Source: Trypanosoma brucei | Taxonomy: Eukaryota | Reading direction: 5' to 3' | Assembly (NCBI GenBank): GCA_000002445.1 | Contig: CM000208.1 | Location: 3,808,001-3,872,000 of the forward strand | DNA length: 64,000 nucleotides | Shown: piece after piece, positions 1 through 64,000 of the stretch | How positions within the stretch are numbered: the first letter of the stretch is position 1 | Layout: every line of letters starts with the position of its first letter | Made by a program: the position numbers and the translations under genes | The notes under the pieces: generated by a model | What the model saw: only the letters and a program-made list of their open reading frames with translations | Told to the model about the DNA's origin: nothing | Databases searched by the model: none

Positions 1-2142
1 GATGCTTCGCCGAGTGAGAAGAAGCAAAGCGAGGGTGGACAATTGAAGGGATCCAACAGTGGAACGGCGGCGGGTAATAGTCAAGAAGCCGGTGACACCA
101 CAAAGGAAGGGACTCTCCACAGCTGGGATGTGATATCTGCTGTTCATCAGCGAAAGGCAGTTGGGGCAGTGACGTGGGGTGTAGGCGCGGCCGCCCGTCC
201 GGTGTCCATGCACAAACAATCCGTCTCAAAAGAATCATCAAACACGACGATGAAGCTATCTCGGGGAAGACAGCACGGTGGCGCTACGAGGCGCCGTAGT
301 GCGGGCACCGGCAAATCGTTTAACGTCACTCCAGCCTCATCAGCACCCGATTCGTGGCGTAGCGGTGCAGATGGAAAGCCGAAGTCATCGCCATCGAAAC
401 GGAGACTGTCACTGGAGGGGGGGCCGGGAACGGGCGGAACTAGTTTCACTTCGCCCTCGAGAGGTATGAGGCTTTTCTCGATAACCCCTGAGGTGCGGGA
501 GCAGCCACGTTACTTCGCGTACTATCTCTGTGATTGGGCTCTTCATACCACCTTACTGCTGCACGCACCATATCCGTCAATGAGAATGATAGAGACCCTC
601 CTGCACCTCATGGACAATCGGGCTCCCCTCAGTGCATCCGCGATACACATGTTCCTCGCGGCCTCGCGCCCAATGAATCACTGGTCCTCTGGCGAAGGTG
701 AACATATCACACTTAACTACACCACGCCCACACACGGTGATACGATTCTGCATCTTCTGGTGCAGAACCACCAGATACAATTGGCACGGTACTTCCTCGC
801 CGCGGCGCACTGCTTCTTCGCCTGCTACCAATACGACCAGCCGTCTACCGTTCCGCCGAACTTCCCGGTGAGCAGCGAGAGGGGGACCTGTGGAGACACA
901 GTAGACAGTGACTCTAGATATCCTGCCGTGTTCTTGCGAAGCATGCTGCGCACAAATAAACATGGGCTGACAGCTTTTGATTATGCCCGGGGGATGATGG
1001 TGTCGGTACTACAAGAATACGGATGTGTTCCACCAACCTACCGCCCCAACCCCCGTGAGTTTTGCCACACCGTTCGGCTCGTTGATGGCATGAGTACCTT
1101 CCAAAGAGTTCCTCAGCTTCTTCTTGTCTCCCCAGACTTTGTGAAACTGCGTGACAACGTGCGCACAAATACAAAGCAGCAAGACCCGTCGGTCAAACCA
1201 GTTATCACAGACGCCACGATACAACGGAATCAAGCAGCTGCACTCCGCATCACACGGTCACATATCCTCACCACCATCCTTGCAGATGATGTTAGCTTGC
1301 TGCACCTTGGCCTCTGTGCTGCGGATGACGAGCTCGTGCTTGAAAATATTGAACGTAGAAGAAGAAAAAGAGCAGCTGAACTTTACCATCCTGCTGCTGC
1401 TTCAGGACGAAGCATGTCAAGTCCGCGAGGGCCCTCAATACGGGACCAGCAAGGTGGCAACCAAAGGTTAACTCGCCTTCCGCACATCGGCGGCGCAGCA
1501 GAAACTGCTGCTCGGACGAGTACCCCGGCCAGTGGTGGTCGGAAGGTTGACAAGGAAATGCACAGCATGATGAAACTCATTGACTCTCTTCAAAAACGTG
1601 GTCTTGTTGTATTCCCGCTGCTACTACCCGCGACAGAAGATGACAAGAAACGCACGGCAGCAATACATAGCAATGATGGATTAGCCCTCCAACTGGCCAT
1701 GACACCTATGACCGTAGCACTCCAACAAGGTGCAGTTAAGCTCGAGGTGGCGACTGTAACTTCCCCCAACCCCACACAACAACAGCAGCAACAACACCGC
1801 AGTCCTGTAAGTGCTACCGAGCCCTTGGACAGCATGTACAACAATGACGTGCAGGACGCGACAATATCACCACGCTCGCTACAGCCTTACACGTTCCCAC
1901 CGAAAGACACCCCCAGACAGCACCCTGCCAATATGCTGGAGGCATGGTTAGCAAGCAGCAAAATGCAAAAGGGAGTGCACACCAAAGTAAGCCAGGAGCT
2001 ACATCAGAATACTCAGGCGATAATAAGAGTCATGGAAAAAGGAAACTGTTCTCGGTCAGCAAAACAAATCGGACTTACTGTGTCAATGCCGTACGAAATA
2101 CGCAACGAAGAAAGCACCACTAAAGAGTCATTCAGAAAATAA
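1..2142 (+). CDS. Hypothetical protein, 5'-truncated at the window edge, with possible ankyrin-like repeats.
   Basis: Frame 1 is open from base 1; the 43 start in the track is a TTG, so the real start is upstream. Ankyrin-like segments HGDTILHLLVQNHQIQLARYFL and NKHGLTAFDYARGMMVSVLQEYG. Gln-rich tract QQQQQQ near the C-terminus. Stop at 2140-2142. Confidence 0.5.
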   Translation, partial: DASPSEKKQSEGGQLKGSNSGTAAGNSQEAGDTTKEGTLHSWDVISAVHQRKAVGAVTWGVGAAARPVSMHKQSVSKESSNTTMKLSRGRQHGGATRRRSAGTGKSFNVTPASSAPDSWRSGADGKPKSSPSKRRLSLEGGPGTGGTSFTSPSRGMRLFSITPEVREQPRYFAYYLCDWALHTTLLLHAPYPSMRMIETLLHLMDNRAPLSASAIHMFLAASRPMNHWSSGEGEHITLNYTTPTHGDTILHLLVQNHQIQLARYFLAAAHCFFACYQYDQPSTVPPNFPVSSERGTCGDTVDSDSRYPAVFLRSMLRTNKHGLTAFDYARGMMVSVLQEYGCVPPTYRPNPREFCHTVRLVDGMSTFQRVPQLLLVSPDFVKLRDNVRTNTKQQDPSVKPVITDATIQRNQAAALRITRSHILTTILADDVSLLHLGLCAADDELVLENIERRRRKRAAELYHPAAASGRSMSSPRGPSIRDQQGGNQRLTRLPHIGGAAETAARTSTPASGGRKVDKEMHSMMKLIDSLQKRGLVVFPLLLPATEDDKKRTAAIHSNDGLALQLAMTPMTVALQQGAVKLEVATVTSPNPTQQQQQQHRSPVSATEPLDSMYNNDVQDATISPRSLQPYTFPPKDTPRQHPANMLEAWLASSKMQKGVHTKVSQELHQNTQAIIRVMEKGNCSRSAKQIGLTVSMPYEIRNEESTTKESFRK

Positions 2143-2351
2143 ATGTTCAAAACACACAAAAAAATGTAAACAAGCACTTACTAATTATCAAAATTAAAAA
2201 TCACATTTTCACAATAGAAACAAGTAACGGAAAAAAATGCTGAAAAATAAAAAATATACACCCAAACCTACAAAAACACTTTATCACTCTACAACAGACA
2301 GGAAGAAAAAAGACACCTAGTTTGTAAGGAATGTTGTGGCCTGGAAACACT

Positions 2352-2465
2352 GTCGCGCATGATGTGCTCAACTGGAATTACCATCTGAACGCGGGATACC
2401 GCAAGTCGATGAATTAATGCTACGTGCATTACCTCCGCTGTTACTCGTATCACTGACACCGCGAC
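2352..2465 (+). ncRNA. Candidate box C/D snoRNA, first in each repeat unit. Equivalent copies at +1208, +2416 and +3624.
   Basis: The 5' flank GTCGCG precedes a box C-like ATGATGT (2359-2365). Box D' CTGA is at 2385-2388, a C'-like GATGAA at 2409-2414 and box D CTGA at 2453-2456. The 3' flank CGCGAC (2460-2465) is the exact reverse complement of the 5' flank GTCGCG (2352-2357), giving the classic C/D terminal stem. Length is about 114 nt. Confidence 0.35.
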
Positions 2466-2495
2466 TGTTTCCTTTGTTTTGAGGCCCTCAGGGAA

Positions 2496-2580
2496 GCGCG
2501 TGATGACATACAAAGTTGTTTGCACATTTTCCGACACACCGTGAGCGAGTTACAATATTACAAGAACACCATCTGAATTT
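2496..2580 (+). ncRNA. Candidate box C/D snoRNA, second in each repeat unit.
   Basis: Perfect box C TGATGA at 2501-2506 (gcgcgTGATGAcat) and box D CTGA at 2573-2576 (caccatCTGAatt), 67 nt apart, which is a typical trypanosomatid C/D snoRNA size. No clear terminal stem. Confidence 0.3.
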
Positions 2581-3211
2581 TTGTCGACTCTACCCCTTCC
2601 TCCTTATTGGTGATGGCACAATGCATCTGTTCCCTTCTTTTATTTGGACCCTCTTCTTCCTACCCACTTACATACATGCACACACGTCTCTGTGTAAATG
2701 TATGCAGATATGTATACACACACACACTCTCTCTCTCTCCCGAATGCCGAGGCCTTTCTGTCTGTTCCCGGTCGGTGATTAGCAGTGCGTCTTCCACCTA
2801 ACGACCCTTGATGATTATGATACGATGCCTGGTCAACAGAACTATACTACACCAAATTTAGTAAATGAGACCACAGTGCAGGCAGAGGCTGGCAATCCTC
2901 GTCCGCCAGCAGCCGCCCCGGGCAGGATGGCGCCCGTGTCCCTGGCGTGACGTCTAATCGGTGCGGCGAGATGTGCTGACACTTTTGCGTCGCGTGATGA
3001 GGTGCAGAAGGCATGTCGCCGCTACGGCGGTGGCTCGCGTAGCCGTCTGGCTGTGCGCGTACTGTGAGCTACTGTACTCCATGGGTGAACAATCTCTGAT
3101 GACGTGTCACAGCGGGAGCAGTGTCGCTATGCGTTCCCGTCAGTAATACGGGCTAACGGTACGAAGCACGTGCGAGAGGTAAGTGGAAATCCGCTGCCTG
3201 TGAACACAGCA

Positions 3212-3300
3212 GGTACACATGATGCACACAATTCAATACTCACTCTGAACATCACTTGTCAGGAGGAATGTGATAACATGCACCACCAGCTGATCACATC
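3212..3300 (+). ncRNA. Candidate box C/D snoRNA, third in each repeat unit.
   Basis: Box C-like ATGATGC at 3219-3225, D' CTGA at 3245-3248, C'-like TGTGATAA at 3269-3276 and D CTGA at 3290-3293 (ccagCTGAtcac). Additional perfect TGATGA boxes at about 2809, 2995 and 3097 in the same unit lack an obvious CTGA partner. Confidence 0.25.
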
Positions 3301-6300
3301 CACGTGCATACATGCACACATGCCCTATCCCGCTTCCTTCACTTTTTCACACAGTCTGTGTGTCTGTGTGTCTGTGTGTGTGTGTGTACACCCGCATGTT
3401 TGTATACTTGTTTGTGACCATGCCAATGGACCCTTAATTACTCTATTTTTTTTTTCTCGTGGGCGGCTTTGAGACTGAGTGTGCGTCCTTAATACGCGAA
3501 CAACAAGCAAGGCCTCGTTGTTTGCTAGTTTGTAAGGAATGTTGTGGCCTGGAAACACTGTCGCGCATGATGTGCTCAACTGGAATTACCATCTGAACGC
3601 GGGATACCGCAAGTCGATGAATTAATGCTACGTGCATTACCTCCGCTGTTACTCGTATCACTGACACCGCGACTGTTTCCTTTGTTTTGAGGCCCTCAGG
3701 GAAGCGCGTGATGACATACAAAGTTGTTTGCACATTTTCCGACACACCGTGAGCGAGTTACAATATTACAAGAACACCATCTGAATTTTTGTCGACTCTA
3801 CCCCTTCCTCCTTATTGGTGATGGCACAATGCATCTGTTCCCTTCTTTTATTTGGACCCTCTTCTTCCTACCCACTTACATACATGCACACACGTCTCTG
3901 TGTAAATGTATGCAGATATGTATACACACACACACTCTCTCTCTCTCCCGAATGCCGAGGCCTTTCTGTCTGTTCCCGGTCGGTGATTAGCAGTGCGTCT
4001 TCCACCTAACGACCCTTGATGATTATGATACGATGCCTGGTCAACAGAACTATACTACACCAAATTTAGTAAATGAGACCACAGTGCAGGCAGAGGCTGG
4101 CAATCCTCGTCCGCCAGCAGCCGCCCCGGGCAGGATGGCGCCCGTGTCCCTGGCGTGACGTCTAATCGGTGCGGCGAGATGTGCTGACACTTTTGCGTCG
4201 CGTGATGAGGTGCAGAAGGCATGTCGCCGCTACGGCGGTGGCTCGCGTAGCCGTCTGGCTGTGCGCGTACTGTGAGCTACTGTACTCCATGGGTGAACAA
4301 TCTCTGATGACGTGTCACAGCGGGAGCAGTGTCGCTATGCGTTCCCGTCAGTAATACGGGCTAACGGTACGAAGCACGTGCGAGAGGTAAGTGGAAATCC
4401 GCTGCCTGTGAACACAGCAGGTACACATGATGCACACAATTCAATACTCACTCTGAACATCACTTGTCAGGAGGAATGTGATAACATGCACCACCAGCTG
4501 ATCACATCCACGTGCATACATGCACACATGCCCTATCCCGCTTCCTTCACTTTTTCACACAGTCTGTGTGTCTGTGTGTCTGTGTGTGTGTGTGTACACC
4601 CGCATGTTTGTATACTTGTTTGTGACCATGCCAATGGACCCTTAATTACTCTATTTTTTTTTTCTCGTGGGCGGCTTTGAGACTGAGTGTGCGTCCTTAA
4701 TACGCGAACAACAAGCAAGGCCTCGTTGTTTGCTAGTTTGTAAGGAATGTTGTGGCCTGGAAACACTGTCGCGCATGATGTGCTCAACTGGAATTACCAT
4801 CTGAACGCGGGATACCGCAAGTCGATGAATTAATGCTACGTGCATTACCTCCGCTGTTACTCGTATCACTGACACCGCGACTGTTTCCTTTGTTTTGAGG
4901 CCCTCAGGGAAGCGCGTGATGACATACAAAGTTGTTTGCACATTATCCGACACACCGTGAGCGAGTTACAATATTACAAGAACACCATCTGAATTTTTGT
5001 CGACTCTACCCCTTCCTCCTTATTGGTGATGGCACAATGCATCTGTTCCCTTCTTTTATTTGGACCCTCTTCTTCCTACCCACTTACATACATGCACACA
5101 CGTCTCTGTGTAAATGTATGCAGATATGTATACACACACACACTCTCTCTCTCTCCCGAATGCCGAGGCCTTTCTGTCTGTTCCCGGTCGGTGATTAGCA
5201 GTGCGTCTTCCACCTAACGACCCTTGATGATTATGATACGATGCCTGGTCAACAGAACTATACTACACCAAATTTAGTAAATGAGACCACAGTGCAGGCA
5301 GAGGCTGGCAATCCTCGTCCGCCAGCAGCCGCCCCGGGCAGGATGGCGCCCGTGTCCTTGGCGTGACGTCTAATCGGTGCGGCGAGATGTGCTGACACTT
5401 TTGCGTCGCGTGATGAGGTGCAGAAGGCATGTCGCCGCTACGGCGGTGGCTCGCGTAGCCGTCTGGCTGTGCGCGTACTGTGAGCTACTGTACTCCATGG
5501 GTGAACAATCTCTGATGACGTGTCACAGCGGGAGCAGTGTCGCTATGCGTTCCCGTCAGTAATACGGGCTAACGGTACGAAGCACGTGCGAGAGGTAAGT
5601 GGAAATCCGCTGCCTGTGAACACAGCAGGTACACATGATGCACACAATTCAATACTCACTCTGAACATCACTTGTCAGGAGGAATGTGATAACATGCACC
5701 ACCAGCTGATCACATCCACGTGCATACATGCACACATGCCCTATCCCGCTTCCTTCACTTTTTCACACAGTCTGTGTGTCTGTGTGTCTGTGTGTGTGTG
5801 TGTACACCTGCATGTTTGTATACTTGTTTGTGACCATGCCAATGGACCCTTAATTACTCTATTTTTTTTTTCTCGTGGGCGGCTTTGAGACTGAGTGTGC
5901 GTCCTTAATACGCGAACAACAAGCAAGGCCTCGTTGTTTGCTAGTTTGTAAGGAATGTTGTGGCCTGGAAACACTGTCGCGCATGATGTGCTCAACTGGA
6001 ATTACCATCTGAACGCGGGATACCGCAAGTCGATGAATTAATGCTACGTGCATTACCTCCGCTGTTACTCGTATCACTGACACCGCGACTGTTTCCTTTG
6101 TTTTGAGGCCCTCAGGGAAGCGCGTGATGACATACAAAGTTGTTTGCACATTTTCCGACACACCGTGAGCGAGTTACAATATTACAAGAACACCATCTGA
6201 ATTTTTGTCGACTCTACCCCTTCCTCCTTATTGGTGATGGCACAATGCATCTGTTCCCTTCTTTTATTTGGACCCTCTTCTTCCTACCCACTTACATACA

Positions 6301-7258
6301 TGCACACACGTCTCTGTGTAAATGTATGCAGATATGTATACACACACACTCTCTCTCTCTCTCCCGAATGCCGAGGCCTTTCTGTCTGTTCCCGGTCGGT
6401 GATTAGCAGTGCGTCTTCCACCTAACGACCCTTGATGATTATGATACGATGCCTGGTCAACAGAACTATACTACACCAAATTTAGTAAATGAGACCACAG
6501 TGCAGGCAGAGGCTGGCAATCCTCGTCCGCCAGCAGCCGCCCCGGGCAGGATGGCGCCCGTGTCCCTGGCGTGACGTCTAATCGGTGCGGCGAGATGTGC
6601 TGACACTTTTGCGTCGCGTGATGAGGTGCAGAAGGCATGTCGCCGCTACGGCGGTGGCTCGCGTAGCCGTCTGGCTGTGCGCGTACTGTGAGCTACTGTA
6701 CTCCATGGGTGAACAATCTCTGATGACGTGTCACAGCGGGAGCAGTGTCGCTATGCGTTCCCGTCAGTAATACGGGCTAACGGTACGAAGCACGTGCGAG
6801 AGGTAAGTGGAAATCCGCTGCCTGTGAACACAGCAGGTACACATGATGCACACAATTCAATACTCACTCTGAACATCACTTGTCAGGAGGAATGTGATAA
6901 CATGCACCACCAGCTGATCACATCCACGTGCATACATGCACACATGCCCTATCCCGCTTCCTTCACTTTTTCACACAGTCTGTGTGTCTGTGTGTCTGTC
7001 TGTGTGTGTGTACACCTGCATGTTTGTATACTTGTTTGTGACCATGCCAATGGACCCTTAATTACTCTATTTTTTTTTTCTCGTGGGCGGCTTTGAGACT
7101 GAGTGTGCGTCCTTAATACGCGAACAACAAGCAAGGCCTCGTTGTTTGCTAGTTTGTAAGGAATGTTGTGGCCTGGAAACACTGTCGCGCATGATGTGCT
7201 CAACTGGAATTACCATCTGAACGCGGGATACCGCAGGATGATGTCTTGAAACTATACT

Positions 7259-7289
7259 CTTTTCCTGCGCCTTTTTATTTTTCTCTTAG
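7259..7289 (+). promoter_or_regulatory. Polypyrimidine tract plus AG: putative trans-splice acceptor region for the downstream gene.
   Basis: tttcctgcgcctttttatttttctcttAG lies immediately upstream of the ATG at 7308. This is the standard kinetoplastid spliced-leader addition signal architecture. Confidence 0.4.
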
Positions 7290-7307
7290 TGTTTATTTAT
7301 TATTCTG

Positions 7308-8861
7308 ATGTCTGGAGAAAACTTGAATAAATCGATGAGTGCTGAAAGGGTTGCTGGGTCGTTGTCCGTAGGTCATGGCGTAGATCATGGTTCTCGTAAA
7401 CGAGCTCGTTCTATTTGTTTGAAGCAAAATTTTTCTCGACTTTTGTACCAGATGGTTATTCGTCAGCTGCATCATGATGGTTTTCTTGCTGCTGCATCCG
7501 CTGTCGCAGACGCTACTAACGTTGTTGTTCCGAGGCTGGAGGAAAATGCTGATCGATTGTCGAAGGTGGTTAGTTGGGGTCTCGCTGTGGAGGAGAGCAG
7601 TGTGGTTGAAATTGAGAACTTCTTCAAATTTGAAGTTGTTGAGCGATATTTGAGTGCATCGAGGGTATATATGCCGCTACACCTATCAGAGAGTGCAAGG
7701 GTGGGATCCATGGCGTATCGTATGCGAGAGCGTTTTATTACCTCATCTCTAGGTGGTGTTGTTCGACGTCTGGCATTTTCTTCGGATGGTTCGCTTATTG
7801 CATGTGGGGGAACTGATGGTCTGTGTGCCATTTTTTCTTTGAATACAATTGAGGATCTCAGTGCCCTTGAAGAAGTGCGGCAGGAGCAGCACTTTAACGG
7901 ACTTGATGGGAGTAACCCTAGTAATATTGGGGTGGGCAACGCAAGCAACAAAATTACGGAGCTCGCTGAGGCCCGTCGCTTTCATGAACACACGCACTCT
8001 GTGGAGGCTATTTCCTTTCATCCAACCAAGCAGCTTCTTGTCACTGGAGGTTTCGAGGGAGATTTGTACATTCGTGACTACAGTCAACCAGACAACCACG
8101 TTGTACACAAATTACGTGATGCTTTTCCTGTACGTTCCGCCGTTTTTCATCCCTCTGGAGAATACGTGCTGTACGCTACAGATCACACCACGCCAAGGCT
8201 TCTGAACCTCCGGAGTGGATCAGTGGTGGCCCCTGTGGCACACTCCGATAACGCTGCAGCAACCTGCGTAACCGCGATGGCAGGAGGAAAGGGAGTAGCT
8301 CGTGGTGCTTCTCAGAGGAAAGGCTGTGACGCAGGCCACGCGGCTGCTCTATGTGACGTGGATTTTTCTCCCGACGGCCGGACCTTCGCCTCATGCGGTC
8401 TAGACGGATCACTGATTGTGTATGACGGAGTCAGTAGTCGCATTGTGGCGAAGGTAAACAATGCACACTCAAGTGTTCCGGTAACCAGCGTAAAATTTAG
8501 TCGAACTGGTAATATTCTCCTCACCGCGGGCATGGACTCAGTTGCTCGGCTGTGGGACCTGCGGCGTGGGGATGGTGGGTGGGGCTGTACAGAAGTTATG
8601 TCGTTCGGCGAGCCTGGAAAATGTAATCACCGCAGCTTCCGTGCTTCTTTCAGCTGCAACGAAAGCCACGTCCTCTCCCAGGACACTTCCCTGTTTGCCA
8701 TTCACGCACACTGCGTCTACACAGGGGATACCTCATACACACTTACGGTGCCCAACCACATGCAGCGGGGCTTTGCCCCTGCGCCTTTTAGTAATGTAGT
8801 CGTTAGCGGTGGCGACGACTCACGTATGCGGCTATGGACACCGGCATGGACCACGGCGTGA
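7308..8861 (+). CDS. CSTF50: WD40-repeat protein resembling cleavage stimulation factor 50-kDa subunit (CstF50).
   Basis: N-terminal segment LYQMVIRQLHHDGFLAAASAVADAT resembles the CstF50 dimerisation domain (human [21 protein letters not shown], recalled from memory). Several WD repeats follow, e.g. LLTAGMDSVARLWDLRRG and VVVSGGDDSRMRLWT. ATG verified at 7308. Confidence 0.6.
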   Translation: MSGENLNKSMSAERVAGSLSVGHGVDHGSRKRARSICLKQNFSRLLYQMVIRQLHHDGFLAAASAVADATNVVVPRLEENADRLSKVVSWGLAVEESSVVEIENFFKFEVVERYLSASRVYMPLHLSESARVGSMAYRMRERFITSSLGGVVRRLAFSSDGSLIACGGTDGLCAIFSLNTIEDLSALEEVRQEQHFNGLDGSNPSNIGVGNASNKITELAEARRFHEHTHSVEAISFHPTKQLLVTGGFEGDLYIRDYSQPDNHVVHKLRDAFPVRSAVFHPSGEYVLYATDHTTPRLLNLRSGSVVAPVAHSDNAAATCVTAMAGGKGVARGASQRKGCDAGHAAALCDVDFSPDGRTFASCGLDGSLIVYDGVSSRIVAKVNNAHSSVPVTSVKFSRTGNILLTAGMDSVARLWDLRRGDGGWGCTEVMSFGEPGKCNHRSFRASFSCNESHVLSQDTSLFAIHAHCVYTGDTSYTLTVPNHMQRGFAPAPFSNVVVSGGDDSRMRLWTPAWTTA

Positions 8862-9834
8862 AATATTGTCCCCTTGGTGGCCCAGTAACTTCAAACTAGT
8901 TCTGCTTTTTAATGGCGGAAAGGAACGACAAACTCTTGTGGATTCCTCTTGCCTGGAGCCTCGATCAAGTGACAGAGCGTCGTTGAAAAGGAGGAAACAA
9001 AGGGGAGGGCGGTTGAATCTTACATCTGGGATCTGCATTCGATGCCATTTGTGGACCTCTGTTGAGCCATGCTTCGTTAGAGCCAACAAGGCCCAAAAGT
9101 TGCAACCGTTACAGGAGACACGTGTATCATGTTGTGAATCGGTTTCGTATGATTGACCGCGCTGGTGGCATAACGATTTCAGGTCCCCCTCTTTTATTAT
9201 TCTTAAATCATTTTCACGCGCGCACATTGCTTCCACTTGCGGGCGGGGGTTATGCATTTCATCAAAATGGGCAGTCTGCTTCTGATTAAATTTCAACTGA
9301 TCGTTATCTTGTTCTCTTCTTATGTGTTTTCGCTGATTACCCTTCGTCTTCATCGTGAATTCCTCACCCGTCCTACAAAGGACGGAAAGCAAGGCCAGTG
9401 GGAGAAGGTAGGGTCAAACCTTGAAGATAAGTTCATAATTATCCGCCTAGCAAAAGAAAGGGGAAACAGGCCAGTGTGAAAGGGGAGTGAGGGAAGCTGC
9501 AGCAGTGCTCGCTCCCTTCCTCTCTTCTGTTGAAGCTACTGGCCGCCGCGGGGCGTCGAGGTGTTTCGTGGGGGAGGCGAAGGGAAAGGGAAAAGAGGTT
9601 TAGTTAGTCCCTGCAAGAAGCAGGGGCTCATTGCTATTCACTGTGCCACTTCTCTGGGGGTGGGGCACGGCAGCTGTGACTTTCGGAAGTAACCAAAGGA
9701 AAGCTGGTGCATTAATAACGGCACGTAGAAGTACAACACGGGGAGGAATCTTTTTGCTGTCTGGAGTGCGACCCAAGGCAATTTCGTGTATACAGTAGGT
9801 AATTCCTGACGTATCCTTTTGATACCTGTAAATT

Positions 9835-12800
9835 ATGTCTGGTCTGACTTCACACAACATCTCAGCTACATCTATTCGTGTGCATGGAATCACACGTGAA
9901 CGTGATATGTGCGTTTTCTGCCGGAAGCGCTCTTCGCCACCACCTAATGATCCGCTGGCACCAGTATTTGCCTTCTTCTCGCTGGTTGACTGCCGTCACT
10001 ACGCGTGCCAACCGTGTGCTCTCGTGCATTGCGACAACGCTGGGCGGCATATACGTTGCCCCGCGTGTTGCGCGATTTCTCGTCTCGCGCAGTCGGGCCG
10101 CCGTCGCGGAAACCGTGTGGATGAACGAGTGCCAATAGATGACGGCGTATCGTCGGCGGCATCGCAGAGCTCAAAAAGAGTGTTGGCCCCACCGAAGCGT
10201 TCACTCTCCGTCACTGACCGGCGGAGACGTACGTCATCTGTTCAGTTCTCAACAAACTTAACATCGCCCAGTGGGCAGAAGGAGGCCCTCAGCACCGGCG
10301 GCTCTAACACGTCATTGACACTTGCCGCGGTCGGCCGGCTGCCAACCGACCCTAACTATAGCAAAGGCAAAGGGGATGAAGGAGGAACCGTTGCGGCCTT
10401 CAGCGAGGAGGAACGAATATCGGTCGATTTGTACACCATTAAGGGCACCGCTGCAAAACGCCCGCGTCGCACAACAGCTGAACGTGCCCGCAGTCAGCCG
10501 CTTCCTCCGGCAGAATATCGCTATTTGCCACCACCAACGCCGTTCCATCGCCCGCCGCCGCTAGTAATTCACACGATTGAGGAGGAAGAAGAGGTTGCGG
10601 CTTCATTCCAACTCATTGTAAGGGAAATCGAGCAAACTATCGCTGCTACGCTAGTAAAGGAGGCAGATGAGCGTGACACAATCGGAATTGCGGAAGCACA
10701 CCGCCGCAACGTCCTTTCAAAATTACGTGAAGAGGATGAAAGAAAGAGATTTGCAGCACATCACGAACTCAATGACGAGTTTTCTGATGCCAAATTAAGT
10801 CCTCGCACAACAACAAACGCATCAGACGGCCAAGTCAGTGAAACATCCGATGAAGGAATGTCAGAACTCTCAACACAACAAGACTCAATTCAAAAGAACT
10901 ACAAACAACCCATAGATCAAAAAGCAATGATCACAAAGGAAAGAACAGGAACACCTACCGCAGCGGAAAAACAAACAAAACACCAACAACAAACAATCAC
11001 CAAACAGAACACTGAAGAAGAAAAAAAAGAAGCAAAAAATGAAAACAATAAGGAGAGTAAAAAAAAACGGCGTGAGCGTGTTGAGGTTGCTACATGGGAT
11101 TCGGAACAACAGCTGCGGCTCTTTGAACAACTTATGGATCTCGCTCGTGATGAACAACAGCACCGTGCCAAAATACAGCGTGACGAAACTCGTATGCATG
11201 CGGAAATGGAACGAAGTGAGGCTAGCGATGTTGCAACAATCAAGGCTGCAATGGAGGCCATGGCAGAGTCAGCACGTAGAGAGCAGGAGGAATTATTGCG
11301 TGATGAGAAGGAAGAACGCTACACCATCCAAGAGGATGAGCGACGGCTACGGCGCAACATAACGCGACAGAGCGCGGAGCTCTCACTCGACGTCAGCATG
11401 CAGCATGTGCAACAACGTGGTAAGGAGGACGCACAAAGGGAATTGGATATGCTAAGGGTTGCACTGGAATCAACTGCTGTTGAAACCACTTCGCGCGCTC
11501 GCCTCAACCTCATTGTAACGGAGGAACTGAGGGCACGTGATTCCCTGTGCAGTGACGAAGCAAGTGAACGAGCCATGCACGCAGCAGAAGAGCGACGTGA
11601 GCGTGTTGAGGTTGCTACATGGGATTCGGAACAACAGCTGCGGCTCTTTGAACAACTTATGGATCTCGCTCGTGATGAACAACAGCACCGTGCCAAAATA
11701 CAGCGTGACGAAACTCGTATGCATGCGGAAATGGAACGAAGTGAGGCTAGCGATGTTGCAACAATCAAGGCTGCAATGGAGGCCATGGCAGAGTCAGCAC
11801 GTAGAGAGCAGGAGGAATTATTGCGTGATGAGAAGGAAGAACGCTACACCATCCAAGAGGATGAGCGACGGCTACGGCGCAACATAACGCGACAGAGCGC
11901 GGAGCTCTCACTCGACGTCAGCATGCAGCATGTGCAACAACGTGGTAAGGAGGACGCACAAAGGGAATTGGATATGCTAAGGGTTGCACTGGAATCAACT
12001 GCTGTTGAAACCACTTCGCGCGCTCGCCTCAACCTCATTGTAACGGAGGAACTGAGGGCACGTGATTCCCTGTGCAGTGACGAAGCAAGTGAACGAGCCA
12101 TGCACGCAGCAGAAGAGCGACGTGAGCGTGTTGAGGTTGCTACATGGGATTCGGAACAACAGCTGCGGCTCTTTGAACAACTTATGGATCTCGCTCGTGA
12201 TGAACAACAGCACCGTGCCAAAATACAGCGTGACGAAACTCGTATGCATGCGGAAATGGAACGAAGTGAGGCTAGCGATGTTGCAACAATCAAGGCTGCA
12301 ATGGAGGCCATGGCAGAGTCAGCACGTAGAGAGCAGGAGGAATTATTGCGTGATGAGAAGGAAGAACGCTACACCATCCAAGAGGATGAGCGGCGGCTAC
12401 GGCGCAACATAACACGACAGAGCGCGGAGCTCTCACTCGACGTCAGCATGCAGCATGTGCAACAACGTGGTAAGGAGGACGCACAAAGGGAATTGGATAT
12501 GCTAAGGGTTGCACTGGAATCAACTGCTGTTGAAACCACTTCGCGCGCTCGCCTCAACCTCATTGTAACGGAGGAACTGAGGGCACGTGATTCCCTGTGC
12601 AGTGACGAAGCAAGTGAACGAGCCATGCACGCAGCAGAAGAGCGACGTGAGCGTGTTGAGGTTGCTACATGGGATTCGGAACAACAGCTGCGGCTCTTTG
12701 AACAACTTATGGATCTCGCTCGTGATGAACAACAGCACCGTGCCAAAATACAGCGTGACGAAACTCGTATGCATGCGGAAATGGAACGAAGTGAGGCTGA

Positions 12801-15081
12801 CGGAATCTTGGCATGCGGTGCTCAGAGTGAAGGAGCCGATTCTTTTGAAGTTGCTTCTTCGGGGTGTGATTGTGTTTTTCGTCCTTCTGGTGCTGATTGT
12901 GCCTCTTTCTCTCCGTATGTTTGTCGAGGGGGTGGTGTTTTGCCGCTTGATGTTGAAATTCCTGTTGGTTTGGCGTATTCAGCGCATGGCAGCACATCAG
13001 CTGAGGTTATTTCAGTTGACTATACCTCTTTTTTGCCTATTGTTGGCAGTGACGCTCAGGGTGAATCATCTTTGTGGAATACTCTTGACGATGATGGTGG
13101 CGTTGTTTTTGGTGATGTTTGCGCGGGTGGGGACGATGTTGGCATTGATGTAAATGACGTTGAGAGTGTGCACATCAGCAGGGGATGTTCAACCGTACTT
13201 GACGCCGGTGGCGTTGGCGCAACTGCTGAAGTATATGCTTTAGATGAAAAGTGGCGTGATGGGACTGCGGTAAGCGCTGAGCCCCCTCGCATTCCAGCAA
13301 GTAGGATTTGTCGTACTTGCTTCTCCACTGATACGAGTAGATGTGCGCGTTGTGGCACAATGGTGTGCTCTCATTGTATTCCTTCAGGTTCGTTTCGTCA
13401 GTGCTGTACGTTACATCACCTTACCATTATCAACAAGAGGTGCAGGGTAATGACTGAAACGAGGGTGCACGCTAGGTGGGAGTGCCGGAGGTTGTTTAGG
13501 CAGTTCCGACTCGAGCAACGGATGAGAAGGCGGAGAGAAAATGTGGTAAACACTCGAGGGTTTGATGTAGTCGTTCTTACACCGGAGCAAAAGGGTGACA
13601 ACTCTAACCTGCACGAGGTTAAGACGCCTCCTAGAGTCACTCGTCGATTCTTAAACCAAGAAAATGACAGTGAGGAAGATGCTGCATGGAAATCACATTA
13701 TCTTGAGTCATGGCCATCTGATTCGGGGCAGATGCCACCTTGCGGACTCAAACAAGAGCGGTTTGATGAATTTAATGATGCCGAAAATAGTATGAACCTA
13801 ACGGCAGATAATGAGCCCAAGACCGAAAGAAAAAGAGCCACAGCATTCTTTGTACCATTAGGTAATAGCGCCGAACCAAGGAGGCCCAAACCTCCGACAC
13901 CTAGAAACTATGTTCCCGGAATTATCCACAATTGTACGAAAGCTCCGCAGAGCAAGCGAGCAGTTTCAAGAATGCGTTTCCGGCGCCTTCGGAGGCAAAA
14001 CGCAACGGGTAATACTAAGAACACAACGTTGAATTCTGCTGCTGCAGGAAGAAATGTACAGGAACATCGCGCCGCAAGCAGTTCCAAGCCGCGGCCACAA
14101 GAAAGCTGGGCACGGCAAAGACCTGTGCAGCGTCAGGGTGCCTTTATTACGGCAGACCCCGTGAGAGGGATCACGAGAAGCGGCCCAACGTCCAATTCCT
14201 GGCGCCGCCGGAATTTCCGCACGAAAAGCCGGTCACCAGCTGGGTATGGCGGCAAAGCAAGTGCTTGCAATTTCCACGGTGATCGATGCGGGGACGCCAT
14301 GGCACTGGGACGCACATATTACGACGGTAACCCCGTGAGGAGTAAGGGGTTGGCTTACGTTCTGGACGAAGAGCCACCACAGAGAGGATATGAGCCGACG
14401 CCACCAACCAGACTGCAGAGCAACCGGGTAGTCAAATCGGGGGTACACAGCGGCGAAGAACATACAAGGATGGGGTGTCAACACGAGTGGGAGCCTGACC
14501 AGCAATGTGTACCATTATTTGAGGAGTTTCATGCGTCTTCCTCGACCCCACCCTGGCGGCCTCCGTTCTCGCGTGACCCACCACCTCCGCGCCGCAACCA
14601 CAGGAACACAAACATAGGAGGTCGAACACACCGTACGCTAGCCCCCTTTCCAGCACGCCAACGCCTTTGCCACCCGCGGCAACGCAGTGCCGCCGACCTC
14701 ACACGCAACGCAAGTCCCGGGCAGGCGTGCAGCAGATTCCATTACAATCCACTGGACGACGTTGATCGTGCTGCCTTCGTTGGTGGACCGCGCGGAGCAC
14801 AACGGCAACCGCCTACGAGTGTAGCGGAGCCATGTATTACCGTGCATCTCTTTCCGCCTTCTTCGTACGGAGGGGGAGCGGGAACTTCTGGACGGCATCC
14901 GTTGCGGGGTCCAACCGCAAGGAGACACTCAAGTCGTGCCCACAGGCCCTCACCAGCTCGAGCGGCTTCACCTCCGTGGCGAACAGACCTAAACACCCCG
15001 TTCATTTGTCCCCCATGGAACGCGAACCGGCCTGACACGTTTATTGCAAAGCCGTATACCCGCACCACGTGCAGAAGGTAG
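9835..15081 (+). CDS. Large RING-finger protein (1748 aa) with internal 175-aa charged tandem repeats and a low-complexity C-terminal half.
   Basis: N-terminal C3HC4-type RING signature (CVFC...CRHYACQPC...CPACC). About 3.3 perfect copies of a 175-aa E/R/Q-rich helical repeat. A second Cys cluster CRTCFSTDTSRCARCGTMVCSHCIPSGSFRQCC. R/P/S-rich tail. A 5.2-kb ORF cannot arise by chance. Confidence 0.6.
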   Translation: MSGLTSHNISATSIRVHGITRERDMCVFCRKRSSPPPNDPLAPVFAFFSLVDCRHYACQPCALVHCDNAGRHIRCPACCAISRLAQSGRRRGNRVDERVPIDDGVSSAASQSSKRVLAPPKRSLSVTDRRRRTSSVQFSTNLTSPSGQKEALSTGGSNTSLTLAAVGRLPTDPNYSKGKGDEGGTVAAFSEEERISVDLYTIKGTAAKRPRRTTAERARSQPLPPAEYRYLPPPTPFHRPPPLVIHTIEEEEEVAASFQLIVREIEQTIAATLVKEADERDTIGIAEAHRRNVLSKLREEDERKRFAAHHELNDEFSDAKLSPRTTTNASDGQVSETSDEGMSELSTQQDSIQKNYKQPIDQKAMITKERTGTPTAAEKQTKHQQQTITKQNTEEEKKEAKNENNKESKKKRRERVEVATWDSEQQLRLFEQLMDLARDEQQHRAKIQRDETRMHAEMERSEASDVATIKAAMEAMAESARREQEELLRDEKEERYTIQEDERRLRRNITRQSAELSLDVSMQHVQQRGKEDAQRELDMLRVALESTAVETTSRARLNLIVTEELRARDSLCSDEASERAMHAAEERRERVEVATWDSEQQLRLFEQLMDLARDEQQHRAKIQRDETRMHAEMERSEASDVATIKAAMEAMAESARREQEELLRDEKEERYTIQEDERRLRRNITRQSAELSLDVSMQHVQQRGKEDAQRELDMLRVALESTAVETTSRARLNLIVTEELRARDSLCSDEASERAMHAAEERRERVEVATWDSEQQLRLFEQLMDLARDEQQHRAKIQRDETRMHAEMERSEASDVATIKAAMEAMAESARREQEELLRDEKEERYTIQEDERRLRRNITRQSAELSLDVSMQHVQQRGKEDAQRELDMLRVALESTAVETTSRARLNLIVTEELRARDSLCSDEASERAMHAAEERRERVEVATWDSEQQLRLFEQLMDLARDEQQHRAKIQRDETRMHAEMERSEADGILACGAQSEGADSFEVASSGCDCVFRPSGADCASFSPYVCRGGGVLPLDVEIPVGLAYSAHGSTSAEVISVDYTSFLPIVGSDAQGESSLWNTLDDDGGVVFGDVCAGGDDVGIDVNDVESVHISRGCSTVLDAGGVGATAEVYALDEKWRDGTAVSAEPPRIPASRICRTCFSTDTSRCARCGTMVCSHCIPSGSFRQCCTLHHLTIINKRCRVMTETRVHARWECRRLFRQFRLEQRMRRRRENVVNTRGFDVVVLTPEQKGDNSNLHEVKTPPRVTRRFLNQENDSEEDAAWKSHYLESWPSDSGQMPPCGLKQERFDEFNDAENSMNLTADNEPKTERKRATAFFVPLGNSAEPRRPKPPTPRNYVPGIIHNCTKAPQSKRAVSRMRFRRLRRQNATGNTKNTTLNSAAAGRNVQEHRAASSSKPRPQESWARQRPVQRQGAFITADPVRGITRSGPTSNSWRRRNFRTKSRSPAGYGGKASACNFHGDRCGDAMALGRTYYDGNPVRSKGLAYVLDEEPPQRGYEPTPPTRLQSNRVVKSGVHSGEEHTRMGCQHEWEPDQQCVPLFEEFHASSSTPPWRPPFSRDPPPPRRNHRNTNIGGRTHRTLAPFPARQRLCHPRQRSAADLTRNASPGQACSRFHYNPLDDVDRAAFVGGPRGAQRQPPTSVAEPCITVHLFPPSSYGGGAGTSGRHPLRGPTARRHSSRAHRPSPARAASPPWRTDLNTPFICPPWNANRPDTFIAKPYTRTTCRR
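11068..12800 (+). repeat. In-frame tandem repeats of 525 bp (175 aa), about 3.3 copies, inside the RING protein CDS.
   Basis: The unit starts RRERVEVATWDSEQQLRLFEQLMDLARDEQQHRAKIQRDETRMHAEMERSEASD and ends DEASERAMHAAEE. Period 525 is seen in ORF-track recurrences (11537/12062/12587; 11844/12369). Nucleotide copies are identical apart from 1-2 SNPs. The antisense ORFs in this span are repeat artefacts. Confidence 0.9.
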
Positions 15082-15171
15082 CAATCCTGTGAAGAAAGGG
15101 GAGACCTTACTTCATATAAGTACGTTTTGTTCCCCTCTTTCGCTCACTCTGCGAATGGATGTAATTGGTAT

Positions 15172-15239
15172 TGTTAGTTCAAGGGCGCTGGCGTAACTTT
15201 GCCAGCTGTTAAGTTACGCCAGCGCCCTTGAACCTAACA
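15172..15239. repeat. Near-perfect inverted repeat (hairpin): a 23-bp perfect stem plus a 5-bp extension with a 1-nt bulge, and an 11-nt loop containing palindromic CAGCTG.
   Basis: gttcaagggcgctggcgtaactt (15177-15199) is the exact reverse complement of aagttacgccagcgcccttgaac (15211-15233). The flanks tgttag and ctaaca extend the stem. It lies 90 nt downstream of the stop of the RING-repeat gene. Confidence 0.85.
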
Positions 15240-16086
15240 GTACCAAAGATTGTGAGAGAGGTGTGAGCTATCAATACGCTCGCAGATGATACTTTAGCCT
15301 ATGGATTACTCGAGATGGAGAAAGAATGTTCTGTTGATATTTTTTATCTTTGTGTATAGGTGGTAAGGTCAAAGATCAAGTAAGGCACGAGTGACGTTTG
15401 CGTGTCGGGAGAGTATTGAATAAAAAAGGGAATAGAGGTATGCGTGCCTCGTTTGCGTATATAGATAGAATGTGAGGGTGATCATATGTATTTGGAGTTT
15501 GAAAGGAAAAAATAAAAGAAGTGCATCTTGACGTAGGGAATTTCACTCTGCCGTTAACTACATGGATATAGAAGGGGATAAAAAGAATATCATAGACGCG
15601 TAATTTGAAGGAAGTAACAATACTTTTGAATTTGACTAGACGTCGTCTTTTTTTTTTTTTAATGTCACCATCGTTACTTGTTATTGTTTCTCACCCGTAT
15701 CATTTCCCCCATTCGTATTCTTGTGTGCGTAACGTTACGATTTGGCAAAGACGCGAAATCAATGAACTTTGTCAGTGATTTTCTGTTGAAGTCTTTTTCG
15801 CCTTGTATTTATAGGGGCTCACGTGAAACTACTTTGCCTATTTCTTCCTTGTCTCTTACCATCTGTATCATGCACTACGCGTGGTGTGTTCGTTAGTTAA
15901 GATCAAATCATTAAAAGGGATATAGAGGAGCACAAGACAGAGGAAGCAAAGGACACATATATATATATACATCTGTACATATATTTTCAGTCCAAGGTTA
16001 CAAGGGACAGAAAGAACTTCATCATCAATAACAGTAAAACATATTACTCAAGGGGTGTTTCACTTCAACGGTTTACTGAAGTAAAT

Positions 16087-17034
16087 ATGAAATCAGAGGG
16101 GACGCCGATACCGACGAGAACGCCGAAGAGCGGGAAGAAGAAGAAGGAATTCACGCAGTTGGCACTCGCGAAGGACCATCGTTTCAACTGGATGGGTCAT
16201 GATGGTACAGAGTCGGAGACGCTCAACCTTGATCTCCTCCGCATCACCAATGAGGGCTGTCTACGCTTCAGTGATCAGGCTCGCCGCGACTACGTCATAA
16301 CGATGATTCGTGCCCGCCTTGGACAAATCAAGCTCGCCCTCGGTCTCTGCACGGAAGAGGACCTCGAGGATGATGAGGATGAAGACGACGACGAAGAGAA
16401 CAGCGAAGCCCAGGTTCTGTGGAGACTCGCCGTCAGGAGAGTAGAATTGCAGCAGGAGGCAGAGGAAAGGGGAGACAGCGGGGAGCCCCTTTACTACGGG
16501 ACGCCTACTGAGGAGGAAGTGGCAGAGGGCTACAGGAACTTCGTCAAGGGCACGCGTGTACTGCTGTCACATCTGAAGCAGACGTTTGTCTCGTACATCG
16601 ACGGCCGTGAATTCAACACGGTTGCGCAGTTGGTGGAGCATAACAATGCTCTTCGCCCAACGTATGAGGAAACTGCCGCCGCTGTCCAGCACCCCAAGTT
16701 CGAGCTGCCGCCTGTGGAAGAGTTTGACGCAGAACCCCTTCAGGCCTACGTTGAAAAGAGAAATGAGTGTCGCATGAAGATTGACGCGCTGCGCTGCTGC
16801 GGCGGTGGCGCGTACGCAATGCGGTACATGCGTGAGGAAGAGCTTGACGAAATTGGAACCCCACGTATCTACGTTGATATGGAGGACACGGAAGCCACTC
16901 TTGACGAAGAACTCCAGAACGCCCGCCAGAACCTTGCGAAGGAACGCTGGGAGTACAACTGCCGTGCGGCGAGGGTTTACCGCCGCTTGCAGAAATTCCT
17001 GGCCAGGCGGGCCGCCGCTGCTGAGCAATCGTAA
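16087..17034 (+). CDS. Hypothetical protein with an acidic tract.
   Basis: ATG verified. Acidic run EDLEDDEDEDDDEENSE. No recognisable domain. The overlapping minus-strand ORFs (16567-17379, 16613-17122) are judged antisense artefacts. Confidence 0.5.
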   Translation: MKSEGTPIPTRTPKSGKKKKEFTQLALAKDHRFNWMGHDGTESETLNLDLLRITNEGCLRFSDQARRDYVITMIRARLGQIKLALGLCTEEDLEDDEDEDDDEENSEAQVLWRLAVRRVELQQEAEERGDSGEPLYYGTPTEEEVAEGYRNFVKGTRVLLSHLKQTFVSYIDGREFNTVAQLVEHNNALRPTYEETAAAVQHPKFELPPVEEFDAEPLQAYVEKRNECRMKIDALRCCGGGAYAMRYMREEELDEIGTPRIYVDMEDTEATLDEELQNARQNLAKERWEYNCRAARVYRRLQKFLARRAAAAEQS

Positions 17035-18265
17035 GTTTATCACTTGACAAGTATGGTAACAGTGATGAAGCGGACCGCAAAGAAACCATTGGAAGGTGAA
17101 GAAGGAGCAGAGGCGGTAGCAAAAGGAGTGCGTAGGCATGTGAGTGGAATTTCGATGTGCTGGACTAGCTTGATTTGATTTTTTGTTTTTTGTTTTTGTT
17201 TTTTTCCCTCCTCTTGTTTGTCCTCCTCTGGTCACCCAGCAGACCTCTCGAACGGTCTCCTGCTCATCACGCAAGAGGGTAAAAAGAAACGGGATGTGCA
17301 AATAAAAGCGTGAACAAGAAGGATGAAAGGGGGGAAGCAAATGAGAAGTGAAGGGGAAAATGTATTTATAGTTTGACACTCACGTACACCCATACAAAGG
17401 TACGTGATGCCAAAGCATCAGCGTATAACGTGAATGTCTGCTACACTGTCTTTCCAAATGTCAAAAAAAAAAATACAGTAAACGACAGAGGAGCCAAAAA
17501 GATTAGGAAGGGGAGACATGCTTATATATATATCTAAATATATATATGTGAGACACGAAAAATGTACGGAGTGCGCAGAGTATGTCTCAGAAGAAAAAAA
17601 CAAGGAAGGCTGTGCAAACGAATAATGTACTACGGAGGGAAATATATGGGATTTGTTAATAAACCAAACCAAACGAACAAAAATAAGACAGAACAAAATG
17701 AAAAGTAGTGAAAAGGGGAAACTGATGAAATATCTCGCCCGAAATATTGCGTTGGTCACTAGGGGGAAGGGGAGTTACAATTAAAGAGAATGAAAGACGA
17801 TAGGACAAATATTTGTATTCATTTGCAAGATGGGGAAAGAGGGAAGGGAACATTGGCTTTTCCCTCTTGTTTTTCTTTCTTTTAAAAACAAAGTGTGTGA
17901 AAGCTGCAGTTGGGGCTTTCGCGTGCGGTGAGAAAGAGGATCTACTTGAGCGCCATCAATTTTTTAAAAAACAACAAAGTTACATAAATATATTACTTTT
18001 TCAGCCCTTCTCCCTATTTTGTGCTGGTGTGTCACTAACTTGCCCAGATCTCTCAGCCTTCTCGCTGCCAAGGAAAGAACAAGAAAAGAGAGGAGGCGAT
18101 AATCATTCTTCTTTTCCGCTTGTAATCTTGCCCCTTTTTGTGAAAGGATGGATTGAATTTTTGTAGTAAATCCTGGTGACGCACATATTTCCCCAGGCTC
18201 TGTATTTCTTTGGGATTTTTGTACCCTTAAACGGTGTTCGTTGAAGAGAAATGGCGGGGGGCGTG

Positions 18266-18305
18266 TCTCCTCTGGTTCCTTTTATGTCTTTGCTACTCAC
18301 CACAG
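18266..18305 (+). promoter_or_regulatory. Polypyrimidine tract plus AG: putative splice acceptor for the 18464 gene.
   Basis: ctcctctggttccttttatgtctttgctactcaccacAG lies about 160 nt upstream of the ATG at 18464. Confidence 0.3.
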
Positions 18306-18463
18306 ACGTATTAATTAGCTGCTATTCATTTTGTGCGACTCTTACGCAAATTCATTTGCTCCATTCGTTGTCTCCACCAGGGCGAGTACCACTTAACCGC
18401 CCCGCCAAGTGAAGGACGCTCACCAACCGGTAAGAACTGTAGTAAAAAAAAAAAAAGGAATTC

Positions 18464-19858
18464 ATGATCCAGTCGTCTAAAGAGCGAAAGAAACATAGAG
18501 GGACGTTGGCACGTGGTCGATCCTGTTTATACTGCCGTCAACAAAGCTGCCCCGGGACTCACAACTGCGCGGGTCGTTTGCATCCCAAACAGCCACTTCG
18601 GCGAGGGCAGTCCCAGAAGGTGGGTGAAGCAGCACAGCAACGGCAGTGGGGAGGGTGGCTAGAGCGAACGAGACGAGTTATAGAAGAGAGCATGCAACCT
18701 CAGGCCTCTACTTTGGATCGGAAACTGAAACTGTTGCGCATGCGGCGCATAAAGCCTGGTAATGGCTCGTTCATCTGCACGGGAAATCGGACAGGTGAAT
18801 CTCAGCCCCATGCCACGGACGGTGGTGAGCGCGCCGCCGGACACCGAGCGGAGAGCACGGGGACCTTAACCACGGGTCAGGGAGCATCAACGATGACCGG
18901 CATGGCCAGTTCACTCGCCCCCTCCTTGACACCAACTCAGGAATCCGCCCTGTTGTCAAAAATAGAAAGTCTAGAAAATATAGTAAAGGAGCTCGCGTTA
19001 CAGAACACGACGCAGTACCAGGCGATATCGGAATTAAAATCGTCATTGGAGCATTGCAACAGCCCCCCAAAGCAGGTGACCTCACTGTCACAACCGGGAG
19101 CAGAGCCTTCAGGGGGAATCACCTCTCTACTACCTACAAGAGAATGTGGAGTGCACGCGCCCCTTGCAATGGACGACATCTCGCGGTCGGGGACCTTCTC
19201 TACGAGTTATAGTGGGAAGAGGGAGATAATCTCGCAGGCTGCGAAGGGAATTGTATCAGTGCAGCCTTACGAGAGCTTGGGTCACGATGCCCCTCCGTCG
19301 CTCGACTTTTCCGATGCAGCTAACAAGGTCGGAAAGGGTGGCTACCCCGCCCAAGAAAGTTCACTTCAGAAAATTTTTGATTCCACCAGTGATAATTTGG
19401 CTGACGAAACATTGCAGTTACGAAAGCAGCTGCGAGCGGCGGAACGGAAGGTTTTAGCATGGGAAAGGTGGTACGTGCGTCAAAAGCAGCAGGCTGATGA
19501 AAAAATGAAGCCGCTAACGCCGTCCAGGAGACCAACGAAGGAAGAGCCACCAACGTTTGGTCCCGATGCTCATCGCGGGGAGGGACGCACTGTTTCGGAA
19601 GCGGAGCGGGGTCCAAAGCAACAGGAACAGCCGCGGGTGCTATTTCGGGCAATGCCTGTTGGAGGGCTTACGAGTCGGTTGAAGCGTGGTAATGAGACGC
19701 GTGACGGCGCTATGAACCTGAACGCGGGCGCGGGTAACACGCTGGCACTCGATGCTTACACATTGTTGGCCCGCGAGGCCGCCTGGAGGGAAGTAGCAGC
19801 CGACGAGAGGGCATCTTTTTTAGAAACTTTTGCCAATGCAGGTCACGACGCCGTGTAG
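18464..19858 (+). CDS. Hypothetical protein with a predicted coiled-coil segment.
   Basis: ATG verified at 18464. Central segment LLSKIESLENIVKELALQNTTQYQAISELKSSLEH looks coiled-coil. No family recognised. Confidence 0.45.
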   Translation: MIQSSKERKKHRGTLARGRSCLYCRQQSCPGTHNCAGRLHPKQPLRRGQSQKVGEAAQQRQWGGWLERTRRVIEESMQPQASTLDRKLKLLRMRRIKPGNGSFICTGNRTGESQPHATDGGERAAGHRAESTGTLTTGQGASTMTGMASSLAPSLTPTQESALLSKIESLENIVKELALQNTTQYQAISELKSSLEHCNSPPKQVTSLSQPGAEPSGGITSLLPTRECGVHAPLAMDDISRSGTFSTSYSGKREIISQAAKGIVSVQPYESLGHDAPPSLDFSDAANKVGKGGYPAQESSLQKIFDSTSDNLADETLQLRKQLRAAERKVLAWERWYVRQKQQADEKMKPLTPSRRPTKEEPPTFGPDAHRGEGRTVSEAERGPKQQEQPRVLFRAMPVGGLTSRLKRGNETRDGAMNLNAGAGNTLALDAYTLLAREAAWREVAADERASFLETFANAGHDAV

Positions 19859-20341
19859 TGGACAGAGCATAGAGATAAATGATGTGCCATGAGCAACGCG
19901 CAGAAGCGGGCCTGAGGCCGTCCCCAAACTCAAAAACTCTGATGATCCCCGTCTCGAAGCCATTTTGCGCCCCCCACATCACATAGATTCAGGGGGTTGG
20001 TTCTTTCATGTGTGTCTCTTCAACACTTAATCTACTATCCCACGTCCCCCTTTCTCTTGATGCCACCTACTCATTTCTGCATTCACCCTCACTTTCCCCT
20101 TGATCACCTTGTCGCACGTTATTTCTAATGCAGAGCCAGAGGCACACAATTTTAATGTATATTCTTCATCCCCTTTGTTTCGTACCGATGGACCGTGCGT
20201 CGTAGTTTTATTAGGGTAAGGCGATTACCACCCCTGCGTCACCCTAACGGCCCCAGCCGGATACGTAGCCGGCACGTGCAACCACGCGAAAGCTGTAGCA
20301 GAAATTGACCGGGGGCTCACGCTTGGTGATACTCTCACGTG

Positions 20342-22684
20342 ATGTCTCTGGGATGTGATCAACACACGCACAACAGATTTAATGGACCCACAGAACACAG
20401 TGCCAGCTCGCACGGTATGCCATCTGAAGCCGGAGAAAAACGTTATGCCGCAGTGCATGATGCACAGCCGATTCAGGGTAGTGGTAAGCCGGCGGACAGT
20501 TCGGAATCACATGACCAGGCGCCCTACCCAGGCCCAAATCTGGGGCTGGTAACGGAGGCTATGACAATGGAGCGTGCGGTTCGCGTCCCACGGGCACTAC
20601 GAGCGGCAACGAGGCGAACGATGCTTGACGTGCTCGGCCACCTACATCTCACTGGTTGCCGCGAAGCCCACAACCACAGAGCCAATGCAACTTCCTGGCA
20701 AGATTACGCCCCACAGCGGCAGCAGTGGGAACACCAAATAGCAAGAGACACACGTACAGAGCACCATGGGTCGGACGAAAAGGAAGGAACAATACGCCAG
20801 CCCCCAAAGGATTTGTCGAGAAGCCTGCTGCATCTTCTACCCCCACGGCGAAGTGAGGTATCTGGTGGGTGTTTTGGTTTCAGCACAAATTCACGAGACT
20901 ACGGTGATGGTATCCCACCTTACGATTCCACAGCCGGTCCTGATGATGTCCGACCGAAATGGCGGCAGGGGATGGCAAATGCCGCGGAACGCGAGCAAAG
21001 CGATCGTAGGGTTGAAAGACAGCAGTCGAAACAGCGTTCATTGCTTTCTATACTCGAGGAAAGCGACTCAGAACCGAAGCACAACGCACGCCAAAAGTCT
21101 GGGCGCCAGTTCAATGAATTAGGCAATGTTGCACAAAAAAGGGGGAGGTGCTGTCCGTTGGATATGGATCTGGAAGATCCCCGTGATTCAGCCGGAAAGC
21201 CAGTAAAGCGTGCTACATCCTCATGGGGACGCTGGGAGGGCAATGATCTGATTGAGCCAGCACATTCCATTGCAGGCAGTGGGCCTCCCGCAACGCGTCC
21301 AAACAGAGTAGAGGTATTATTGGATGACGGAACATTGGGTCGGGGGTCAGTTTTTACCAGAAGTAGCACAGGTTCAACTGCGTCAGGAAGGGGTGAAGGC
21401 AGACATAGTTTAGCTGATATCCTCGCAACCGACGATGCGGATGATCGTTTTCGTGCCACGAATACGGTAGAGAGGCCAGAGGTGACTGCGGGGCGCGCAA
21501 AAGGTTCCGCTGCAATAAGGCGGTTGGCAGGTAACCCAACAGCGGAGCGAGTCATTGCCTACCTTACTCGCTCATTCAATGAATGGAAATTGAGTAGAAG
21601 TCTGTCTCATGCCCCTAAAAGGAATGATGAAACATACCCGATAACAGGGGCTACGTGTAGCTCGGCCATGCCACAGGGGTCTGGCACAGTTAGGGTCCAT
21701 TTGGGCTTTTTGGTTTCAAAAGTTGAGTGTGCTTTTTCTCTCTACATGCTCCGCGGGAGAATTGTGTGGGCGGATGAAAAAGTCAAAAGGGAAATTGAAA
21801 GCGACAACTTTCGCTCGTGTTTTACAGGGTTAAGGAGTGATGAACAAGGAGACTTCCTTGAACAGCAACAGCGGGGGATAGCAACAAACATTGAATGGAC
21901 CATCGTTTTAACGACCGATGCGTTCCGCCCGAATGTTGTGTCATCGGGTAAGAACATTTACCTCTCCCGACCGTTCTTCGTGTATCCTGCTGCACATGTT
22001 ATTGTTTCTTCCCTTAACATCACCACAGACGCTGCACAGATGCCCAATGGGCAGCACACCAAACGTCACCACTTCGAGAGCGGTGACGGGTTTGGGGAGT
22101 CGTGCAGTGACAAAAACAGGAATCACACTGATCACGCCAAAGGCGCGGCGACAACGGATACGATAACACCAGACCGCCGTCACACGGTCTCGCATGCCTT
22201 TTCCACTGATCCCTCTCCGTCTTGGGTCTACGACCCCCTGGTGCGCGAGGTCAAAAATAGGACTCCAACAGGCAGTTCGCACGGCATGATATGTGGGAGA
22301 GAACAGGGGAGAACCACCGTCATGCGATTGGGGCCACACATCGGACTCCACCCATGTGGAGAAGGGGCCGACAGTACCAAAAAACCTTCACATTCAGCGG
22401 CAAGCGACGCCCTTCATACAGACGTGGAAAACGACCCGGTGGGTGCCGGATTTCCCCGCGGCCCCGGGGAGGAATGGGAAGTTCCACTGGAGCTACTCTT
22501 GTCGCTGAGATGTCAGATCGCCGATAACATCCTCTCACCTTCCCCAAAGACCTCGCAGGGATGGGGTGGAGAAGCCATATTGGCTGAGGGTCATTCCTCT
22601 GATAGTCAGTTCTTGACTCCACCTCGCTCGCAGTTGAGACTGTCCTCGTCGCTTTCTTCTTTGCTAACGCCTGATGGTTGTTGA
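20342..22684 (+). CDS. Hypothetical protein.
   Basis: 780-aa ORF. The track start at 20339 is GTG; the first ATG is at 20342. No recognisable domain; a long uninterrupted ORF co-directional with its neighbours. Confidence 0.45.
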   Translation: MSLGCDQHTHNRFNGPTEHSASSHGMPSEAGEKRYAAVHDAQPIQGSGKPADSSESHDQAPYPGPNLGLVTEAMTMERAVRVPRALRAATRRTMLDVLGHLHLTGCREAHNHRANATSWQDYAPQRQQWEHQIARDTRTEHHGSDEKEGTIRQPPKDLSRSLLHLLPPRRSEVSGGCFGFSTNSRDYGDGIPPYDSTAGPDDVRPKWRQGMANAAEREQSDRRVERQQSKQRSLLSILEESDSEPKHNARQKSGRQFNELGNVAQKRGRCCPLDMDLEDPRDSAGKPVKRATSSWGRWEGNDLIEPAHSIAGSGPPATRPNRVEVLLDDGTLGRGSVFTRSSTGSTASGRGEGRHSLADILATDDADDRFRATNTVERPEVTAGRAKGSAAIRRLAGNPTAERVIAYLTRSFNEWKLSRSLSHAPKRNDETYPITGATCSSAMPQGSGTVRVHLGFLVSKVECAFSLYMLRGRIVWADEKVKREIESDNFRSCFTGLRSDEQGDFLEQQQRGIATNIEWTIVLTTDAFRPNVVSSGKNIYLSRPFFVYPAAHVIVSSLNITTDAAQMPNGQHTKRHHFESGDGFGESCSDKNRNHTDHAKGAATTDTITPDRRHTVSHAFSTDPSPSWVYDPLVREVKNRTPTGSSHGMICGREQGRTTVMRLGPHIGLHPCGEGADSTKKPSHSAASDALHTDVENDPVGAGFPRGPGEEWEVPLELLLSLRCQIADNILSPSPKTSQGWGGEAILAEGHSSDSQFLTPPRSQLRLSSSLSSLLTPDGC

Positions 22685-23147
22685 TCAGGACGGCATCCAT
22701 GTGCATGCGTGTAGCCGCTTTTCTAGTCCTTTGTATCAGTTATAGTGGAGGGGTGCGTATACCTTTTCAGTGTTTGGTTGCATTATTATTATTTTTTTTT
22801 AACAAACAGTGACGCTCTTTATGTGCTTACTGATGTGCGGCAAGCTACGATGCTCCGGGTCATTGCCTGCTTTTATCCCCTTCTATGTGTATTCGTTTTC
22901 TCATATTCGTGACCCTCAGCGGTGAAGTTGCACGTGAGGCGATTCAACTGCGCAAACACAACGTGTCCCTTGTTGATCACAATTTATTTCACGACAGTGA
23001 TGGTGAGTAACGTTTTTACTTCCCTGAATCCTGACAACCCTGGCCTAACTCACCGAGACCGTCGTTACCAAGGAGTAAGATAAACAGATAGGTACACCGC
23101 CAAAAAAAAAAGCAAGAAGCTACACAGAGCAAAAGAGGAGAAAAGAA

Positions 23148-23585
23148 ATGGCAAATGGCGTAACGGCAAACAGCATGCGGGTGAGTGTTAAGGCCCCAGA
23201 TCTCGGAGCATTTCCACTTGACCACTATCGTGAGTGTAAGAGCGAAATTGAGGAATATTACACGTGCCTCAGGAGTAACGATTACGTCACTCCCATGTGT
23301 CGTGAGCAGGTGCGGGCGTATTTGCAGTGTCGTATGGACCGCGGTCTCATGAAACCTGCTGATATTGAGGGCTTTGGTATTCCAGAAACAGAGTTTGTTC
23401 CAATGCGCCAACACCGCGCAGACATACGACAGCAGTGGTTACGGCAGAAGATGAATCAAGTCACGGCGGTGTGGGAAAGTTATAGGCGAGACGACTTGAA
23501 CGTCCCGGACGGTTATGAGCGGCCGAGGGGCAGCGACTCCGGTGGAAGACCGCAGCCGCTACCCGGCGAAACGAACAAAACATGA
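23148..23585 (+). CDS. COX19: COX19-like twin Cx9C (CHCH) protein.
   Basis: GAFPLDHYRECKSEIEEYYTCLRSNDYVTPMCREQVRAYLQCRMDRGLM contains two Cx9C motifs and the FPLDH motif. It aligns with human COX19 [22 protein letters not shown]...CRKESKEYLECRMERKLM (recalled from memory). Confidence 0.8.
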   Translation: MANGVTANSMRVSVKAPDLGAFPLDHYRECKSEIEEYYTCLRSNDYVTPMCREQVRAYLQCRMDRGLMKPADIEGFGIPETEFVPMRQHRADIRQQWLRQKMNQVTAVWESYRRDDLNVPDGYERPRGSDSGGRPQPLPGETNKT

Positions 23586-24352
23586 TGAGTGCCCAAGTGT
23601 GGCGCGAACAAGGCAGCAGTGATGGAGGTCTGTTGTCCATCCCTTTCCTTCTTCTACAACTCCCTTCTGATTAGCGCACGCGTGTAAAAAGTAGGGAAGA
23701 ATCATTACCACTTCGCAAGACGTGCAACGGCAGCACGACACATGTTTCTTTTTTGGCGCGCGATATCGGTCTGTTTTTTTTTTACTTTTACCGTTTTTTT
23801 TTTTAATCCGTTGGACGCACGTTGAGTTCCCTGTTCTATATTCCAATTTTGCTCGGTTTTGCGCAGCATGACCGTGTTTCATCCCTATCCCGGGCCTAAC
23901 TCTTTGGCCCAGTTTGTTGTTAAGGATACATTATAGTTAAATAATGGGAACCAAGGGTGTGACAAAAAATAAACGAAGAGGAACGGTGTATGAGTGAGAA
24001 GCACAAGGTTTTCGCCTATTTTTTGTTAGGTGAAAACGGAGGAAGCTGGGCTTTACGACAAACGCGTTCCCCCTCTCCGTGTTTATCTTTGCTAAGACGT
24101 ATAGTCTTTTTCCCGAGTGGCTGATGGCTGGTCACGGGGGTGGATCAGGGAGGGAAAAAAGGACATTGCATAAAAAACATATTCGTACGTTACACCTTTT
24201 TTTTATTCACAGCTGAAACTTTACTCATGTCTCACCCCCTCTTTTTAAAAAAAAAAAATAAGAAACTTTTCCTGGGCGTTTGGTTGGGTGGTAAACGGCC
24301 CTTTCCGGTGCAAAAGGGCAAAGCAACGGAAGACACGGTGTGACGTGGTCTA

Positions 24353-25555
24353 ATGAGCGAAAAGCTCCCCGTTGTGCTAGACAATGGGAGTGGCTTTCTC
24401 AAGTGTGGTTTTGCGGGGTCAAACTTTCCTGAAGTCTTCTTTCGGACCGCCGTCGGCCGCCCCGTTCTCCGCCAGACTAAAGTGAGTGAAGGCAGGAGTA
24501 GCAAAAGAAAAGATACACAAGTGGATCCACTGACGAAAGACCTTGTATTGGGTGATGAATGTAATGGTGCTCATCATCTTCTAGACATGACCTTTCCAAT
24601 ACACAATGGCGTCATCCAGAATATGGACGACATGCGTTATCTGTGGAAGCATGCTTTTCACAATTTGCTTTCTATTGAACCAGAGGATCACAGCTTACTA
24701 ATATCGGAGGCACCGCTCTTTAGTCACAAAGACCGCGTTAAGTTGTACGAGGTCATGTTCGAGGAATTCAAATTTCCATTCGTACAGTCCACACCGCAGG
24801 GAGTCCTCTCGCTGTTCTCCAACGGCCTGCAGACGGGAGTTGCAGTCGAGTGCGGCGAGTGCGTGTCGCATTGCACACCCATTTTTGAGGGTTATACAAT
24901 CCCCAAGGCGAACAGACGGGTAGACTTAGGTGGGCGGAATATCACCGAGTTTCTTGTCAGGCTTATGCAGCGGCGCGGATATAGTTTTAACCAAAGCAGT
25001 GATTTTGAAACGGTGAGGTGTATTAAGGAGCGGTTCTGCTACGCTGCTGTGGACCCCAAACTGGAGCAGCGACTAGCGCTTGAGACAACGGTGCTAGAAA
25101 AGACATTCCTACTACCGGATGGTTCCAGTTGCAGCATCGGACAGGAGCGCTTCGAGGCGACGGAGGCGCTGTTTCAACCACGTTTAATAGACGTCGAGTG
25201 CGAGGGCATTTCCTCCCAGCTCTGGAATTGCATTCAGGCCACAGATATTGACGTGCGGTTTGCTTTGTATTCGCACGTTGTACTTTCCGGTGGCTCAACC
25301 ATGTTCCCCGGTTTTCCCAGTCGTATTGAGCGCGACATGCGAGCCGCCTATTCCGAGAGAATAGTTAAGGGGGACCCAGAGAGGCTCTCTCGTTTTCCAC
25401 TGTGTGTTGAAGATCCACCTAGGCGTCGCTGGATGTCGTTTTTAGGTGGAGCAGCCCTTGCGGCGGTGACGGCTGGCAATCACGACATGTGGCTTAGTAA
25501 GAAGGAGTGGGATGAAGGCGGTGCTTCTGCCATACAGGCCCGATTTGGGGTTTAG
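24353..25555 (+). CDS. Actin-related protein (ARP).
   Basis: N-terminus LPVVLDNGSGFLKCGFAGSNFPEVFFRTAVGRP matches actin [32 protein letters not shown]. C-terminal LSGGSTMFPGFPSRIERDM matches actin LSGGTTMYPGIADRMQKEI. Confidence 0.75.
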   Translation: MSEKLPVVLDNGSGFLKCGFAGSNFPEVFFRTAVGRPVLRQTKVSEGRSSKRKDTQVDPLTKDLVLGDECNGAHHLLDMTFPIHNGVIQNMDDMRYLWKHAFHNLLSIEPEDHSLLISEAPLFSHKDRVKLYEVMFEEFKFPFVQSTPQGVLSLFSNGLQTGVAVECGECVSHCTPIFEGYTIPKANRRVDLGGRNITEFLVRLMQRRGYSFNQSSDFETVRCIKERFCYAAVDPKLEQRLALETTVLEKTFLLPDGSSCSIGQERFEATEALFQPRLIDVECEGISSQLWNCIQATDIDVRFALYSHVVLSGGSTMFPGFPSRIERDMRAAYSERIVKGDPERLSRFPLCVEDPPRRRWMSFLGGAALAAVTAGNHDMWLSKKEWDEGGASAIQARFGV

Positions 25556-25988
25556 ATCCCTTGCAAGTGTTCCTGTGGCCACATCGAAGATGGGGATCGA
25601 GTTGAGATTCTCCGCTCAGTGTGTGAAGGTGTCCACTCTTTGTTTTCGCCCACTCCTCTTTACAACACCCCTTAGCTGCGGTGATATTAGTGCCCACTTT
25701 ACTTAAAGTGATTAATGTCGTGTTATTCCCTTCCTTAAATCAGCTTTACCTCTTCCAGCTTCATCCCCACCTGCTTGTTTACACCTTTTCATTCAATGCA
25801 CACACACACCCCACACACCCATACACACTACTTTTAAGTCGTGGCTAGTGAAGTGAAGGAGGTGCAGCATCTCCGTCAAGGGGGGGAAAATTGAGGGCAC
25901 GCTAACAAGTGCCGTTCTACGCTGCAACATAACACAAAGGCACGTGTGCAACAGCATTTACCGCGGTTGCAGGGGTGCACAGGAAACC

Positions 25989-26612
25989 ATGGGTAAGAAA
26001 AAGAACACGGCGATGCACGCCATTAAAACTGTTTTGATGAAGGAAAAGAACCTTGCACAGAAAAAGAAGCGGGAAATGGATAGCCATCACGAAGTACCGG
26101 AGCAGGTGCTAACGAAGGTGAAGGATACTGCTGCTGTGCGCTTTCAGCGGAACCAATTAACCGTCGCAGCGCCGCTGCAAACGAACATGTTTCTCTCCTA
26201 CAACAAGAGTCTTGGACCGCCATTCCATATTTGGCTTGACACAAACTTCATAAACTTCTCCATGCAGAACAAGATTGAAATTGTGGAAGGATTGATGGAC
26301 TGCATGCTTGCGAAAGTCATCCCGTGTGTATGTGATTGCGTGATGGCAGAATTAGAAAAACTCGGAAAGAAATTTCGGATCGCGCTGAAAATCGCACGTG
26401 ACAAACGTTTCAAGCGTTTGACATGTGACGGCAAGTACGCGGATGACTGTGTTGTACGGACTGTAACACAACATCCAATTTACATCGTGGCAACATGCGA
26501 CCAGGAGCTTAAGCGGCGTCTGCGTAAAATACCTGGCGTACCCATCATGTACATTTCAAAGCATCGCTACACCATTGAGCGGTTACCAGAGGTCTATGGA
26601 GCTCCAGCTTAA
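25989..26612 (+). CDS. FCF1: rRNA-processing PIN-domain protein FCF1/UTP24.
   Basis: HIWLDTNFINFSMQNKIEIVEGLMDCMLAKVIPCVCDCVMAELEKLGKKFRIALKIARDKRFKRLTCDGKYADDCVVRTVTQHPIYIVATCDQELKRRLRKIPGVPIMYI is near-collinear with yeast and human Fcf1. The track start at 25944 is GTG; the ATG followed by GKKKN is at 25989. Confidence 0.85.
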   Translation: MGKKKNTAMHAIKTVLMKEKNLAQKKKREMDSHHEVPEQVLTKVKDTAAVRFQRNQLTVAAPLQTNMFLSYNKSLGPPFHIWLDTNFINFSMQNKIEIVEGLMDCMLAKVIPCVCDCVMAELEKLGKKFRIALKIARDKRFKRLTCDGKYADDCVVRTVTQHPIYIVATCDQELKRRLRKIPGVPIMYISKHRYTIERLPEVYGAPA

Positions 26613-26937
26613 CGATGCCCACACACAGCGGTAAATATGGCGGAAACACATTTCTGTGGGAATGCGTACAGGCACCTCCAAGCGGGTGGGTTTGTCTGTC
26701 TGTTAACTAAGTCGAGTAATCCGATTACCGTGAGGGGACGAGTGCATTGCGGTTGGTTAAGGTCTCAGTCCCTTCTGGGGTGGGGGAGGGAGAGTTTGCC
26801 TCAGCTGTGCGTTTTTCCTCCTCATTCTTCTGACCTGTGTATAAACTTATACCTGGGTACGACTCCTTATCGGTTTAATTTCATCGTTATGTCTTCTGCT
26901 CCCCTTTTACTGGCCTCCTACTGTCTCTCGGAAAACA

Positions 26938-27762
26938 ATGTGCCGGAAGCAGCCAGCTGCCGTTAGGATGACAGCAGTACCTGTGGCAGCTGCGGTCTTT
27001 GTCCTTCGTGGCGGCCCTGTACACTACGAAGGTGCCTGGCGCCGCGGTGCACAGTCTCTGGTTACCTTTAGCACACATGTGGGCTTGACACCGTCCTTCT
27101 CCCCTTCGGCAGTCCACATCGCCCCGCAGCTGTTCCAACGGCGGTGCCGCAGCTTTCACTTTTATCTCAATCTTAGCGATGCGGCGGAAACGCGGCGACA
27201 CGTCGAGGAGGACCTCGCACGTATCGACCAGGAGCACCAGCGCGGAACTATGACTCACCTCCATGCGCTGTTAAACCTTGCGCTCGCGCATTACCAAGGC
27301 GGGGATTACGTAGCGGCCCGGGAGTACGCGATTCACGTCCACGAAAGGACGTTGCAACACAGCAAGGATGCAACCTTCCTGTACTTCACGGCTACCACTT
27401 GTGCAAGGTGCGCTGGGGCTTTGGCCGATGCCTACGAGGCGCATGTGCGTGAAACAGAAGAGGCTGCTGCTGTGTCCTCAACATTAACACCACCCGTGTC
27501 AACTCTCCTTAGGGCAGAGCGGGTTATTGCGAAGCTTCGGGAGGATGCCAGAAGGTACGAAGGTATTGCGCAGCGAATGCTTAACCGACCGGATAAGGCC
27601 TTTATGCGGAAGGTGTCGACAACATGGACAGAAGACTCGCGGCAGGACGATGAGGAGCCGCAAGAACCTTTCGGAGAACAGTGGAAAGAGCGTCGCAAAC
27701 GACCGGAGCATGCGGCCATCCGGCAGCACTACAAGAATTGTGGTATTGGTGTACCGAAGTGA
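26938..27762 (+). CDS. Hypothetical protein, possibly TPR-like.
   Basis: ORF with ATG at 26938; the true start may be a later ATG. The helical segment LNLALAHYQGGDYVAAREYAIHVHERTL is TPR-like. Low confidence. Confidence 0.35.
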   Translation: MCRKQPAAVRMTAVPVAAAVFVLRGGPVHYEGAWRRGAQSLVTFSTHVGLTPSFSPSAVHIAPQLFQRRCRSFHFYLNLSDAAETRRHVEEDLARIDQEHQRGTMTHLHALLNLALAHYQGGDYVAAREYAIHVHERTLQHSKDATFLYFTATTCARCAGALADAYEAHVRETEEAAAVSSTLTPPVSTLLRAERVIAKLREDARRYEGIAQRMLNRPDKAFMRKVSTTWTEDSRQDDEEPQEPFGEQWKERRKRPEHAAIRQHYKNCGIGVPK

Positions 27763-28269
27763 ATGAAGTGGAGGTGCAACCACTGCTAGCACTAAATGGG
27801 AGAGATGTCACACTGATGTGGGGGACGTGGGGATGCCCACGGGGAAGAATAAGTTGCGTTGTTTGGTGGGGATGTTGGTCTCTGATATCCTTATTGAGAG
27901 TTGCAACGCGGCCCAACCTGACAGCTAGAAGTACAGGGTCGCGAGCGGCGTGTGTGTGTGTGTGTGTGTATGTGTATGCGTTGGGTGCTCATCACTGTGA
28001 TTGTCGCTGTTGTGGTGTGTTGCGTCGTAGAAAGAGCTGGTGCTATGGATCCCTTTGCTCTGTCATTTGTTTTACAACGTTTTTCTGCTCTAGCTATTAT
28101 AGCACCTCTCTTTCTCTGGAAGGTATTTCGAAGGGGCGGCACGTGGTCCTATTTCCTGAGGAGGACGCTGACGCACGTTGACAGTCGCAGAGGGTGACAA
28201 AAGTTGTACTAGTTTGTGCACAAGGGATACAAGACGGGAAAGAAGTTGGGGAACGCAGTTAAGGAAAAC

Positions 28270-29070
28270 ATGCGACGCTGCGCGGCATGCCTTACTTCGT
28301 TGACCGTTTCGAGCCCCACCGGTGCCGCTGTTGGTGCCTCTGCCGCGCCCTTGAAAACTCAAGCACCGAGCAATCGATCGCTTCTCGGGTACCCTCTGCG
28401 CCGTGCAGCAGCCATGGAGATGCTTTATGGTGGTATCTGTATCCAACATCTTGCACAACCGCCGTTCCCGCTGCGTACAATACAGTCGGAAAGCCTCCCA
28501 CCTCCATCACTACAGGGGGAACGTGATGACTTGGAGCTCGAAGTAAAAGACTCCACAGGTAATGTCATGGGGTATCGACTATTCCCCGTTAACATCGGCA
28601 TACGAGCCCGCACAGAATCCGTTCGAGTACGTAGTGAGGACTGTTATAAGCGCTTCTTGGCTCAAAAGCACTGTGCAGCGGCGGGTGTCCCTCTGCAGTT
28701 CCCCGCACCGTCGAGCATAACGAACAGCAACTGCCTCGCCACTCCAAGGGCCGCCTCTCACTTTCACCCGCCATCATCAAGTCTATCCCTCTTCACACGG
28801 CCAGCTGACTCCCAAGGTGGTGACGTTGGCCGAACGACGCCAGCAGATGTGGCCGCGTACCATCCGCGTGCATGGCGGCCTTATCAGATGCTGAAGCCAA
28901 TGCCACACAACTGGGGCCCAGCCGTCCGGTCCTCCGGTGTACGTGGGCCTCACATGCAGTTGTTGCAGGAACGGATCGACAAGAAGGGTTTTGGGTGGAA
29001 ACGCAAGTCTCGATCGCTGTGGCAACAGGATATTTCGACAGCTGGGTTTCGGCCCAAACGGTACTTCTGA
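28270..29070 (+). CDS. Hypothetical protein.
   Basis: The track start at 28216 is GTG; the first in-frame ATG is at 28270. No recognisable domain. Confidence 0.35.
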   Translation: MRRCAACLTSLTVSSPTGAAVGASAAPLKTQAPSNRSLLGYPLRRAAAMEMLYGGICIQHLAQPPFPLRTIQSESLPPPSLQGERDDLELEVKDSTGNVMGYRLFPVNIGIRARTESVRVRSEDCYKRFLAQKHCAAAGVPLQFPAPSSITNSNCLATPRAASHFHPPSSSLSLFTRPADSQGGDVGRTTPADVAAYHPRAWRPYQMLKPMPHNWGPAVRSSGVRGPHMQLLQERIDKKGFGWKRKSRSLWQQDISTAGFRPKRYF

Positions 29071-29296
29071 GGTTGGGGAATATATATGGTTGTGGTGGAC
29101 AGCAACAACTTTCTTTCCCTCCATTTTCTTTCGTGGGAAATGGACTGCCGTAACCATCGATTGGGCACAACAGGGATCACTTTCACTTTCCTATCTTCTT
29201 TGTTGAGAATATGGAGTAATCGTGTGCTTCACCGCTGTCGCCATTACCACTACCTAAAATACCCCTTAGTAGCAGTAATAATAGTGACAAGCAGTA

Positions 29297-31891
29297 ATGG
29301 ATTTCCGAACTATCCGGCAATTAGTTGCCGTTGCAGAAGAACTGTATGCTTGCGGTCATTCGCTCCATGCCTTCGCCACGCTGAACGCGCTGCTGGAACG
29401 CGGGACGACCATTCCCAGATGGTATTGGGGAGAGGAAATATACATTAGGGTGAGAGCCGCAGAAATGCTGTTGGAGTCAGATCAGTTGAGTGGTGCTTCC
29501 GAGGCTGCGCGCCTCGACTTAGTTCATTCGGTGCTTGCGCCAGTGTTTTCTCGTCGCTTCTTTGAGAGAGTCACCATGGAACCAATTGTATGGGAAAAAA
29601 ACAACGATGCAAGTAATGGAAGTATTCATTGTAACGGCACGAGTGCTGGTATTACCGCCAGCCGCGTTACCAGAGGGAGAAAAGGCGGGGGCCCACGAAG
29701 GGGAAAAGGGCAACACAAAGAATGTAGGGACAAGGAGGAAAATGAGGAAAGGGAAGCTGACAATGGCAATGTCGTCCCTATCGCTCTTGTTTGCAGGGCG
29801 TACGCCCTCAACGCAGCAGTGCATCGGCGTTGGTTGCGTTACGCGCAGGCAATTAAGCTACTGGAAACGGCGCAACACTGGTGTTCCATTGTTTTCGCGG
29901 CGCTTCCCAGGGCCCCGCAAAGGCTAGAAGGGACTGATAATGTGGAGAAGCAGGAGTACGAAGAGCGTCACTGTTGCGAGGCGTACCTTGCTGCAGAGCT
30001 ATGCCGCGTGTACTACGCACAACTTATGACCACACTAGGAACAGCAGCGGATGGCCACCTAAGTAACGCGGTGGCTCTTCACCAAACCCGCCGGCAGGCC
30101 CTGGATGGACTGCTCCGAACCGCAAAGGAGTACCCGAAGTTTGTGAACTCGCACTCCGTCAGCTCGATCAAAACGGAGAAACGCTGCTCAGCTCAGTGCC
30201 TCTCTTCAGCAGAAAACCCCTTCTCTACCAGGGCAGCAGCGCGTCTCCTCGGTCATTATTGTTGCTGTGCACTTGCTTTTGACTATCGGCTTACTGATGT
30301 TGTTAGGCAGCTCGAGCAATGCGAGTCTCTTTTTGGGCACTCGCGCGAGTTGAGCTATATGCGACAGCTCCTAACGGCGGCGCACCACGGCCCACAAGCA
30401 GTGACAGCCATAAGAAACGAACCTTGTCTCAAGCGTTCGCGGGATGAGTTAGAAAATGGTGTCGATGTTAGGGTCGGGTGGGTCTCTGACGGTGTGTTGA
30501 ACGCCCTGGAGACGTATATTACGCTGTACTTGGCGGTGGGAACTGGGGAAAATGTGGAGCACAACAAAGCCAGCGCCGAAGGTGAATGCAACGTGGACGT
30601 GAAGCGGGTCTTTCACACCACGATGGAACGTATCGATGAGCAAATGACTCTCTTGACCACTGCGGCGTCTTGCGGCTCGAAGGAGAAGCTATTGTCTCCA
30701 ACTTTACTTTGTAGTTCCCCCTCGTCGAACATTCGTTTTCTTGTCATATTAAAGTGTGCGACTCGTTTAACGCTGATATGCCACAGCCTTTCTCAGCTCT
30801 ATGTTGGGGAAGCGATCCTTCACCTCTCGCAGCTCAGGCGCTACATGGAAGTCTTCACCAAAGACACACAACGGTTGTCAGCATATTACCACTTGTTGGC
30901 AGCCCAAACGGCGGCTATGCTTTCACTACGCCATATCCCAGGAACCTTGATGACACCGAATGATAGGTCCCGAGTTGCTGGTGGTAGCGACAACGCCGAG
31001 CAGGCTGGTACCTATTCAAATCACGGAAGCTTCACAGTTGAAAAAAATGATATGGAAGACACTGCAGGGTTTGATGTGGGTTTACCATATGCTCATATTA
31101 GGGCAGCGGAGGCTGTCGCGGCCCACAGCGTTCAGCCCTGCAACCCATCTTTCAAACTGCTCGTGTCCCTCATGAAAGGAGCCTTACTACAACACGCGTC
31201 ACATGTTGGAGCCACGCTGCAATTAGTCAACGGTGGCTTTACGGTTTCACCACTCCCTATCAACCAGCGCCGTCGGTGCGCAGCTGCTTTCGAGGACATT
31301 ATAGATGCACTGAGGCTAAGTGAGGCAAAAACGAATGTAAAAGAAGAGGAGATGGGAAGAGGGGCGCTGGCTAAGGCAGAGTTTGAGGAGGCGTTGCAAT
31401 GCGCGTGGAATGTTGACAATCGGCTCTTGTTGTTACTGATGCGCGGGCTCCTAACTTTAACCGAAGGGAAGGATGGACACACAGCCAACCTGTTCTTTAC
31501 CGAAGCAACAAGGCAGGCGCTGAGCTGCTTTGGTACAAAGAGTAGTATCACTGCGGAGTGCCTACATAGGCTTTCAGTGGCTCGCCGGGATTGTGAGCAG
31601 GTGCAGCTTCTGCCACCGGATCCCTCATCCGTGTCGCCTGTCTTGTTTGGTAGCTTGCAAGAGCTGCTCGACCACACGGACATCGTTGTGGGGAGTGCTC
31701 AGCGTACCTTCAGCATCGCTGCACAGCTGGCCTCTTACGGTAACCGTGCGGTGATGCTGCATTGCGTTTCGAGTGCGGGGATCCCCACCGAACAGGAAAT
31801 GTGGAGCCAAATTGTTAGTGAGTGGGACAGTGAAGTACATCACGTTTGCACGACATTTAGAGGTGACTTGATACATGCACTATCGCTTTAA
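29297..31891 (+). CDS. Hypothetical protein, 864 aa.
   Basis: Long ORF with ATG verified, co-directional. No domain recognised. Confidence 0.5.
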   Translation: MDFRTIRQLVAVAEELYACGHSLHAFATLNALLERGTTIPRWYWGEEIYIRVRAAEMLLESDQLSGASEAARLDLVHSVLAPVFSRRFFERVTMEPIVWEKNNDASNGSIHCNGTSAGITASRVTRGRKGGGPRRGKGQHKECRDKEENEEREADNGNVVPIALVCRAYALNAAVHRRWLRYAQAIKLLETAQHWCSIVFAALPRAPQRLEGTDNVEKQEYEERHCCEAYLAAELCRVYYAQLMTTLGTAADGHLSNAVALHQTRRQALDGLLRTAKEYPKFVNSHSVSSIKTEKRCSAQCLSSAENPFSTRAAARLLGHYCCCALAFDYRLTDVVRQLEQCESLFGHSRELSYMRQLLTAAHHGPQAVTAIRNEPCLKRSRDELENGVDVRVGWVSDGVLNALETYITLYLAVGTGENVEHNKASAEGECNVDVKRVFHTTMERIDEQMTLLTTAASCGSKEKLLSPTLLCSSPSSNIRFLVILKCATRLTLICHSLSQLYVGEAILHLSQLRRYMEVFTKDTQRLSAYYHLLAAQTAAMLSLRHIPGTLMTPNDRSRVAGGSDNAEQAGTYSNHGSFTVEKNDMEDTAGFDVGLPYAHIRAAEAVAAHSVQPCNPSFKLLVSLMKGALLQHASHVGATLQLVNGGFTVSPLPINQRRRCAAAFEDIIDALRLSEAKTNVKEEEMGRGALAKAEFEEALQCAWNVDNRLLLLLMRGLLTLTEGKDGHTANLFFTEATRQALSCFGTKSSITAECLHRLSVARRDCEQVQLLPPDPSSVSPVLFGSLQELLDHTDIVVGSAQRTFSIAAQLASYGNRAVMLHCVSSAGIPTEQEMWSQIVSEWDSEVHHVCTTFRGDLIHALSL

Positions 31892-32804
31892 ATATACGGT
31901 ATATACGATGATATGCGGAGCATGCCCGTATAAATTTCCTTCAATGGTTTCTTTTCAGATAGCAATCCTGTGAGATCTTGCTCGCTTTGTGAGAGTGTTC
32001 TTGATGACGAAGAGGAAAACGCGACGCTATAGCCTTGCTTGTCCTATATCATGTGCAGGCTTATTTCCTTGTGAGTTGGAGGTGGTCTCTCCATGTACAC
32101 GCTCTTAGTTACACCCATAGACACTGGGGGTTGGTACCGCAACAACGGTCGGAAAGTGTGCTCTACCCGGTCCGTCACCACTTGGCAGGAAGAGTTAGCA
32201 CCGACAAGAGATGGTCGTTATACCATGGAGAGTCACTGATCCCCAATTTTTTATTATTTGATTATTCCTCTCCGCGATTTCATTTGGTTGTGTCACACAC
32301 ACATTTTGTCAAGACTAATGCTGTATGCTAACTATGATTTCCCCTCCCCGTCTTCACACGTGGCACAGCTCCTGACTCGTTTCCCATGAGATACCCGTGA
32401 TTACCCAGCACATGTGCAGCTGACTTATCGTTCGCGTCTCCGAGCCACCCGTCAACAATTTAATAGGGAAGTGAAGGGGTTGAAATCATAAAGAATGGAC
32501 AAAGTTATATATAACAGATGAGTCATCAGTTGCGTTGTTTCTTGTCTGTAGGAACTTTTTTGGCCTGCGGACACTTGTGAGAAGCGTGCATTTGTCAATG
32601 AACAGTGGCAGAGCCCGGGCCGCGTTAACATTTAATAACCCCGGTGTGCCTGTATCTTTGGCGCACAAAGTGGGTGTGTGCCTATCCGGCATTGGTGGGA
32701 CTCCTGCGTTTGCTATTCCCTCATCGTTATCTCTCCATTTTTTTTCCCCCACCAACTATGAGTACAACACCAGTAACTGAAATATTTGACCACTGACAAG
32801 CTTA

Positions 32805-33992
32805 ATGATAGAGAGTAACTTGCTCTCGCAGGTTAACACCGCTTCCCCCCTTCCCACCTTTATGGAAGTGGAGCTTGTGAACTCCATCAATACCACCGTG
32901 GGAAAAGCCTTCCAGTTCGCTCATGTCTTTCTCGCTGAAAAGTGCGACTATTTGGCAGCGCTTTTACCCTATAACTCGGAAATTTGGTTGGTTCTTCATG
33001 CATTACTTGAACACCGCCTACTTTTCCACGCCGATACGTCCTTTGCCGAGATGATGTTCAGCCTCTGTCGTGGGACAATCATTTCGCCATCACGACCGCT
33101 ACCCAGTCAAGGGAGGCTGTCATGGCTGCTGCGTGGCCCGCCACCCGTCCCCCCTTTAGAAGCCCGAATGATGGACACACCCGCAGCGACAGACTCTCGT
33201 GCAGTAGGCGAAGCCATGGTAGGTATGAAGGCAGGGGAAATTGCAGCAGCGGATAGGGCCCCATACGGGCACCTGAAATTCCGACCCCTTACCAACCGAC
33301 AGAAGTACATTACACTCTTTCTCCTCACGGTGAAGCCGTACCTACAGCAGCGCCTTGCTTCATGGTATGAGGCAAACAAAGACGCACAAGTGGCGGGAGA
33401 ATCACAGTCTGGTAGCGCTTTGAGTCGGCAAACCCTCGGGGCACGCTTGAAACAACTCGCTCTGCAGCTCTACCCAGCGCTCCACGCCGGTTGGGAAGGC
33501 CTCAATTTAGCCTTCAAGATCCTCTTCCTTCTAGAACTGACGCCTTATACAGCACCGCTCCACCGGATTTTTAGTATTGTGCTTCGTCGCCCCACAGGTG
33601 ATGACCTCATCGCTGCTTCAAATCCGCGTGCTCAGGCTGCCCTAATGCTTGGCCGTGTATTGATTGTCGTGCTTCTCCTTGGTTTCCGTCTAATGGAATT
33701 CAGTGGCAACACGGGTGGGGCTAGTCCTTCTCATGCCAACAGCGATGACCTGGCCATCCCACGCCCGCCTGAGTGGGGCGTCGATGTGGTAGTCCCACCG
33801 GGCACACCGGACCCTCAGCCGGGTGTCTGTCCCGTTTGTGAGCGACCAGTTACCAATGCCGCGGTGTGTACCGTGAGTGGGGTGGTGGGATGCTATCCCT
33901 GTCTCACACAATTCGCACGGGAGAAGAATGCCTGCCCGGTTACACGGGCACCCATGTCGTTGGAGTGCGTTCGACGCATTTATGAGTGCTGA
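32805..33992 (+). CDS. PEX12: Peroxin PEX12-like protein (glycosomal import RING peroxin).
   Basis: C-terminal degenerate RING VCPVCERPVTNAAVCTVSGVVGCYPCLTQFAREKNACPVTRAPMS parallels human PEX12 [42 protein letters not shown] (recalled from memory). The N-terminal two-thirds is hydrophobic, consistent with the Pex2/Pex12 domain. Confidence 0.7.
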   Translation: MIESNLLSQVNTASPLPTFMEVELVNSINTTVGKAFQFAHVFLAEKCDYLAALLPYNSEIWLVLHALLEHRLLFHADTSFAEMMFSLCRGTIISPSRPLPSQGRLSWLLRGPPPVPPLEARMMDTPAATDSRAVGEAMVGMKAGEIAAADRAPYGHLKFRPLTNRQKYITLFLLTVKPYLQQRLASWYEANKDAQVAGESQSGSALSRQTLGARLKQLALQLYPALHAGWEGLNLAFKILFLLELTPYTAPLHRIFSIVLRRPTGDDLIAASNPRAQAALMLGRVLIVVLLLGFRLMEFSGNTGGASPSHANSDDLAIPRPPEWGVDVVVPPGTPDPQPGVCPVCERPVTNAAVCTVSGVVGCYPCLTQFAREKNACPVTRAPMSLECVRRIYEC

Positions 33993-34626
33993 AGGCCACA
34001 CGGTCTTGGCGCTAGTGGATGGAAAAAAGCACCGGACCCAAATACGAGTACGGTGTTAGTGGTGTGCTACATAACCGCGGATGTGTGCAGGTTTGGTAGG
34101 AACAGCGCTATCTGCTGATCCCTTGTCGGTGCTCGTTCGTTGGAATTATACTAAAAACGTGTGAAGGCAAAGACACATAGGGAAGGGGAAACAAACAGGA
34201 AGAAGGGTAACAATAAGAAAATTAGCTGGGTGTGGTGTTTGAATGTATCCTGATGACGAGTTAGAACCGAAAAAGTGACGCGTAAGTGGTGCCCTCCAAG
34301 GATGAATAAGGGGATGGGTCCCTAATGGATTGGGGTGGGAAGGGACAAAGTGGGTGGTGCCGTTTATTCGGACGTACACGAGGAGAGGGAACAGTCGCGA
34401 GTTGGTAAAGGGCGGGAACTACTTGCACTTATACGTTAACGGTGGAACAGCAAACTATCCGCCACACTATCCCACGTGTTCAACCTTTCCATAGTCTCTT
34501 CGGCGTTCTTTAATTCTCTATGTGGGGTGATGAGTGAAGTACAGAAGGAAAGACGAGGAGTTCTTCCACGGTGGCGCACCGGTTGGCAGTAGGGTTAGGG
34601 TGAAGAGACCGGTGGTCCCTAGCGGT

Positions 34627-35097
34627 ATGCCAAACATAAAGGGAGGGGTTGGTAGCTTCTTGATGCGCCGCGCTGCACCAAAGAGCATACGTCAGAAATA
34701 TCAGACAGGCCCACAATTCTATAAGCGCAAGTTTTTTCAGTTCCAAAAGGGCCACCACCGCCTGCACCGTCGTATCAGTGGAGTTCAAACCGGATCCCCA
34801 ACACACCAGAGGGAGTACGAGAGGTTCCACCACCTCCCGGGCGATGTCCGTACGCGACCACAATTCGACTTTACCTTCGGTGAAACCCGGGCGGACCGGG
34901 TGATGTTCGCGTGGCGAAAGCGGGGGGACCTTCAACTATACCAAATGAGCGGCAGAGGTGAAACGTTCGTATGCTACCGCTGTGGTTATCCCGTGCGTAG
35001 CCAGCTTGTGGCGGTTAAAGCTGACAATTGGGATTACCGTATGTGTTATCGCTGCTACACAAATACAGTGCACCGTGGAATGGAAAACGATACGTAG
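34627..35097 (+). CDS. Small hypothetical protein with a C-terminal CxxC...CxxC zinc-ribbon-like motif.
   Basis: The track start at 34534 is GTG; the first ATG is at 34627. C-terminus CYRCGYPVRSQLVAVKADNWDYRMCYRCYTNTV. Confidence 0.3.
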   Translation: MPNIKGGVGSFLMRRAAPKSIRQKYQTGPQFYKRKFFQFQKGHHRLHRRISGVQTGSPTHQREYERFHHLPGDVRTRPQFDFTFGETRADRVMFAWRKRGDLQLYQMSGRGETFVCYRCGYPVRSQLVAVKADNWDYRMCYRCYTNTVHRGMENDT

Positions 35098-35504
35098 GCT
35101 TGTGGCGAGTAAATGGTGCTGAAAAAGATGTCGAAGTACGAGACGAATAAAAGCCTATCTCGTCCACTGAGAAAGGAAACGTGACTGCTGCGTACCCGAC
35201 TTTTTTCAGTTTAACGTGGGCGTGTACGGTTTGTCCTTGGTTTTGACCAGCACATCATTTGTCTGTGCATGTGTCAGGGTGGTTGCGGAATGAATGATTA
35301 TGGCAATGTCACCATTACACCTCTGTACTGCATACCCTGCCCCCCGTAGTCATCTGCTTTTCTGTCTTCAAGGCTCCTTTACCCAAACATATCGCTTTTT
35401 ACCCACTGTGCGTTCGGCCGTAACATACAAATATACATTAGTTGCACAAGCACGCGTGTGAATCCAGGGAGGCGAAGTTGTTTGGCATTTGGCGGGGTGA
35501 CCTG

Positions 35505-36230
35505 ATGAACTACGCCGACGGTAACTACTACGACTCCCAGCAGGCAGCGGGTTATTACTACCCTGAGGGGCAACAGGTGGACGACGGTTATACAATTGAC
35601 CTCCGCCCACCTGATATCACTGAACAACAAGACAATATCATTCAATTAGTTGCAAAGTACGTGGTAGCGTCGTGTGATGGTGCTCGGTACCAGAACAAGC
35701 TAATGAAGAAGACGAAGTTTAATTCATACTTTGCCTTCCTCGCCTCACCAGAGCATAAGTATCACGAGTATTACCAGTACCTTGTTCGTAGTTATACACA
35801 CTGGCGCCACGTCGCTGCAGCGAGTGCCGCCAACCAGGACAACAATGAGGGTTACGCCTTCTACACGGAGCAGCTTCAGCAGCAAATGTACGATGCCAAT
35901 ATGTATTATGCCCATGCCTACAACATAGCTGCAGCAGATAACTTGGCGGCATCCGCGTCAGCAGTGGTTGGCACGGCAACGGGTGGATATTATGATGCCA
36001 ACAGCGCTTTTCCCCTTCATAACCAACAGCCACAACCCGAGCCGCTGAGCGGTAAATCCGTTCTTGGAAATGCGAGCGACGCAATTAGTCAACCACTCGG
36101 GGAAGCTGAAAGCAGAAAACGTGCCCGCTCTGCAACACCATTGGAAAGCAGCGATGATGAGGAAGAGGATCAAGGAGTGGAGTTTGTCATGGAAAATGGT
36201 GTCGCCAGGGCTGTCCCAAGGAGATCTTGA
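35505..36230 (+). CDS. SURP (SWAP) domain protein, possibly a splicing factor SF3a subunit-1-like protein.
   Basis: IIQLVAKYVVASCDGARYQNKLMKKTKFNSYFAFLASPEHKYHEYYQYLV fits the SURP module (SF3A1: IIDKTAQFVARNGPEFEARIRQNEINNPKFNFLNPNDPYHAYYRHKV). The track start at 35442 is TTG; the first ATG is at 35505. Acidic DDEEED tail. Confidence 0.6.
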   Translation: MNYADGNYYDSQQAAGYYYPEGQQVDDGYTIDLRPPDITEQQDNIIQLVAKYVVASCDGARYQNKLMKKTKFNSYFAFLASPEHKYHEYYQYLVRSYTHWRHVAAASAANQDNNEGYAFYTEQLQQQMYDANMYYAHAYNIAAADNLAASASAVVGTATGGYYDANSAFPLHNQQPQPEPLSGKSVLGNASDAISQPLGEAESRKRARSATPLESSDDEEEDQGVEFVMENGVARAVPRRS

Positions 36231-36609
36231 ACAGTGCGAAGTGAAGCACCTCGAAAGGAACATGGGGAAGTGGAACGAATGTTGCATAAGCGTCGTACTG
36301 TCAAAAGAAACGGAAGTGGGAGACCCAAAGGGGGAATGCCAAAAAAAAGTAGGCAACTGCTTCCCATCGATATTCGGTGCCTTTGGTTGCGGCACTCGCT
36401 GCAACGCCTGCAGCTCTGCGGTTTAACTGCCAGGAGCAGGGCTACACCCTGACCTCTGCGTGCCCTCCCTCACTTCTTGGCGCCTAATTGCGCTCTTCTT
36501 TAAACACATTCACGTACCGGTCCTGTAACGCAGGAATGTGAGAATGAAGCTGCCTCTTACTCCGCCATTCCTTCATTCTTCCCCACCTTCCTGACTTAGT
36601 TGAAAGAAT

Positions 36610-39048
36610 ATGTATTTAAAACCATATAACAATCCCTACCCCGTCGTAAGTGACAGACTGGAGGTTATTCTTGAAACCATGCGAAAAATTAATGGAGACA
36701 GCGGTTCCCCCGTCGAAACGCCACCAGAAAGGGTACCGTGCATTGGCTCCGGTGCGTTTGCTACCGTTCGTGTTGGCTGGGTGCAGGAGCGGTGGCACAG
36801 TCAAGGCAAGAATGAAGAACCTGGACAACTCACCTTCGGAACTACAGCCGCAGTGGCCGTGAAGCGCGTGGTTGTTCCAGGGAAGTTGCGAAGTCCCCTT
36901 GACGGTTGTAGGCAGCGGCTGCTCCGCGAGCTGCAGGTAATGGAACACATCAGAATCTGTCCACATCCGAATGTCGTGCAGTGCTGGGGGTTTGTCTTCT
37001 ACAAGGCGGGCGATAGAGCAAGTATCGGCAGAGAAGTAACAGATAATTTGCTTGGTGAGGTCCTCACAAACTTTTCCCAATTGCGCGAGCAGCAAAGGGT
37101 AATAACAGGGAACATGGACAAGGAGAAAATTGGAAACGAGGTCCTTGATGGGGTCTCTTGCTTTGATGTGTGTCTCTCGTTGTGCACAGGCGGTACTTTA
37201 ACCGAGTATGTCCGCCGAGTAGCCGATGCAGCGCTCCGTGCGACGCGCACGTGCATACAGGAGCGGATAGTCACTCAACCGAAAAACACGAGCATGACTG
37301 ACTCCACACTTGGGGAGTCACCCACTGGACATAATCAGGGTCTGACCAGCAGCTCAAGTGATGCTGGGATCGAACCTAAGGGGGCGCTGCTCGGGCTTAA
37401 AACAAGAAAATTGACACCGATTAGAAAAGATGTTTCGGGAGAATTTTTCACACAAAAAGACTCCACTTTAGTTGTCTCCCATCTCACAATCCGCGAAAAA
37501 GACATTGTCGCCATTGCGTATGCGTTGTGCAACGCCCTTCGTCACACCCATGAAACGCTACGGACGCTACACCGTGACATCAAACCAGCCAATGTGTTAA
37601 TATGCGATGGGATCGGAAAGATACCGTCATATACATCGCGTGCCACTTCATGCGACTTCACGGCCAGAACCACAGCAAGAGCCCGAGGTGCTCCAACTGA
37701 GTTGGAAAACAAAAAAGCAGACGGCAGCAAAGCGGTTGAGTTGGTGCTTTTCTCAGACCTTCGCGACGCGCTGGGTAATCCACAGGAAGGAGGGAGCGCT
37801 GATGATAAACTCACTCCTGATGTGTTGGTTGTGCCTGCTGAAGCAGGATCACATCGTGTGCTGTGTAATTCATCTGATTCGCCCCCATACGTGCTGGAGT
37901 GTCTGCCCCAGGTGGACGCCTGGCGCCTGCAGTTGGCGGACTACGGCATCGCGTCAGGTTTAGATCACATGGAGGCCTCGGGTCGCTGTGGTACATTCCC
38001 TTTTATGGCACCCGAGGTGGAGGACGAGGACTGCACCGGGTCCACGTACGGACCTAAAGCTGATATTTATAGTCTGGGGGTCACAATTCAGCATGTTATT
38101 GTGAATGCTACCGTTGAGTTTAACGAGGTGGCTCAGGCGCTACCCAGGCGGGCAGATGCTTTGGGGCGGCAGTGGGTTGACGAAGAAGACAGGGAGACAA
38201 GCGAAGTGGACAATGACTCCGGCACCAGTGGTGGCGTAACAGATGAAACGAAGAGGAAGCGGACGTTTAACCTCCCCGGCAACTGGCGCTGTAAGCGGGA
38301 GCTTAGCGACAGGGACTATGTTCGCGACATATACTCTCATCTGTCACATCCACTACCGCACGATGACTGTGCTAGATCATTTACCGTACCGCGCTCGTGG
38401 CGTTGCCATGATGAGTTAGCCTCCGGCAACTGCGTTGAAGGTTTAAGCACTGACGGCAGGACTGACACTGACAATGCTGGAGACAAAAGGGGCCATCTTC
38501 AACCTCAAAATTCCGACTACCGTGATAATATCAAGGCGCTAAACTTTAGAAAGGGCCAAGGGGCTCGGTGCAGGTCTTGTGGGAAGCTCCACCGAAACCT
38601 TATCGAGCTTCTCAACGCCATGACGGCCCCTGATCCCTCACAGCGACCGACATTGTCGTGTATATTGCGTGACACAGCGGTCATTGAGCAGGGAACGTTT
38701 GTTGATGAACCAAGGGAATCCAGTTTCCCCTTCTCCAGAAGTAGCAGTAGCAGCAAGCACGCGAATGCGGTGGCAAACACTTCAGGGCGCAGGAACACAA
38801 CAAACAGCACAGCATGCAGCCCAAAACAGCTGTCGCATACAAGTAGAGGGACCGCACCCTCACCAATGGCGGGCCGCAATCACCGTTCCAGTTGCTCTGG
38901 GGAATGTAAGGATCAGAAAACTCACGACGGATCGAGTGAAATGTTTGGCGGTGTTAACAAATACGACGGGTGGCGCGAAGGCGTGTTGTGGCGCCCGCCT
39001 TCGCTCAAGTTTCTTCGTCGGTATAGTGGACAGGAGGGGCGTTGCTAA
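36610..39048 (+). CDS. Ser/Thr protein kinase-like protein with long inserts and an atypical DYG motif.
   Basis: GSGAFATVRVGW (Gly loop), AVAVKRV (VAIK Lys), HRDIKPANVLI (catalytic loop), LADYGIASGL (DFG to DYG), GTFPFMAPEV (APE). A large insert separates the catalytic loop and the DFG motif. Low-complexity C-terminus. Confidence 0.7.
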   Translation: MYLKPYNNPYPVVSDRLEVILETMRKINGDSGSPVETPPERVPCIGSGAFATVRVGWVQERWHSQGKNEEPGQLTFGTTAAVAVKRVVVPGKLRSPLDGCRQRLLRELQVMEHIRICPHPNVVQCWGFVFYKAGDRASIGREVTDNLLGEVLTNFSQLREQQRVITGNMDKEKIGNEVLDGVSCFDVCLSLCTGGTLTEYVRRVADAALRATRTCIQERIVTQPKNTSMTDSTLGESPTGHNQGLTSSSSDAGIEPKGALLGLKTRKLTPIRKDVSGEFFTQKDSTLVVSHLTIREKDIVAIAYALCNALRHTHETLRTLHRDIKPANVLICDGIGKIPSYTSRATSCDFTARTTARARGAPTELENKKADGSKAVELVLFSDLRDALGNPQEGGSADDKLTPDVLVVPAEAGSHRVLCNSSDSPPYVLECLPQVDAWRLQLADYGIASGLDHMEASGRCGTFPFMAPEVEDEDCTGSTYGPKADIYSLGVTIQHVIVNATVEFNEVAQALPRRADALGRQWVDEEDRETSEVDNDSGTSGGVTDETKRKRTFNLPGNWRCKRELSDRDYVRDIYSHLSHPLPHDDCARSFTVPRSWRCHDELASGNCVEGLSTDGRTDTDNAGDKRGHLQPQNSDYRDNIKALNFRKGQGARCRSCGKLHRNLIELLNAMTAPDPSQRPTLSCILRDTAVIEQGTFVDEPRESSFPFSRSSSSSKHANAVANTSGRRNTTNSTACSPKQLSHTSRGTAPSPMAGRNHRSSCSGECKDQKTHDGSSEMFGGVNKYDGWREGVLWRPPSLKFLRRYSGQEGRC

Positions 39049-39771
39049 CCGATCGGCATTTAGGGGCCTGGCGGGTGTCTCTTGTTTCACGCGTTCACCA
39101 TCCGATGCGGTGGTCTCTAAATTTCCTCACAATATTCATTACCTTTACTTACTTTCTCTGCCACACGGCGCAAGCGGCTCCTGCTTGCGGGCGGGTTTGC
39201 TTAACGTGGGTTGTGCTTTTTTGCCGCTTGCTCTCATTGTCCGAGTGGTCACTTCTATTTTTTTTTCTTGTTGACGTTTGACTGTGGTCAGGGGACATCT
39301 CATTGTTGTTATTTTTGCTTTTAATTGTTACCTAAACATGTTTCTTCGCCTAAACGGAGGCGGGTGGGGCCTCGCGCACTTACAAGAAACGTCTGTAGAG
39401 GTGGTCATTTGGGTCAGGTGGAGAGGGAAAGCTTGTTTGCTTGTTCAACTTTACGCTGTGAGTAGTCCTCCCTTCCGTGCATCATTCTTTGGACTTTTTT
39501 TTTCTTTTACCGCCCATCCGTTGGGCTGTTCGTTTATTTTTTCTATCAGGCTATGTCAAACATCAGCCCCGCCAGTGGGCTACGGCCCCGCTACTCTCTG
39601 AAGGCATTTAAATGTGTGGTCGTGTATACCTGATGCTTCATTTTTATCTCGGCCCCCTTTCTTTCCCTTCCTATGCATTTCTCCCCCTCGAACAATATAT
39701 GATTAAACGAAATGAAGGCCACAGGGATAGAGAAGTAGTAGGTGCGACGTCTCCATCCCGGTGCGTGTGGT

Positions 39772-41025
39772 ATGCGGTCATCTTCCGCCGCATCATCGAC
39801 TAGAGCCCTTACCCCTGGGAAGTTGAAGCAGCCAGGCTCCACGAGAGGGCTGAAGAGTACGCACTCCGGCAGTGAAGAAGCCGTCCTGAGCGATAAGTTG
39901 CTGCTGTTTTTACAGCAAAGTCGGGAACGGACATCCCATAATCATGCCGCGCGAATTTCCCTGCTGGAATCTCAGTACACACAAAGCCTCCACGGACTCT
40001 CAGGGGCCCGTGGTTCATCTACCCTCTTCACCGAAGCTTCACTGAATGCGCGAAAAGGTGGACGTCACGGCAGAGACCCTGCAGGAATTGTTGACAAGGA
40101 GATTGTTATTGAGGTTGATATGAGTGAAAGTGAGGATGAAGTATCGTCGCAACCGATAGAAACGAATCATAGGGCACAGCAGCGGGAACATGCAGCAACG
40201 CAGTTTTCGTCGGTTCGCCTGACGGCATCGTCCTGCAGGGTCACTGCCACCGCTGCTGCTACCGATCTCTCACCTCAGAGTCTGTCCGAATCGTATGGTG
40301 TATCTCCGGAGGTTCGTACACCCATTTCCCCTTTTATAGAAAAGATGCATTACCGCGAGGTTCTGTGCGCGCCTGAGCTGCCTCAGGGTCCTGAAAAGCG
40401 CAACAAGACTACAACCCACTACACGGCAACGGAATTGTCTCTTGGGAGGGCACAGGCGGGGGTGCGTGCCAATGTCGGGAGGGGTATGGTGTCCTCACTC
40501 CCCCCGTGTGCTGCGGCACGTAACGAAGTTTCTGTTTCACTAGAGCGAGCCATCAATGAGGCAAGGGACAAGCACAACTGGAGTGAGTCAACGACGGCAA
40601 ATGTTATGAGCCGTGGTACGACGACGGCCCCGCCCATGCTACCCCGTACCAATGCAGTGACATCTAAAGTGGATGACGAAGTGCAGCACTCCCCCCTCTT
40701 TCCGCACGAACCGGAGATAGAGGAGTTTCTCGCGTGGGAAGCGGCAAAACCCGCTGAGCTACTCAAATGCTTGCGTGCGGGCTTTAGCAACCACTGCCCC
40801 ATCGCAACCGCGTATGCCGCCGTGCGCCCCGAGGTCCATTGGCTCTCTCTGCTCTGCAACAGTGAATCGGATGTCAAGAGTGAAGCAAAGGGATCGCCAC
40901 TTCGACCGGACTCAGCTCCCTCGCGATTCATTGAGTGGATCGCATCTGACGTGGACTGCTATGAGGGACTGCTACTGCAACGGGGGGCTGTAGCGCCAAT
41001 TGTTGCCAGAAGTGCGAAGTCATAG
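39772..41025 (+). CDS. Hypothetical protein.
   Basis: The track start at 39742 is GTG; the first ATG is at 39772. Ser-rich, no domain recognised. Confidence 0.4.
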   Translation: MRSSSAASSTRALTPGKLKQPGSTRGLKSTHSGSEEAVLSDKLLLFLQQSRERTSHNHAARISLLESQYTQSLHGLSGARGSSTLFTEASLNARKGGRHGRDPAGIVDKEIVIEVDMSESEDEVSSQPIETNHRAQQREHAATQFSSVRLTASSCRVTATAAATDLSPQSLSESYGVSPEVRTPISPFIEKMHYREVLCAPELPQGPEKRNKTTTHYTATELSLGRAQAGVRANVGRGMVSSLPPCAAARNEVSVSLERAINEARDKHNWSESTTANVMSRGTTTAPPMLPRTNAVTSKVDDEVQHSPLFPHEPEIEEFLAWEAAKPAELLKCLRAGFSNHCPIATAYAAVRPEVHWLSLLCNSESDVKSEAKGSPLRPDSAPSRFIEWIASDVDCYEGLLLQRGAVAPIVARSAKS

Positions 41026-41371
41026 CGGTGACGGCATCCCCGTGCCGCTTAACCCCGTTAAGAGAGGGAGAGTTGGCACACACGCACACAGCGAACACTG
41101 ATTTTGCTGTTGTCAATAGAAAGTTATGTGTACGCATCTGTACGCACATTGATTCTGCAAAGGCCTTCGCAGATTACAATTCTGCTGCCGGGCTTGCTGC
41201 TTCATCACTGTCGGCGCTTTCAACATATTTGAACATGAAATGCTGTGATATTCTCATCAAACTGATGGCAGTTTTTTTTTTTCACTCAATCTTTATTTCG
41301 TGATTTGAGAAATTCTGTGCTTAGGAAGGATAAAGGAAGGGAATATACATAAATAAAGTAATATATAATAT

Positions 41372-41592
41372 ATTACTTTCCTCAGGCATAAAATGTTTGG
41401 ACGACGCGTTTACGCCAGTGCGGCAGTTCCCCGCCGTATGTGGCCGGCACTTCACATTCAGAGCAGTAGCCAAGCACTGCGTATCCTTCCTTCACTCGCA
41501 CCACTTCACCCGACTATAACTCGGCATGTTGCACTTGTGTCCGCCCCGCTCACAAGCCTCTCCGCGGTCGGTTTGTGTGAATCCTCAACGGA
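41372..41592 (+). repeat. Copy 1 of a 221-bp perfect direct duplicate; the second copy is at 45868-46088.
   Basis: ttactttcctcaggcataaaATGtttggacgacgcg...gtgtgaatcctcaacgg is identical base for base in both copies. Each contains an ATG (41393 and 45892) starting the same 66-aa N-terminus. Confidence 0.9.
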
Positions 41593-41725
41593 GTTATGCA
41601 AAGATACAACGCAGTCGCAGGGCTGTGTCGTCCTGTCGCTCATCTCAGCCTCGTGGTGCCAACCGCACAATTTTCTCCCTCCATTTGTGGCAGAGTGCAC
41701 AGGGGTAAAGAAAGTGCTTCACTGA
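41393..41725 (+). CDS. Small ORF (110 aa) with a presequence-like N-terminus encoded in the duplicated segment.
   Basis: MFGRRVYASAAVPRRMWPALHIQSSSQALRILPSLAPLHPTITRHVALVSAPLTSL is Arg- and Ser-rich with no acidic residues, resembling a mitochondrial targeting presequence. The unique C-terminus begins after residue 66. Confidence 0.3.
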   Translation: MFGRRVYASAAVPRRMWPALHIQSSSQALRILPSLAPLHPTITRHVALVSAPLTSLSAVGLCESSTELCKDTTQSQGCVVLSLISASWCQPHNFLPPFVAECTGVKKVLH

Positions 41726-42421
41726 AAAGCTTCTTCTCATTATAAAAGAGGGGGGCTGAAGGTGAAGGGCCCCCCCCCCCAACAGGGAGGTTTGAAGGGA
41801 TGAGATGCTTGGATCGCCTACATGTCGTTCGTGTTGATCGGCTATTCTTCACAGCTGCATCATGTCCTCGCTTCACTTTCATTTCAACGGACGGTGGGGC
41901 TTTCCTCCCCGTGCATGCGCTCCCCTCACCACTCCGTCGCGGGTGTGCGCTCACAAAGCACACAAGTTTGTAATGTGTGCTTGTGTACATACGCACGTGC
42001 GTGTGCCCGCGCTCTTATCGCAGCAGTAGTAAATTTAAGTGGCCAACAAAAGTGATACTAAAACTACAAAAACAGTCGTTTGGGAGTAAAAATGTCTTGG
42101 TATGAGTGGGCCCGGACTGTGTGGCCCAACCAGAAAAACTTTTGGCATTTTCTCGCCCATGAGCCCACGCCCGAAGGGGTGAGGAAAATTCATTACATAC
42201 ATTTATGCATACACATCTTACCCCCTCCCATTGTGGATGTTACATTCCTCTTCTTTTCAACGGGCGGCCCAATCCCTTAACGAAGCCGCCTTCTCACCTC
42301 GTGAAGAGCATCATTTGAGGGCTAGCGTGTACGTATACCTTCTTTCCGTATTTGCTACCCGCGCTTATGGTTTTTGTAACGGTGAAAGAAAAGGCAACTA
42401 ATATAATTGCTTGCATATATT

Positions 42422-42424
<3 letters not shown>

Positions 42425-42461
<37 letters not shown>
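42425..42461. repeat. (TA)18 microsatellite.
   Basis: Read directly from the sequence, about 110 nt upstream of the GUP1-like ATG. Confidence 0.95.
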
Positions 42462-42464
<3 letters not shown>

Positions 42465-42572
42465 CGCACAGCATTAACTGCTGCTATTGCCTCATAAACT
42501 TTCGAGAAGTGCAACCTCAGCGTACAATTCCGTGCAGGTGTGTGAATTGGTGAGGGGAGAGTGCTGTTGGGT

Positions 42573-44402
42573 ATGTCAGACGACGAGCACAAACGACACC
42601 CGCACGCACAACGTTCCCGCCATTCAACAGCGTCGCCAGGCATGATCGGTCATGATGGAAACTTCATGGAGAGCTTCAAAGACATGCTGGGCGATATATA
42701 TGCCCCGCTGAAGACAGGTCTGAAGTTGGAGCACGTAATTTATAATGCATGTTATATGCTTCTCATGTTATATGGTTTCTTTGATGTTGCAGATGCGTCA
42801 AAGCAGTGGGCGTCAGAATTCTACATTGAGCCACCGCGTTGGAGCATACTAACCATAACCTCTCTGGGTTCCACCGGCTATAACGGGACTGGGGACGCGC
42901 AATGGACTTCCATCGACAGGGGGTTTGGTCTCCTCCTCTCTGCGCTGGCGTTATTCGTTATCGGGGCCCGTGGTGTCCGCAGTGTTTTCCATGGGGAAAA
43001 TGGCGTGAAGGCGCTCCAGCGGTACTACTTGTTCGCCGGATTCCTCTTCACAGCCTTCTTGCACGGGCCCATGTTCTGGCTGCCGATTACCATAATTGCA
43101 CTTAACTACGTCTTCATTATAATCTTGCTGAAGATCAAGATGCCTCACTGGGTGCACATGGCAGTTATGTGGACGGCAGTGGTGTCGCTGATGCTTAGTG
43201 TGGGATACTATGGAGGTCGGTTGATCATTGGTCCGAGGAGACTTGGCTTTTGGGGAGGCATGGCCAGCTGGGTTCCCACGTTTAACATGTCTATCCTTCG
43301 CATGATTTCGTTTAACACAGATCTGTATGAAGCGATACACGCGAGCGCTCCTGCGCGGGCAACAACTACGAGGAAACACGATAACGGTTGCTTGGATTGT
43401 GCACGACTACGTGACAAACACCCGGAAAAAGAAGTAACTGCCGTGCGGTGTTACAAGTTTCGTTCAGAATACCCCCGCAATGTCAATGAGTACAATCTGC
43501 TGAGCTACATGGCGTACATGCTCTACCCGCCGCTGTACATCGGTGGGCCCATGTCTTCCTTCAATGCGTTTGCTTCACACTGCCAATATTCTACTGTTGC
43601 CATGACGAGGTCGCAGTTGATCGTTTACGGAATATTCATTATTATTCTATACGTTACTCAGGTGAGCATGCTACACTTTGTGTACCTGAGTGCTCTGCGG
43701 CAAAGGGGCGATCTCGTCATGAAACTGAGCACAACGCAAGCTGCTTTCATGCTGTACTATTCCTTGGCCTTCCTTTGGCTGAAGTTCTCCTTGGTTTGGA
43801 AGACGGGTCGCTTGGCTGCTGTTGCGGACGGGGTTGATGTGCCAGAGGACATGCGGCGCGCCTACAGCAACACGTTAAGTGTGCGAGACTTCTGGCGTGA
43901 TTGGCATGCCTCATTTAATGTGTGGGTTGTGCGCTACATGTACATTCCCATGGGGGGAAATAGACGGAAGTATTTCAGCATCCTTCCCATATTCTTCTTC
44001 ATTGCGGTATGGCATGATTTGGAACTCCACCTTATTGAGTGGGCGGTATGGATTATTGCCTTCTTTTTAGTTGAGCTTTTTGTTGGGTATCTATGGGGCC
44101 TGCCGTTATTTGCGCCGGTACGACACTCAAAGTACGAGCGCCTGCTAAGAAGTCTTGCTGGAATGGTCAGTGTTTTTGGACTTACAATCACGAACATGAT
44201 CGGCTTCGCTACCGTGGCAGCACCTCACGGAGGTTCATTGACAGCGCAGATTATTCTGCATATCCTTGGGACTCTTAACTTAACTCTATTCTTCTTCTTT
44301 TTACTATTTTTCTTTTTGCTCTCTGCCACGGGTGTTTTGCTTCGTGATGAAGAAGCAAATCAAATAAAGCAGCTCAAGGAAAGGTACGGTATAGTTCGTT
44401 GA
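42573..44402 (+). CDS. MBOAT-family membrane-bound O-acyltransferase, GUP1/HHAT-like; GUP1 is the GPI lipid-remodelling acyltransferase in trypanosomes.
   Basis: Multi-pass hydrophobic protein with the MBOAT signature DFWRDWHASFNVWVVRYMYIPMGGNRRKYF, matching GUP1/HHAT FWRxWHxSxxxWxxxYxYIPLGG. A conserved His lies in the downstream WHDLELHLIEW. The track start at 42561 is GTG; the ATG is at 42573. Confidence 0.8.
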   Translation: MSDDEHKRHPHAQRSRHSTASPGMIGHDGNFMESFKDMLGDIYAPLKTGLKLEHVIYNACYMLLMLYGFFDVADASKQWASEFYIEPPRWSILTITSLGSTGYNGTGDAQWTSIDRGFGLLLSALALFVIGARGVRSVFHGENGVKALQRYYLFAGFLFTAFLHGPMFWLPITIIALNYVFIIILLKIKMPHWVHMAVMWTAVVSLMLSVGYYGGRLIIGPRRLGFWGGMASWVPTFNMSILRMISFNTDLYEAIHASAPARATTTRKHDNGCLDCARLRDKHPEKEVTAVRCYKFRSEYPRNVNEYNLLSYMAYMLYPPLYIGGPMSSFNAFASHCQYSTVAMTRSQLIVYGIFIIILYVTQVSMLHFVYLSALRQRGDLVMKLSTTQAAFMLYYSLAFLWLKFSLVWKTGRLAAVADGVDVPEDMRRAYSNTLSVRDFWRDWHASFNVWVVRYMYIPMGGNRRKYFSILPIFFFIAVWHDLELHLIEWAVWIIAFFLVELFVGYLWGLPLFAPVRHSKYERLLRSLAGMVSVFGLTITNMIGFATVAAPHGGSLTAQIILHILGTLNLTLFFFFLLFFFLLSATGVLLRDEEANQIKQLKERYGIVR

Positions 44403-45702
44403 GCTGCTTTATTTGATTGGAAACTGAGAGCTGATTGCGCTTCAGTAGTTGCACATTCCTTGTGTGTTCGCGCAACACATGAACCGTAAGATGTCAGACG
44501 TCTTGTGTGAAGTTTTTATACTTCATTTCTGAAAATCGTATAGTCATTTATCCTCTATCTCATCATTATTCTTTCCCTTCCTCTTTTGTTGCCGTTACTT
44601 AAATGGCTTGTTTGATTGTGTGTTTGTTTTCTTCTCGCTTAACCGTTGAATTCTATATACTTTGTTAATATTTTTTAAAAAAAAAAAAGGAAAAGGAAAG
44701 AAAAAAGGAAAACGGAATAAATGCACGGTGTGGGGGCATAATGAATTCCACAGAATGAAAAAAAAGGGGGGAAAGTAACTTGTAGGCAAGAAGCGGATCA
44801 AAATATCCGTAAAGGCGGTGGAATGAAAACAAGTAAAATAGAGGGCGTACGAAACGCTTTAAAAAGATAAATAAATAAATAATGGCGGTGTAGTCGAATA
44901 TATTTAACGATTATGACAAAGAGGGAAAAAAGAAAAAGAAAAAGGTAAGAGAAGGGCAGTCGGATTGTAGGGGTGTTTGTATGCACTACCCGACTCCGCT
45001 TTTGCGGCATAGTGATGATGACAGATGCGGGCAAGTATCTAAGTAAAATTAGTTCAGTCATCAATTTGCTCCTCTACTACCGCTCTTCGTCTGATTCCTA
45101 TTTTCGCTATGTGTTGTCATTTTCTTTTTTTTCTTTGTTTGCTTGTCTTTCTATCAGTGTTTTTTGTTTCTTTTTCTTTTTTATTTTTGTTTTTTCTCTT
45201 GATTTATCTCTTTTTTTAATCTTCACATTTCATTACTCGAAGTTGATTGAATGGAATTAACACATGGAATTGCAGCAAAAAGCAGAACACGGAATTGGAT
45301 AAAAATGGATTAGGCGAAACGCTTCACAAATGCTATTTGCATTTTGGCTCATACCAGACCGGGTAACCACCGCTACCGTCATCAACACTGCTGCCGCTGC
45401 TGCTGCTGAATCCTGAGTGAAGGTGCCAAAAAAAAAAAAAAAGAGAAAAGAGAAGAGAAGAAAAGAAAAATCAAACAAAAGAAAAAAATAGCACGGCAAC
45501 ATTTTCTCACCGCGACGAAGTCACCCAACAGCGCTTAAGACAAACAGCCAGTGGAAGATGTATTAAGTGTAATCGTACCGCTCCATTATTTTACGGTGCT
45601 GTTTTATTCCTTTCATTCTTTTCTTCGCCCCTTTGCTAGGCAGTGAAACGGGAATATACATATATGTGTGTATGTGTGTGTGTTTTTACTGTTGGTGCTT
45701 AG

Positions 45703-45770
45703 GCTGCTTTCTTTTCTTTTTATTTCTTCTTTTTTTGTTTTGCTTCCTATCTTCATGTCACTACAACCAC
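45703..45770 (+). promoter_or_regulatory. Long polypyrimidine tract upstream of the second presequence ORF: putative splice acceptor region.
   Basis: ggctgctttcttttctttttatttcttctttttttgttttgcttcctatcttc is followed by A-rich sequence and AGs before the ATG at 45892. Confidence 0.3.
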
Positions 45771-45867
45771 TCTCCAAAAAAATAAAAACAACAACAACAA
45801 CACAATCCCAAGAAATCGACAGAGAAGGGGCTCAACCACAGTTCCACTCGCGCGTTGCTTTTTTACT

Positions 45868-46088
45868 CATTACTTTCCTCAGGCATAAAATGTTTGGACG
45901 ACGCGTTTACGCCAGTGCGGCAGTTCCCCGCCGTATGTGGCCGGCACTTCACATTCAGAGCAGTAGCCAAGCACTGCGTATCCTTCCTTCACTCGCACCA
46001 CTTCACCCGACTATAACTCGGCATGTTGCACTTGTGTCCGCCCCGCTCACAAGCCTCTCCGCGGTCGGTTTGTGTGAATCCTCAACGG
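45868..46088 (+). repeat. Copy 2 of the 221-bp direct duplicate.
   Basis: Identical to 41372-41592. Downstream sequence diverges immediately after cctcaacgg. Confidence 0.9.
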
Positions 46089-46273
46089 CGCTGGAACCTT
46101 TACAAGGCGATGGCAGGGGATTCCTCGTCTCACATGCAGGCGGTTGGTACAATTGCGCACGCGCGTTGCTCACAAATGTCAGTACGGCTCCTATGAGGAC
46201 TATAATTTGGAAACTACACAATAAAGCGCAAGCCCCGTGGTCGCTACCGCGCCTTCAAACTACCCGAGAATAA
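45892..46273 (+). CDS. Small ORF (126 aa) sharing its first 66 aa with ORF 41393 and then diverging.
   Basis: Same N-terminus, then ALEPLQGDGRGFLVSHAGGWYNCARALL... A good polypyrimidine tract lies upstream. Confidence 0.3.
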
Positions 46274-46337
46274 AGCGTCCGAAAAATAGGGCCGATGGGG
46301 GGGAGGGAGACGGAATAATCATGTAAGTGGAGAACAA

Positions 46338-46339
<2 letters not shown>

Positions 46340-46379
<40 letters not shown>
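46340..46379. repeat. (TA)20 microsatellite.
   Basis: Read directly from the sequence, about 70 nt downstream of the stop of ORF 45892. Confidence 0.95.
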
Positions 46380-46382
<3 letters not shown>

Positions 46383-46951
46383 CCCGGTGAAAATAATGGA
46401 GGGGAGATGAAATAACTGGGACAGAGTGGCTGGGAGCATCAATAACTATCGTATGCTATTTTGTGTTCACAGAAGGAAACATAATTAATAATTTGATTTG
46501 TGTTTACATTTCATTCTCTGGTTGCGTAGGGACATGCGTGCACTCAATTTTAGTGTGCGCGCTTTCCCACGTTAAAAACCAAAGTTTAACACCAAAGTGA
46601 AACGCCGGCGCCAGGAAACCAAAGAGTGAAAAAGGGAAAGGAACGAATATGTTGGATGCGTGAAAGAAAAGAGTTGGAAAAGCTCTTAGTGTAAGTCGAA
46701 TATTTCCCGTGGTGAGTGTACGCGTTGGCCTGCTCTCCGTATGAAGAGAAGGGAATTAAACAAAATGTATCGCACAGGGTTTTATACCCACGCTAACTGT
46801 ATGAAGGGAAAATGTGCAGAGAGGAGAGAAGAGGAGGAAAAGAAAGGAAGTGATACACGACCTTCCACCAATTCTGTTGTCCGTCCCAAACGTCGTTTTC
46901 TTGACCCACTCTTTTCTTTTGTGACTTTGTCATCTTCACCCGTCCACTTTC

Positions 46952-46954
<3 letters not shown>

Positions 46955-46990
<36 letters not shown>
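46955..46990. repeat. (GT)18 microsatellite.
   Basis: Read directly from the sequence. A shorter (TG)10 lies at 27950-27969. Confidence 0.95.
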
Positions 46991-46992
<2 letters not shown>

Positions 46993-47569
46993 CCTTTCAA
47001 CCTATGGCTTGGGGTTCATACCGGCAAGGCTTGTTGATGGTGACGAGACCGTTTGTAAGCATTCCTTGTCTCCGAACGGTTTTTTTTTGCATCTATTGTC
47101 CATACTGAAGTTGCAAGCGCAAGGCTGCACATGAAGAAGCTTGCACGGAAAGAAAAAAAAAGTAAAATGCTTCCCAACTTAGCTAACCGTTATCGTATTT
47201 ATCGCTCATTCCCCGCTGTAAGCTACGCAATTCGCAACATATCCTCCTCCTTTTGGGTACACCCACCGAAAGAAGGGGAAAAAAACACTTTGCATTCGAC
47301 GCAAGGGGCTGAAGAAAGTGAGTCACAGATACCTGAAAAGCAACCAGCAGAATATACAAAAATAAAGGGGAAGTGAGCCAGCGGTCTCAGTGTTGACGGT
47401 ACGAAGACCCTGCAGCAAACCCACCCCGTATGCCGGTTGGCGTACATGTTGGATCATTTTACCATTATTGTTATTATTGTTATTATTTTTTCTTCTATTT
47501 TGTTCTTTCTCTTAAACTTCGAACAATGCGGTTTTGTTGGTGCCGTTGTTAGAAAATAGGGGCGACAAA

Positions 47570-49027
47570 ATGTTATGGAGCACACCGCCACAGTCCGAAA
47601 GGGTACCGCAGGTTTCGACGACGATGGAGGAGCTCGCCAGCACCAGCAGTACACTCGAGCAACTTCAGAGTTTCTTCGTTCTTCACACATTTGATACGTC
47701 AGGGCCATTCTCAGACCTTTTCTCCGTGCTCCTCTCATGCTGCAAACATTTGGTGGATTCAAGCGTAAGTCAAAACACTGTCATATGCGGACAAGCGCGT
47801 GAAATTGAGCGTTTGGCGCGTGAGGTTGAAGAACTTCGCGGCACACTTGTCTCTCAGCAGAGCTACTTTCAGGATCTGGAGAGTCGTAGATTAGCACACT
47901 CAGTGGCTTCAGCAGAGGAAGCGCAAGGAATCAACGCGGAAGTAGTGGGAAGACGCCTCAACAAACTTGATGAAGCCGTTCATGCCGTACAAAAGACTGT
48001 AGAGGAATACCGTCACCCCTGTACGGGAGGAGTAAATGAGGAACGAGGGATGTGGGAACGCGTTAACCGGTTGGAGGTGGATTTGGAAAGTCTCAAAGAA
48101 AGGGTTTCATCCACCACTGAAAATATTAGGGCAGAAGTGGCGACAATTGGCAACGCAGTGAGTTCGATCAAAACATCGAGTGCCCCAGACTACATCCTAG
48201 CATCTCAATCTTACACTGATGCGAAGATGGCAAATGTGAGGGAAGAGATTCTCATGGCCAAGCAATCGAAGACGAGCACCGCCGACGATAGCAAGCTTTA
48301 CACGGGCACGTCACCTCCACAAAACTGGAAGAGTGACACAGAGTGTGTGATGAACAGGAGCACACGAAGTTTAGAAAGCGGGGACCCCAACGAGAAATGT
48401 GGCCGGGCGGGTTATCGGCCCTGTGGTACGGAAGTTTGGGAAAATATTCCTGCGCGGCTTGACGAGTTGGAGAGCCGCTTAGAAGTACTGGAAGTGTATG
48501 CCCCCCACCACTCTGCCATGGCCGCGCGCCCACCTCTGCTTGGTGTTGAGCTGCGGGACGAACGTGGTGGTGGTGTACGGGTACATGAAGTTTTTAGTGG
48601 GTTTGCCGCGCATGCCGCTGGTGTGCTACCCGGTGATGTGGTGGTGGCGCTCAACGCCCGTAATGTAAACACACGAGCCGAGATGTACGCCCTTATTGCA
48701 GAACTTACGCAGGAAAATGAGGTGAAGCGGCGTCTTCTGATGCAAATGTACTATGAAGAACATTCTGGTACTTGTAGAAATGAGGAAGCAAAGGAGGGAT
48801 GTTGCTTCCTTCAAGCGCCCAATAGCGCCGCAGTTAGTGGAAGGTGGTTTGGTAGCGGTTCAGGCACGGCTGGTGCGGGTAACGTTAGGACAATGAACAA
48901 AGCGGAACTGACCGCAGGTATGGCAAGGAGATGGGACCTTCCTAAGCTCCAGTTTGCGCTTCATCTGAAGCGGGGTGTTTTTTTGCATGAAGTAGTGGTA
49001 ATTTGTGAACGTGCGTCGGGTTCTTGA
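47570..49027 (+). CDS. Coiled-coil protein with a C-terminal PDZ-like domain.
   Basis: The track start at 47534 is TTG; the first ATG is at 47570. The long helical region (EIERLAREVEELRGTLVSQQSYFQDLE...) looks coiled-coil. LGVELRDERGGGVRVHEVFSGFAAHAAGVLPGDVVVALNARNVNTRAEMYALI has the PDZ pattern (GΦxΦ, hydrophobic binding groove, GD motif). Confidence 0.45.
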   Translation: MLWSTPPQSERVPQVSTTMEELASTSSTLEQLQSFFVLHTFDTSGPFSDLFSVLLSCCKHLVDSSVSQNTVICGQAREIERLAREVEELRGTLVSQQSYFQDLESRRLAHSVASAEEAQGINAEVVGRRLNKLDEAVHAVQKTVEEYRHPCTGGVNEERGMWERVNRLEVDLESLKERVSSTTENIRAEVATIGNAVSSIKTSSAPDYILASQSYTDAKMANVREEILMAKQSKTSTADDSKLYTGTSPPQNWKSDTECVMNRSTRSLESGDPNEKCGRAGYRPCGTEVWENIPARLDELESRLEVLEVYAPHHSAMAARPPLLGVELRDERGGGVRVHEVFSGFAAHAAGVLPGDVVVALNARNVNTRAEMYALIAELTQENEVKRRLLMQMYYEEHSGTCRNEEAKEGCCFLQAPNSAAVSGRWFGSGSGTAGAGNVRTMNKAELTAGMARRWDLPKLQFALHLKRGVFLHEVVVICERASGS

Positions 49028-49673
49028 TAGCGGGGGTGGAGAGCGATACGCGTGATTCAGCCACCCTGTGTCACCCAGAGTGAGGTTAATGGCCGCGAAA
49101 CTCAAAAATGAGCCAAGAGGTTGTACTGTAGAAAGACTTGTTTTCAAGGAACACCACGTCAATTCATGTATCAACACCATTGGGTGTATGTATGTGCATA
49201 TGTTTTCCGTTAATGTTGTCCACTTGCACTCGTGCAACTTGAAGCTGCCCTCCGAGCGAACAAGGTCGTTGTAACACGCTCCGTTGGGGAATGTGCCGCA
49301 GGTGTACTTATTTATGTTATTTTTCTCCGTTCGAGTTTGTACCCGTTTTCGATTATTTGGTATTGTTGCATTTGGTGTTGTTCCCCTCCGTGGATGGGCA
49401 ACATGCAGGGCCGGGACTGCAAGGAGTCTTTATTGTTTGTTGCATTTTATCTGTCTCAGCAGCCGCCGTCACGCGTGCCTTTTCGTTGCTGTTGCTGTTT
49501 CAATGAGATTGATCTTCCATTCGTAGCAGAGTGCATCACTTCAAACGGGGATGCAGGTGATTGAAGTGGAATATAGCGCATGGCAAACGATTCTCCTCCT
49601 ACCCTACTTTGCTACCTAATGACACATATATTTTAATATATACATGTGTGTAACATTCAGACATTAGGTTTAA

Positions 49674-51089
49674 ATGCGGCGACGGCTCCATAACGTAGTC
49701 ACAAGCATAACTTCCCGGGTTGGTAACCCCCATGATGACGGTAGGGGTGCTCGTCATCTGAGCCACGGCCACAGCCATAGTCATGGTCATGGTCATTCTC
49801 ACACACTGGAAGACACCGTGCAGGGGAAGCAATTACGGTTGTGTCAAATTGCCACAGCAGTTGGTGGAGCAACGAATATCTTCTTTTCCACAACGAAAAT
49901 TTGGTTCGGCCTTAGCGGTGGGTCTGTGGCGCTTGTCGCAGATGGCTTCCATGCCCTGGTGGACCTTCTAGCGGATGTTGTCTCTTACATGGCGCTTACG
50001 GTCTCCACTAAGCGATTACCGCGTTGTCGATTTCCATTCGGCATTGGTCGCACCGAAACCGCAGGTGCAGTTATCGTCGCTAGCATGCTGCTCTTCGGCG
50101 CTGTGACGCTTCTTTTCACTTCAATGCAAGAGTGTACTCGAGAGCTTCTGAAATTGATAAACCCCAATGGCGAGTCTTCGGCCGCCTCTACGGGAGCGCA
50201 CAGTCACAACGAGCATGTCCCCAACCACCATCAGCACCACGGGAACGCCATGGGTGGCCACCCCCACGAGCATGCACACCACAGTCACTCACATTACCAG
50301 GTAGCGCAGACGGATGAAATGGGGCGTGTGACGATAATGTGGACGATGGTGGCATTAGCTGCTGCTTCTGTCGTTTGCAAAGAGGCTCTCTTCCGCTGGA
50401 CAAAACGTGTGGGAGAGCGAGCAGGGTCACGAGTTGTCGTGGCAAACGCATACCACCACCGGGCCGATGCATGGTCCGGCGCCATCGCCCTGGTGGGTGT
50501 AGCCGGGCAATGCATTGGAATGCCGGGGATCGACGGTCTGGCAGGACTCTTTGTTTCCGCCAGCATTTGCCAAATCGGTTACGCTTTAATGCGCGACAGT
50601 GTGTTGGAGTTCTTCGACTTCCAGCGTGCAGAGGAGGTGGCAGCAGTGCGCCGGGTGCTACAAGATTACAACAAGTTGCATCTTGTCAATGTTTTTCTTA
50701 TTCGGCACGGGCACTCATACGCCCTTCACGTCACACTGCTCACGGAAATGGACACCGCCGCGATGGTACTCGCCAGAACCTCCAATGAGCTGACAACACT
50801 TGCGCAAAGGAGTGTTCGAGTGGCCGACACCTTCACAACTATAGCCCCATGCGACCGCGGAAGTGAAGAATCTCTGAGCAACATACTGAGGCTTGTCGAA
50901 GAGTTTCACGGGTTGCAGCCCATTCCATTTGACTGGGGAACAAGGCGGATTTCCCTGCCACAGACAATAGATGAGGAGTGCATGAGAGATGTGAAATCTA
51001 TTGCCGCTTTCTTCGAACTGGAAATAGACATCGTTGCGGGGGAAAACGATTTCAAAGGGACTGCTCATCCTTCAGTGGGTTGTTGTTGA
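49674..51089 (+). CDS. Cation diffusion facilitator (CDF/ZnT-type) metal transporter.
   Basis: His-rich N-terminus HGHSHSHGHGHSH. CDF signature GSVALVADGFHALVDLLADVVSYMAL, then RFPFGIGRTETAGAVIVASMLL and ANAYHHRADAWSGAIALVG (the HxxxD metal site in TM5). A second His-rich loop HSHNEHVPNHHQHHGNAMGGHPHEHAHHSHSH. Confidence 0.85.
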   Translation: MRRRLHNVVTSITSRVGNPHDDGRGARHLSHGHSHSHGHGHSHTLEDTVQGKQLRLCQIATAVGGATNIFFSTTKIWFGLSGGSVALVADGFHALVDLLADVVSYMALTVSTKRLPRCRFPFGIGRTETAGAVIVASMLLFGAVTLLFTSMQECTRELLKLINPNGESSAASTGAHSHNEHVPNHHQHHGNAMGGHPHEHAHHSHSHYQVAQTDEMGRVTIMWTMVALAAASVVCKEALFRWTKRVGERAGSRVVVANAYHHRADAWSGAIALVGVAGQCIGMPGIDGLAGLFVSASICQIGYALMRDSVLEFFDFQRAEEVAAVRRVLQDYNKLHLVNVFLIRHGHSYALHVTLLTEMDTAAMVLARTSNELTTLAQRSVRVADTFTTIAPCDRGSEESLSNILRLVEEFHGLQPIPFDWGTRRISLPQTIDEECMRDVKSIAAFFELEIDIVAGENDFKGTAHPSVGCC

Positions 51090-51655
51090 TTGAAAGGTAT
51101 GTCTTTTTGTTCTATCGAAGATGACTTTACCGGATTACACATGAGTGCACTGAAGTTGTGTGGATGGCCCCCACTGAAAAGGAAGGGACGGATTTTTTTT
51201 TACACTAAGGAGTACCGTGGTAACCCTGATGAGAAAATAGTGCGTACCCATCTTGGAGAAGGGTGTTTCTCAGCGGCCATTATTTTCTGCTCGTTCCCTT
51301 TTTTCTAGTTTGTTATCTGGGTGCACGCTGACCTTCTGTATCGGCATTTATTGTCACCTTAACGAAAGTCGAAAACGCTGCAACAAGGTTGATGTGGGAA
51401 CCACCGTAGCATCCCTTTTCCCTCGTTGCCCACATGCGGCTAGTAAGCCACAAACACAAACTTGTAATCATGTGTGTTCGAATATCTCTGGTTTATCACA
51501 TCCCCCCTTTTTTTTTGCTTTCTTTTCTCCTCCCACACCAGGTCTTAAAGGGAACAGAAAACTCTTGCTCGGACGCCAACTAAAGTACGGAAGTAAAGGT
51601 AGCATCTCACCTGGGGATAGTGATTATTGACCCTGAGGAGGAAACAAAAAGAACG

Positions 51656-52444
51656 ATGGACAATGACTTCACTGGAAACTTTGACATGGACGAGAATGAC
51701 TTCTTCATAGATGAAGATGAGGGTGATATGGACTTCCTGCAGCGTGCAGCCGGCGCGTCAGGCGTATACGTAGACGCTGCACCGAAGGTGGTGATGGAGA
51801 ATAATGAACAAATGAAAGGGGAATGTAGTGATCGAGTAGCGGAGGTAAACATACAGGAGCTATTTCCGAATGCGGATCCAGCCACTGTGCCACTAGTTGT
51901 AGGTATCATTGCCCAAGCGAAACTCGGTGTGGGCGTGGACCTACGGGCCTTGAGTTGTGCGACGAGAAATGTCGAGTTCACCCCGCGTGTCCGCTGCCCT
52001 GCAGCCACACTTCGACTTCACGAACCGAACGCTGTCGTTCAGGTCCGCACCTCTGGTCTTCTTGGCATCATCGGGTCCACCAGTGTTGGTGAGGCAAGGC
52101 AAGCAACGGAGCTTGCCGCCCGTATCATCCGCAAGGCGCTCAATCTCAACTTCTCCAGCGTCCAGTTTCGTGTCCGTTCCCTGATGGCACGCTTTGACCT
52201 CTGCCATCCTATACGACTAGACGAGCTGGCCAAGCATGAAGGAGTGTTCTGCAGCTATGAGCCAGACAGGTTTAGTGGGTGTATCGTGCGGCTTTCTGGA
52301 AGCTCGCGGGGTAATCAGTGGCAGGTTTGTTGCACTGTGTTTGTGACAGGAAAGGTGATTGTGCTTGGAGCGCGGAGCAGAGAGGAGTTGTTAGATGCCT
52401 TTTACACTGTTTTGCCTATCATTGCACAGTACGCAAAGAGGTAA
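51656..52444 (+). CDS. TRF4: TATA-binding-protein-related factor, TRF4-like, the trypanosomatid TBP homologue.
   Basis: Two TBP-like direct repeats. Repeat 2 FRVRSLMARFDLCHPIRLDELAKHEGVFCSYEPDRFSGCIVRLSGSSRGNQWQVCCTVFVTGKVIVLGARSREELLDAFYTVLPIIAQYAK parallels TBP [32 protein letters not shown]...[29 protein letters not shown] (recalled from memory). Repeat 1 is also present (…LHEPNAVVQVRTSGLLGIIGSTSVGEARQATELAARII). The track start at 51620 is GTG; the ATG is at 51656. Confidence 0.8.
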   Translation: MDNDFTGNFDMDENDFFIDEDEGDMDFLQRAAGASGVYVDAAPKVVMENNEQMKGECSDRVAEVNIQELFPNADPATVPLVVGIIAQAKLGVGVDLRALSCATRNVEFTPRVRCPAATLRLHEPNAVVQVRTSGLLGIIGSTSVGEARQATELAARIIRKALNLNFSSVQFRVRSLMARFDLCHPIRLDELAKHEGVFCSYEPDRFSGCIVRLSGSSRGNQWQVCCTVFVTGKVIVLGARSREELLDAFYTVLPIIAQYAKR

Positions 52445-53019
52445 TGGAGTCTGACATTTTCGGCGTGATACGGTCGATTCATTCCGACTCCTTTCATCGG
52501 CCACAGGATGTTTAGGCCGTCCTGATGAGATAGAGGAAGAGAGTGGCAAATTCGGAGACAGTAGGCGCTCCACTTGACCTTACAGGCTCCCTCTCCCTTC
52601 CAATAATCTTTTTGTGCTCACCCTCTTCGTCGGAAGGTACGAACCAAAAGGTAGGGGAGGGTGGGATAGCAGCACATGAAACACGGTGGGACGGACCGAT
52701 GTGTGATGCAAAGTGGCCACTCTGTTCAAGTGAAGTTTTTTCCTCGTGAAGTTTTTGTGTCACGGCTTTGTAGTGCGTATAATGCGGTCTCTTCGTTACT
52801 CTTGCGATGTTGTTTCTAGTGATGTCGCCACGCTCGCTCCCTTCTATTAAGTTACGCTCACTCTTACTAGTAGCCCGTGTAAAGAGTATAAACAACGCTA
52901 TCATCAGGGAAAGGGGGGAAAAGGGAAAAGCTACTGGGAGGTTAAGGAAGAAGGGCATACAACAAATATAACGAAAAGTAAAACAGGAAGACGGTGGTTC
53001 CAAGCACGTAGGGACAAAG

Positions 53020-53712
53020 ATGTCTACGTGGGAGCAGGCAGTGGAGGAGGCTGACAAAGCCTTCGCAAAGCGTGACTGCAAAGCCGTTTGTGAGATCATT
53101 GAAAAGGCCGAGAGCGATGGCACTTGTCACGTACAACTTATGTGGCGTAGGGCCCGAGCGTTGCACACGTTGGGCGACGAGTCCCTGGACAAATCTGAGA
53201 AGGAACGGTACGCGCGTGATGCGGCGGTTGCAGCTGAGAGGGCAGTGGAGGAAGACCCGACATCTGCGGAAGCCAATCTGTGGAAAGCCATTTGCATCGG
53301 CATACTGTGCGACTACCTTACGACTAAGGAGAGGATGTCCAACGTTTATGTCATTCGTGACCATCTGCTCAGGTCGTTGGAGCTAAAGAGCGATAACCCC
53401 GATGCACTTCATGGCATGGGGATGTGGAGTTTGAGTCTCCTTCAGATAAGCTGGTTTGAGCGCAGTGCGGCCAGTCTACTCTTCGGAAGCCTTCCAACAG
53501 TTTCGCATGAGGAGTGTCTCAAGTATTTTCTCGCTTCCCATGAACTGAGGCCCTCTATTCGTAATTGCCTTGCGCTGGGCAATCTGTTCCGGTACCAAGG
53601 AAACTGGACTGAGGCAAAGACCTGGTACCAGAAAGCGCTTGACATTCCAGCGGAAACACACGCGCATAAGCAAAAGCAGGACGAGGCAGTGCAACTCCTC
53701 AACTCGTGTTGA
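53020..53712 (+). CDS. Regulator of microtubule dynamics (RMD/FAM82) family TPR-like protein.
   Basis: Collinear with RMD1-like proteins: ...ALHGMGMWSLSLLQISWFERSAASLLFGSLPTVSHEECLKYFLAS... and a C-terminal ...QDEAVQLLNSC. RMD family: ...HLLGRWCYQV..WLEKK.A..LF..PP.ST.E.AL..F... and ...QLLTSFS (recalled from memory). Confidence 0.65.
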   Translation: MSTWEQAVEEADKAFAKRDCKAVCEIIEKAESDGTCHVQLMWRRARALHTLGDESLDKSEKERYARDAAVAAERAVEEDPTSAEANLWKAICIGILCDYLTTKERMSNVYVIRDHLLRSLELKSDNPDALHGMGMWSLSLLQISWFERSAASLLFGSLPTVSHEECLKYFLASHELRPSIRNCLALGNLFRYQGNWTEAKTWYQKALDIPAETHAHKQKQDEAVQLLNSC

Positions 53713-54485
53713 GCAAAGGTATACTTAAGTGTGCAAGATGTGGAGGCGCACATCTTCATTCCCTCTCACCATTCATATTTTTATCCAGTTTGTTTGTGTG
53801 ATTCCTCTCCCACTATTTTTGTTATTCATTTTTTCTTTACGTATAATGTCACGTTTCTCCTTACTTACACATGTGGCGAAGAAGGGGAGAGCAGTATTTA
53901 CTTCATCGCTTTATCCGATACACGCATCTCATCTGAAGTTGTGCTAGGAAGACAGCAGCGGTGTCAGTGTCTGCACCGTAGTTTGTTTACATTTTTCGGG
54001 GCGCGGCAGAAAATGCGATTTGATCCCCTCCCGCACGCGCACGCCCAACGAAACATCCCAATCACTATAACATGTTTTACTTTGGTTTTCCTCTCATTTC
54101 AAAGAACCGGAGTGGGGAGAAAGGACTCCTCATCATATTTACTTAACCTTGTATTTTTCTTTACTCTGTATCCCATGGACACCTTTCTTCGCCACACCTT
54201 TCACCCTCCCTCTCTAGCAGACGTCTGGGCTCTACACCTCCCAATCGCACCGGGAGGTGCTTTTGCTCGTTCTCTTTAAATTCGATGCACATGTTTGTGT
54301 TTCTAATTCATTTGCTGCTGCACTGGGGAAGACTCGTCCCCTGTTTTGCTTCGATTGTCTCTTCCTCTTCACCGTCATTTGCATCGCGAGCTTGTTTCAC
54401 CTCTTCCACTGCAATTAACGTTACATTGGCGGCATATGATGTGACCGCCCAAATAGTTTGAACGCGCGCATCATAGGGAACCGCC

Positions 54486-56180
54486 ATGTGTACGTGCACC
54501 TGCTGTAACAAAGCAATACAATACTGCTGTTGTCGCACCTGTTCCCGCTGCTCAAAACCCCTCAACCGGCTACCACGAGGCCGTCATTGTAAAAGGTGTT
54601 GGCGTAGCGTGTGCTCAGCTTGCACGACTCGGTGCCGGTACGTCAATATGCTGGGGCCGCCTGAGGTAGTGTGTGATGGCTGCGCTGTCCCGCACAGCAT
54701 TGCATTCCTCAACGAGAGAAAGAGAGGCACCCCGTTGTGGGGGCTCTATGTCCTCTGGGGCGCAACGGATGCACCGGCGGTATGCGTTACGCCGTCATGT
54801 GGCACCTACGCTTATACGACCTTGTGCCGTGCCTGCGGCCTACCCACCGTTTCCTCCAGGGCCCATGTAACCCGTAGCGTCCACGACACTCGGAAACCTT
54901 CTCCCCAAGTGACGGACGAATTAAGGTTCCTCGATGTGAGAGAATACCATGATCGTGAGGCTGTCGTCAATGGGTACAGTAGCGCTGATGTAGAAGAGAC
55001 CTTTCGCTCATGCTTTCCCCGTGGGGAAGACGTTGCCGCTTTCCCCCATATTGGTAGCGCTTGTGAGGTACGGAACTTGTTGATGTCGCTGGTGGCTGCC
55101 GGCTTGGCTTACGAATACAACCGCGCGCCGAGTTTGACTCTCTCTCTCTCCGATTTTCCGTTTGCCTGTTTGCTGAAGTTGGTCCGCTATAACCGTCGCT
55201 ACACCGTTCTAGAAGCACCCGGGAAAGTTAAGTTCATCTCATTCCCGGGGACACATAATCCCGAAACAGTGGCCGTGAGTTTGCGTCTTTCTCACGTTAA
55301 GAGGCAACGGTGGTTTTTCCACAAGGAAGGCGAGGCAGGAGCCAGCGCCTGCGCATCCTCCACTGACGTAATTGGTGACTGTAATTCCCGACCAGGTCTC
55401 CACCAACAAGTTGGCGGGTTACCCCTCCACTACCGCGTCCACGCCGGCTTCATTCGCGAGGCAGAAAACCTGGTCCCACAGATGGAAGAATTTGTTGGGG
55501 AGGCCATTCACCACGGATACAGACTTGTGTTTTCGGGGCACTCCCTAGGCGGCGCAGTCGCCACCCTGGTGGCATTACAATTGCTGCAAACCCATCCCGA
55601 TCTCGCAAGGGACAGAGTCAGGTGCTTCACGTTTGGAGCCCCACTAGTTGGCGACCGTCAATTGACTGAGTTGGTGCAAAGGTTTGGTCTGACGCCTAAT
55701 TTTCACCACATTGTACATCAATTAGATATTGTTCCCCGACTATTATGCACGTATGAATGGTTGCGCGGCTGTGTAGACGAGCTGGCGGGAAGGGCCACCT
55801 TGCTTTTTAGCTCAGTGAAAAGTTGGGTGGGACGGTTCTCTAGCGGTGAGGTCGATGAAGGCGGACATAGCGAAGAGGCGGACACGATCGAGAGCCGAAT
55901 CAGGAATGGTGAAGGCGCAGTGAATGCGGAGAGCCCAGTTGAAGTAGAAGACGGTGATGAGCCGCATAGTTCAGCGAGTGGACCAAGGTATGCATGTTTT
56001 GGGAATTACCACTTCCTCAGCGACGACGGTACTAAGTTTTTCTCGACAGATAATCCCGAAGCGGCCTATCAAACGCTCAGAGGCAGTGGCAATGAAAAAG
56101 CGGCAGTGAGGAGTCACCGTGTCTTCGCGTACAACAGGGCCATATTCCTTCGTGTGTACACCAACGGACGATCCACCTAG
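54486..56180 (+). CDS. Class-3 (fungal-type) lipase domain protein with an N-terminal Cys-rich zinc-finger-like region.
   Basis: Nucleophile elbow VFSGHSLGGAVATLVALQL (GHSLG). Upstream Cys cluster CTCCNKAIQYCCCRTCSRCSKPL...HCKRCWRSVCSAC. Confidence 0.75.
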   Translation: MCTCTCCNKAIQYCCCRTCSRCSKPLNRLPRGRHCKRCWRSVCSACTTRCRYVNMLGPPEVVCDGCAVPHSIAFLNERKRGTPLWGLYVLWGATDAPAVCVTPSCGTYAYTTLCRACGLPTVSSRAHVTRSVHDTRKPSPQVTDELRFLDVREYHDREAVVNGYSSADVEETFRSCFPRGEDVAAFPHIGSACEVRNLLMSLVAAGLAYEYNRAPSLTLSLSDFPFACLLKLVRYNRRYTVLEAPGKVKFISFPGTHNPETVAVSLRLSHVKRQRWFFHKEGEAGASACASSTDVIGDCNSRPGLHQQVGGLPLHYRVHAGFIREAENLVPQMEEFVGEAIHHGYRLVFSGHSLGGAVATLVALQLLQTHPDLARDRVRCFTFGAPLVGDRQLTELVQRFGLTPNFHHIVHQLDIVPRLLCTYEWLRGCVDELAGRATLLFSSVKSWVGRFSSGEVDEGGHSEEADTIESRIRNGEGAVNAESPVEVEDGDEPHSSASGPRYACFGNYHFLSDDGTKFFSTDNPEAAYQTLRGSGNEKAAVRSHRVFAYNRAIFLRVYTNGRST

Positions 56181-57889
56181 GCCAGACGGGAATGAGCCGC
56201 GTCAACGAGGAGCAAATACCTTTTCCCGCATCCTCACCCCCCCCCCTCCCTTTCACAATTCAGAGTGAAGAAGTTGTGGGGTGGAGCGGGTACAAGGCAT
56301 ATGTTTTCGTGAAAAGTGGAGTGTTTAATTATCTGTTAGGAAGAGTCTTGGAATTGTATGGATGTGTCAAGAACTGGTGGAAATACAATTGAACTCCAGG
56401 AGGTGGTTTTCAGTATTCCGAAACACCCAGGAGGTAGTTTGGGTGCTCCACAACACCTGCATCGAAGCTGCCGACAGTGTCATAGGAAGATTAATTGGGG
56501 CTTTAACTCAGCCAAATCGCATCACAACGCCGTGGCAAACAAGGATTACGACAAATGTGGTGTTCTTAACTTTCCCTGTTCTCATTACGGACGGAGCTCC
56601 CCGCGCGGGAGCCCACAATGGAACGTTCTCCCGGAAAAAAAAAGTTTACATGTGTCCTGCCATTTAAAAGCCCTCCAGCGCGCGCGCATTTACCTCTGCT
56701 CGCTCCTATCGCCGTGGTACTGCTGCTTTATTTTAACACGCAGGGCTTAACGTACCACGCAAACACATCTTCTTTTGGGCGCTGAACGCGACAGGAGGAG
56801 AGTCGTTGCGCACGTTAAGGGGGAGGGGAGAATGAGGGGTGACAAACCTAATAGGAACTATGTTAGGAAGCAACACACTCCCACACGCTCGCATGGGCCG
56901 CCACGTGTGTCCACATTTTGGGGAGTCCAAATTGGAAAATTCCTCTTTATTACTCCCAAATCTAAGGGATGTATTACATTCTGCTGGTGAAGAAAAAAGG
57001 AAAATAAAAGTTTGTCACGCACTCTCTTCCTCAAGAAGTCCGGGTGTTGATAAGAGGACAACCGGCACTTTGAAAACCTATGCAAAGGCGGACGCTGATT
57101 GGCGTTGGTTTCTTAGGAGATAATGGCACCTTTAGGTGAGTACGTGGAGACCGCTCAAATGGAGGGGAAAGCAATTGTAATAACTATAGTCGAATTGAAA
57201 TGTTTGCAAGCATTTGTTCCCTATAGGATTGTATCCCTCGGTTCAGGTTTGCAACGGCCGTACAGTTATCTGCTGTATTAGTTTAACGTCACAAGCTTCT
57301 CAGGTGACATTTAACCAGGGTCAGAAAGACAAACTGCAGTCGTGTCTTCACAGGGTTCGAAGTAGGCACATCATCTGTCGAATTAAGGTCCTGTTAACAT
57401 GCAAATCTGAGGTATCTCATTTTTTGTATAGGGCATCCGAGCACCACATTCATATGTGTACGTGAATGGCGCGGTCACTCGAACAGCTGACCATCCTTTC
57501 TTTGCTACCGTGGAAATTACCACGGATTGGCTTGTGTGTCTTCTCGCGAGGGGACTTGCAGTATTTCTGCTGGTCGCTTACAGCTACCACGCAAATAGCG
57601 AACTAAACGGTCGGATTGAGGGCGAAGAATTAAGCCCCGCGTCACGACTTTGTGTTTCCCGCCTCTCTCTACATGGGATCACGACACTGCGCGGGCCACC
57701 CTCATACAGCGAAAGCGACTACTGTCAGAGCCTCCTCACAGCACAATTCACCACCAGACGTCATTTTGTTGCGTGACTCATGAACCTTCGGCGTCCACCC
57801 CACTGCCCCTTTGACCTACTCGATTAATCGGGGAGGCGTCGGTCGCATTTGACAGCAACACACCTCAGCTCATACGGAAGGGGGGAGCA

Positions 57890-58750
57890 GTGACTACCAT
57901 ACGTGAAGATGGGGAAGGTGTTGGTAAATACCTTCCGATAAGTGGGACCGTGTTTGTCATTGGCCTTTCCGTTCCAGATGTGAGGGAAATCGCGAGGAAA
58001 CTTGAAGAACGCAACGATTTGCGTGTTATTGTTCTCTTCGGGGAATTTTCATTACTGTATGATCTGTTTACCACGGCCCTCAACAACACCGCAGGCGCCG
58101 CACGTCTTGTGTTTGCCACCAGCTTGCCACATTGGGGTGATACTGAAACCTCATCGAAGACTGCTCAACTGTTCCATGATGTTGAAAAAGACTCACGATT
58201 GTGGACACCCCTATCACTTCTGGCATTCGCAACCGGTCGATTGATGCGGGTAATACTTCTTCATGTAGAAGAAATGAGTCCAGACACGTTGGTAAATTTC
58301 TTCTATGCCGATTCTTCCATCATCTCTGATGACATGCGCTACGGCGTATTCGACGACACAAAATGCGACACCGCGGAGAAACTTCCGAAGAATGATTGTG
58401 CCTCAAACTATGGCGCAACGCAGGTATCCGTGTGGTCTATGGCCCGTGCCCTCAACGCCTCCATTCCTCCACTTGCAGATTGCTTTTCTTCCACTTGTAT
58501 ATATATATATATATGTATATATCTTCATCCATTAAATTCTCTGCTACCGTTTAAGTTTGGGTTGAGGCGAAAATGCCTTGGAGGCGAGGTGTGGAAATCA
58601 TCCAGGCAAAGGGTTATACGGGGTTACCTTCCAGCGTGTCTGCCATCAGTGATCTGGGTAGTGAAGCGCGGGTTGCTGGTGTGTGTCCCCCGTTTCGTTA
58701 CTGAATACGTCATGTCAGTCTTTCGGGGTTACGCAGCGTGTAGGAGGTAG
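57890..58750 (+). pseudogene. Receptor-type adenylate cyclase gene fragment. It is homologous to about aa 645-830 of the downstream adenylate cyclase and lacks the signal peptide, TM segment and catalytic domain.
   Basis: VFVIGLSVPDV...LVFATSLPHWGDTE...TPLSLLAFATGRLMRVI...NYGATQVSVWSMARALNASIPPL parallels VYVIGLTAADPV...VLFATNLPHWADEIT...TPLSLLGFATAYFMRVI...NYGATQISVWSMARALNASIPPL in the 59126 gene. No ATG (GTG-initiated ORF). The ORF continues into a (TA)n tract and unrelated sequence. Confidence 0.7.
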
Positions 58751-59125
58751 GGGAGGAAGGCAACCCATAATGCACATGCGAAGAAGGTGAAGTGGTGTGG
58801 GAACATGTGTGCCGGCAAATGTCGTCAAGGGGCAAAATATTACAGGCATCGCCCACGGTCGATGAGACGCAAACTGGACCTTCAGTGTATGGGGAAAGTG
58901 ATTACAAAGTGGCTCATGGGCATCGATAGCTTGCTCGGAAGCACGGGTCACGGATGGTGGCGTGTGTTCAGTTTGTCTCGAAACCGTGCGGTGCGGTGAG
59001 TGCGGACTTTACTGCACATGCCGTAAGTACTGATACTCTCCTCAGTTCGCGTTCCTCTCCCCTACCAAATCCCTTCCCCCTTTTGTCTCCACACGAACAT
59101 AGTTTACTCGGTTAAACAGAAGACC

Positions 59126-62100
59126 ATGTGCGTTGGCACCCGTGCTGCTGGTTTTGGCGGCAGTGCCGCAGACACATCCATCGTAGTCGGTCCAGCACGG
59201 AGGAGATCCTACTGCGGCCGCGCCCTTGTTGGAGCGGCGCCGTTGCCAGTCTTACTGCTTCTGTTGCTGTCGGTAATGTGTGTGAAAGCCGATATAGAGA
59301 TCGAGGTTTTCTCTCTATTGCACCATCAGAAGATAGAGAAAAGGTTCGTTGAAGCGGTTAACGCTGGCTTCAACGCTTCCATGACCTCGCGCCGGTGGAA
59401 GACGGCACCCAGTGTGCACATCAAAGTCATGCATCCATTTACGCCCAGCGCGTCACCTGTTAGTGGCTTCCAACAGGCTGTGGAACGCAACAGGGGCAAA
59501 CTCTTCGTTGTAGTTGGACCCCTGGGCGATTTCGGCACCGTCTCGTCGCTCATTACACTACTGGCAGAACAGGATGTGGTCGCCTTCGCGCCCCTAACTG
59601 GATCAAGTGGGGGTCGTGGGTGGAACCCTAATCTATACTTCACGCGTGCTTCTCCATCCGCAGAGCTACTGGCGCTCATCCGATACGCGTTGGGCCGGCT
59701 ACGTACAATTCGATTGGGTTTCATGTACCTTCACAATGTCTTCTTCGGGGTGGAGGAATATGACGTCGCCCAGCGCATATTGCGTCGCATGGGTTATGGA
59801 TTTTGCGGTGTTTTCACTTTAAGTAGCTCACTGACCGGGGTTGCGAGCACCAGACACTTCGATTCCGCTTGGAATACGTTTGTGGAAAGTCGTCCACAGG
59901 CTGTGATTGTGTTCGCTCCCCCCGTGGGGGATACGGCAAGGTTCATACGAAACCTGGTTGCTGACAGTCGCACGAGAAGTGCGTACGTGCTTGTTCCGTC
60001 GATGCTCCAGTTTGCCATTGAGAACATGTGGCGCGAGGCGCTGGCCTTTGCCGATAGCCCATTTGTGGATGGGCAAGTTGTGGTAACGGGAACCAACCCA
60101 CTTGCAAGGGACACACAGTATCACGCTATCCGACGGTTTCAGAGAGACGTGAGGTCGTATCTAAAATCGAACCCGGGTGTAACGGTCTTCAATGCCTCGA
60201 GCAATTTCGATCACGATGACATAGATGGGCAGTTGTTGGTTTATGGATGGATCACTGGTGAGGTGTTAGCTCAGGCGTTGAGCGTGCCCGAGCGTCTGAC
60301 TGACAGAAAAACATTTATGCAATCGTTGTATGACCAGCGGCGATACGTAATTGATGACCTTGTGATTGGAGACTATGGTGGTGAGTGCGCTGGTTGGGCA
60401 GCCGGTCAGGGAGCAATGTGCTGGTGCAACCAGGGGGGGAACACGGTGCACGTAAGGGTGATCAGTAGAGGCTACCGGCTGCTGGATGCACCCGATGGAA
60501 TTATGATGTTTGACTCTTCTCACTGCTACCCTAGCGAGGTCGAAATGCAGGCTCCGTTCAATGGTGTGTCTGTTCTGATACCGGATAGACCAACCGCATT
60601 GCATGCTGCTGTAGAAATGGAAGAGGGCGCCTCTCTACTCGAAGTGAGGGAGCACAACCAAGACAGCAGGCTGTTTTTCGACACCATCGTCTCGCCTTTC
60701 AGCGGAGCCGCCGAGGAGTTGCAGCGGGAGTGGTCCACGAAGATCACCACGGCTGTGCTGGGTGTTGTGGATGAAGCAATGCTAAAAACACCCGGTGTCG
60801 CGTTCATTGACCCGGTGCCGCTCGCGCCGCGACTGAACAAAATGGAAAGGAATGTTATTCATCTCTCGCCAACCCTGGAACAGCAATTTTATGTGTGCAC
60901 GTCGTATCTTTCGAGGAACGACAAAAAACGTCTGCATATCGTTATCCGCAGTATCGATGCGGCCGCAATCGAGGATGTTCTGAAGAAAACCCTTGCGACG
61001 TTCAGTGTGGAACCGCAGTCAGTGGTAGTGCTGGACGGCAACGCCACGGTAGAGGGCCACCTGCCTGACAGTGGGGATGTTTACGTCATCGGCCTCACGG
61101 CAGCTGATCCCGTAGTGATTGCGGCCCATCTCAATAGTCATGATAGTGCTCGTGTGTTCGTTCCATTTTTCGATGTAGTACTGCTTCATGAAGAATTTTT
61201 TAACGCGTTCGAAGGCGTCTCGAGTGCTGATCGCGTCCTCTTCGCCACTAACCTACCACATTGGGCGGACGAGATCACAGCGTCAGAGGTTGTACAGAAA
61301 TTCTACACAGCGGAAAGAAATGCATCACGGCGAACGCCGCTCTCGCTTCTAGGATTTGCCACAGCGTATTTCATGCGGGTTATTATTTCCCCGATGAAGG
61401 CTATGAACGCAACTGCGCTTGTTGACTCCATTTTTGCTCAATCTGTAGTCAACGTCGGTGAGATGCGCTACGGCCCCTTCGCCGATGACGGTTGTTTTCT
61501 GAAAGGAGTGCCGCGTTTGACAGGTTGTGCCGTTAACTATGGCGCAACGCAGATATCCGTGTGGTCTATGGCCCGTGCCCTCAACGCCTCCATTCCTCCA
61601 CTTACAAATCCCATGACACCGTCAATGAGGTACTTGGACCCGGACGCCGGTAAACTTTCACGGGGACAACTTGCTGGCGTAATCGCCAGTTCCATTCTCG
61701 TCGCACTGCTTCTTGTGGCTCTGACTACGGTGCTGCTGCATGTCTCGCGACACAACACCCGTGATAACAACAGCGCGCCAAAGGAGCCCACAGAGCCTGT
61801 GACAATTGTTTTCACAGATATTGAAAGCAGCACGGCACAGTGGGCTGCCCACCCCGATGTCATGGCTGATGCTGTCGCCGCACACCACAAGTTGATCCGC
61901 GCGCTGATCTCCCAGTACGAGTGTTACGAGGTGAAGACCGTTGGGGACTCGTTCATGATCGCGAGCCGAAGTGCGTTTATGGCGGTGCAACTTGTGCGGG
62001 ATCTGCAGAGGGCGTTCCTTCGCCACGACTGGGGCGCGTCCGTGTTTGACGAGTATTATCGCAGTCTTGAGCAGGACCGTGCGTCAGAAAGTGAGGGATA

Positions 62101-62836
62101 CGTGCCGCCAACCGCACGCCTGGACCCCGACGTGTACCGAAAGTTGTGGAATGGCCTCCGAGTGCGAGTTGGTGTGCACACCGGATTGTGTGACATTCGC
62201 CACGATGAGGTGACAAAGGGTTACGACTACTATGGTCATACGTCGAACATGGCTGCCCGCACAGAGAGCGCTGCGAATGGTGGACAGATATTGCTGACAC
62301 GTGCAACATACCTTTCGCTAAGCACAGCAGAGCGTGAGCAACTTGACGTCACTGCGCTGGGCGCCGTCCCACTGCGTGGCGTTCCCGATCCGGTCGAAAT
62401 GTACCAAGTTGATGCTGTGGTCGGTCGGTCCTTCGCTGCACTGCGCCTCGACGGGGAAGTCGATCTGGTCGCTGAAAGTGAATTAGCTGTTTGCCACGCC
62501 AGTGACACCAGTTCAGCTACTACTGCCCTGGATGAATCATCGCAGATCATCACCAGCTGCTTTGAGACGCTGCTTGGCGCATTCACTCCTTCCAAGCGGC
62601 GAGACCTGCTGTTGCCTATCTGCGAGCGTTGGCGTGTGACGTTGCCACAGAAAACCAAGTCCGTGTGGGATGATAACGACTGTCAGGAGGTTATGCGGCG
62701 TATAGCAACAAAAGTGGGCCGTGTGGTGGACTTCCATGTTGTGGATGACGGCGGTTGCTCGACGGAAACAGTAAGCAGTGCATCGGTGATTATTATATCT
62801 AATCATGTGGAGGATTTCACCGCGCATCAAACTTAG
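59126..62836 (+). CDS. Receptor-type adenylate cyclase (trypanosome GRESAG4/ESAG4-like): signal peptide, large extracellular periplasmic-binding-protein-like region, single TM, class III cyclase catalytic domain.
   Basis: N-terminal hydrophobic signal LVGAAPLPVLLLLLLSVMCVKA. TM segment LAGVIASSILVALLLVALTTVLLHV. Catalytic core IVFTDIESSTAQWAAHPDVMADAVAAHHKLIRALISQYECYEVKTVGDSFMIASRS...RVRVGVHTG...GYDYYGHTSNMAARTESAANGGQILLT is the hallmark trypanosome adenylate cyclase sequence. Confidence 0.9.
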   Translation: MCVGTRAAGFGGSAADTSIVVGPARRRSYCGRALVGAAPLPVLLLLLLSVMCVKADIEIEVFSLLHHQKIEKRFVEAVNAGFNASMTSRRWKTAPSVHIKVMHPFTPSASPVSGFQQAVERNRGKLFVVVGPLGDFGTVSSLITLLAEQDVVAFAPLTGSSGGRGWNPNLYFTRASPSAELLALIRYALGRLRTIRLGFMYLHNVFFGVEEYDVAQRILRRMGYGFCGVFTLSSSLTGVASTRHFDSAWNTFVESRPQAVIVFAPPVGDTARFIRNLVADSRTRSAYVLVPSMLQFAIENMWREALAFADSPFVDGQVVVTGTNPLARDTQYHAIRRFQRDVRSYLKSNPGVTVFNASSNFDHDDIDGQLLVYGWITGEVLAQALSVPERLTDRKTFMQSLYDQRRYVIDDLVIGDYGGECAGWAAGQGAMCWCNQGGNTVHVRVISRGYRLLDAPDGIMMFDSSHCYPSEVEMQAPFNGVSVLIPDRPTALHAAVEMEEGASLLEVREHNQDSRLFFDTIVSPFSGAAEELQREWSTKITTAVLGVVDEAMLKTPGVAFIDPVPLAPRLNKMERNVIHLSPTLEQQFYVCTSYLSRNDKKRLHIVIRSIDAAAIEDVLKKTLATFSVEPQSVVVLDGNATVEGHLPDSGDVYVIGLTAADPVVIAAHLNSHDSARVFVPFFDVVLLHEEFFNAFEGVSSADRVLFATNLPHWADEITASEVVQKFYTAERNASRRTPLSLLGFATAYFMRVIISPMKAMNATALVDSIFAQSVVNVGEMRYGPFADDGCFLKGVPRLTGCAVNYGATQISVWSMARALNASIPPLTNPMTPSMRYLDPDAGKLSRGQLAGVIASSILVALLLVALTTVLLHVSRHNTRDNNSAPKEPTEPVTIVFTDIESSTAQWAAHPDVMADAVAAHHKLIRALISQYECYEVKTVGDSFMIASRSAFMAVQLVRDLQRAFLRHDWGASVFDEYYRSLEQDRASESEGYVPPTARLDPDVYRKLWNGLRVRVGVHTGLCDIRHDEVTKGYDYYGHTSNMAARTESAANGGQILLTRATYLSLSTAEREQLDVTALGAVPLRGVPDPVEMYQVDAVVGRSFAALRLDGEVDLVAESELAVCHASDTSSATTALDESSQIITSCFETLLGAFTPSKRRDLLLPICERWRVTLPQKTKSVWDDNDCQEVMRRIATKVGRVVDFHVVDDGGCSTETVSSASVIIISNHVEDFTAHQT

Positions 62837-62918
62837 CTGGTATGCTCTTCTGTGGGTACATGTGTGGCTTTCACTTCCCGTGTGGCAGTTCTTTTCTGAA
62901 CTCCGTTTTGCTGTCCTC

Positions 62919-62935
62919 TTTTTTTTTTTTTTTTT
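62919..62935. repeat. T17 homopolymer in the 3' flank of the adenylate cyclase gene.
   Basis: Read directly from the sequence. It is a plausible poly(Y) element governing polyadenylation and downstream trans-splicing. Confidence 0.8.
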
Positions 62936-64000
62936 GAGCATCTTTTTCTTTTAAATAGCGTGCGAATGCAATAAGCCGCGTCTATATACCACCCCTCCAT
63001 TTTGTTTGTCCCCTTCACGGTGCTTTCCGCGGTTAAGCATATAGTGTTTCTATCAGTCACCCTCTTTGTCTCTTAAGTATTTGTTTTTGTTTTTACTTCG
63101 CTCATACATTGGACCATTCATGGTGAAGCATTCTCAATTTATGTCGCCTTCACCATATTATCGATTCTTTTATGCTGTTCTGACAAATGTGTTCAGTTAA
63201 GCCGCAATCGGGTGTCTTGTTTGGATTACTTTATGTTACGCTACCTACGTGCATTTCTTCCTCCTGTTGCATGCGAGGCCATATGACGTTTATTGTGTTC
63301 CTTATTTTATTTTTATTTGTTTGCTGTTCTGCTGCTAAGCTGGTGTTATACGGCGCCCACGGTCCTTAGTTTGTAACTGCACGCGATTGTGCAGTGGATT
63401 CCGTGCTTTTGATTCAACTGCGGGCTGTCCCCTTGCCACTCCGGTGCGGCCGTGCCATGGTTGTGTATTTGATGTGTGGTTAGCTTGATGTAAAGCCCCT
63501 TCTCTGAACCTGGATTTTTCAATGTCGTTGCGCTCCCACTATTTTTATTGCTTAGCGTTTTATGTGTGTCTTTATCAACAACCACCTTGCAGCAAGTGTA
63601 GAATTGTTTAAATTACTTTGAGGGGGCCGGTATCGCCGACGTTGTAAGTCGGTACCCTGACATTATGCTGAACTCGCGGAGCTTTCAGCATATGTAGGCA
63701 GCATGGCTTCGGTACGTTGGTGAAGTAGCGTGCCTGAGTTGACACATCATCTGCTGATGTTAAGAAGCTTCCCACACTTGTTGAATCCGCCATGCTCGCC
63801 ACCAATCACGCGGCATCCACGGACCACTTGTTTGTGTGGAACGGGGCTTTCGGTTGAATACGTATCACAACGCAACTCGGGGTTTCACCAATCGCAACGC
63901 GGCCACCAAGAGCGTTGTAAGAAACCAAAGCAACAAGAGAACGACTCCCACTCTTGATATCCGAGAGGCGGCGCTGAGCCTTCGCGGGTCCTCCACAAGA

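What the first reader, a model, noticed from the sequence alone, without database searches (positions are those of the whole stretch)
2307..7235. A 4.9-kb array of 1208-bp tandem repeats occupies almost the whole spacer between two protein genes
About 4.08 head-to-tail copies are present at >99% identity, with only isolated SNPs. That level of identity implies ongoing homogenisation by concerted evolution or unequal crossing-over. The unit has no credible coding frame, because its ORFs in all frames are microsatellite-driven. The final copy is cut off exactly inside the first snoRNA-like element. The 1208-bp period and the absence of spliced-leader or 5S sequence argue against the known kinetoplastid tandem RNA gene arrays. 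Copy number here may be collapsed or expanded by assembly.
Basis: seen in the sequence. Interest (0 to 1): 0.7.

Follow-up and report, generated by a model that had tools for sequence, protein, structure and literature searches.

The report
Known trypanosome tandem snoRNA gene cluster
The 4.9-kb repeat is real, but it is the already described Trypanosoma brucei chromosome-10 snoRNA gene cluster (TB10Cs3): each 1208-bp unit carries seven small nucleolar RNA genes that guide ribosomal RNA modification, so it is an ordinary, known feature.

Summary
Window 2317-7235 is a head-to-tail array with period 1208 and 4.07 copies. Identity at that lag is 99.6%, against 21-31% at neighbouring lags, and the full copies differ at five SNP columns. 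The array fills 95% of the spacer between a giant Ank/SPRY protein gene and CstF50.

It is not an unknown array. Rfam places six named T. brucei snoRNAs, well above gathering score, in every unit on the + strand: TBR12, TBR6, TBR4, TB10Cs3H2, TBR2 and TB10Cs3H1. A seventh box C/D gene (3215-3295) is conserved in T. vivax. That makes 5 C/D + 2 H/ACA-like genes, matching the published TB10Cs3 cluster (C1-C5, H1, H2). The fifth copy stops 48 nt into TBR12.

T. b. gambiense has the same array with the same junctions but three full units. Eighteen substitutions are fixed in every unit of one genome versus the other, 16 of them in spacers. T. vivax has a syntenic array with a 1075-bp period; its snoRNAs are conserved and its spacers cannot be aligned.

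Verdict: already known, low interest.

The parts
2317..7235 (+). Whole tandem array: 4 full 1208-bp units plus an 87-nt start of a fifth
   Evidence: Lag-1208 identity is 99.6% and the boundaries were set base by base
2356..2457 (+). Box C/D snoRNA TBR12, unit 1 (also 3564-3665, 4772-4873, 5980-6081)
   Evidence: Rfam RF02789, 113.2 bits against gathering 77. Its D' guide CTGGAATTACC pairs perfectly over 11 nt with GGUAAUUCCAG of a kinetoplastid-type SSU rRNA fragment
2497..2578 (+). Box C/D snoRNA TBR6, unit 1 (also 3705-3786, 4913-4994, 6121-6202)
   Evidence: Rfam RF02788, 95-98 bits against gathering 37.6
2579..2772 (+). Long spacer A (194 nt; repeats at +1208, +2416, +3624) with pyrimidine tracts and (CA)n/(CT)n microsatellites; candidate trans-splice acceptor region
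   Evidence: Poly-Y tracts of 16-21 nt lie at 3796-3873 in unit 2, and T. vivax has tracts at the same place. Tb/Tv identity is only 28%. The splice-site role is inferred
2773..2871 (+). Box C/D snoRNA TBR4, unit 1 (also 3981-4079, 5189-5287, 6397-6495)
   Evidence: Rfam RF02787, 118.9 bits against gathering 83
2904..2972 (+). H/ACA-like snoRNA TB10Cs3H2, unit 1 (also 4112-4180, 5320-5388, 6528-6596)
   Evidence: Rfam RF01532, 88-90 bits against gathering 45. It folds as a single hairpin followed by AGA, with 2 compensatory pairs across T. brucei, T. vivax and Leishmania
2991..3101 (+). Box C/D snoRNA TBR2, unit 1 (also 4199-4309, 5407-5517, 6615-6725); probably TB10Cs3C1
   Evidence: Rfam RF02786, 115.7 bits against gathering 62. 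It lies 15 nt upstream of H1, as the literature describes for TB10Cs3C1/H1
3117..3178 (+). H/ACA-like snoRNA TB10Cs3H1, unit 1 (also 4325-4386, 5533-5594, 6741-6802)
   Evidence: Rfam RF01531, 86.1 bits against gathering 40. Single hairpin plus AGA, with 3 compensatory pairs between T. brucei and T. vivax
3215..3295 (+). Seventh gene: box C/D snoRNA with no Rfam family of its own, unit 1 (also 4423-4503, 5631-5711, 6839-6919); probably TB10Cs3C2
   Evidence: It has a C box AUGAUGC, an internal CUGA and a terminal CUGA. The only Rfam match is weak, to snR55/Z10 (23.9 bits, E=0.21). The boxes and both guide segments are conserved in T. vivax while the middle varies. The name assignment is inferred
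3296..3563 (+). Long spacer B (268 nt; repeats at +1208, +2416, +3624) with the (GTCTGTGT)n/(GT)n microsatellite and poly-Y tracts; candidate trans-splice acceptor region
   Evidence: TRF reports the microsatellite. Poly-Y tracts lie at 4531-4556 and 4649-4666 in unit 2, with a counterpart in T. vivax. Length differences between gambiense units map here
7188..7235 (+). Truncated fifth TBR12 (first 48 of 102 nt: C box, D' guide, D' box; no D box), the right-hand array junction
   Evidence: The same junction is present in T. b. gambiense (L009) and T. equiperdum (L001)
43..2142 (+). Upstream flanking gene: C-terminal part of a giant Ank/SPRY protein (stop at 2142)
   Evidence: ORF. This fragment has no Pfam hit. 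It is identified by synteny with the 3459-aa, 2919-aa and 3436-aa Ank/SPRY genes upstream of CstF50 in gambiense, T. vivax and T. conorhini
7308..8861 (+). Downstream flanking gene: CstF50 (cleavage stimulation factor 50 kDa subunit; WD40 plus CSTF1 dimerisation domain)
   Evidence: Pfam. It is 100% identical to T. b. brucei TREU927 XP_828044.1 and to the T. equiperdum protein. Its own poly-Y tract is at 7270-7287 with AG at 7288

Best explanation
This is the tandemly repeated snoRNA gene cluster TB10Cs3 of Trypanosoma brucei chromosome 10. Each 1208-bp unit holds seven snoRNA genes on the + strand, in this order: TBR12, TBR6, spacer A, TBR4, TB10Cs3H2, TBR2, TB10Cs3H1, a fifth C/D gene, spacer B. 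Shown here: the gene content, the order, the strand, the repeat structure, conservation across species and homogenisation of the copies. Taken from the literature: the array has no promoter of its own. RNA polymerase II reads through it as part of the surrounding + strand polycistronic unit. The precursors are trans-spliced and polyadenylated, then cut and trimmed into individual snoRNAs. The C/D RNAs assemble with the fibrillarin/NOP58 complex and direct 2'-O-methylation of rRNA at the nucleotide paired to the fifth base upstream of the D or D' box. The single-hairpin AGA-box RNAs assemble with CBF5 and direct pseudouridylation. Inferred: the two long pyrimidine-rich spacers supply the trans-splice and polyadenylation signals, so each unit would yield two precursors (TBR12-TBR6, and TBR4-H2-TBR2-H1-C/D). 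Inferred: tandem repetition sets gene dosage, because trypanosomes cannot tune transcription of single genes. Unequal crossing-over or gene conversion keeps the units identical and changes their number.
For: Rfam gives 24 hits above gathering score, six families times four units, all on +, with full-length alignments. The seventh C/D gene has its boxes and guides conserved in T. vivax. The total of 5 C/D + 2 H/ACA matches the published names TB10Cs3C1-C5, H1 and H2 and their mapped rRNA targets. Both H/ACA-like RNAs fold as single hairpins followed by AGA and show compensatory changes. The TBR12 D' guide pairs perfectly over 11 nt with the GGUAAUUCCAG segment of an SSU rRNA, placing a U at the fifth position. 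That is consistent with Um at SSU_680 assigned to TB10Cs3C3. 21 of 22 ORFs of at least 250 aa in the window are on +. [quoted passage not shown] Concerted evolution: T. b. gambiense has identical junctions but 3 units. Substitutions number 0-4 within a genome and 19-23 between genomes. 18 differences are fixed in all units, 2 of them in 606 nt of snoRNA and 16 in 602 nt of spacer (binomial P=6e-4). T. vivax has a syntenic array of period 1075, with snoRNAs 63-80% identical and spacers 18-50% identical to T. brucei.
Against: Nothing found contradicts it. The limits are these. Expression, processing sites and rRNA targets were not measured here. Only one guide-target duplex could be checked, on a partial environmental SSU rRNA. 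The correspondence between TBR names and TB10Cs3C1-C5 names is my inference, because Liang 2005 and Dunbar 2000 are not in the held library. The copy number and the near-identity of copies in Sanger-era assemblies may be partly shaped by assembly.
Confidence: 0.96

Rival explanations
1. The copies are alike only because the amplification is very recent. There would be no ongoing homogenisation: a single-copy cluster was duplicated a few times shortly before sampling.
For: The copies differ at only 5 of 1208 columns. Copy number differs between close relatives.
Against: T. b. brucei, T. b. gambiense and T. equiperdum share the same left junction and the same truncated TBR12 right junction. A multi-copy array with a partial last unit therefore predates their split. 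Yet 18 substitutions are fixed in every unit of each genome. That requires spreading of variants across units, or collapse and re-expansion, which is itself unequal crossing-over. T. vivax also has a repeated array at the same site.
Confidence: 0.05
2. The copy number and the extreme identity are assembly products: a collapsed or consensus-smoothed repeat. The real locus would have a different number of more variable units.
For: A short-read T. equiperdum contig ends inside the array, and so does a T. vivax contig. Two contigs of one T. vivax assembly show 1.43 versus 2.43 copies. The gambiense units differ in microsatellite length, while the four units here are all exactly 1208 nt.
Against: The period, gene content and junctions are reproduced in three independent assemblies. 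Unit-specific SNPs are retained, so the copies were not simply cloned by the assembler. This rival bears only on copy number, not on what the element is.
Confidence: 0.3
3. The unit encodes a small repeated protein from one of the 84-122-aa ORFs. A 103-aa 'gene' is called inside the gambiense array.
For: ORFs recur in every unit. A gene model exists in L009 at 9602-9913.
Against: There is no significant Pfam match; the best is E=0.011, below the family cutoff. The ORFs run through snoRNA genes and microsatellites. The corresponding regions cannot be aligned with T. vivax and are riddled with indels. Units within gambiense differ by 3-, 7- and 10-column indels in the microsatellite.
Confidence: 0.01
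4. It is a non-functional satellite or another class of kinetoplastid tandem RNA array (SL RNA, 5S rRNA).
For: Tandem organisation and an embedded microsatellite.
Against: No SL RNA or 5S family reaches threshold anywhere in the window. Half of every unit is made of curated snoRNA families. Fixed substitutions avoid the snoRNA parts.
Confidence: 0.01

Closest known systems
T. brucei snoRNA cluster TB10Cs3 (snoRNAs TBR12, TBR6, TBR4, TBR2, TB10Cs3H1, TB10Cs3H2; Rfam RF02789, RF02788, RF02787, RF02786, RF01531, RF01532; Dunbar et al. 2000, Liang et al. 2005, Michaeli et al. 2012)
   Same: It is the same locus. All six Rfam families match full-length at 86-119 bits. The count of 5 C/D + 2 H/ACA genes per unit equals the published C1-C5, H1 and H2. 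The cluster is repeated, and the flanking CstF50 is identical to the TREU927 protein.
   Different: Nothing of substance. This work adds exact junctions, the 48-nt TBR12 stub, and the comparison with gambiense and T. vivax. The published copy number could not be read because the figure is not held.
Repeated snoRNA clusters of other trypanosomatids (Leptomonas collosoma, Leishmania major; Liang 2004, 2007; Xu 2001)
   Same: [quoted passage not shown] Orthologous genes sit near CstF50 in L. martiniquensis.
   Different: Unit length, spacer sequence and copy number are species-specific: 1208 nt in T. b. brucei, 1190-1200 nt in gambiense and 1075 nt in T. vivax.
Concertedly evolving tandem multigene families (rDNA, 5S, SL RNA and tubulin arrays)
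   Same: Within-genome identity far exceeds between-genome identity, lineage-specific substitutions are fixed in all units, and copy number varies.
   Different: The array is very short (3-4 units). It sits inside a Pol II polycistron between single-copy protein genes and has no promoter of its own.
Plant polycistronic snoRNA clusters
   Same: Several snoRNAs are released from one precursor, an organisation the literature compares to trypanosomes.
   Different: Plant clusters are usually not head-to-tail reiterated units, and their precursors are not SL trans-spliced.

Membership tests
Rfam families snoTBR12, snoTBR6, snoTBR4, snoTBR2, TB10Cs3H1, TB10Cs3H2 | Covariance-model score at or above the curated gathering score over the full model | tested here: met
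   24 hits, each spanning the whole model, score 86-119 bits against gathering scores of 37.6-83
Box C/D snoRNA | C box (RUGAUGA) near the 5' end, D box (CUGA) near the 3' end, and internal D'/C' boxes | tested here: met
   The sequences printed show GUGAUGA or AUGAUG(U/C) near the 5' end and CUGA near the 3' end in TBR12, TBR6, TBR2 and the seventh gene. TBR4 has variant boxes (GUGAUUA ... AUGA) but matches its Rfam family at 118.9 bits
Box C/D snoRNA | Antisense element of at least 10 nt complementary to rRNA, ending next to D or D', so that the fifth upstream nucleotide pairs with the methylated base | tested here: inconclusive
   Met for the TBR12 D' guide: 11 perfect pairs with GGUAAUUCCAG of a kinetoplastid-type SSU fragment, ending 2 nt before CUGA, with the fifth nucleotide opposite a U. 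The other guides could not be tested because no LSU or 3' SSU sequence was obtained. The literature assigns Nm sites to TB10Cs3C1-C5
Box C/D snoRNA | Association with fibrillarin/NOP58 and stability that depends on them | not testable with these tools
   The literature reports that TB10Cs3C1 decreases on NOP58 silencing
Trypanosomatid H/ACA-like snoRNA | A single hairpin with an internal pocket, followed by an AGA box at the 3' end (not two hairpins with H and ACA boxes) | tested here: met
   Consensus folds give one hairpin of 18 pairs (H2) and one of 20 pairs (H1). The hairpins are followed by GAGAU (H2) and GAGAG (H1), with AAGAC for H1 in T. vivax. 2 and 3 pairs respectively show compensatory changes
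Trypanosomatid H/ACA-like snoRNA | CBF5 dependence and guidance of a mapped pseudouridine | not testable with these tools
   The literature reports that TB10Cs3H1 decreases on CBF5 silencing
Trypanosomatid repeated snoRNA cluster | Several C/D and H/ACA-like genes interspersed in one unit, with the unit reiterated head to tail, in the same orientation as the neighbouring protein genes | tested here: met
   Seven genes per 1208-bp unit, 4.07 units, all on +. The flanking genes and 21 of 22 large ORFs are on +
Trypanosomatid repeated snoRNA cluster | Polycistronic Pol II transcription, with SL-trans-spliced and polyadenylated precursors | not testable with these tools
   From the literature only. 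Pyrimidine tracts followed by AG in both long spacers are compatible with it
Concerted evolution of a tandem gene family | Units more alike within a genome than between genomes although the array predates the split, with lineage-specific substitutions fixed in all units | tested here: met
   The junctions are shared. Substitutions number 0-4 within a genome and 19-23 between genomes, and 18 differences are fixed
SL RNA or 5S rRNA tandem arrays (considered) | Presence of an SL RNA or 5S rRNA gene in the unit | tested here: not met
   No such Rfam family reaches threshold in the window or in one unit at E up to 1

The most novel reading that the evidence does not exclude
The most novel reading not excluded concerns the conserved 48-nt TBR12 stub (C box, D' guide and D' box, but no D box), which sits 35 nt before the CstF50 splice-acceptor tract. 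The same junction occurs in all three Trypanozoon genomes examined, and snoRNA genes also lie close to CstF50 in T. vivax and Leishmania. The stub might therefore be more than debris. It could be a retained half-snoRNA, or a processing boundary that couples 3' processing of the snoRNA precursor to 5' trans-splicing of the mRNA for a 3'-end-processing factor.
Probability: 0.03. Interest if true: 0.35.

Novelty: already known. Interest (0 to 1): 0.08.

Why it matters
It matters little as a discovery. The locus, its RNAs and its mode of expression are described in the literature and curated in Rfam. The practical value is for annotation. The array should be labelled as snoRNA cluster TB10Cs3 with 28 snoRNA genes plus one truncated copy. 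ORF calls inside it should be removed. Its copy number should be treated as unresolved. The brucei-gambiense comparison also gives a compact, clean example of concerted evolution, with purifying selection confined to the RNA-coding halves of the unit.

Tried and rejected
- Tandem Repeats Finder cannot see the array because its longest period is 500. It reported only the embedded GTCTGTGT microsatellite. I measured periodicity with a lag-identity script instead.
- The primary papers are not held (Liang 2005, PMC1370750; Dunbar 2000, PMC102681 / PMID 10908346). A full-text search for TBR12/TBR6 found nothing. The published copy number and the TBR-to-TB10Cs3C name table could therefore not be read.
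- An exact look-up of the 1748-aa downstream ORF found no record.
- The metagenome scan with a trypanosome 18S primer returned one partial SSU (L010, model positions 328-1182) and one non-rRNA contig (L011). Only one guide could be tested, and a 14-nt TBR6 match (12 WC + 2 GU) was dismissed because that segment is not conserved in T. vivax.
- T. conorhini has no snoRNA in the syntenic spacer at E up to 0.1.
- The T. theileri locus is masked by Ns upstream of CstF50 (4721-7872), and the T. rangeli contig ends 531 nt upstream of CstF50. Both are uninformative.
- The weak mir-3149, mir-297 and mir-3154 matches score far below their gathering scores. The mir-3149 hit inside the unit lies on the TG-rich microsatellite. 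I treat them as spurious.
- A protein-coding reading of the unit ORFs was rejected.
Full report
**Observation.** Base i matches base i+1208 at 99.57% of positions over the reported span. Neighbouring lags (1200-1212) give 21-31%. Base-by-base comparison puts the periodic stretch at 2317-7235. The right edge is exactly as reported. The left edge lies 10 nt inside the reported start. That is 4919 nt, or 4.07 units. The four full units differ at five columns, plus one at the left junction. The upstream ORF stops at 2142 and the next ATG-initiated long ORF starts at 7308, so the array fills 95% of the spacer. Tandem Repeats Finder cannot see periods above 500 and reported only the embedded GTCTGTGT microsatellite, once per unit.

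**What the unit contains.** An Rfam scan of the whole window at gathering thresholds returned 24 hits. All lie inside the array and all are on the + strand. They are six families, each present in four units:

| snoRNA | Position in unit 1 |
|---|---|
| snoTBR12 | 2356-2457 |
| snoTBR6 | 2497-2578 |
| snoTBR4 | 2773-2871 |
| TB10Cs3H2 | 2904-2972 |
| snoTBR2 | 2991-3101 |
| TB10Cs3H1 | 3117-3178 |

The other copies lie at +1208, +2416 and +3624. Every match covers its full model. Scores are 86-119 bits against gathering scores of 37.6-83.

A permissive scan of one unit added a weak match to the snR55/Z10 C/D family at 4423-4503, which is 3215-3295 in unit 1. That interval has a C box (AUGAUGC), an internal CUGA and a terminal CUGA. 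In the alignment with T. vivax, its boxes and both guide segments are conserved while its middle varies. This is the expected pattern for a box C/D guide RNA.

The unit therefore carries five C/D and two H/ACA-like genes. The literature uses exactly the names TB10Cs3C1-C5, TB10Cs3H1 and TB10Cs3H2. It describes C1 as directly adjacent to H1, and it assigns mapped 2'-O-methylation sites on SSU and LSU rRNA to C1-C5. The gene order here suggests C1 = TBR2, C2 = the seventh gene, C3 = TBR12, C4 = TBR6 and C5 = TBR4. This is my inference, because the defining paper is not held.

**Structure and target checks.**
- H2 and H1 each fold as a single hairpin, of 18 and 20 pairs, followed by AGA. Two and three pairs respectively are kept through changes on both sides across T. 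brucei, T. vivax and Leishmania. This is the trypanosomatid H/ACA-like architecture.
- The TBR12 D' guide (CTGGAATTACC, ending 2 nt before CUGA) forms 11 perfect pairs with GGUAAUUCCAG in a kinetoplastid-type SSU rRNA fragment fished from a metagenome. The fifth nucleotide falls opposite a U. That agrees with a methylated U at SSU_680 attributed to TB10Cs3C3.
- The other guides could not be tested because no full rRNA sequence was available.

**Genomic context and organism.** The downstream gene (7308-8861) is CstF50, with WD40 repeats and a CSTF1 dimerisation domain. It is 100% identical to T. b. brucei TREU927 XP_828044.1 and to the T. equiperdum protein. One contig carrying that protein is 4.05 Mb long. 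The window is therefore from Trypanozoon chromosome 10, most likely TREU927 (inference). The upstream ORF is the C-terminal end of a giant Ank/SPRY protein, identified by synteny. 21 of the 22 ORFs of at least 250 aa in the window are on +. The snoRNA genes thus lie in the sense of one polycistronic unit, as the literature states for all T. brucei snoRNA genes.

**Comparative evidence.**
- **T. b. gambiense DAL972 (L009).** It has the same array between the same genes, with the same left junction and the same 48-nt TBR12 stub. It has three full units, of 1190, 1200 and 1197 nt. The length differences lie in microsatellites.
- **T. equiperdum.** The short-read contig begins inside the stub, so that assembly broke at the array.
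- **Seven-unit alignment.** Units differ by 0-4 substitutions within a genome and by 19-23 between genomes. Eighteen substitutions are fixed in all units of one genome versus the other. Two lie in the 606 nt of snoRNA sequence and sixteen in the 602 nt of spacer (binomial P = 6e-4).
- **What this shows.** The junctions are shared, so the array predates the split. Variants must therefore have spread through all units afterwards. That is concerted evolution, with purifying selection confined to the RNA genes. One variant (T at 5358, in H2 of unit 3) equals the base fixed in gambiense. It looks like an ancestral polymorphism that has not yet been homogenised.
- **T. vivax.** The same cluster lies between the same two genes with a 1075-bp period. 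Two contigs of one assembly hold 1.43 and 2.43 copies, and the array ends 41 nt before the CstF50 ATG. Between T. brucei and T. vivax the seven snoRNA genes are 63-80% identical. The spacers are 18-50% identical and full of indels.
- **More distant species.** L. martiniquensis has a TBR2-like gene about 930 nt upstream of CstF50 and a TBR6-H2-TBR2 group 9 kb upstream. T. conorhini has no detectable snoRNA in that spacer.

**Mechanism.**
- **Shown here:** the gene content, order, strand, repetition, conservation and homogenisation.
- **From the literature:** trypanosomatid snoRNA clusters are usually repeated. [quoted passage not shown] Their precursors carry a spliced leader and a poly(A) tail and may contain one or several snoRNAs. 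TB10Cs3C1 depends on NOP58 and TB10Cs3H1 on CBF5.
- **Inferred:** the two long spacers (194 and 268 nt) carry 13-26-nt pyrimidine tracts followed by AG in T. brucei. T. vivax has tracts at the same relative positions although the spacer sequence itself is not conserved. These are the likely trans-splice acceptor regions. They would split each unit into two precursors, TBR12-TBR6 and TBR4-H2-TBR2-H1-C/D.
- **Also inferred:** reiteration plausibly sets dosage in an organism without gene-specific transcriptional control.

**Rivals.**
- A protein-coding reading fails. The unit ORFs have no significant Pfam match. They run through snoRNA genes and microsatellites and are not conserved.
- An SL RNA or 5S array is excluded by the absence of those families.
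- Pure recent duplication without homogenisation is contradicted by the shared junctions combined with the fixed differences.
- Assembly effects remain a real caveat for copy number only.

**Verdict.** The error was to conclude that the array stands apart from known kinetoplastid tandem RNA arrays. It is a textbook example of one, the repeated snoRNA cluster, and this specific cluster is named and curated. Novelty: already known. Interest: low.

Noticed in passing
window 11063-12937 (inside ORF 9835-15081): There are about 3.5 in-frame tandem repeats of 525 nt (175 aa) inside the 1748-aa ORF. The first three are 99-100% identical and the fourth is 63% identical. The ORF has only a marginal FabA-like Pfam hit. 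The gambiense orthologue is longer and is interrupted by an N gap, so the repeat number is probably unresolved.
   Followed up: partly
window 7188-7307; L009 9880-10000; L001 1-104: The truncated TBR12 stub and its junction (…GGGATACCGC|(A/G)GGATGATGTC…) are shared by T. b. brucei, T. b. gambiense and T. equiperdum. Only 72 nt, including an 18-nt pyrimidine tract with AG at 7288, separate the array from the CstF50 ATG.
   Followed up: partly
window 5358 (TB10Cs3H2 of unit 3): Unit 3 carries T where the other three units have C. T is the base fixed in all three gambiense units. This looks like a shared ancestral polymorphism that has not yet been homogenised.
   Followed up: no
L002 8425-9959 and L003 7350-9959 (T. 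vivax, same assembly GCA_021307395.1): Two contigs of one assembly carry the orthologous array with 1.43 and 2.43 copies of a 1075-bp unit. They are either allelic copy-number variation or assembly variants. The left junction lies inside TBR12, unlike in T. brucei.
   Followed up: partly
L009 9602-9913 (T. b. gambiense): The public annotation calls a 103-aa gene inside the last snoRNA unit. It has no Pfam family on record and is probably a spurious ORF call.
   Followed up: no
L005 8981-10001 (T. conorhini); L008 390-888 and 8979-9071 (L. martiniquensis): The syntenic Ank/SPRY-CstF50 spacer of T. conorhini holds no detectable snoRNA. Leishmania, in contrast, keeps a TBR2-like gene just upstream of CstF50 and a TBR6-H2-TBR2 group 9 kb upstream. 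The cluster's position is therefore old but not universal.
   Followed up: partly
window 1-64000: 21 of the 22 ORFs of at least 250 aa are on the + strand. The single minus-strand ORF overlaps a + ORF. The whole window lies in one polycistronic transcription unit. No RNA family other than the 24 snoRNA hits reaches the Rfam gathering score.
   Followed up: yes
window 4512-4597 (and the same offset in each unit): A weak mir-3149 match (28.6 bits against gathering 100) falls on the CA/TG-rich microsatellite hairpin. It is a low-complexity artefact, not a miRNA.
   Followed up: yes

What the first reader, a model, noticed from the sequence alone, without database searches (positions are those of the whole stretch)
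2352..3300. The repeat unit is packed with box C/D snoRNA signatures on the + strand, making a candidate snoRNA gene cluster
One 1208-bp unit holds four perfect TGATGA boxes (about 2501, 2809, 2995, 3097) plus two near-consensus variants (ATGATGT at 2359, ATGATGC at 3219), all on the + strand. The expectation for a random hexamer is about 0.3 per strand. Three of them are followed 65-100 nt downstream by CTGA with an internal D'-like CTGA. The first candidate has a perfect 6-bp terminal stem, GTCGCG before box C and CGCGAC after box D. Kinetoplastid snoRNAs are characteristically organised as tandemly reiterated clusters transcribed with the surrounding polycistron, and this array is co-directional with the flanking genes. 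If correct, the guide regions between the boxes (e.g. 2366-2384, 2415-2452) would specify rRNA 2'-O-methylation targets. The embedded (CA)n/(TC)n/(GT)n stretches would be inter-snoRNA spacers.
Basis: partly seen in the sequence, partly recalled or inferred. Interest (0 to 1): 0.75.

Follow-up and report, generated by a model that had tools for sequence, protein, structure and literature searches.

The report
Known Trypanosoma brucei snoRNA gene cluster

Summary
All six box motifs sit exactly where stated, all on the + strand and none on the - strand. Four TGATGA occur in a 1208-bp unit against 0.26-0.64 expected.

Rfam gives six full-length matches per unit, far above gathering scores: snoTBR12, snoTBR6, snoTBR4 and snoTBR2 (box C/D), and TB10Cs3H2 and TB10Cs3H1 (H/ACA-like). 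A seventh box C/D gene (3215-3295) has no Rfam family but has C, D' and D boxes and two rRNA guides. Published probes for TB10Cs3H1 and TB10Cs3H2 match 20/20 in every unit.

I fetched kinetoplastid-like rDNA from metagenomes. Seven of nine predicted guide elements have conserved rRNA complementarity ending 1-2 nt before a D or D' box. The implied target bases and spacings agree with published methylation sites.

Corrections:
- TGATGA at 3097 overlaps the D box of TBR2 and is not a C box.
- TGATGA at 2809 is the internal C' box of TBR4.

The array is 4 units plus a truncated fifth, inside a + strand polycistron. This is the known T. brucei TB10Cs3 cluster, so it is ordinary and of low interest.

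The parts
2317..7148 (+). Tandem array: four complete 1208-bp units, each with 7 snoRNA genes
   Evidence: the repeat finder spacing is 1208 x3. Unit 2 is identical to unit 1; units 3 and 4 each differ at 3 positions.
2356..2457 (+). Unit 1 box C/D snoRNA TBR12 (inferred = TB10Cs3C3). C AUGAUGU 2359, D' CUGA 2385, D CUGA 2453. Flanking stem 2352-2357 / 2460-2465.
   Evidence: Rfam RF02789 scores 113.2 bits (gathering 77), model 1-101/101. The D' guide 2372-2382 is complementary to SSU GGTAATTCCAG in 28/28 kinetoplastid-like rDNA loci, with 1/5000 shuffles as good. The D guide has no target in those rDNAs.
2497..2578 (+). Unit 1 box C/D snoRNA TBR6 (inferred = TB10Cs3C4). C GUGAUGA 2500, D' variant CCGA 2531, D CUGA 2573.
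   Evidence: Rfam RF02788 scores 98.2 bits (gathering 37.6). The D' guide pairs with AAATGTGCAAA and the D guide with TGGTGTTCTT, 37 nt apart in LSU. The published sites LSUa 1145 and 1181 are 36 nt apart.
2773..2871 (+). Unit 1 box C/D snoRNA TBR4 (inferred = TB10Cs3C5). Degenerate C GUGAUUA 2775, D' ACGA 2801, C' UGAUGA 2809, D-like AUGA 2865. A second complementary element lies at 2842-2853.
   Evidence: Rfam RF02787 scores 118.9 bits (gathering 83). The D' guide 2791-2800 pairs with LSU TAGGTGGAAG. Element 2842-2853 pairs with GGTGTAGTATAG, directly 5' of that site and overlapping it by 3 nt.
2904..2972 (+). Unit 1 H/ACA-like snoRNA TB10Cs3H2: single hairpin with AGA box at 2969-2971
   Evidence: Rfam RF01532 scores 88.4 bits (gathering 45). 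It folds as a hairpin. The published probe matches 2955-2974 20/20. The pocket fits LSU GAUU-UC-UGCCC.
2991..3101 (+). Unit 1 box C/D snoRNA TBR2 (inferred = TB10Cs3C1). C GUGAUGA 2994, D CUGA 3096 (this overlaps the 'TGATGA' at 3097).
   Evidence: Rfam RF02786 scores 115.7 bits (gathering 62). The D guide 3081-3094 is complementary to LSU GGATTGTTCACCCA(T) in 14/28 loci, with 5/5000 shuffles as good.
3117..3178 (+). Unit 1 H/ACA-like snoRNA TB10Cs3H1: single hairpin with AGA box at 3175-3177
   Evidence: Rfam RF01531 scores 86.1 bits (gathering 40). It folds as a hairpin. The published probe matches 3161-3180 20/20. The 5' pocket strand UCGCUAUG fits LSU CAUAGCGA in 8 loci; the 3' strand was not matched.
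3215..3295 (+). Unit 1 seventh gene, a box C/D snoRNA with no Rfam family of its own (inferred = TB10Cs3C2). C AUGAUGC 3219, D' CUGA 3245, D CUGA 3290.
   Evidence: Only a weak Rfam snR55/Z10 match: 23.9 bits, E 0.21. The D guide 3277-3288 is complementary to SSU TGGTGGTGCATG in 24/28 loci (4/5000 shuffles). The D' guide 3233-3243 is complementary to LSU GTGAGTATTGA in 8 loci (49/5000 shuffles).
3564..4503 (+). Unit 2 gene block: TBR12 3564-3665, TBR6 3705-3786, TBR4 3981-4079, H2 4112-4180, TBR2 4199-4309, H1 4325-4386, seventh C/D 4423-4503
   Evidence: Rfam gathering matches with the same scores as unit 1. The unit is identical to unit 1.
4772..5711 (+). Unit 3 gene block: TBR12 4772-4873, TBR6 4913-4994 (T>A at 4945 in the D' guide), TBR4 5189-5287, H2 5320-5388 (C>T at 5358), TBR2 5407-5517, H1 5533-5594, seventh C/D 5631-5711
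   Evidence: Rfam matches, with TBR6 at 95.3 bits and H2 at 90.0 bits.
5980..6919 (+). Unit 4 gene block: TBR12 5980-6081, TBR6 6121-6202, TBR4 6397-6495, H2 6528-6596, TBR2 6615-6725, H1 6741-6802, seventh C/D 6839-6919
   Evidence: Rfam matches. The 3 differences from unit 1 are all in spacers.
7149..7236 (+). Truncated fifth unit. It holds only the 5' half of TBR12 (C box 7191, D' guide, D' CUGA 7217) and lacks the C' and D half.
   Evidence: the repeat finder family D4 has a fifth copy. Rfam TBR12 scores only 34.9 bits over 7188-7289, below the gathering score of 77. The sequence diverges after ...GGGATACCGCA.
2579..2772 (+). Spacer with (CA)n(TC)n at 2716-2739, between TBR6 and TBR4
   Evidence: Sequence. 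There is no Rfam match apart from low-complexity miRNA noise.
3296..3563 (+). Inter-unit spacer with (GT)n at 3354-3387 and a T-run at 3445-3455
   Evidence: TRF and sequence. Only a low-complexity mir-3149 hit far below threshold.

Best explanation
Window 2317-7236 is the tandemly repeated snoRNA gene cluster of Trypanosoma brucei (or a near-identical relative) that the literature calls TB10Cs3. It contains the RNAs first named TBR12, TBR6, TBR4 and TBR2.

Each 1208-bp unit encodes, in order on the + strand:
- box C/D TBR12
- box C/D TBR6
- box C/D TBR4
- H/ACA-like TB10Cs3H2
- box C/D TBR2
- H/ACA-like TB10Cs3H1
- a seventh box C/D RNA (3215-3295)

How it works is inferred from established trypanosomatid biology, not shown here. 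The array is read through by RNA polymerase II as part of the surrounding + strand polycistron. The precursor is cut in the spacers and trimmed to about 60-110-nt RNAs. The box C/D RNAs assemble with fibrillarin, NOP58 and related proteins. Their 10-15-nt guides immediately 5' of D or D' place a 2'-O-methyl on the rRNA base paired to the fifth guide nucleotide. The single-hairpin AGA-box RNAs assemble with CBF5 and direct pseudouridylation in LSU rRNA.

Shown here: the identity of the genes, their boxes, the tandem organisation, strand specificity, and conserved rRNA complementarity in the right register for 7 of 9 C/D guide elements.
For: Six full-length Rfam matches per unit score 86-119 bits against gathering scores of 37.6-83. 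All are on the + strand and present in all four units.

Published antisense probes for TB10Cs3H1 and TB10Cs3H2 (Chikne 2016, PMC4855143 supplement) match 20/20 once per unit.

An unbiased 11-mer scan of the unit against 28 kinetoplastid-like rDNA loci was informative. On the + strand, five of the nine non-low-complexity complementary segments end 1-2 nt before a D or D' box, and two more lie in the TBR4 internal element. The - strand gives only low-complexity hits plus two others.

Shuffled guides reach the observed conservation in 1 to 125 of 5000 trials for seven guides.

The implied target bases and spacings agree with the published Nm assignments for TB10Cs3C1-C5 (PMC9283944 table):
- SSU U680-type site in the 530 loop for TBR12
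- SSU U1674-type site and LSUa A254-type site for the seventh RNA
- two LSUa U sites 36-37 nt apart for TBR6
- LSUb U sites for TBR4 and TBR2

PMC3273796 reports that TB10Cs3C1 and TB10Cs3H1 are adjacent but separate RNAs, dependent on NOP58 and CBF5 respectively. This fits TBR2 (ends 3101) and H1 (starts 3117).

H1 and H2 are reported as expressed, with RPKM up to about 44,000, and assigned to LSU3 pseudouridines.

All large ORFs are on the + strand.
Against: The T. brucei rRNA itself could not be obtained. Guide tests therefore used related kinetoplastid-like rDNA from metagenomes, and position numbers could only be compared approximately.

Two predicted guides have no conserved rRNA match: the TBR12 D guide and the stretch before TBR4's AUGA.

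The seventh RNA has no Rfam match above threshold.

The 3' pocket strand of H1 was not matched to rRNA.

The mapping of C1-C5 names to the individual genes is my inference from targets, not read from the original paper (Liang 2005 and Dunbar 2000 are not held).

Minimum-energy folds are not more stable than shuffles, which is normal for snoRNAs.
Confidence: 0.97

Rival explanations
1. The motif enrichment is a chance property of a non-coding satellite repeat. No RNA genes are present, and the boxes recur only because the unit is repeated.
For: Counting boxes across the array would inflate significance, since the four units are near-identical copies. Folding energies are no better than shuffles.
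Against: Within a single unit, four TGATGA are reached by only 7/2000 shuffles, with none on the - strand. There are six full-length covariance-model matches far above curated thresholds. Published probe sequences match exactly. Conserved rRNA complementarity sits in register with the D and D' boxes.
Confidence: 0.005
2. TGATGA at 2809 is the C box of an independent short snoRNA, and TGATGA at 3097 is the C box of another, giving six separate box C/D genes.
For: Both are perfect UGAUGA hexamers on the + strand. An rRNA-complementary element (2842-2853) lies downstream of 2809.
Against: The Rfam TBR4 model aligns end to end over 2773-2871 with 2809 internal to it. The guide 2791-2800 and its ACGA box lie upstream of 2809 and need an upstream C box. 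No CTGA follows 2809 for 167 nt. For 3097, the hexamer overlaps CUGA 3096-3099, which closes the full-length TBR2 match and is directly preceded by its 14-nt rRNA guide. The next 62 nt are the H/ACA-like H1, shown experimentally to be a separate CBF5-dependent RNA.
Confidence: 0.03
3. The array is a silent or decaying duplicate of the functional cluster (snoRNA pseudogenes). The published RNAs would come from another locus.
For: The last copy is truncated. Unit 3 carries a substitution in the TBR6 D' guide. Expression cannot be assigned to a locus with these tools.
Against: The four units are 99.7-100% identical and every gene scores at full length. Boxes and guides are intact. The array lies in a co-directional polycistron, as required for expression in trypanosomatids. 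The published probes match exactly.
Confidence: 0.02

Closest known systems
Trypanosoma brucei snoRNA cluster TB10Cs3 (Liang et al. 2005, RNA 11:619; the TBR12/TBR6/TBR4/TBR2 cluster of Dunbar et al. 2000, NAR 28:2855). Both are cited from reference lists and my memory; the papers are not held.
   Same: The Rfam families built from these RNAs match at full length. Published H1 and H2 probes match 20/20. The gene content of five C/D plus two H/ACA-like agrees with the names C1-C5, H1 and H2 used in PMC9283944 and PMC3273796. Predicted targets agree with the published Nm sites.
   Different: Nothing substantive was found. The copy number in this assembly (4 plus a truncated fifth) and the few unit-to-unit substitutions could not be compared with the reference.
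Yeast and plant functional equivalents: snR77/snoR77Y (18S Um578), snR55/Z10 (18S Um1269), snR191 (25S Psi2258/2260). The target assignments are from my own knowledge.
   Same: The TBR12 D' guide targets the same SSU 530-loop GGU*AAUUCC. The seventh RNA's D guide targets the same GGU*GGUGCAUGG. The H2 pocket fits GAUU-UC-UGCCC. Weak Rfam similarity to snoR77Y (E 7.3) and snR55 (E 0.21) falls on exactly those two genes.
   Different: Sequence similarity is confined to the guides and boxes and does not reach the Rfam gathering scores. The trypanosomatid H/ACA-like RNAs are single hairpins with an AGA box rather than double hairpins with H and ACA boxes. The genes are in a tandem polycistronic array rather than independent or intronic.
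Polycistronic snoRNA clusters of other trypanosomatids (Leishmania major; Liang et al. 2007, cited in PMC3273796) and of plants
   Same: They have mixed C/D and H/ACA genes, close spacing, processing from a common precursor, and reiterated units (PMC3273796 introduction).
   Different: No sequence from these organisms was available here for a direct comparison of synteny.

Membership tests
Rfam snoTBR12, snoTBR6, snoTBR4, snoTBR2 (RF02789, RF02788, RF02787, RF02786) | Covariance-model score at or above the curated gathering score over the full model | tested here: met
   Scores are 113.2 vs 77, 98.2 vs 37.6, 118.9 vs 83 and 115.7 vs 62 bits. Model coverage is complete in all four units.
Rfam TB10Cs3H1 and TB10Cs3H2 (RF01531, RF01532), trypanosomatid H/ACA-like snoRNAs | Score at or above gathering; single hairpin with an internal pocket; AGA box 3 nt from the 3' end | tested here: met
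   Scores are 86.1 vs 40 and 88.4 vs 45 bits. The MFE folds are single hairpins with internal loops and 5-nt tails GAGAG and GAGAU.
H/ACA-like guide RNA | Bipartite pocket complementarity to rRNA flanking an unpaired U, about 14-16 nt upstream of the AGA box | tested here: inconclusive
   H2: a pocket with its 3' strand starting 14 nt before AGA fits GCTGATT-tc-TGCCC in 11 loci, but the permissive G-U scan also gave antisense noise. The exact site GATTTCTGCCC is found only on the sense strand. H1: the 5' strand matches CAUAGCGA in 8 loci, and the 3' strand is unmatched.
Box C/D snoRNA | C box (RUGAUGA) near the 5' end and D box (CUGA) near the 3' end, brought together by a terminal stem | tested here: met
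   TBR12, TBR6, TBR2 and the seventh RNA have consensus or one-off C boxes and a CUGA D box 71-101 nt downstream. A 6-bp flanking stem forms for TBR12 and shorter ones for the others. TBR4 has degenerate C (GUGAUUA) and D (AUGA) boxes and a consensus C'.
Box C/D snoRNA | At least 10 nt of complementarity to rRNA ending next to D or D', with the target at the fifth paired position | tested here: met
   Seven of nine guide elements are met, tested on 28 kinetoplastid-like rDNA loci used as a surrogate for T. brucei rRNA. The implied bases (U, U, U, U, U, A, U) equal those published for TB10Cs3C1-C5. Two elements are not met (TBR12 D and TBR4 D).
Box C/D snoRNA | Stable small RNA bound by fibrillarin or NOP58; 2'-O-methyl present at the predicted site | not testable with these tools
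   Literature only. TB10Cs3C1 falls on NOP58 silencing (PMC3273796). Nm levels at sites assigned to TB10Cs3C1-C5 are reported (PMC9283944).
Rfam snR55/Z10 (RF00472), for the seventh gene 3215-3295 | Score at or above the gathering score (50 bits) | tested here: not met
   It scores 23.9 bits, E 0.21. The resemblance is limited to boxes and the D guide. It works like snR55 (same SSU site) but is not filed as a member.
Trypanosomatid reiterated polycistronic snoRNA cluster | Head-to-tail repeated unit with several snoRNA genes on one strand, co-directional with neighbouring protein genes | tested here: met
   There are 4 units of 1208 bp plus a partial fifth. All 28 genes are on +. Flanking ORFs 43-2142 and 7308-8861 and nearly all other ORFs of at least 200 aa are on +.
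Trypanosomatid reiterated polycistronic snoRNA cluster | Transcription as one precursor and processing in the spacers | not testable with these tools
   Stated for T. brucei clusters in PMC3273796. No expression data can be examined here.

The most novel reading that the evidence does not exclude
Two details may be unrecorded.

(a) TBR4 carries a second 12-nt element (2842-2853) that is not next to any D box. It pairs with the LSU rRNA stretch immediately 5' of, and overlapping by 3 nt, the target of its own D' guide. It could be an accessory base-pairing element that clamps the substrate, as described for some yeast snoRNAs.

(b) The D guide of TBR12 (about 2432-2452) has no complement in any of 120 related rDNA loci. 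It might direct modification of a trypanosome-specific rRNA segment or of a non-rRNA target.
Probability: 0.1. Interest if true: 0.3.

Novelty: already known. Interest (0 to 1): 0.08.

Why it matters
It matters little for discovery. The cluster, its RNAs, their expression and their rRNA targets were published between 2000 and 2022. The result is useful as a calibration point. A reader working from raw sequence alone correctly recognised a kinetoplastid snoRNA array from box motifs. The check also shows the typical errors of motif-only parsing: a D box read out of register as a C box, a C' box taken for a C box, and H/ACA-like genes missed. It also anchors the window as Trypanosoma brucei-type nuclear DNA within a + strand polycistron.

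Tried and rejected
- Rfam scans of the fetched rDNA loci, meant to annotate SSU and LSU boundaries, failed internally twice. I located rRNA with conserved landmark motifs in Python instead.
- The original descriptions are not in the held library: Dunbar 2000, Liang 2005 and Rajan 2020. No supplement text is held for PMC3273796. The C1-C5 name mapping is therefore inferred from targets.
- A search for TBR names in the paper library returned only an unrelated imaging paper.
- An unbiased scan of all possible H/ACA pockets allowing G-U pairs was too noisy to be decisive, with sense and antisense hits comparable for many pockets. Only the structurally expected H2 pocket and the H1 5' strand gave specific sense-strand sites.
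- Weak Rfam hits to mir-3149 and mir-297 at 2660-2731 and 3304-3410 are low-complexity (CA)n/(GT)n artefacts far below their thresholds. I rejected them.
- The - strand was considered and rejected. It has no C-box motifs, no Rfam hit, and only low-complexity rRNA complementarity plus two isolated 11-12-mers.
- I searched for further snoRNAs in the spacers and in the rest of the window at relaxed E-value. Only the truncated TBR12 copy turned up.
- A mismatch-tolerant search for a target of the TBR12 D guide and of the stretch before TBR4's AUGA found nothing recurrent in 120 loci.
Full report
**Observation**

The region was read directly and the motifs counted on both strands. In the 1208-bp unit 2317-3524 the + strand carries TGATGA at 2501, 2809, 2995 and 3097. 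ATGATGT is at 2359 and ATGATGC at 3219, exactly as reported. The - strand carries none. Base composition predicts 0.26 TGATGA per strand. Dinucleotide-preserving shuffles give a mean of 0.64, and only 7 of 2000 reach four. CTGA occurs 8 times on + and 3 times on -.

The unit is repeated head to tail four times (2317-7148). Unit 2 is identical to unit 1, and units 3 and 4 each differ at three positions. A fifth copy breaks off after about 88 nt. The claimed terminal stem GTCGCG (2352-2357) / CGCGAC (2460-2465) is present and forms in the predicted fold.

**What it is**

A scan of the whole window against Rfam at curated thresholds returned 24 matches. All lie in the array, all are on the + strand, and there are six per unit:

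| Family | Unit 1 coordinates | Bits |
|---|---|---|
| snoTBR12 | 2356-2457 | 113 |
| snoTBR6 | 2497-2578 | 98 |
| snoTBR4 | 2773-2871 | 119 |
| TB10Cs3H2 | 2904-2972 | 88 |
| snoTBR2 | 2991-3101 | 116 |
| TB10Cs3H1 | 3117-3178 | 86 |

Each match covers its model end to end. These families were built from Trypanosoma brucei snoRNAs.

It gives only a weak hit to yeast snR55/Z10 (23.9 bits, E 0.21). It does have a C box (AUGAUGC), a D' CUGA (3245) and a D CUGA (3290).

Antisense probes published for TB10Cs3H1 and TB10Cs3H2 (supplement of PMC4855143) match the window 20/20, once in each unit. The literature uses the names TB10Cs3C1-C5, H1 and H2 for this cluster (PMC3273796; PMC9283944). That is five box C/D and two H/ACA-like RNAs, which is what the unit contains.

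**Test of the guide function**

The organism's rRNA is not in the window. I therefore scanned public metagenome contigs for a kinetoplastid-type SSU 3'-end motif. This gave 120 rDNA loci, of which 28 also carry the kinetoplastid SSU 5' motif and many extend into the LSU.

I ran an unbiased scan of every 11-mer of the unit against the rRNA sense strand of these 28 loci. It found the following conserved complementarity on the + strand RNA:

| Segment | Loci | Position relative to a box |
|---|---|---|
| 2372-2382 | 28/28 | 2 nt before the TBR12 D' box |
| 2519-2529 | 5 | just before a CCGA D' variant in TBR6 |
| 2840-2853 | 7-8 | inside TBR4, not next to a box |
| 3081-3094 | 14 | 1 nt before the TBR2 D box |
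| 3233-3243 | 8 | 1 nt before the D' box of the seventh RNA |
| 3277-3288 | 24 | 1 nt before the D box of the seventh RNA |

Three further non-low-complexity + strand segments showed complementarity but do not sit in register with a box: 2362-2373 (6 loci), 3089-3100 (6 loci, running across the TBR2 D box) and 2878-2889 (3 loci). A fourth, 3474-3484 (3 loci), lies in the inter-unit spacer. The - strand gave only dinucleotide or T-run hits and two isolated segments.

With 10-mers and register constraints, seven of nine predicted guide elements are supported. Shuffled guides equal them in 1 to 125 of 5000 trials. The TBR6 D and TBR4 D' guides are seen at 10 nt in most loci and at 15-17 nt in some.

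The base opposite the fifth guide position is U, U, U, U, U, A and U. The two TBR6 targets lie 37 nt apart in the LSU. PMC9283944 lists these sites:
- TB10Cs3C3 at SSU U680
- C2 at SSU U1674 and LSUa A254 (and SSU U2154)
- C4 at LSUa U1145 and U1181, which are 36 nt apart
- C5 at LSUb U728
- C1 at LSUb U1375

From this concordance I infer C1 = TBR2, C2 = 3215-3295, C3 = TBR12, C4 = TBR6 and C5 = TBR4. PMC3273796 also reports that C1 and H1 are adjacent yet separate RNAs, dependent on NOP58 and CBF5 respectively. This fits TBR2 ending at 3101 and H1 starting at 3117.

**The H/ACA-like genes**

Both fold as single hairpins with an internal loop and a 3' tail containing AGA, the trypanosomatid form of H/ACA RNAs.

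For H2, the structurally expected pocket fits the LSU sequence GAUU-UC-UGCCC. From my own knowledge, this corresponds to the yeast snR191 site.

For H1, the 5' pocket strand matches CAUAGCGA in eight loci, but I could not pair the 3' strand.

Both are listed as expressed and assigned to LSU3 pseudouridines in PMC4855143 Table S1. H2 is the first and H1 a late site in LSU3, consistent with these positions.

- The TGATGA at 3097 is the CUGA D box of TBR2 (3096-3099) read one base later, not a C box.
- The TGATGA at 2809 is internal to TBR4. It follows the D' guide (2791-2800) and an ACGA D' variant by 4 nt, which is the position of a C' box. No CTGA follows it for 167 nt.
- Only two of the candidates have an internal consensus CTGA.
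- The two H/ACA-like genes were missed.
- The spacer assignment of the dinucleotide runs is correct.

**Context and mechanism**

The flanking ORFs (43-2142, with no Pfam match; 7308-8861, WD40 plus a CSTF1 dimerisation domain) are on the + strand. So are all other ORFs of at least 200 aa apart from three short overlapping ones. This is as expected for a trypanosomatid polycistronic unit.

The array ends inside TBR12. It is followed by a polypyrimidine tract and AG upstream of the next ORF. The truncated copy scores 34.9 bits, below threshold.

Transcription as one precursor by RNA polymerase II, processing in the spacers and assembly into snoRNPs are taken from the literature (PMC3273796). They were not tested here.

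**Loose ends**

- The TBR12 D guide and the stretch before TBR4's AUGA have no recurrent complement in 120 rDNA loci.
- TBR4's internal element 2842-2853 pairs with GGTGTAGTATAG, directly 5' of and overlapping by 3 nt the D' target TAGGTGGAAG. This looks like accessory substrate pairing, but I could not check whether it has been described.

**Verdict**

The feature is an already known, experimentally characterised snoRNA cluster, so interest is low.

Noticed in passing
window 2842-2853 (and +1208, +2416, +3624): TBR4 has a 12-nt internal element (CTATACTACACC) that is not adjacent to any D box. It is complementary to LSU rRNA GGTGTAGTATAG in 8 kinetoplastid-like rDNA loci. That site is directly 5' of, and overlaps by 3 nt, the target of TBR4's own D' guide, so this may be accessory base-pairing.
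   Followed up: partly
window 2432-2452: The guide upstream of the consensus D box of TBR12 has no recurrent complement in any of 120 related rDNA loci, even with one mismatch. It is either an orphan guide or has a trypanosome-specific target.
   Followed up: partly
window 7149-7310: The array ends with a truncated unit containing only the 5' half of TBR12 (C box, SSU guide, D' box; Rfam 34.9 bits). After the break comes GGATGATGT, then a polypyrimidine tract and AG, then the ATG of the next ORF at 7308, which overlaps a CTGA at 7305. Whether a half-snoRNA is made is unknown.
   Followed up: partly
window 4945 and 5358: Unit 3 differs from the others by T>A at position 2 of the TBR6 D' guide (Rfam score drops from 98.2 to 95.3). 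It also has C>T in the apical part of TB10Cs3H2 (score rises from 88.4 to 90.0). The other three variant sites in the array are in spacers.
   Followed up: partly
window 2905-2916: The 5' tail of TB10Cs3H2 contains GCCAGCAGCCGC, identical in sense to the SSU 530-loop sequence found in 12 of the rDNA loci. This is probably a chance GC-rich match.
   Followed up: no
window 7308-8861: The downstream gene encodes a WD40 protein with an N-terminal CSTF1 dimerisation domain (27.7 bits against a cut-off of 26.6). It is a likely CstF50-type 3'-end processing factor sitting immediately after a snoRNA array.
   Followed up: partly
window 43-2142: The upstream 699-aa ORF runs off the left part of the window and has no Pfam match at E<=0.001.
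   Followed up: no
window 42425-42461, 46340-46379, 46954-46990: There are perfect (AT)18-20 and (TG)18 microsatellites in intergenic stretches further along the polycistron.
   Followed up: no
Many contigs carry complete rDNA units, but only 28 of the 120 have the kinetoplastid 5' SSU motif, so the 3' motif is shared with other lineages.
   Followed up: no

What the first reader, a model, noticed from the sequence alone, without database searches (positions are those of the whole stretch)
9835..15081. A 1748-aa ORF combines a RING finger, perfect 175-aa charged repeats and a second Cys cluster, a TRIM-like architecture
The N-terminal C3HC4 RING is followed by about 3.3 exact copies of a 175-aa Glu/Arg/Gln-rich helical module. 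That module is a likely coiled-coil or single-alpha-helix spacer. Next comes a second cysteine array (CRTCFSTDTSRCARCGTMVCSHC...QCC) and then a long Arg/Pro/Ser-rich tail. RING, helical region and a further Zn-binding module echo the E3-ligase logic of TRIM proteins, but in a novel order. Perfect nucleotide-level repeats in a kinetoplastid protein are also the hallmark of immunodominant tandem-repeat antigens.
Basis: partly seen in the sequence, partly recalled or inferred. Interest (0 to 1): 0.6.

Follow-up and report, generated by a model that had tools for sequence, protein, structure and literature searches.

The report
Trypanosome p197 kinetoplast-tether gene, repeats collapsed
This ORF is p197 of Trypanosoma brucei, the already well-studied giant filament protein that ties the flagellar basal body to the mitochondrion so the mitochondrial genome is inherited, and the 3.3 repeats seen here are an assembly-collapsed version of an array of about 26-35 copies.

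Summary
There is a 1748-aa ORF at 9835-15081 (+). It has a C3HC4 RING-type signature at aa 26-78. It has 3.3 copies of a 525-nt/175-aa unit, identical in protein and differing by 1-3 synonymous bases. It has a second eight-Cys cluster at aa 1159-1191.

The gene is not new. [quoted passage not shown] The published truncation numbering fits a 1748-aa model, and the NheI-per-repeat map matches.

Published experiments show three things. The N-terminal 365 aa bind TAC65 on the mitochondrial outer membrane. The C-terminal 334-520 aa bind the basal body. The alpha-helical repeats act as a spacer that sets the distance between the two. The real array has about 26-35 copies, so 3.3 is an assembly collapse.

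The "TRIM-like E3" reading is only partly supported. Both zinc modules are conserved but fall below Pfam thresholds, the domain order is not TRIM, and no ligase activity is known.

Two small additions came out of this work. The B-box-like module is conserved in Trypanosoma and Leishmaniinae, lies outside both mapped binding fragments, and is not discussed in the papers I read. T. congolense also carries the 175-aa array, contrary to published statements.

Verdict: already known, low interest.

The parts
9835..15081 (+). Complete ORF of p197 (Tb927.10.15750) as in the collapsed reference model: 1748 aa, 197.7 kDa
   Evidence: ORF and mass. The best hits are T. b. gambiense fragments at 98% identity, and the L. 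donovani orthologue is named 'Tripartite attachment complex protein 197'. The paper's numbering (deltaC1383 leaves 365 aa, deltaN1228 leaves 520 aa) fits 1748 aa.
9910..10068 (+). RING-type C3HC4 zinc-finger signature, aa 26-78. It sits in the most conserved block of the protein (aa 40-89, 84% mean identity to the T. brucei residue)
   Evidence: Pattern match in every orthologue or fragment that retains an intact N-terminus. All 8 ligands plus C66 are invariant in alignment A1. Pfam zf-C3HC4 scores 13.5-14.4 bits against a gathering score of 21. The best PDB profile hits are the RNF113A and ZNF183-like RINGs, E 0.02-0.085. PMC9546609 calls aa 26-78 a conserved zinc finger of unknown relevance.
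9835..10929 (+). N-terminal 365 aa: the fragment shown experimentally to be sufficient for anchoring at the mitochondrial outer membrane through TAC65
   Evidence: PMC9546609: the deltaC1383-HA construct, co-IP with TAC65-myc, and release into the soluble fraction on TAC65 RNAi. Coordinates are derived from the 1748-aa numbering.
11068..12798 (+). Tandem array of 3.30 copies of a 525-nt/175-aa alpha-helical unit (aa 412-988): the collapsed remnant of the spacer domain of about 26-35 copies
   Evidence: Searches give the boundaries and show 1-3 synonymous differences. Composition is 41% charged and 23% hydrophobic, with 0 Pro and 1 Gly. There is one NheI site per copy, at 11221, 11746 and 12271, as used for the published Southern blot. 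For the real copy number.
12799..13308 (+). Poorly conserved linker rich in acidic residues, Gly, Val and Cys (aa 989-1158), between the repeats and the second zinc module
   Evidence: Translation. This is the lowest conservation segment, 0.21. The same frame is kept in T. b. gambiense, with several substitutions.
13309..13419 (+). Second zinc-binding module, B-box-like (aa 1159-1195): C-x2-C-x8-C-x2-C-x4-C-x2-C-x8-CC(-x2-HH), followed by a predicted long helix
   Evidence: The eight Cys are the only invariant columns in alignment A2. 9 of 12 orthologue segments hit Pfam zf-B_box. The best is L. seymouri at 23.8 bits against a gathering score of 24.1, and the T. brucei segment gives no hit. 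The PDB profile matches IAP-type RINGs at E 0.006. The AF2 model has mean pLDDT 75.6, two short strands and then a helix over segment residues 56-99. The module lies outside both mapped binding fragments.
13519..15078 (+). C-terminal 520 aa: the fragment shown experimentally to be sufficient for association with the mature and pro-basal body. It contains the conserved motifs at aa 1330-1359 (nt 13822-13911) and aa 1711-1721 (nt 14965-14997)
   Evidence: PMC9546609: deltaN1228-HA localises to basal bodies and deltaC334 does not. The conserved blocks come from a 14-sequence alignment.

Best explanation
The ORF is p197, the single known component of the cytosolic exclusion-zone filaments of the tripartite attachment complex (TAC) of Trypanosoma brucei.

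[quoted passage not shown] The N-terminal 365 aa, which include the RING-type zinc finger, dock onto the peripheral outer-membrane protein TAC65. The C-terminal 334-520 aa attach to the base of the mature and pro-basal body. [quoted passage not shown] Basal-body separation can therefore pull the replicated kinetoplast DNA apart.

These steps are shown by published experiments. The sequence here matches that gene.

My own inferences are three. (a) The 3.3 copies in this window are an assembly collapse of an array of about 26-35 copies. (b) The two zinc modules most likely serve as rigid protein-protein docking or self-association modules rather than as catalytic E3 elements. (c) The repeat arose by amplification of a single-copy segment of the ancestral helical region. 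It is kept homogeneous by concerted evolution in African trypanosomes (T. brucei and T. congolense).
For: Identity:
- Hits are 98% identical T. b. gambiense fragments, plus orthologues through to Leishmania. One of these is named 'Tripartite attachment complex protein 197'.
- The computed mass is 197.7 kDa.
- TriTrypDB is described as giving 197 kDa and 3.5 repeats of 175 aa, and the gene id is Tb927.10.15750.
- The truncation numbering fits 1748 aa.
- NheI cuts once per repeat and XhoI cuts downstream, as in the published Southern strategy.
- The flanking snoRNA cluster TB10Cs3 places the window on T. brucei chromosome 10.

Function (literature):
- PMC9546609 gives TAC65 binding, basal-body binding, and a distance proportional to p197 length.
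- Copy number is about 26 by long reads and 34.5 by Southern blot.
- KMP11 binds the repeat domain.

Conservation:
- Mean identity to the T. brucei residue is 69% for aa 1-110, against 24% for the repeat region. Conserved C-terminal motifs are present.

Repeat origin:
- The unit matches single-copy segments of the T. cruzi, T. melophagium, T. conorhini and T. rangeli orthologues.
- It matches a 175-aa-period array in T. congolense. Those copies are 85-100% identical to each other but only 60-63% identical to the T. brucei unit.
Against: Nothing found here contradicts the identification. Four limits apply.
- The exact 1748-aa protein is not on record in the contig index, so the strain (presumably TREU927) is inferred.
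- No reads are available to demonstrate the collapse in this particular assembly.
- The docking role I assign to the two zinc modules is inference. The authors themselves state that the relevance of the zinc finger is unknown.
- The AF2 model of the N-terminus was poor, pLDDT 40.
Confidence: 0.95

Rival explanations
1. p197 is, in addition to or instead of being a structural tether, a TRIM-like RING E3 ubiquitin or SUMO ligase. The RING would recruit an E2, the helical region would dimerise, and the B-box-like module would regulate activity or higher-order assembly.
For: The C3HC4 spacing fits the RING consensus, and all eight ligands are invariant across kinetoplastids. The weak best PDB matches are genuine RINGs, RNF113A and ZNF183L1. 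UniRef names for many orthologues are 'RING-type domain-containing protein', and one is 'B box-type domain-containing protein'. 9 of 12 orthologues give sub-threshold or near-threshold zf-B_box hits. The predicted helix directly after the B-box-like module echoes the TRIM order of B-box then coiled coil.
Against: The domain order is RING, about 330 aa of linker, the repeat array, a 170-aa linker, then the B-box-like module. This is not the RBCC order. No Pfam RING or B-box model reaches its gathering score for the T. brucei protein. A profile of the N-terminus retrieves only p197 orthologues and no known E3 family from 1.84 billion proteins. None of the four p197 papers searched for 'ubiquitin', 'RING' or 'zinc' reports an E3 activity. 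The N-terminus is far more conserved than a generic RING needs to be (84% over aa 40-89), which fits a fixed binding partner. The residue just after the last ligand is C, H or N rather than the Arg or Lys 'linchpin' of active RINGs. This last point is read from the alignment and rests on my own knowledge of RING E3s.
Confidence: 0.1
2. The repeat array matters mainly as an immunodominant tandem-repeat B-cell antigen, as for many kinetoplastid repeat proteins.
For: There is only the general rule that trypanosomatid tandem-repeat proteins are often antigenic (own knowledge; it is echoed in PMC2830943, listed). The copies are near-identical.
Against: None of the titles or abstracts of the 13 listed papers citing Tb927.10.15750 concerns antigenicity. 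The protein is an intracellular cytoskeletal filament present at one or two structures per cell. Experiments explain the repeats as a length-setting spacer. Antigenicity would be a by-product and not a function.
Confidence: 0.08
3. The long ORF is an artefact: two genes fused by a frameshift or a mis-assembly.
For: The repeat region is certainly mis-assembled in copy number. The T. b. gambiense models are split into two partial genes at a gap, and the C-terminal fragment is frameshifted near its end.
Against: Single full-length ORFs with the same RING N-terminus, B-box-like module and SPPWRTD C-terminus exist in T. melophagium, T. cruzi, T. conorhini, Leishmania, Leptomonas and Novymonas. Doubly tagged myc-p197-HA behaves as one molecule in vivo.
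Confidence: 0.01

Closest known systems
p197 / TAC197 (Tb927.10.15750), exclusion-zone filament protein of the tripartite attachment complex of Trypanosoma brucei
   Same: It is the same gene. It has the same length (1748 aa), the same mass (197.7 kDa), the same 175-aa repeats, the same zinc finger at aa 26-78, the same restriction map, and the same chromosome 10 context.
   Different: Nothing differs. The window carries the collapsed reference version (3.3 copies) of an array measured at about 26-35 copies.
TRIM / RBCC E3 ligases
   Same: Both contain a RING-type C3HC4 signature, a B-box-like Cys cluster and a long alpha-helical region. In both, a helix follows the B-box-like module.
   Different: The order is RING, helical repeats, then B-box, with long linkers, rather than a compact N-terminal RING, B-box, coiled coil. 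Both zinc modules are below Pfam thresholds. No E3 activity is known. The helical region is a tandem-repeat spacer of hundreds of nanometres, not an antiparallel dimer of about 17 nm (the TRIM figure is from own knowledge).
Molecular-ruler or spacer filament proteins built from long helical repeats (for example giant coiled-coil tethers such as golgins, pericentrin/AKAP450-type centrosomal linkers, and nebulin or titin as rulers)
   Same: A single very large polypeptide has different binding modules at its two ends. Its length sets the distance between two cellular structures. Shortening it shortens the distance proportionally.
   Different: There is no sequence relationship. The p197 spacer is made of near-identical 175-aa units kept homogeneous at the DNA level. 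It is kinetoplastid-specific.
B-box type 1 zinc finger (Pfam PF00643)
   Same: The first six ligands, C-x2-C-x8/9-C-x2-C-x4-C-x2-C, have B-box1 spacing. Leishmaniine orthologues score 18-23.8 bits on profile positions 2-29.
   Different: The last ligand pair is an invariant CC instead of H-x(n)-H. The His residues that follow are not conserved (T. conorhini, P0012). The T. brucei sequence gives no Pfam hit. Fold searches were uninformative.

Membership tests
p197 (TAC exclusion-zone filament protein) orthologue group | Sequence orthology to the gene published as p197, Tb927.10.15750 | tested here: met
   Hits are 98% identical to T. b. gambiense fragments, and the L. donovani orthologue is named TAC protein 197. 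The mass is 197.7 kDa. The paper's truncation numbering fits 1748 aa. The NheI/XhoI map matches.
p197 (TAC exclusion-zone filament protein) orthologue group | Conserved N-terminal ~150 aa with a zinc finger at aa 26-78, and a conserved C-terminal ~60 aa | tested here: met
   In alignment A1, 48 columns of the first 91 residues are invariant. The SPPWRTDLN block at the C-terminus is 79% conserved.
p197 (TAC exclusion-zone filament protein) orthologue group | Central alpha-helical domain of near-identical 175-aa repeats (T. brucei) | tested here: met
   The unit has no Pro and one Gly. Helicity is taken from the literature: Phyre2 96%, and AF2/AF3 give a single helix at pLDDT 83-90.
p197 (TAC exclusion-zone filament protein) orthologue group | Localisation between basal body and outer membrane; essential for kDNA segregation | not testable with these tools
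   Literature only (PMC9546609).
RING-type zinc finger (C3HC4) | Ligand spacing C-x2-C-x(9-39)-C-x(1-3)-H-x(2-3)-C-x2-C-x(4-48)-C-x2-C | tested here: met
   The regex matches at aa 26-78 in the window protein and in every orthologue or fragment that retains an intact N-terminus.
RING-type zinc finger (C3HC4) | Ligands conserved in orthologues | tested here: met
   C26, C29, C53, H55, C58, C61, C75 and C78 are invariant in 15 sequences spanning Trypanosoma, Leishmania, Leptomonas, Phytomonas and Novymonas. The pattern is also kept in T. vivax, Angomonas and a deep unnamed homologue.
RING-type zinc finger (C3HC4) | Profile match above the curated threshold (Pfam zf-C3HC4 or relatives) | tested here: not met
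   The score is 13.5-14.4 bits against a gathering score of 21. zf-RING_5 gives about 10 bits against 27.9. There is no hit at all when the whole protein is scanned. PROSITE-derived UniRef names do say 'RING-type domain'.
RING-type zinc finger (C3HC4) | Cross-brace fold binding two zinc ions | tested here: inconclusive
   The AF2 model built on the 15-sequence alignment has mean pLDDT 40, so no fold search was attempted.
RING-type zinc finger (C3HC4) | E2 binding and ubiquitin-ligase activity | not testable with these tools
   None of the four p197 papers searched for 'ubiquitin', 'RING' or 'zinc' reports an E3 activity.
B-box zinc finger (PF00643) | Eight-ligand pattern C-x2-C-x(7-12)-C-x2-C-x4-C-x2-[CH]-x(3-6)-H-x(2-8)-H | tested here: inconclusive
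   The first six ligands fit exactly. The last pair is an invariant CC, and the following His residues are not invariant.
B-box zinc finger (PF00643) | Profile match above the gathering score (24.1 bits) | tested here: not met
   The T. brucei segment gives no hit at E<=10. The best orthologue (L. seymouri) scores 23.8 bits and L. donovani 18.1. 9 of 12 orthologues match at E<=10.
B-box zinc finger (PF00643) | B-box fold | tested here: inconclusive
TRIM / RBCC family | N-terminal order RING, then B-box(es), then coiled coil, closely spaced | tested here: not met
   The RING is at aa 26-78, the helical repeats at aa 412-988 (many more in reality), and the B-box-like module at aa 1159-1195.
Single alpha-helix (SAH) domain | Very high E/K/R content with i to i+4 charge pairing and few hydrophobic residues | tested here: inconclusive
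   The unit is 41% charged and 23% ILVMFWY, with only a weak 3.5-residue hydrophobic periodicity. This is less charged than classical SAHs (threshold from own knowledge). No dedicated SAH or coiled-coil predictor was available. The literature calls it alpha-helical and likely coiled coil.
Kinetoplastid tandem-repeat B-cell antigens | Recognition by sera of infected hosts | not tested
   None of the titles or abstracts of the 13 listed papers citing the gene id concerns antigenicity.

The most novel reading that the evidence does not exclude
The two conserved zinc modules of p197 are not mere docking pegs. The universally conserved RING would act as a ligase or ligase-like switch at the outer-membrane end. 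The B-box-like module lies outside both mapped binding fragments, next to the basal-body end of the spacer. It would drive lateral self-association of p197 filaments, as B-boxes do in TRIM lattices. The TAC tether would then carry its own assembly or turnover control, once per cell cycle.

A lesser novel point is that the 175-aa array is shared with T. congolense. It is therefore an African-trypanosome trait evolving in concert, not a T. brucei peculiarity.
Probability: 0.1. Interest if true: 0.6.

Novelty: already known. Interest (0 to 1): 0.12.

Why it matters
As a scan finding it matters little. The gene, its architecture, its repeat collapse and its mechanism are already published.

Three practical points remain.

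1. Anyone using this window should know that the ORF length is wrong by roughly 12-17 kb of missing repeats.

2. The second, B-box-like zinc module is conserved from Trypanosoma to Leishmaniinae. It lies outside both experimentally mapped binding fragments and is not discussed in the p197 papers I read. It is therefore a cheap target for mutagenesis.

3. T. congolense carries a homologous 175-aa array, 60-63% identical to the T. brucei unit. This contradicts the statement that other kinetoplastids lack the repeats. It also supplies sequence variation for modelling how the helices pack, variation that the cryo-ET preprint says is missing.

Tried and rejected
- Tandem Repeats Finder found nothing because the 525-nt period exceeds its 500-nt limit. 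I used the repeat finder and a self-offset comparison instead.
- A Pfam scan of the whole protein gave only a spurious FabA hit, summed over the repeats.
- AlphaFold2 of the N-terminal 115 aa with 15 orthologues gave pLDDT 40, which is unusable.
- The search for homologous proteins with the B-box alignment returned nothing.
- A HMMER profile of the N-terminus against 1.84 billion representatives returned only p197 orthologues, two unrelated Cys-repeat proteins (P0027, P0030) and one weak multi-stretch hit that I did not inspect (P0031). This gives no link to any E3 family.
- The exact-protein contig look-up found no record, so the strain could not be confirmed.
- A first self-BLAST for internal repeats failed because only the identity HSP is returned. 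I redid it with 100-aa windows.
- A literature search for antigenicity of this gene gave nothing specific.
- I considered that the Arg/Pro/Ser-rich tail might be an out-of-frame translation. I rejected this because its motifs align in frame with all orthologues. It is the T. b. gambiense model that is frameshifted at its end.
- The antisense 155-aa ORFs at 11319-11786 and 11844-12311 are by-products of the repeat.
Full report
**Observation**

The window holds an ATG-initiated ORF at 9835..15081 on the + strand, encoding 1748 aa. A self-comparison at an offset of 525 nt shows two runs of identity, 11071-11867 and 11890-12273. In codon register the array starts at nt 11068 (aa 412). It has three full 175-aa copies and a fourth that keeps the first 52 aa, ending at nt 12798, which makes 3.30 copies. 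The copies are identical in protein. Copy 2 differs from copy 1 at one base and copy 3 at three bases, all synonymous. "Perfect" is therefore true for the protein and nearly true for the DNA. Tandem Repeats Finder is silent only because the period exceeds its 500-nt ceiling. The repeat finder recovers the 525-nt spacing.

The N-terminus carries C26-x2-C29-x23-C53-x-H55-x2-C58-x2-C61-x13-C75-x2-C78. The second Cys array, CRTCFSTDTSRCARCGTMVCSHCIPSGSFRQCC, lies at aa 1159-1191.

**Identity**

A search of the protein database returned 21 relatives, all from kinetoplastids. These include two partial T. brucei gambiense DAL972 models at 98% identity, and orthologues in T. congolense, T. melophagium, T. 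cruzi, T. conorhini, T. rangeli, Leptomonas, Phytomonas, Novymonas and Leishmania. The L. donovani entry is named "Tripartite attachment complex protein 197".

- The computed mass of the window protein is 197.7 kDa.
- Aeschlimann et al. (PMC9546609) state that TriTrypDB gives p197 (Tb927.10.15750) a mass of 197 kDa with 3.5 tandem repeats of 175 identical residues.
- Their constructs deltaC1383 ("N-terminal 365 aa") and deltaN1228 ("C-terminal 520 aa") only add up for a 1748-aa model.
- The bioRxiv cryo-ET paper (10.1101/2023.03.06.531305) uses one NheI site per 525-nt repeat and an XhoI site downstream. The window has NheI at 11221, 11746 and 12271, and XhoI at 13510 and 13553.
- Upstream, at 2317-7270, four-plus copies of a 1208-nt unit encode the snoRNA cluster TB10Cs3 (Rfam gathering-level hits). 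This places the window on T. brucei chromosome 10.
- All ORFs of 200 aa or more that have a Pfam match lie on the + strand, as in a trypanosomatid polycistron.

The ORF is p197.

**What is known about how it works (literature, not tested here)**

- The N-terminal 365 aa suffice for anchoring at the mitochondrial outer membrane and co-precipitate with the peripheral protein TAC65.
- The C-terminal 334-520 aa are necessary and sufficient for association with the mature and pro-basal body.
- Replacing the repeat domain with shorter helical segments shortens the basal body to membrane distance in proportion to mass, and abolishes function.
- The repeat number in the reference genome is an assembly collapse. 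A long-read assembly of EATRO1125 gives about 26 copies, and a Southern blot gives 34.5 copies (68% CI 31.5-38.0). The resulting protein is estimated at 660 to more than 880 kDa.
- A single repeat is modelled by AF2 and AF3 as one continuous helix at pLDDT 83-90.
- KMP11 binds the repeat domain.

My own data agree with the collapse. The two T. b. gambiense models flank an assembly gap. They contain at least 9.4 and at least 3.8 copies, including 182-aa variants, which matches the "175-182 aa" of the preprint.

**The RING**

All eight C3HC4 ligands, plus C66, are invariant in an alignment of 15 orthologues (A1). The pattern also persists in T. vivax, Angomonas deanei and an unnamed deep homologue, P0028.

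Residues 40-89 are the most conserved stretch of the whole protein, at 84% mean identity to the T. brucei residue, against 0.24 for the repeat region.

The profile evidence is nevertheless weak.
- Pfam zf-C3HC4 scores 13.5-14.4 bits against a gathering score of 21.
- A PDB profile search gives the RINGs of ZNF183-like 1 and RNF113A at E 0.02-0.085.
- A HMMER profile of the N-terminus against 1.84 billion representatives finds 16 proteins. Fourteen are p197 orthologues or fragments. Two are unrelated Cys-repeat proteins, and one weak multi-stretch hit was not inspected. None is a recognisable E3.
- AF2 on this shallow alignment gave pLDDT 40.

Aeschlimann et al. note the zinc finger at aa 26-78 and say its relevance is unknown. 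I conclude it is a RING-type signature by ligand geometry. Membership of the RING family by profile is not met, and catalytic activity is untested.

**The second Cys cluster**

In an alignment of 12 orthologue segments (A2), the eight Cys are the only invariant columns. The spacing of the first six, C-x2-C-x8/9-C-x2-C-x4-C-x2-C, is that of a type-1 B-box. The last pair is an invariant CC rather than two His. The His residues that follow are lost in T. conorhini and in P0012.

- 9 of 12 segments hit Pfam zf-B_box. The best is L. seymouri at 23.8 bits, against a gathering score of 24.1. L. donovani scores 18.1. The Trypanosoma segments give no hit.
- One UniRef name reads "B box-type domain-containing protein".
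- A PDB profile search prefers IAP-type RINGs, at E 0.006.
- The AF2 model (pLDDT 75.6) shows two short strands followed by a 44-residue helix.

The module is present in T. vivax. It is absent from the Phytomonas Hart1 model and from P0028.

It sits at aa 1159-1195. That is outside both the N-terminal 365-aa fragment and the C-terminal 520-aa fragment with mapped activities. Neither "B-box" nor a second zinc module appears in the p197 papers I searched. This is the one piece of anatomy that seems under-described. Its function is unknown. My inference is a rigid interaction or self-association module near the basal-body end of the spacer.

**The repeat unit and its origin**

The unit is 41% charged and 23% hydrophobic, with no Pro and one Gly. 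It shows only a weak 3.5-residue hydrophobic periodicity. That is less charged than classical single-alpha-helix domains, so I leave the choice between SAH and coiled coil open.

BLAST of the unit against the orthologues shows single-copy matches in T. melophagium, T. cruzi, T. conorhini and T. rangeli, at around aa 905-1130. It also shows a tandem array with the same 175-aa period in T. congolense IL3000 (TCIL3000_10_13540, a model truncated inside the array).

A windowed self-comparison confirms internal repeats only in three cases. T. brucei/gambiense shows offsets of 175 and 182 aa. T. congolense shows offsets of 175 and 168 aa, with copies 85-100% identical to each other. P0028 shows one local duplication. 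None was found in the stercorarian trypanosomes or the leishmaniines.

Copies are thus near-identical within a species but only 60-63% identical between species, which is the pattern of concerted evolution. This contradicts the statements that orthologues in other kinetoplastids lack the repeats. Those statements rested on T. cruzi, L. major and Paratrypanosoma. The T. vivax Y486 model (1672 aa, flagged as a fragment) has at most one unit-like segment, so the age of the amplification within Salivaria is open.

**Integrity of the ORF**

The Arg/Pro/Ser-rich tail is not a frame error. Three blocks align in frame with all orthologues: TERKRATAFFVPLGNSAEPRRPKPPTPRNY (aa 1330-1359, 79% conserved), PCITVHLFP, and SPPWRTDLN (aa 1711-1721, 79%). 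It is the T. b. gambiense C-terminal fragment that shifts frame just before this last motif. The gene is single, not a fusion.

**Comparison with the known, and verdict**

The TRIM analogy fails on domain order and on profile thresholds. It also has no functional support, and the antigen idea is untested. The feature is an already characterised gene, so I rate novelty as "already known" and interest as low.

The residual value lies in three points: the collapse caveat, the undiscussed B-box-like module, and the T. congolense repeats. The most novel reading not excluded is that the RING and the B-box-like module give the tether ligase-like or self-assembly control. I put this at about 10%.

Noticed in passing
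window 2317-7270 (+): There are four perfect copies and a partial fifth of a 1208-nt tandem unit. Each copy encodes six snoRNAs at Rfam gathering level (snoTBR12, snoTBR6, snoTBR4, TB10Cs3H2, snoTBR2, TB10Cs3H1). This is the known T. brucei chromosome 10 snoRNA cluster TB10Cs3. The 122-aa and 100-aa ORFs listed there are artefacts of the repeat.
   Followed up: yes
P0003 (T. congolense IL3000 TCIL3000_10_13540), aa 435-1037: The T. congolense p197 orthologue carries at least 3.5 copies of a 175-aa repeat homologous to the T. brucei unit. Identity is 60-63% between species and 85-100% among its own copies. The papers I read state that other kinetoplastid orthologues lack the repeats.
   Followed up: partly
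window 13309-13419 (aa 1159-1195): The conserved eight-Cys B-box-like module lies outside both experimentally mapped binding fragments of p197 (aa 1-365 and aa 1229-1748). It is not mentioned in the p197 papers I searched. It is absent from the Phytomonas Hart1 model and from a deep unnamed homologue (P0028).
   Followed up: partly
P0002 (T. b. gambiense DAL972 C-terminal fragment), last ~20 aa: The gambiense model reads ...RRHSSVPTGPHQLERLHLRGEQT where the window reads ...RRHSSRAHRPSPARAASPPWRTD. This looks like a +1 frame difference. The window's frame is the one conserved in all orthologues, so the gambiense model is probably frameshifted or truncated.
   Followed up: partly
window 11319-11786 and 11844-12311 (-): Two identical 155-aa antisense ORFs lie inside the p197 repeats. 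They are a mechanical by-product of the repeated sequence and give no evidence of a gene.
   Followed up: no
window 57890-58750 and 59126-62836 (+): A full receptor-type adenylate cyclase (two periplasmic-binding-protein-like ectodomain modules plus a cyclase domain) is preceded by a 286-aa ORF. That ORF matches only the C-terminal half of the ectodomain module, so it is probably a gene fragment or pseudogene.
   Followed up: no
window 44001-46000: GC content drops to 0.40, against about 0.50 elsewhere. The dip lies between the MBOAT-family ORF (42561-44402) and a 201-aa ORF with no Pfam hit. It is probably a long intergenic or UTR region.
   Followed up: no
window 7308-8861, 24353-25555, 25944-26612, 32805-33992, 51620-52444 (+): The neighbours on the same strand are ordinary housekeeping genes by Pfam: WD40 with a CSTF1 dimerisation domain, an actin-family protein, Fcf1/PIN, Pex2/Pex12, and a TBP-fold protein. 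Also present are SURP, a protein kinase, MBOAT, PDZ, cation-efflux, RMD1-3/TPR and lipase-3 ORFs. Nothing among them is functionally linked to p197.
   Followed up: partly

What the first reader, a model, noticed from the sequence alone, without database searches (positions are those of the whole stretch)
15172..15239. A perfect 23-bp inverted repeat, about 28 bp with extension, lies immediately 3' of the RING-repeat gene
The 68-nt element would fold into a very stable hairpin (GC-rich stem) with an 11-nt loop carrying a CAGCTG palindrome. Perfect palindromes of this length are rare in kinetoplastid intergenic DNA and are not explained by any neighbouring feature. Three readings are possible. 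It may be a cis-acting 3'UTR stability or translation element for the upstream transcript. It may be a foldback or miniature inverted-repeat remnant. Or it may be a palindrome-induced assembly artefact. It sits about 90 nt past the stop codon, in the likely 3'UTR.
Basis: seen in the sequence. Interest (0 to 1): 0.55.

Follow-up and report, generated by a model that had tools for sequence, protein, structure and literature searches.

The report
Hairpin born from replication template switch
The long hairpin behind the RING-repeat gene of this Trypanosoma brucei chromosome is real, but two of the four related genomes compared lack it, and the comparison shows one arm was written in a single step as a reverse-complement copy of the neighbouring sequence, so it is most likely a young mutational by-product and not an evolved control element.

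Summary
Arms 15177-15199 and 15211-15233 are a perfect 23-nt inverted repeat with an 11-nt loop. The stem extends to 35 bp (15165-15199 / 15211-15246) with one G·U wobble and one bulged C. RNA MFE is -61.9 kcal/mol (z = -11).

The window is T. brucei-group chromosome 10. Comparing four related assemblies explains the hairpin. T. equiperdum OVI carries it. T. b. gambiense DAL972 and T. b. equiperdum IVM-t1 have the same loop and right arm, but an unrelated 35 nt where the left arm should be. In the window those 35 nt are replaced by 33 nt that match the reverse complement of the right arm at 32 of 33 positions. This cluster holds 23 of the roughly 63 differences in 5.7 kb.

That is the signature of a short-range template-switch mutation (four-point type 1-4-3-2), which makes a hairpin in one event. 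The hairpin-less allele has no structure (z = -0.17), so the hairpin arose de novo. An 11-nt loop inversion 7 kb away separates the same haplotypes.

The MITE and assembly-artefact readings are rejected. A conserved 3'UTR element is unsupported. Polarity rests on parsimony because no outgroup DNA was reachable. Dicer processing is untested.

The parts
15165..15199 (+). Left arm of the hairpin. Positions 15165-15197 are the derived segment (the template-switch target): 33 nt replacing the 35 nt seen in the hairpin-less allele.
   Evidence: Alignments A1 and A2. The segment TTGGTATTGTTAGTTCAAGGGCGCTGGCGTAAC matches the reverse complement of the right arm at 32/33 (OVI right arm) or 31/33 (DAL972 and IVM-t1 right arm). 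23 differences fall in these 33 nt against about 1 per 100 nt in the flanks.
15171..15171 (+). T that forms a G·U wobble (a G·T mismatch in DNA) in the stem; inferred to be a C-to-T change after the switch.
   Evidence: Both the hairpin-less allele and the reverse complement of the right arm have C at this position. RNAfold pairs it.
15200..15210 (+). 11-nt loop TGCCAGCTGTT with the CAGCTG palindrome; pre-existing sequence, identical in all alleles.
   Evidence: invariant columns.
15211..15246 (+). Right arm, pre-existing sequence and the template-switch source. It has an extra C at 15233/15234 that is private to the window.
   Evidence: Present in L001, L002 and L004. The extra C is absent from all three other sequences. 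C15227 is shared with OVI and is G in DAL972 and IVM-t1.
9835..15081 (+). Upstream ORF (1748 aa; C3HC4-like N-terminus, 525-bp internal repeats). Its inferred 3'UTR contains the hairpin.
15646..15660 (+). Polypyrimidine tract, the presumed trans-splicing signal of the downstream gene. It places the upstream poly(A) site at roughly 15540-15560 (inferred).
   Evidence: Sequence; rule from PMC9639853.
16087..17034 (+). Downstream ORF (315 aa, conserved hypothetical). Used as the anchor to fetch orthologous loci.

Best explanation
The hairpin is the product of one short-range template-switch mutation during DNA synthesis. In the four-point model this is type 1-4-3-2, with mirror form 3-2-1-4.

On an ancestral, unstructured sequence of the kind still found in T. 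b. gambiense DAL972 and T. b. equiperdum IVM-t1, the nascent strand left its template. It then copied about 33 nt either from its own newly made strand (a fold-back over the 11-nt loop, primed on a 2-nt TT/AA microhomology) or from the opposite parental strand, and returned. The result was that 35 nt were overwritten by the reverse complement of the adjacent 33 nt, creating a 35-bp stem in one step.

The new allele now segregates in the T. brucei group on one haplotype (the window and T. equiperdum OVI). It has since picked up a C-to-T change at 15171, which is a G·U wobble, and in the window alone an extra C at 15233/15234.

The element is transcribed within the inferred 3'UTR of the RING-repeat gene. 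Most probably it has no evolved function and is a neutral or mildly consequential polymorphism.

Shown: the two alleles, the reverse-complement relationship, the mutation cluster, and the lack of structure in the other allele. Inferred: the polarity, the exact switch route, the 3'UTR location, and neutrality.
For: Alignments A1 and A2 show that the loop and right arm are shared by all four sequences, while the left arm differs wholesale between the alleles.

The derived 33-mer matches the reverse complement of the right arm at 32/33. The alternative 35-mer has no other copy, on either strand, in the 64-kb window or in about 21 kb of L001 and L004.

23 differences lie in 33 nt, against a background of about 1% over 5.7 kb.

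The changed segment (15165-15197) coincides with the paired segment (15165-15199), as expected if pairing was created by the change.

The hairpin-less allele folds no better than shuffles (-30.5 against a mean of -30.0 kcal/mol, z = -0.17). The hairpin allele has z = -11.

The window and OVI share every linked SNP over 2.2 kb. DAL972 and IVM-t1 share the other haplotype.

A second template-switch-type change separates the same haplotypes 7 kb away. It is an exact in-place reverse complement of the 11-nt spacer 22071-22081 between GTCACC and GGTGAC.

The mechanism is established. It produces inverted repeats in 31% of high-confidence human-chimpanzee events, and copied fragments of 14 nt or more are treated as reliable (PMC5453318). 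It creates perfect RNA hairpins and miRNA stems in a single event (PMC8794818; PMC10710096).
Against: No outgroup DNA could be obtained. The T. congolense ortholog has no contig on record, and the T. vivax spacer is unalignable. Polarity therefore rests on parsimony and mechanism.

Only four assemblies were compared, with no raw reads.

The OVI contig begins inside the hairpin, at window position 15172, so its outer left arm and left flank are unseen.

Microhomology at the switch points is short (2 nt on the loop side).

Neutrality is assumed, not measured. The post-event C-to-T change preserves RNA pairing as G·U, which is compatible with tolerance or with selection at the RNA level.
Confidence: 0.8

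Rival explanations
1. Reverse polarity. The hairpin is ancestral in T. brucei, and the DAL972/IVM-t1 allele lost its left arm, for example through processing of an extruded hairpin followed by repair with filler DNA.
For: No outgroup was available, and the two alleles are each seen in two assemblies. Palindromes are known to be fragile (general knowledge).
Against: This would require replacing exactly one whole arm with 35 nt of unrelated sequence of nearly the same length. That sequence has no source within 10 kb on either side or in the window. Palindrome breakage normally leaves deletions, not equal-length substitutions. The forward direction needs only one well-documented event.
Confidence: 0.07
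2. Evolved cis-acting 3'UTR element. The stem-loop is bound by a protein or otherwise controls stability or translation of the RING-repeat mRNA, and is maintained by selection.
For: The element lies in the inferred 3'UTR and is extremely stable. The only substitution in the stem keeps RNA pairing as G·U.
Against: It is absent from two of four T. brucei-group genomes. Their allele is unstructured, yet their downstream flank is otherwise about 99% identical. The syntenic T. vivax spacer has no inverted repeat. No Rfam family matches; the best hit scores 24 bits against a 150-bit threshold. In the window the stem has already acquired a bulge.
Confidence: 0.06
3. Dicer substrate. Whatever its origin, the 35-bp stem is cut by TbDCL1 or TbDCL2. 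This would yield AGO1-loaded small RNAs of about 24 nt and lower the host mRNA in cis, making it a nascent miRNA-like or hairpin-siRNA locus.
For: T. brucei has an active RNAi pathway, and fold-back transcripts from inverted repeats yield siRNAs (PMC3447711). The geometry (35-bp stem, 11-nt loop) matches that quoted as preferred for animal pri-miRNAs. Template-switch-born hairpins have become miRNAs in primates.
Against: The siRNA-producing inverted repeats in T. brucei have arms of 422-10,011 bp, and that study found no miRNAs. The CTU and probe files of that paper do not flag this locus; the 'miscellaneous loci' file was not read. T. brucei has no Drosha-type enzyme to free an internal hairpin (my own knowledge, not tested). 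No small-RNA data could be examined here.
Confidence: 0.1
4. Remnant of a foldback transposon or MITE.
For: It is a short element with terminal inverted repeats and a short spacer.
Against: The hairpin-less allele already has the loop and right arm, so nothing was inserted. 33 nt replace 35 nt, with no target-site duplication. There is no second copy in the window or in any fetched locus.
Confidence: 0.01
5. Assembly or cloning artefact (a palindromic chimera).
For: Palindromes disturb assemblers. The OVI contig ends exactly where perfect symmetry ends.
Against: The same allele, with the same linked SNPs, appears in two independent assemblies. In the window it is flanked on both sides by sequence collinear with the other strains. 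It also carries a bulge and a mismatch, which a fold-back chimera would not have.
Confidence: 0.02

Closest known systems
Short-range template-switch mutations, four-point model type 1-4-3-2 / 3-2-1-4 (Löytynoja & Goldman 2017, PMC5453318)
   Same: A cluster of differences between closely related sequences is fully explained by copying a nearby fragment in reverse complement. The event creates an inverted repeat in otherwise collinear sequence. The copied fragment (33 nt) is well above the 14-nt reliability cut-off.
   Different: The events were described in human and great-ape genomes. No report for trypanosomatids was found in the paper library. Here polarity is not fixed by an outgroup.
De novo RNA hairpins and miRNA genes created by template switching (Mönttinen & Löytynoja 2022, PMC8794818; Mönttinen et al. 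2023, PMC10710096)
   Same: A long, near-perfect stem arises in one step from unstructured sequence inside a transcribed region. Mismatches and bulges appear only afterwards. The geometry is a 35-bp stem with a loop of more than 10 nt.
   Different: Those hairpins are shown to be processed into miRNAs, while no small-RNA evidence exists here. T. brucei is reported to lack miRNAs (PMC3447711).
Quasipalindrome correction (Ripley model) in bacteria and yeast
   Same: The mechanism is an intra- or inter-strand switch of the nascent strand at a hairpin-forming site.
   Different: The classical model perfects a pre-existing near-palindrome. Here the other allele has no detectable pre-existing complementarity (z = -0.17).
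siRNA-producing long inverted repeats of T. brucei (Tschudi et al. 2012, PMC3447711)
   Same: An inverted repeat in an RNAi-competent trypanosome that would be transcribed into fold-back RNA.
   Different: The arms there are 422-10,011 bp, against 35 bp here. This locus is not among the seven listed.

Membership tests
Template-switch mutation (four-point model, type 1-4-3-2 / 3-2-1-4) | Cluster of substitutions and indels between two closely related, otherwise collinear sequences | tested here: met
   23 differences within 15165-15197 against about 1 per 100 nt in 5.7 kb of flanks.
Template-switch mutation (four-point model, type 1-4-3-2 / 3-2-1-4) | The cluster is explained by a reverse-complement copy of a nearby fragment of at least 14 nt | tested here: met
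   The 33-nt segment matches the reverse complement of sequence 13 nt downstream at 32/33.
Template-switch mutation (four-point model, type 1-4-3-2 / 3-2-1-4) | Switch-point order 1<4<3<2 (source does not overlap target), which yields an inverted repeat with the spacer unchanged | tested here: met
   In L004 coordinates the points are 1 = 9076, 4 = 9112, 3 = 9127 and 2 = 9159. The spacer is identical in all alleles.
Template-switch mutation (four-point model, type 1-4-3-2 / 3-2-1-4) | Derived state assigned by outgroup or ancestral reconstruction | not testable with these tools
   T. congolense DNA is not on record and the T. vivax spacer is unalignable. Polarity is inferred from parsimony only.
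Template-switch mutation (four-point model, type 1-4-3-2 / 3-2-1-4) | Both alleles confirmed in raw reads | not testable with these tools
   No read data were available. Each allele is nevertheless seen in two independent assemblies.
MITE / foldback transposable element | Presence/absence polymorphism is an insertion of the whole element, with target-site duplication | tested here: not met
   The hairpin-less allele retains the loop and right arm. 33 nt substitute for 35 nt, and there is no duplication.
MITE / foldback transposable element | Multiple dispersed copies | tested here: inconclusive
   No other copy exists in the 64-kb window or in the fetched loci. The whole genome could not be searched.
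Conserved 3'UTR regulatory stem-loop | Structure conserved among strains and related species | tested here: not met
   The structure is absent in DAL972 and IVM-t1. The T. vivax syntenic spacer has no inverted repeat.
miRNA / hairpin-siRNA locus | Discrete small RNAs from the stem, dependent on Dicer and loaded in Argonaute | not testable with these tools
   No small-RNA data are accessible. The published T. brucei survey found no miRNAs.
miRNA / hairpin-siRNA locus | Match to a curated RNA family | tested here: not met
   The best Rfam hit is MIR1027 at 24.4 bits against a gathering score of 150.
T. brucei siRNA-producing long inverted repeats | Arms of hundreds to thousands of bp (422-10,011 bp) | tested here: not met
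   The arms here are 35 nt.

The most novel reading that the evidence does not exclude
The template-switch-born hairpin is a nascent small-RNA locus in an organism thought to have no miRNAs. On this reading the 35-bp stem in the 3'UTR is diced by TbDCL1 or TbDCL2. That would give allele-specific cis-destabilisation of the RING-repeat mRNA and one or two discrete AGO1-bound small RNAs. Because hairpin and hairpin-less alleles still segregate, the birth of such a locus could be observed directly.
Probability: 0.08. Interest if true: 0.7.

Novelty: new member of a known kind. Interest (0 to 1): 0.35.

Why it matters
This turns an unexplained palindrome into a clean case of one-step hairpin birth by template switching. 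Both the before and after alleles are still present in natural T. brucei-group genomes, and a second event (a loop inversion in a coding region) lies 7 kb away on the same haplotype split.

I found no report of this mutation class in trypanosomatids in the paper library. It matters practically because such events appear as dense SNP and indel clusters that confuse variant calling, and they break short-read assemblies, as in the OVI contig.

T. brucei has RNAi but no known miRNAs. The two alleles therefore form a natural experiment on what a 35-bp dsRNA stem in a 3'UTR does to an mRNA.

The element itself is most likely functionally ordinary.

Tried and rejected
- **Outgroup polarity.** The T. 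congolense ortholog of the downstream gene (P0002) has no contig on record. The T. vivax locus (L005) was fetched, but its spacer shares no alignable sequence and has no inverted repeat.
- **More strains.** Exact-protein look-ups with the 1748-aa, 471-aa, 613-aa and 812-aa window ORFs found nothing. The source assembly itself appears not to be retrievable. I infer the window is TREU927-like, because its GUP1 protein is identical to the entry shared by TREU927 and OVI.
- **Known RNA families.** Rfam at gathering threshold found only the snoRNA cluster. A permissive scan of the spacer gave one meaningless 24-bit miRNA-family hit. No tRNAs were found.
- **Published small-RNA loci.** The Tschudi et al. 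tables and the supplements I searched do not list this locus, though coordinates could not be matched rigorously.
- **Source of the alternative 35-mer.** No 12-mer of it occurs elsewhere in the window or loci on either strand. The idea that the hairpin-less allele is itself a local template-switch product was therefore rejected.
- **Further template-switch events.** A scan of about 22 kb more of haplotype comparison (window against OVI and DAL972, 32-54 kb) found only microsatellite indels.
- **Hairpin 2 as a second polymorphic event.** It is present in all four T. brucei-group sequences, so its origin cannot be read from these data.

Full report
**1. What is there**

The window is from chromosome 10 of a Trypanosoma brucei-group genome. 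Rfam finds four tandem copies of the TB10Cs3 snoRNA cluster at 2356-6802. Every protein anchor retrieved T. brucei-group assemblies.

At the reported site, the repeat finder gives arms 15177-15199 and 15211-15233. They are 23 nt long, 100% complementary and separated by 11 nt. The loop TGCCAGCTGTT carries CAGCTG.

The stem continues outward. 15165-15177 pairs with 15234-15246, 12 of 13 complementary. The odd pair is T15171 opposite G, which is a G·U wobble in RNA. One unpaired C lies at 15233/15234.

RNAfold pairs the whole 35-bp stem. The MFE is -61.9 kcal/mol against -26.5 ± 3.2 for shuffles (z = -11.1). With DNA parameters the value is -38.7 kcal/mol (z = -13.9).

The arm sequence is unique in the window, even allowing 3 mismatches. 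In 40 composition-preserving shuffles, no perfect inverted repeat with a spacer of 30 nt or less exceeded 13 nt.

**2. Context**

The upstream ORF is 9835-15081 (1748 aa). It has a C3HC4-like N-terminus that Pfam detects only below threshold, and 525-bp internal repeats. It ends 84 nt before the element.

The next ORF starts at 16087. It is preceded by a polypyrimidine tract at about 15646-15660. In T. brucei, polyadenylation occurs roughly 100 nt upstream of the downstream polypyrimidine tract (PMC9639853). The hairpin therefore lies inside the inferred 3'UTR of the RING-repeat gene. This is an inference, not a measurement.

**3. The decisive comparison**

I used the 315-aa downstream protein as an anchor and fetched the orthologous locus from three other assemblies:
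- T. b. equiperdum IVM-t1 (L001, GCA_003543875.1)
- T. equiperdum OVI (L002, GCA_001457755.2)
- T. b. gambiense DAL972 (L004, GCA_000210295.1)

Organism names come from the source names attached to proteins on the same contigs.

Alignment A2 shows that all four sequences share the loop and the right arm. L001 and L004, however, carry ATGGTCCCGCACTGGGCTGCACACTCAGATGTGTG (35 nt) where the window has TTGGTATTGTTAGTTCAAGGGCGCTGGCGTAAC (33 nt).

The window's 33-mer matches the reverse complement of the adjacent right arm at 32 of 33 positions. Over 5.7 kb the window differs from DAL972 by about 63 mismatches, and 23 differences are packed into these 33 nt.

The 35-mer of the other allele has no other copy, on either strand, in the 64-kb window or in about 21 kb around the site in L001 and L004. 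The hairpin-less allele folds no better than shuffled sequence (z = -0.17).

OVI carries the hairpin, without the extra C, and shares every linked SNP with the window over 2.2 kb. DAL972 and IVM-t1 share the alternative haplotype.

**4. Interpretation**

This pattern is the signature of a short-range template-switch mutation. In the four-point model of Löytynoja and Goldman, the nascent strand leaves the template at point 1. It copies a nearby fragment from point 2 to point 3 in reverse complement, and returns at point 4. [quoted passage not shown] Copied fragments of 14 nt or more are regarded as reliable (PMC5453318).

In L004 coordinates the points are 1 = 9076, 4 = 9112, 3 = 9127 and 2 = 9159.

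Read in the mirror orientation, the event is a simple fold-back. After copying the right arm and the loop, the nascent strand snapped back on itself. It paired its terminal AA with the TT that complements A15211-A15212 (2-nt microhomology), copied its own right-arm complement, and returned to the template at 15164. An inter-strand switch gives the same product, and the two routes cannot be distinguished here.

The same authors showed that such events create perfect RNA stems, including miRNA precursors, in a single step from unstructured sequence. Bulges and mismatches then arise afterwards (PMC8794818; PMC10710096).

That matches this case. T15171 is C both in the old allele and in the template's complement, so it is a later C-to-T change. 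The extra C at 15233/15234 is private to the window.

**5. Polarity**

I could not obtain an outgroup. T. congolense DNA is not on record, and the T. vivax spacer neither aligns nor contains an inverted repeat. The direction from unstructured to hairpin rests on three arguments:
- It needs one known event, whereas the reverse needs exact replacement of one whole arm by 35 nt from no identifiable source.
- The altered segment coincides with the paired segment.
- The 35-mer is not a local copy of anything.

I put about 0.8 on this account, including polarity.

**6. Corroboration nearby**

I scanned the collinear 12-14 kb between the window and L001/L004 for difference clusters that match reverse complements. 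This found exactly one more.

At 22071-22081 the window has ACTTCGAGAGC, while both other genomes have GCTCTCGAAGT. That is an exact in-place reverse complement of the 11-nt spacer between GTCACC and GGTGAC. It lies inside ORF 20339-22684 and changes HFES to RSRS without a frameshift.

This is the spacer-inversion class of template switch, and it separates the same two haplotypes. A further 22 kb compared with OVI and DAL972 showed none.

**7.

- **MITE or foldback element: rejected.** Nothing was inserted, there is no target-site duplication, and there are no other copies in the sequence I could search.
- **Assembly artefact: rejected, as far as assemblies can show.** The allele appears in two independent assemblies, sits in collinear flanks on both sides in the window, and carries asymmetric imperfections. 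The palindrome does disturb assembly, though. The OVI contig starts at window position 15172, exactly where perfect symmetry ends.
- **Evolved 3'UTR element: unsupported.** The hairpin is missing from two of four genomes and from T. vivax, and it matches no Rfam family. An incidental effect on the mRNA is not excluded.

**8. What it might do**

T. brucei has two Dicer-like enzymes and AGO1, and inverted repeats are known siRNA sources. Those repeats, however, have arms of 422-10,011 bp, and no miRNAs were found (PMC3447711).

A 35-bp stem with an 11-nt loop has the geometry quoted for animal pri-miRNAs. Trypanosomes lack a Drosha-type enzyme; that statement is from my own knowledge and was not tested here.

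I rate dicing or cis-destabilisation at about 0.1. It is the most interesting reading that remains open, and the segregating alleles make it directly testable.

**9. Verdict**

The feature is real and striking, and it is explained by a known mutational mechanism. It is a new example, in a trypanosome, of one-step hairpin birth by template switching. It is still polymorphic and probably has no evolved function. Interest is moderate to low (0.35). Novelty: new member of a known kind.

Noticed in passing
window 22071-22081 (stems 22065-22070 / 22082-22087), inside ORF 20339-22684: There is an 11-nt in-place micro-inversion between haplotypes. The window has ACTTCGAGAGC, while IVM-t1 and DAL972 have GCTCTCGAAGT. 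It is flanked by the inverted repeat GTCACC/GGTGAC and changes HFES to RSRS in a 781-aa ORF without a frameshift. This is a second template-switch-type event on the same haplotype split. Its polarity is unknown.
   Followed up: partly
window 44358-44418: This is the second long hairpin in the window: 24-nt arms, 23/24 complementary, 13-nt loop. It straddles the stop codon (44400-44402) of the GUP1/MBOAT gene (ORF 42561-44402). The left arm encodes the conserved C-terminus NQIKQLKE, and the right arm runs into the 3'UTR. It is present in the window, OVI, a Logan run (ERR7929164) and DAL972. DAL972 has two non-compensated G-to-A differences, and the Logan run has one. It may be an older template-switch product, but this was not testable without T. 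congolense DNA.
   Followed up: partly
L002:1-74 (T. equiperdum OVI contig CZPT02000456.1): The short-read contig begins inside the hairpin, exactly at the outer end of the perfectly symmetric part (window 15172). This suggests the palindrome broke the assembly. The OVI copy lacks the bulged C.
   Followed up: yes
window about 10885-13150 (inside ORF 9835-15081); L001:1-6716; L004:1-6710: The 525-bp (175-aa) repeat unit of the RING-repeat gene varies strongly in copy number between strains. The window has about 3.3 copies, while IVM-t1 and DAL972 have ten or more. A 1-nt deletion in DAL972 at window position 14935 appears to shorten its C-terminus.
   Followed up: no
window 41372-41591 and 45869-46088: A perfect 220-bp direct repeat (220/220) flanks the GUP1/MBOAT gene. 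It is also present in OVI and DAL972.
   Followed up: partly
window 2356-6802: There are four tandem copies (period 1208 bp) of a snoRNA cluster: TBR12, TBR6, TBR4, TB10Cs3H2, TBR2 and TB10Cs3H1. All score far above the Rfam gathering thresholds. This is a known cluster, and it identifies the chromosome.
   Followed up: no
window 42415-42461, 46340-46379, 45672, 46953-46963: (AT)n and (TG)n microsatellites differ in length between the window, OVI and DAL972.
   Followed up: no
L003 (Logan ERR7929163), window 15970-17258 equivalent: This contig carries window-type SNPs at 15970-16537 and DAL972-type SNPs at 16734-17258. It is either a recombinant haplotype or a collapsed heterozygote.
   Followed up: no
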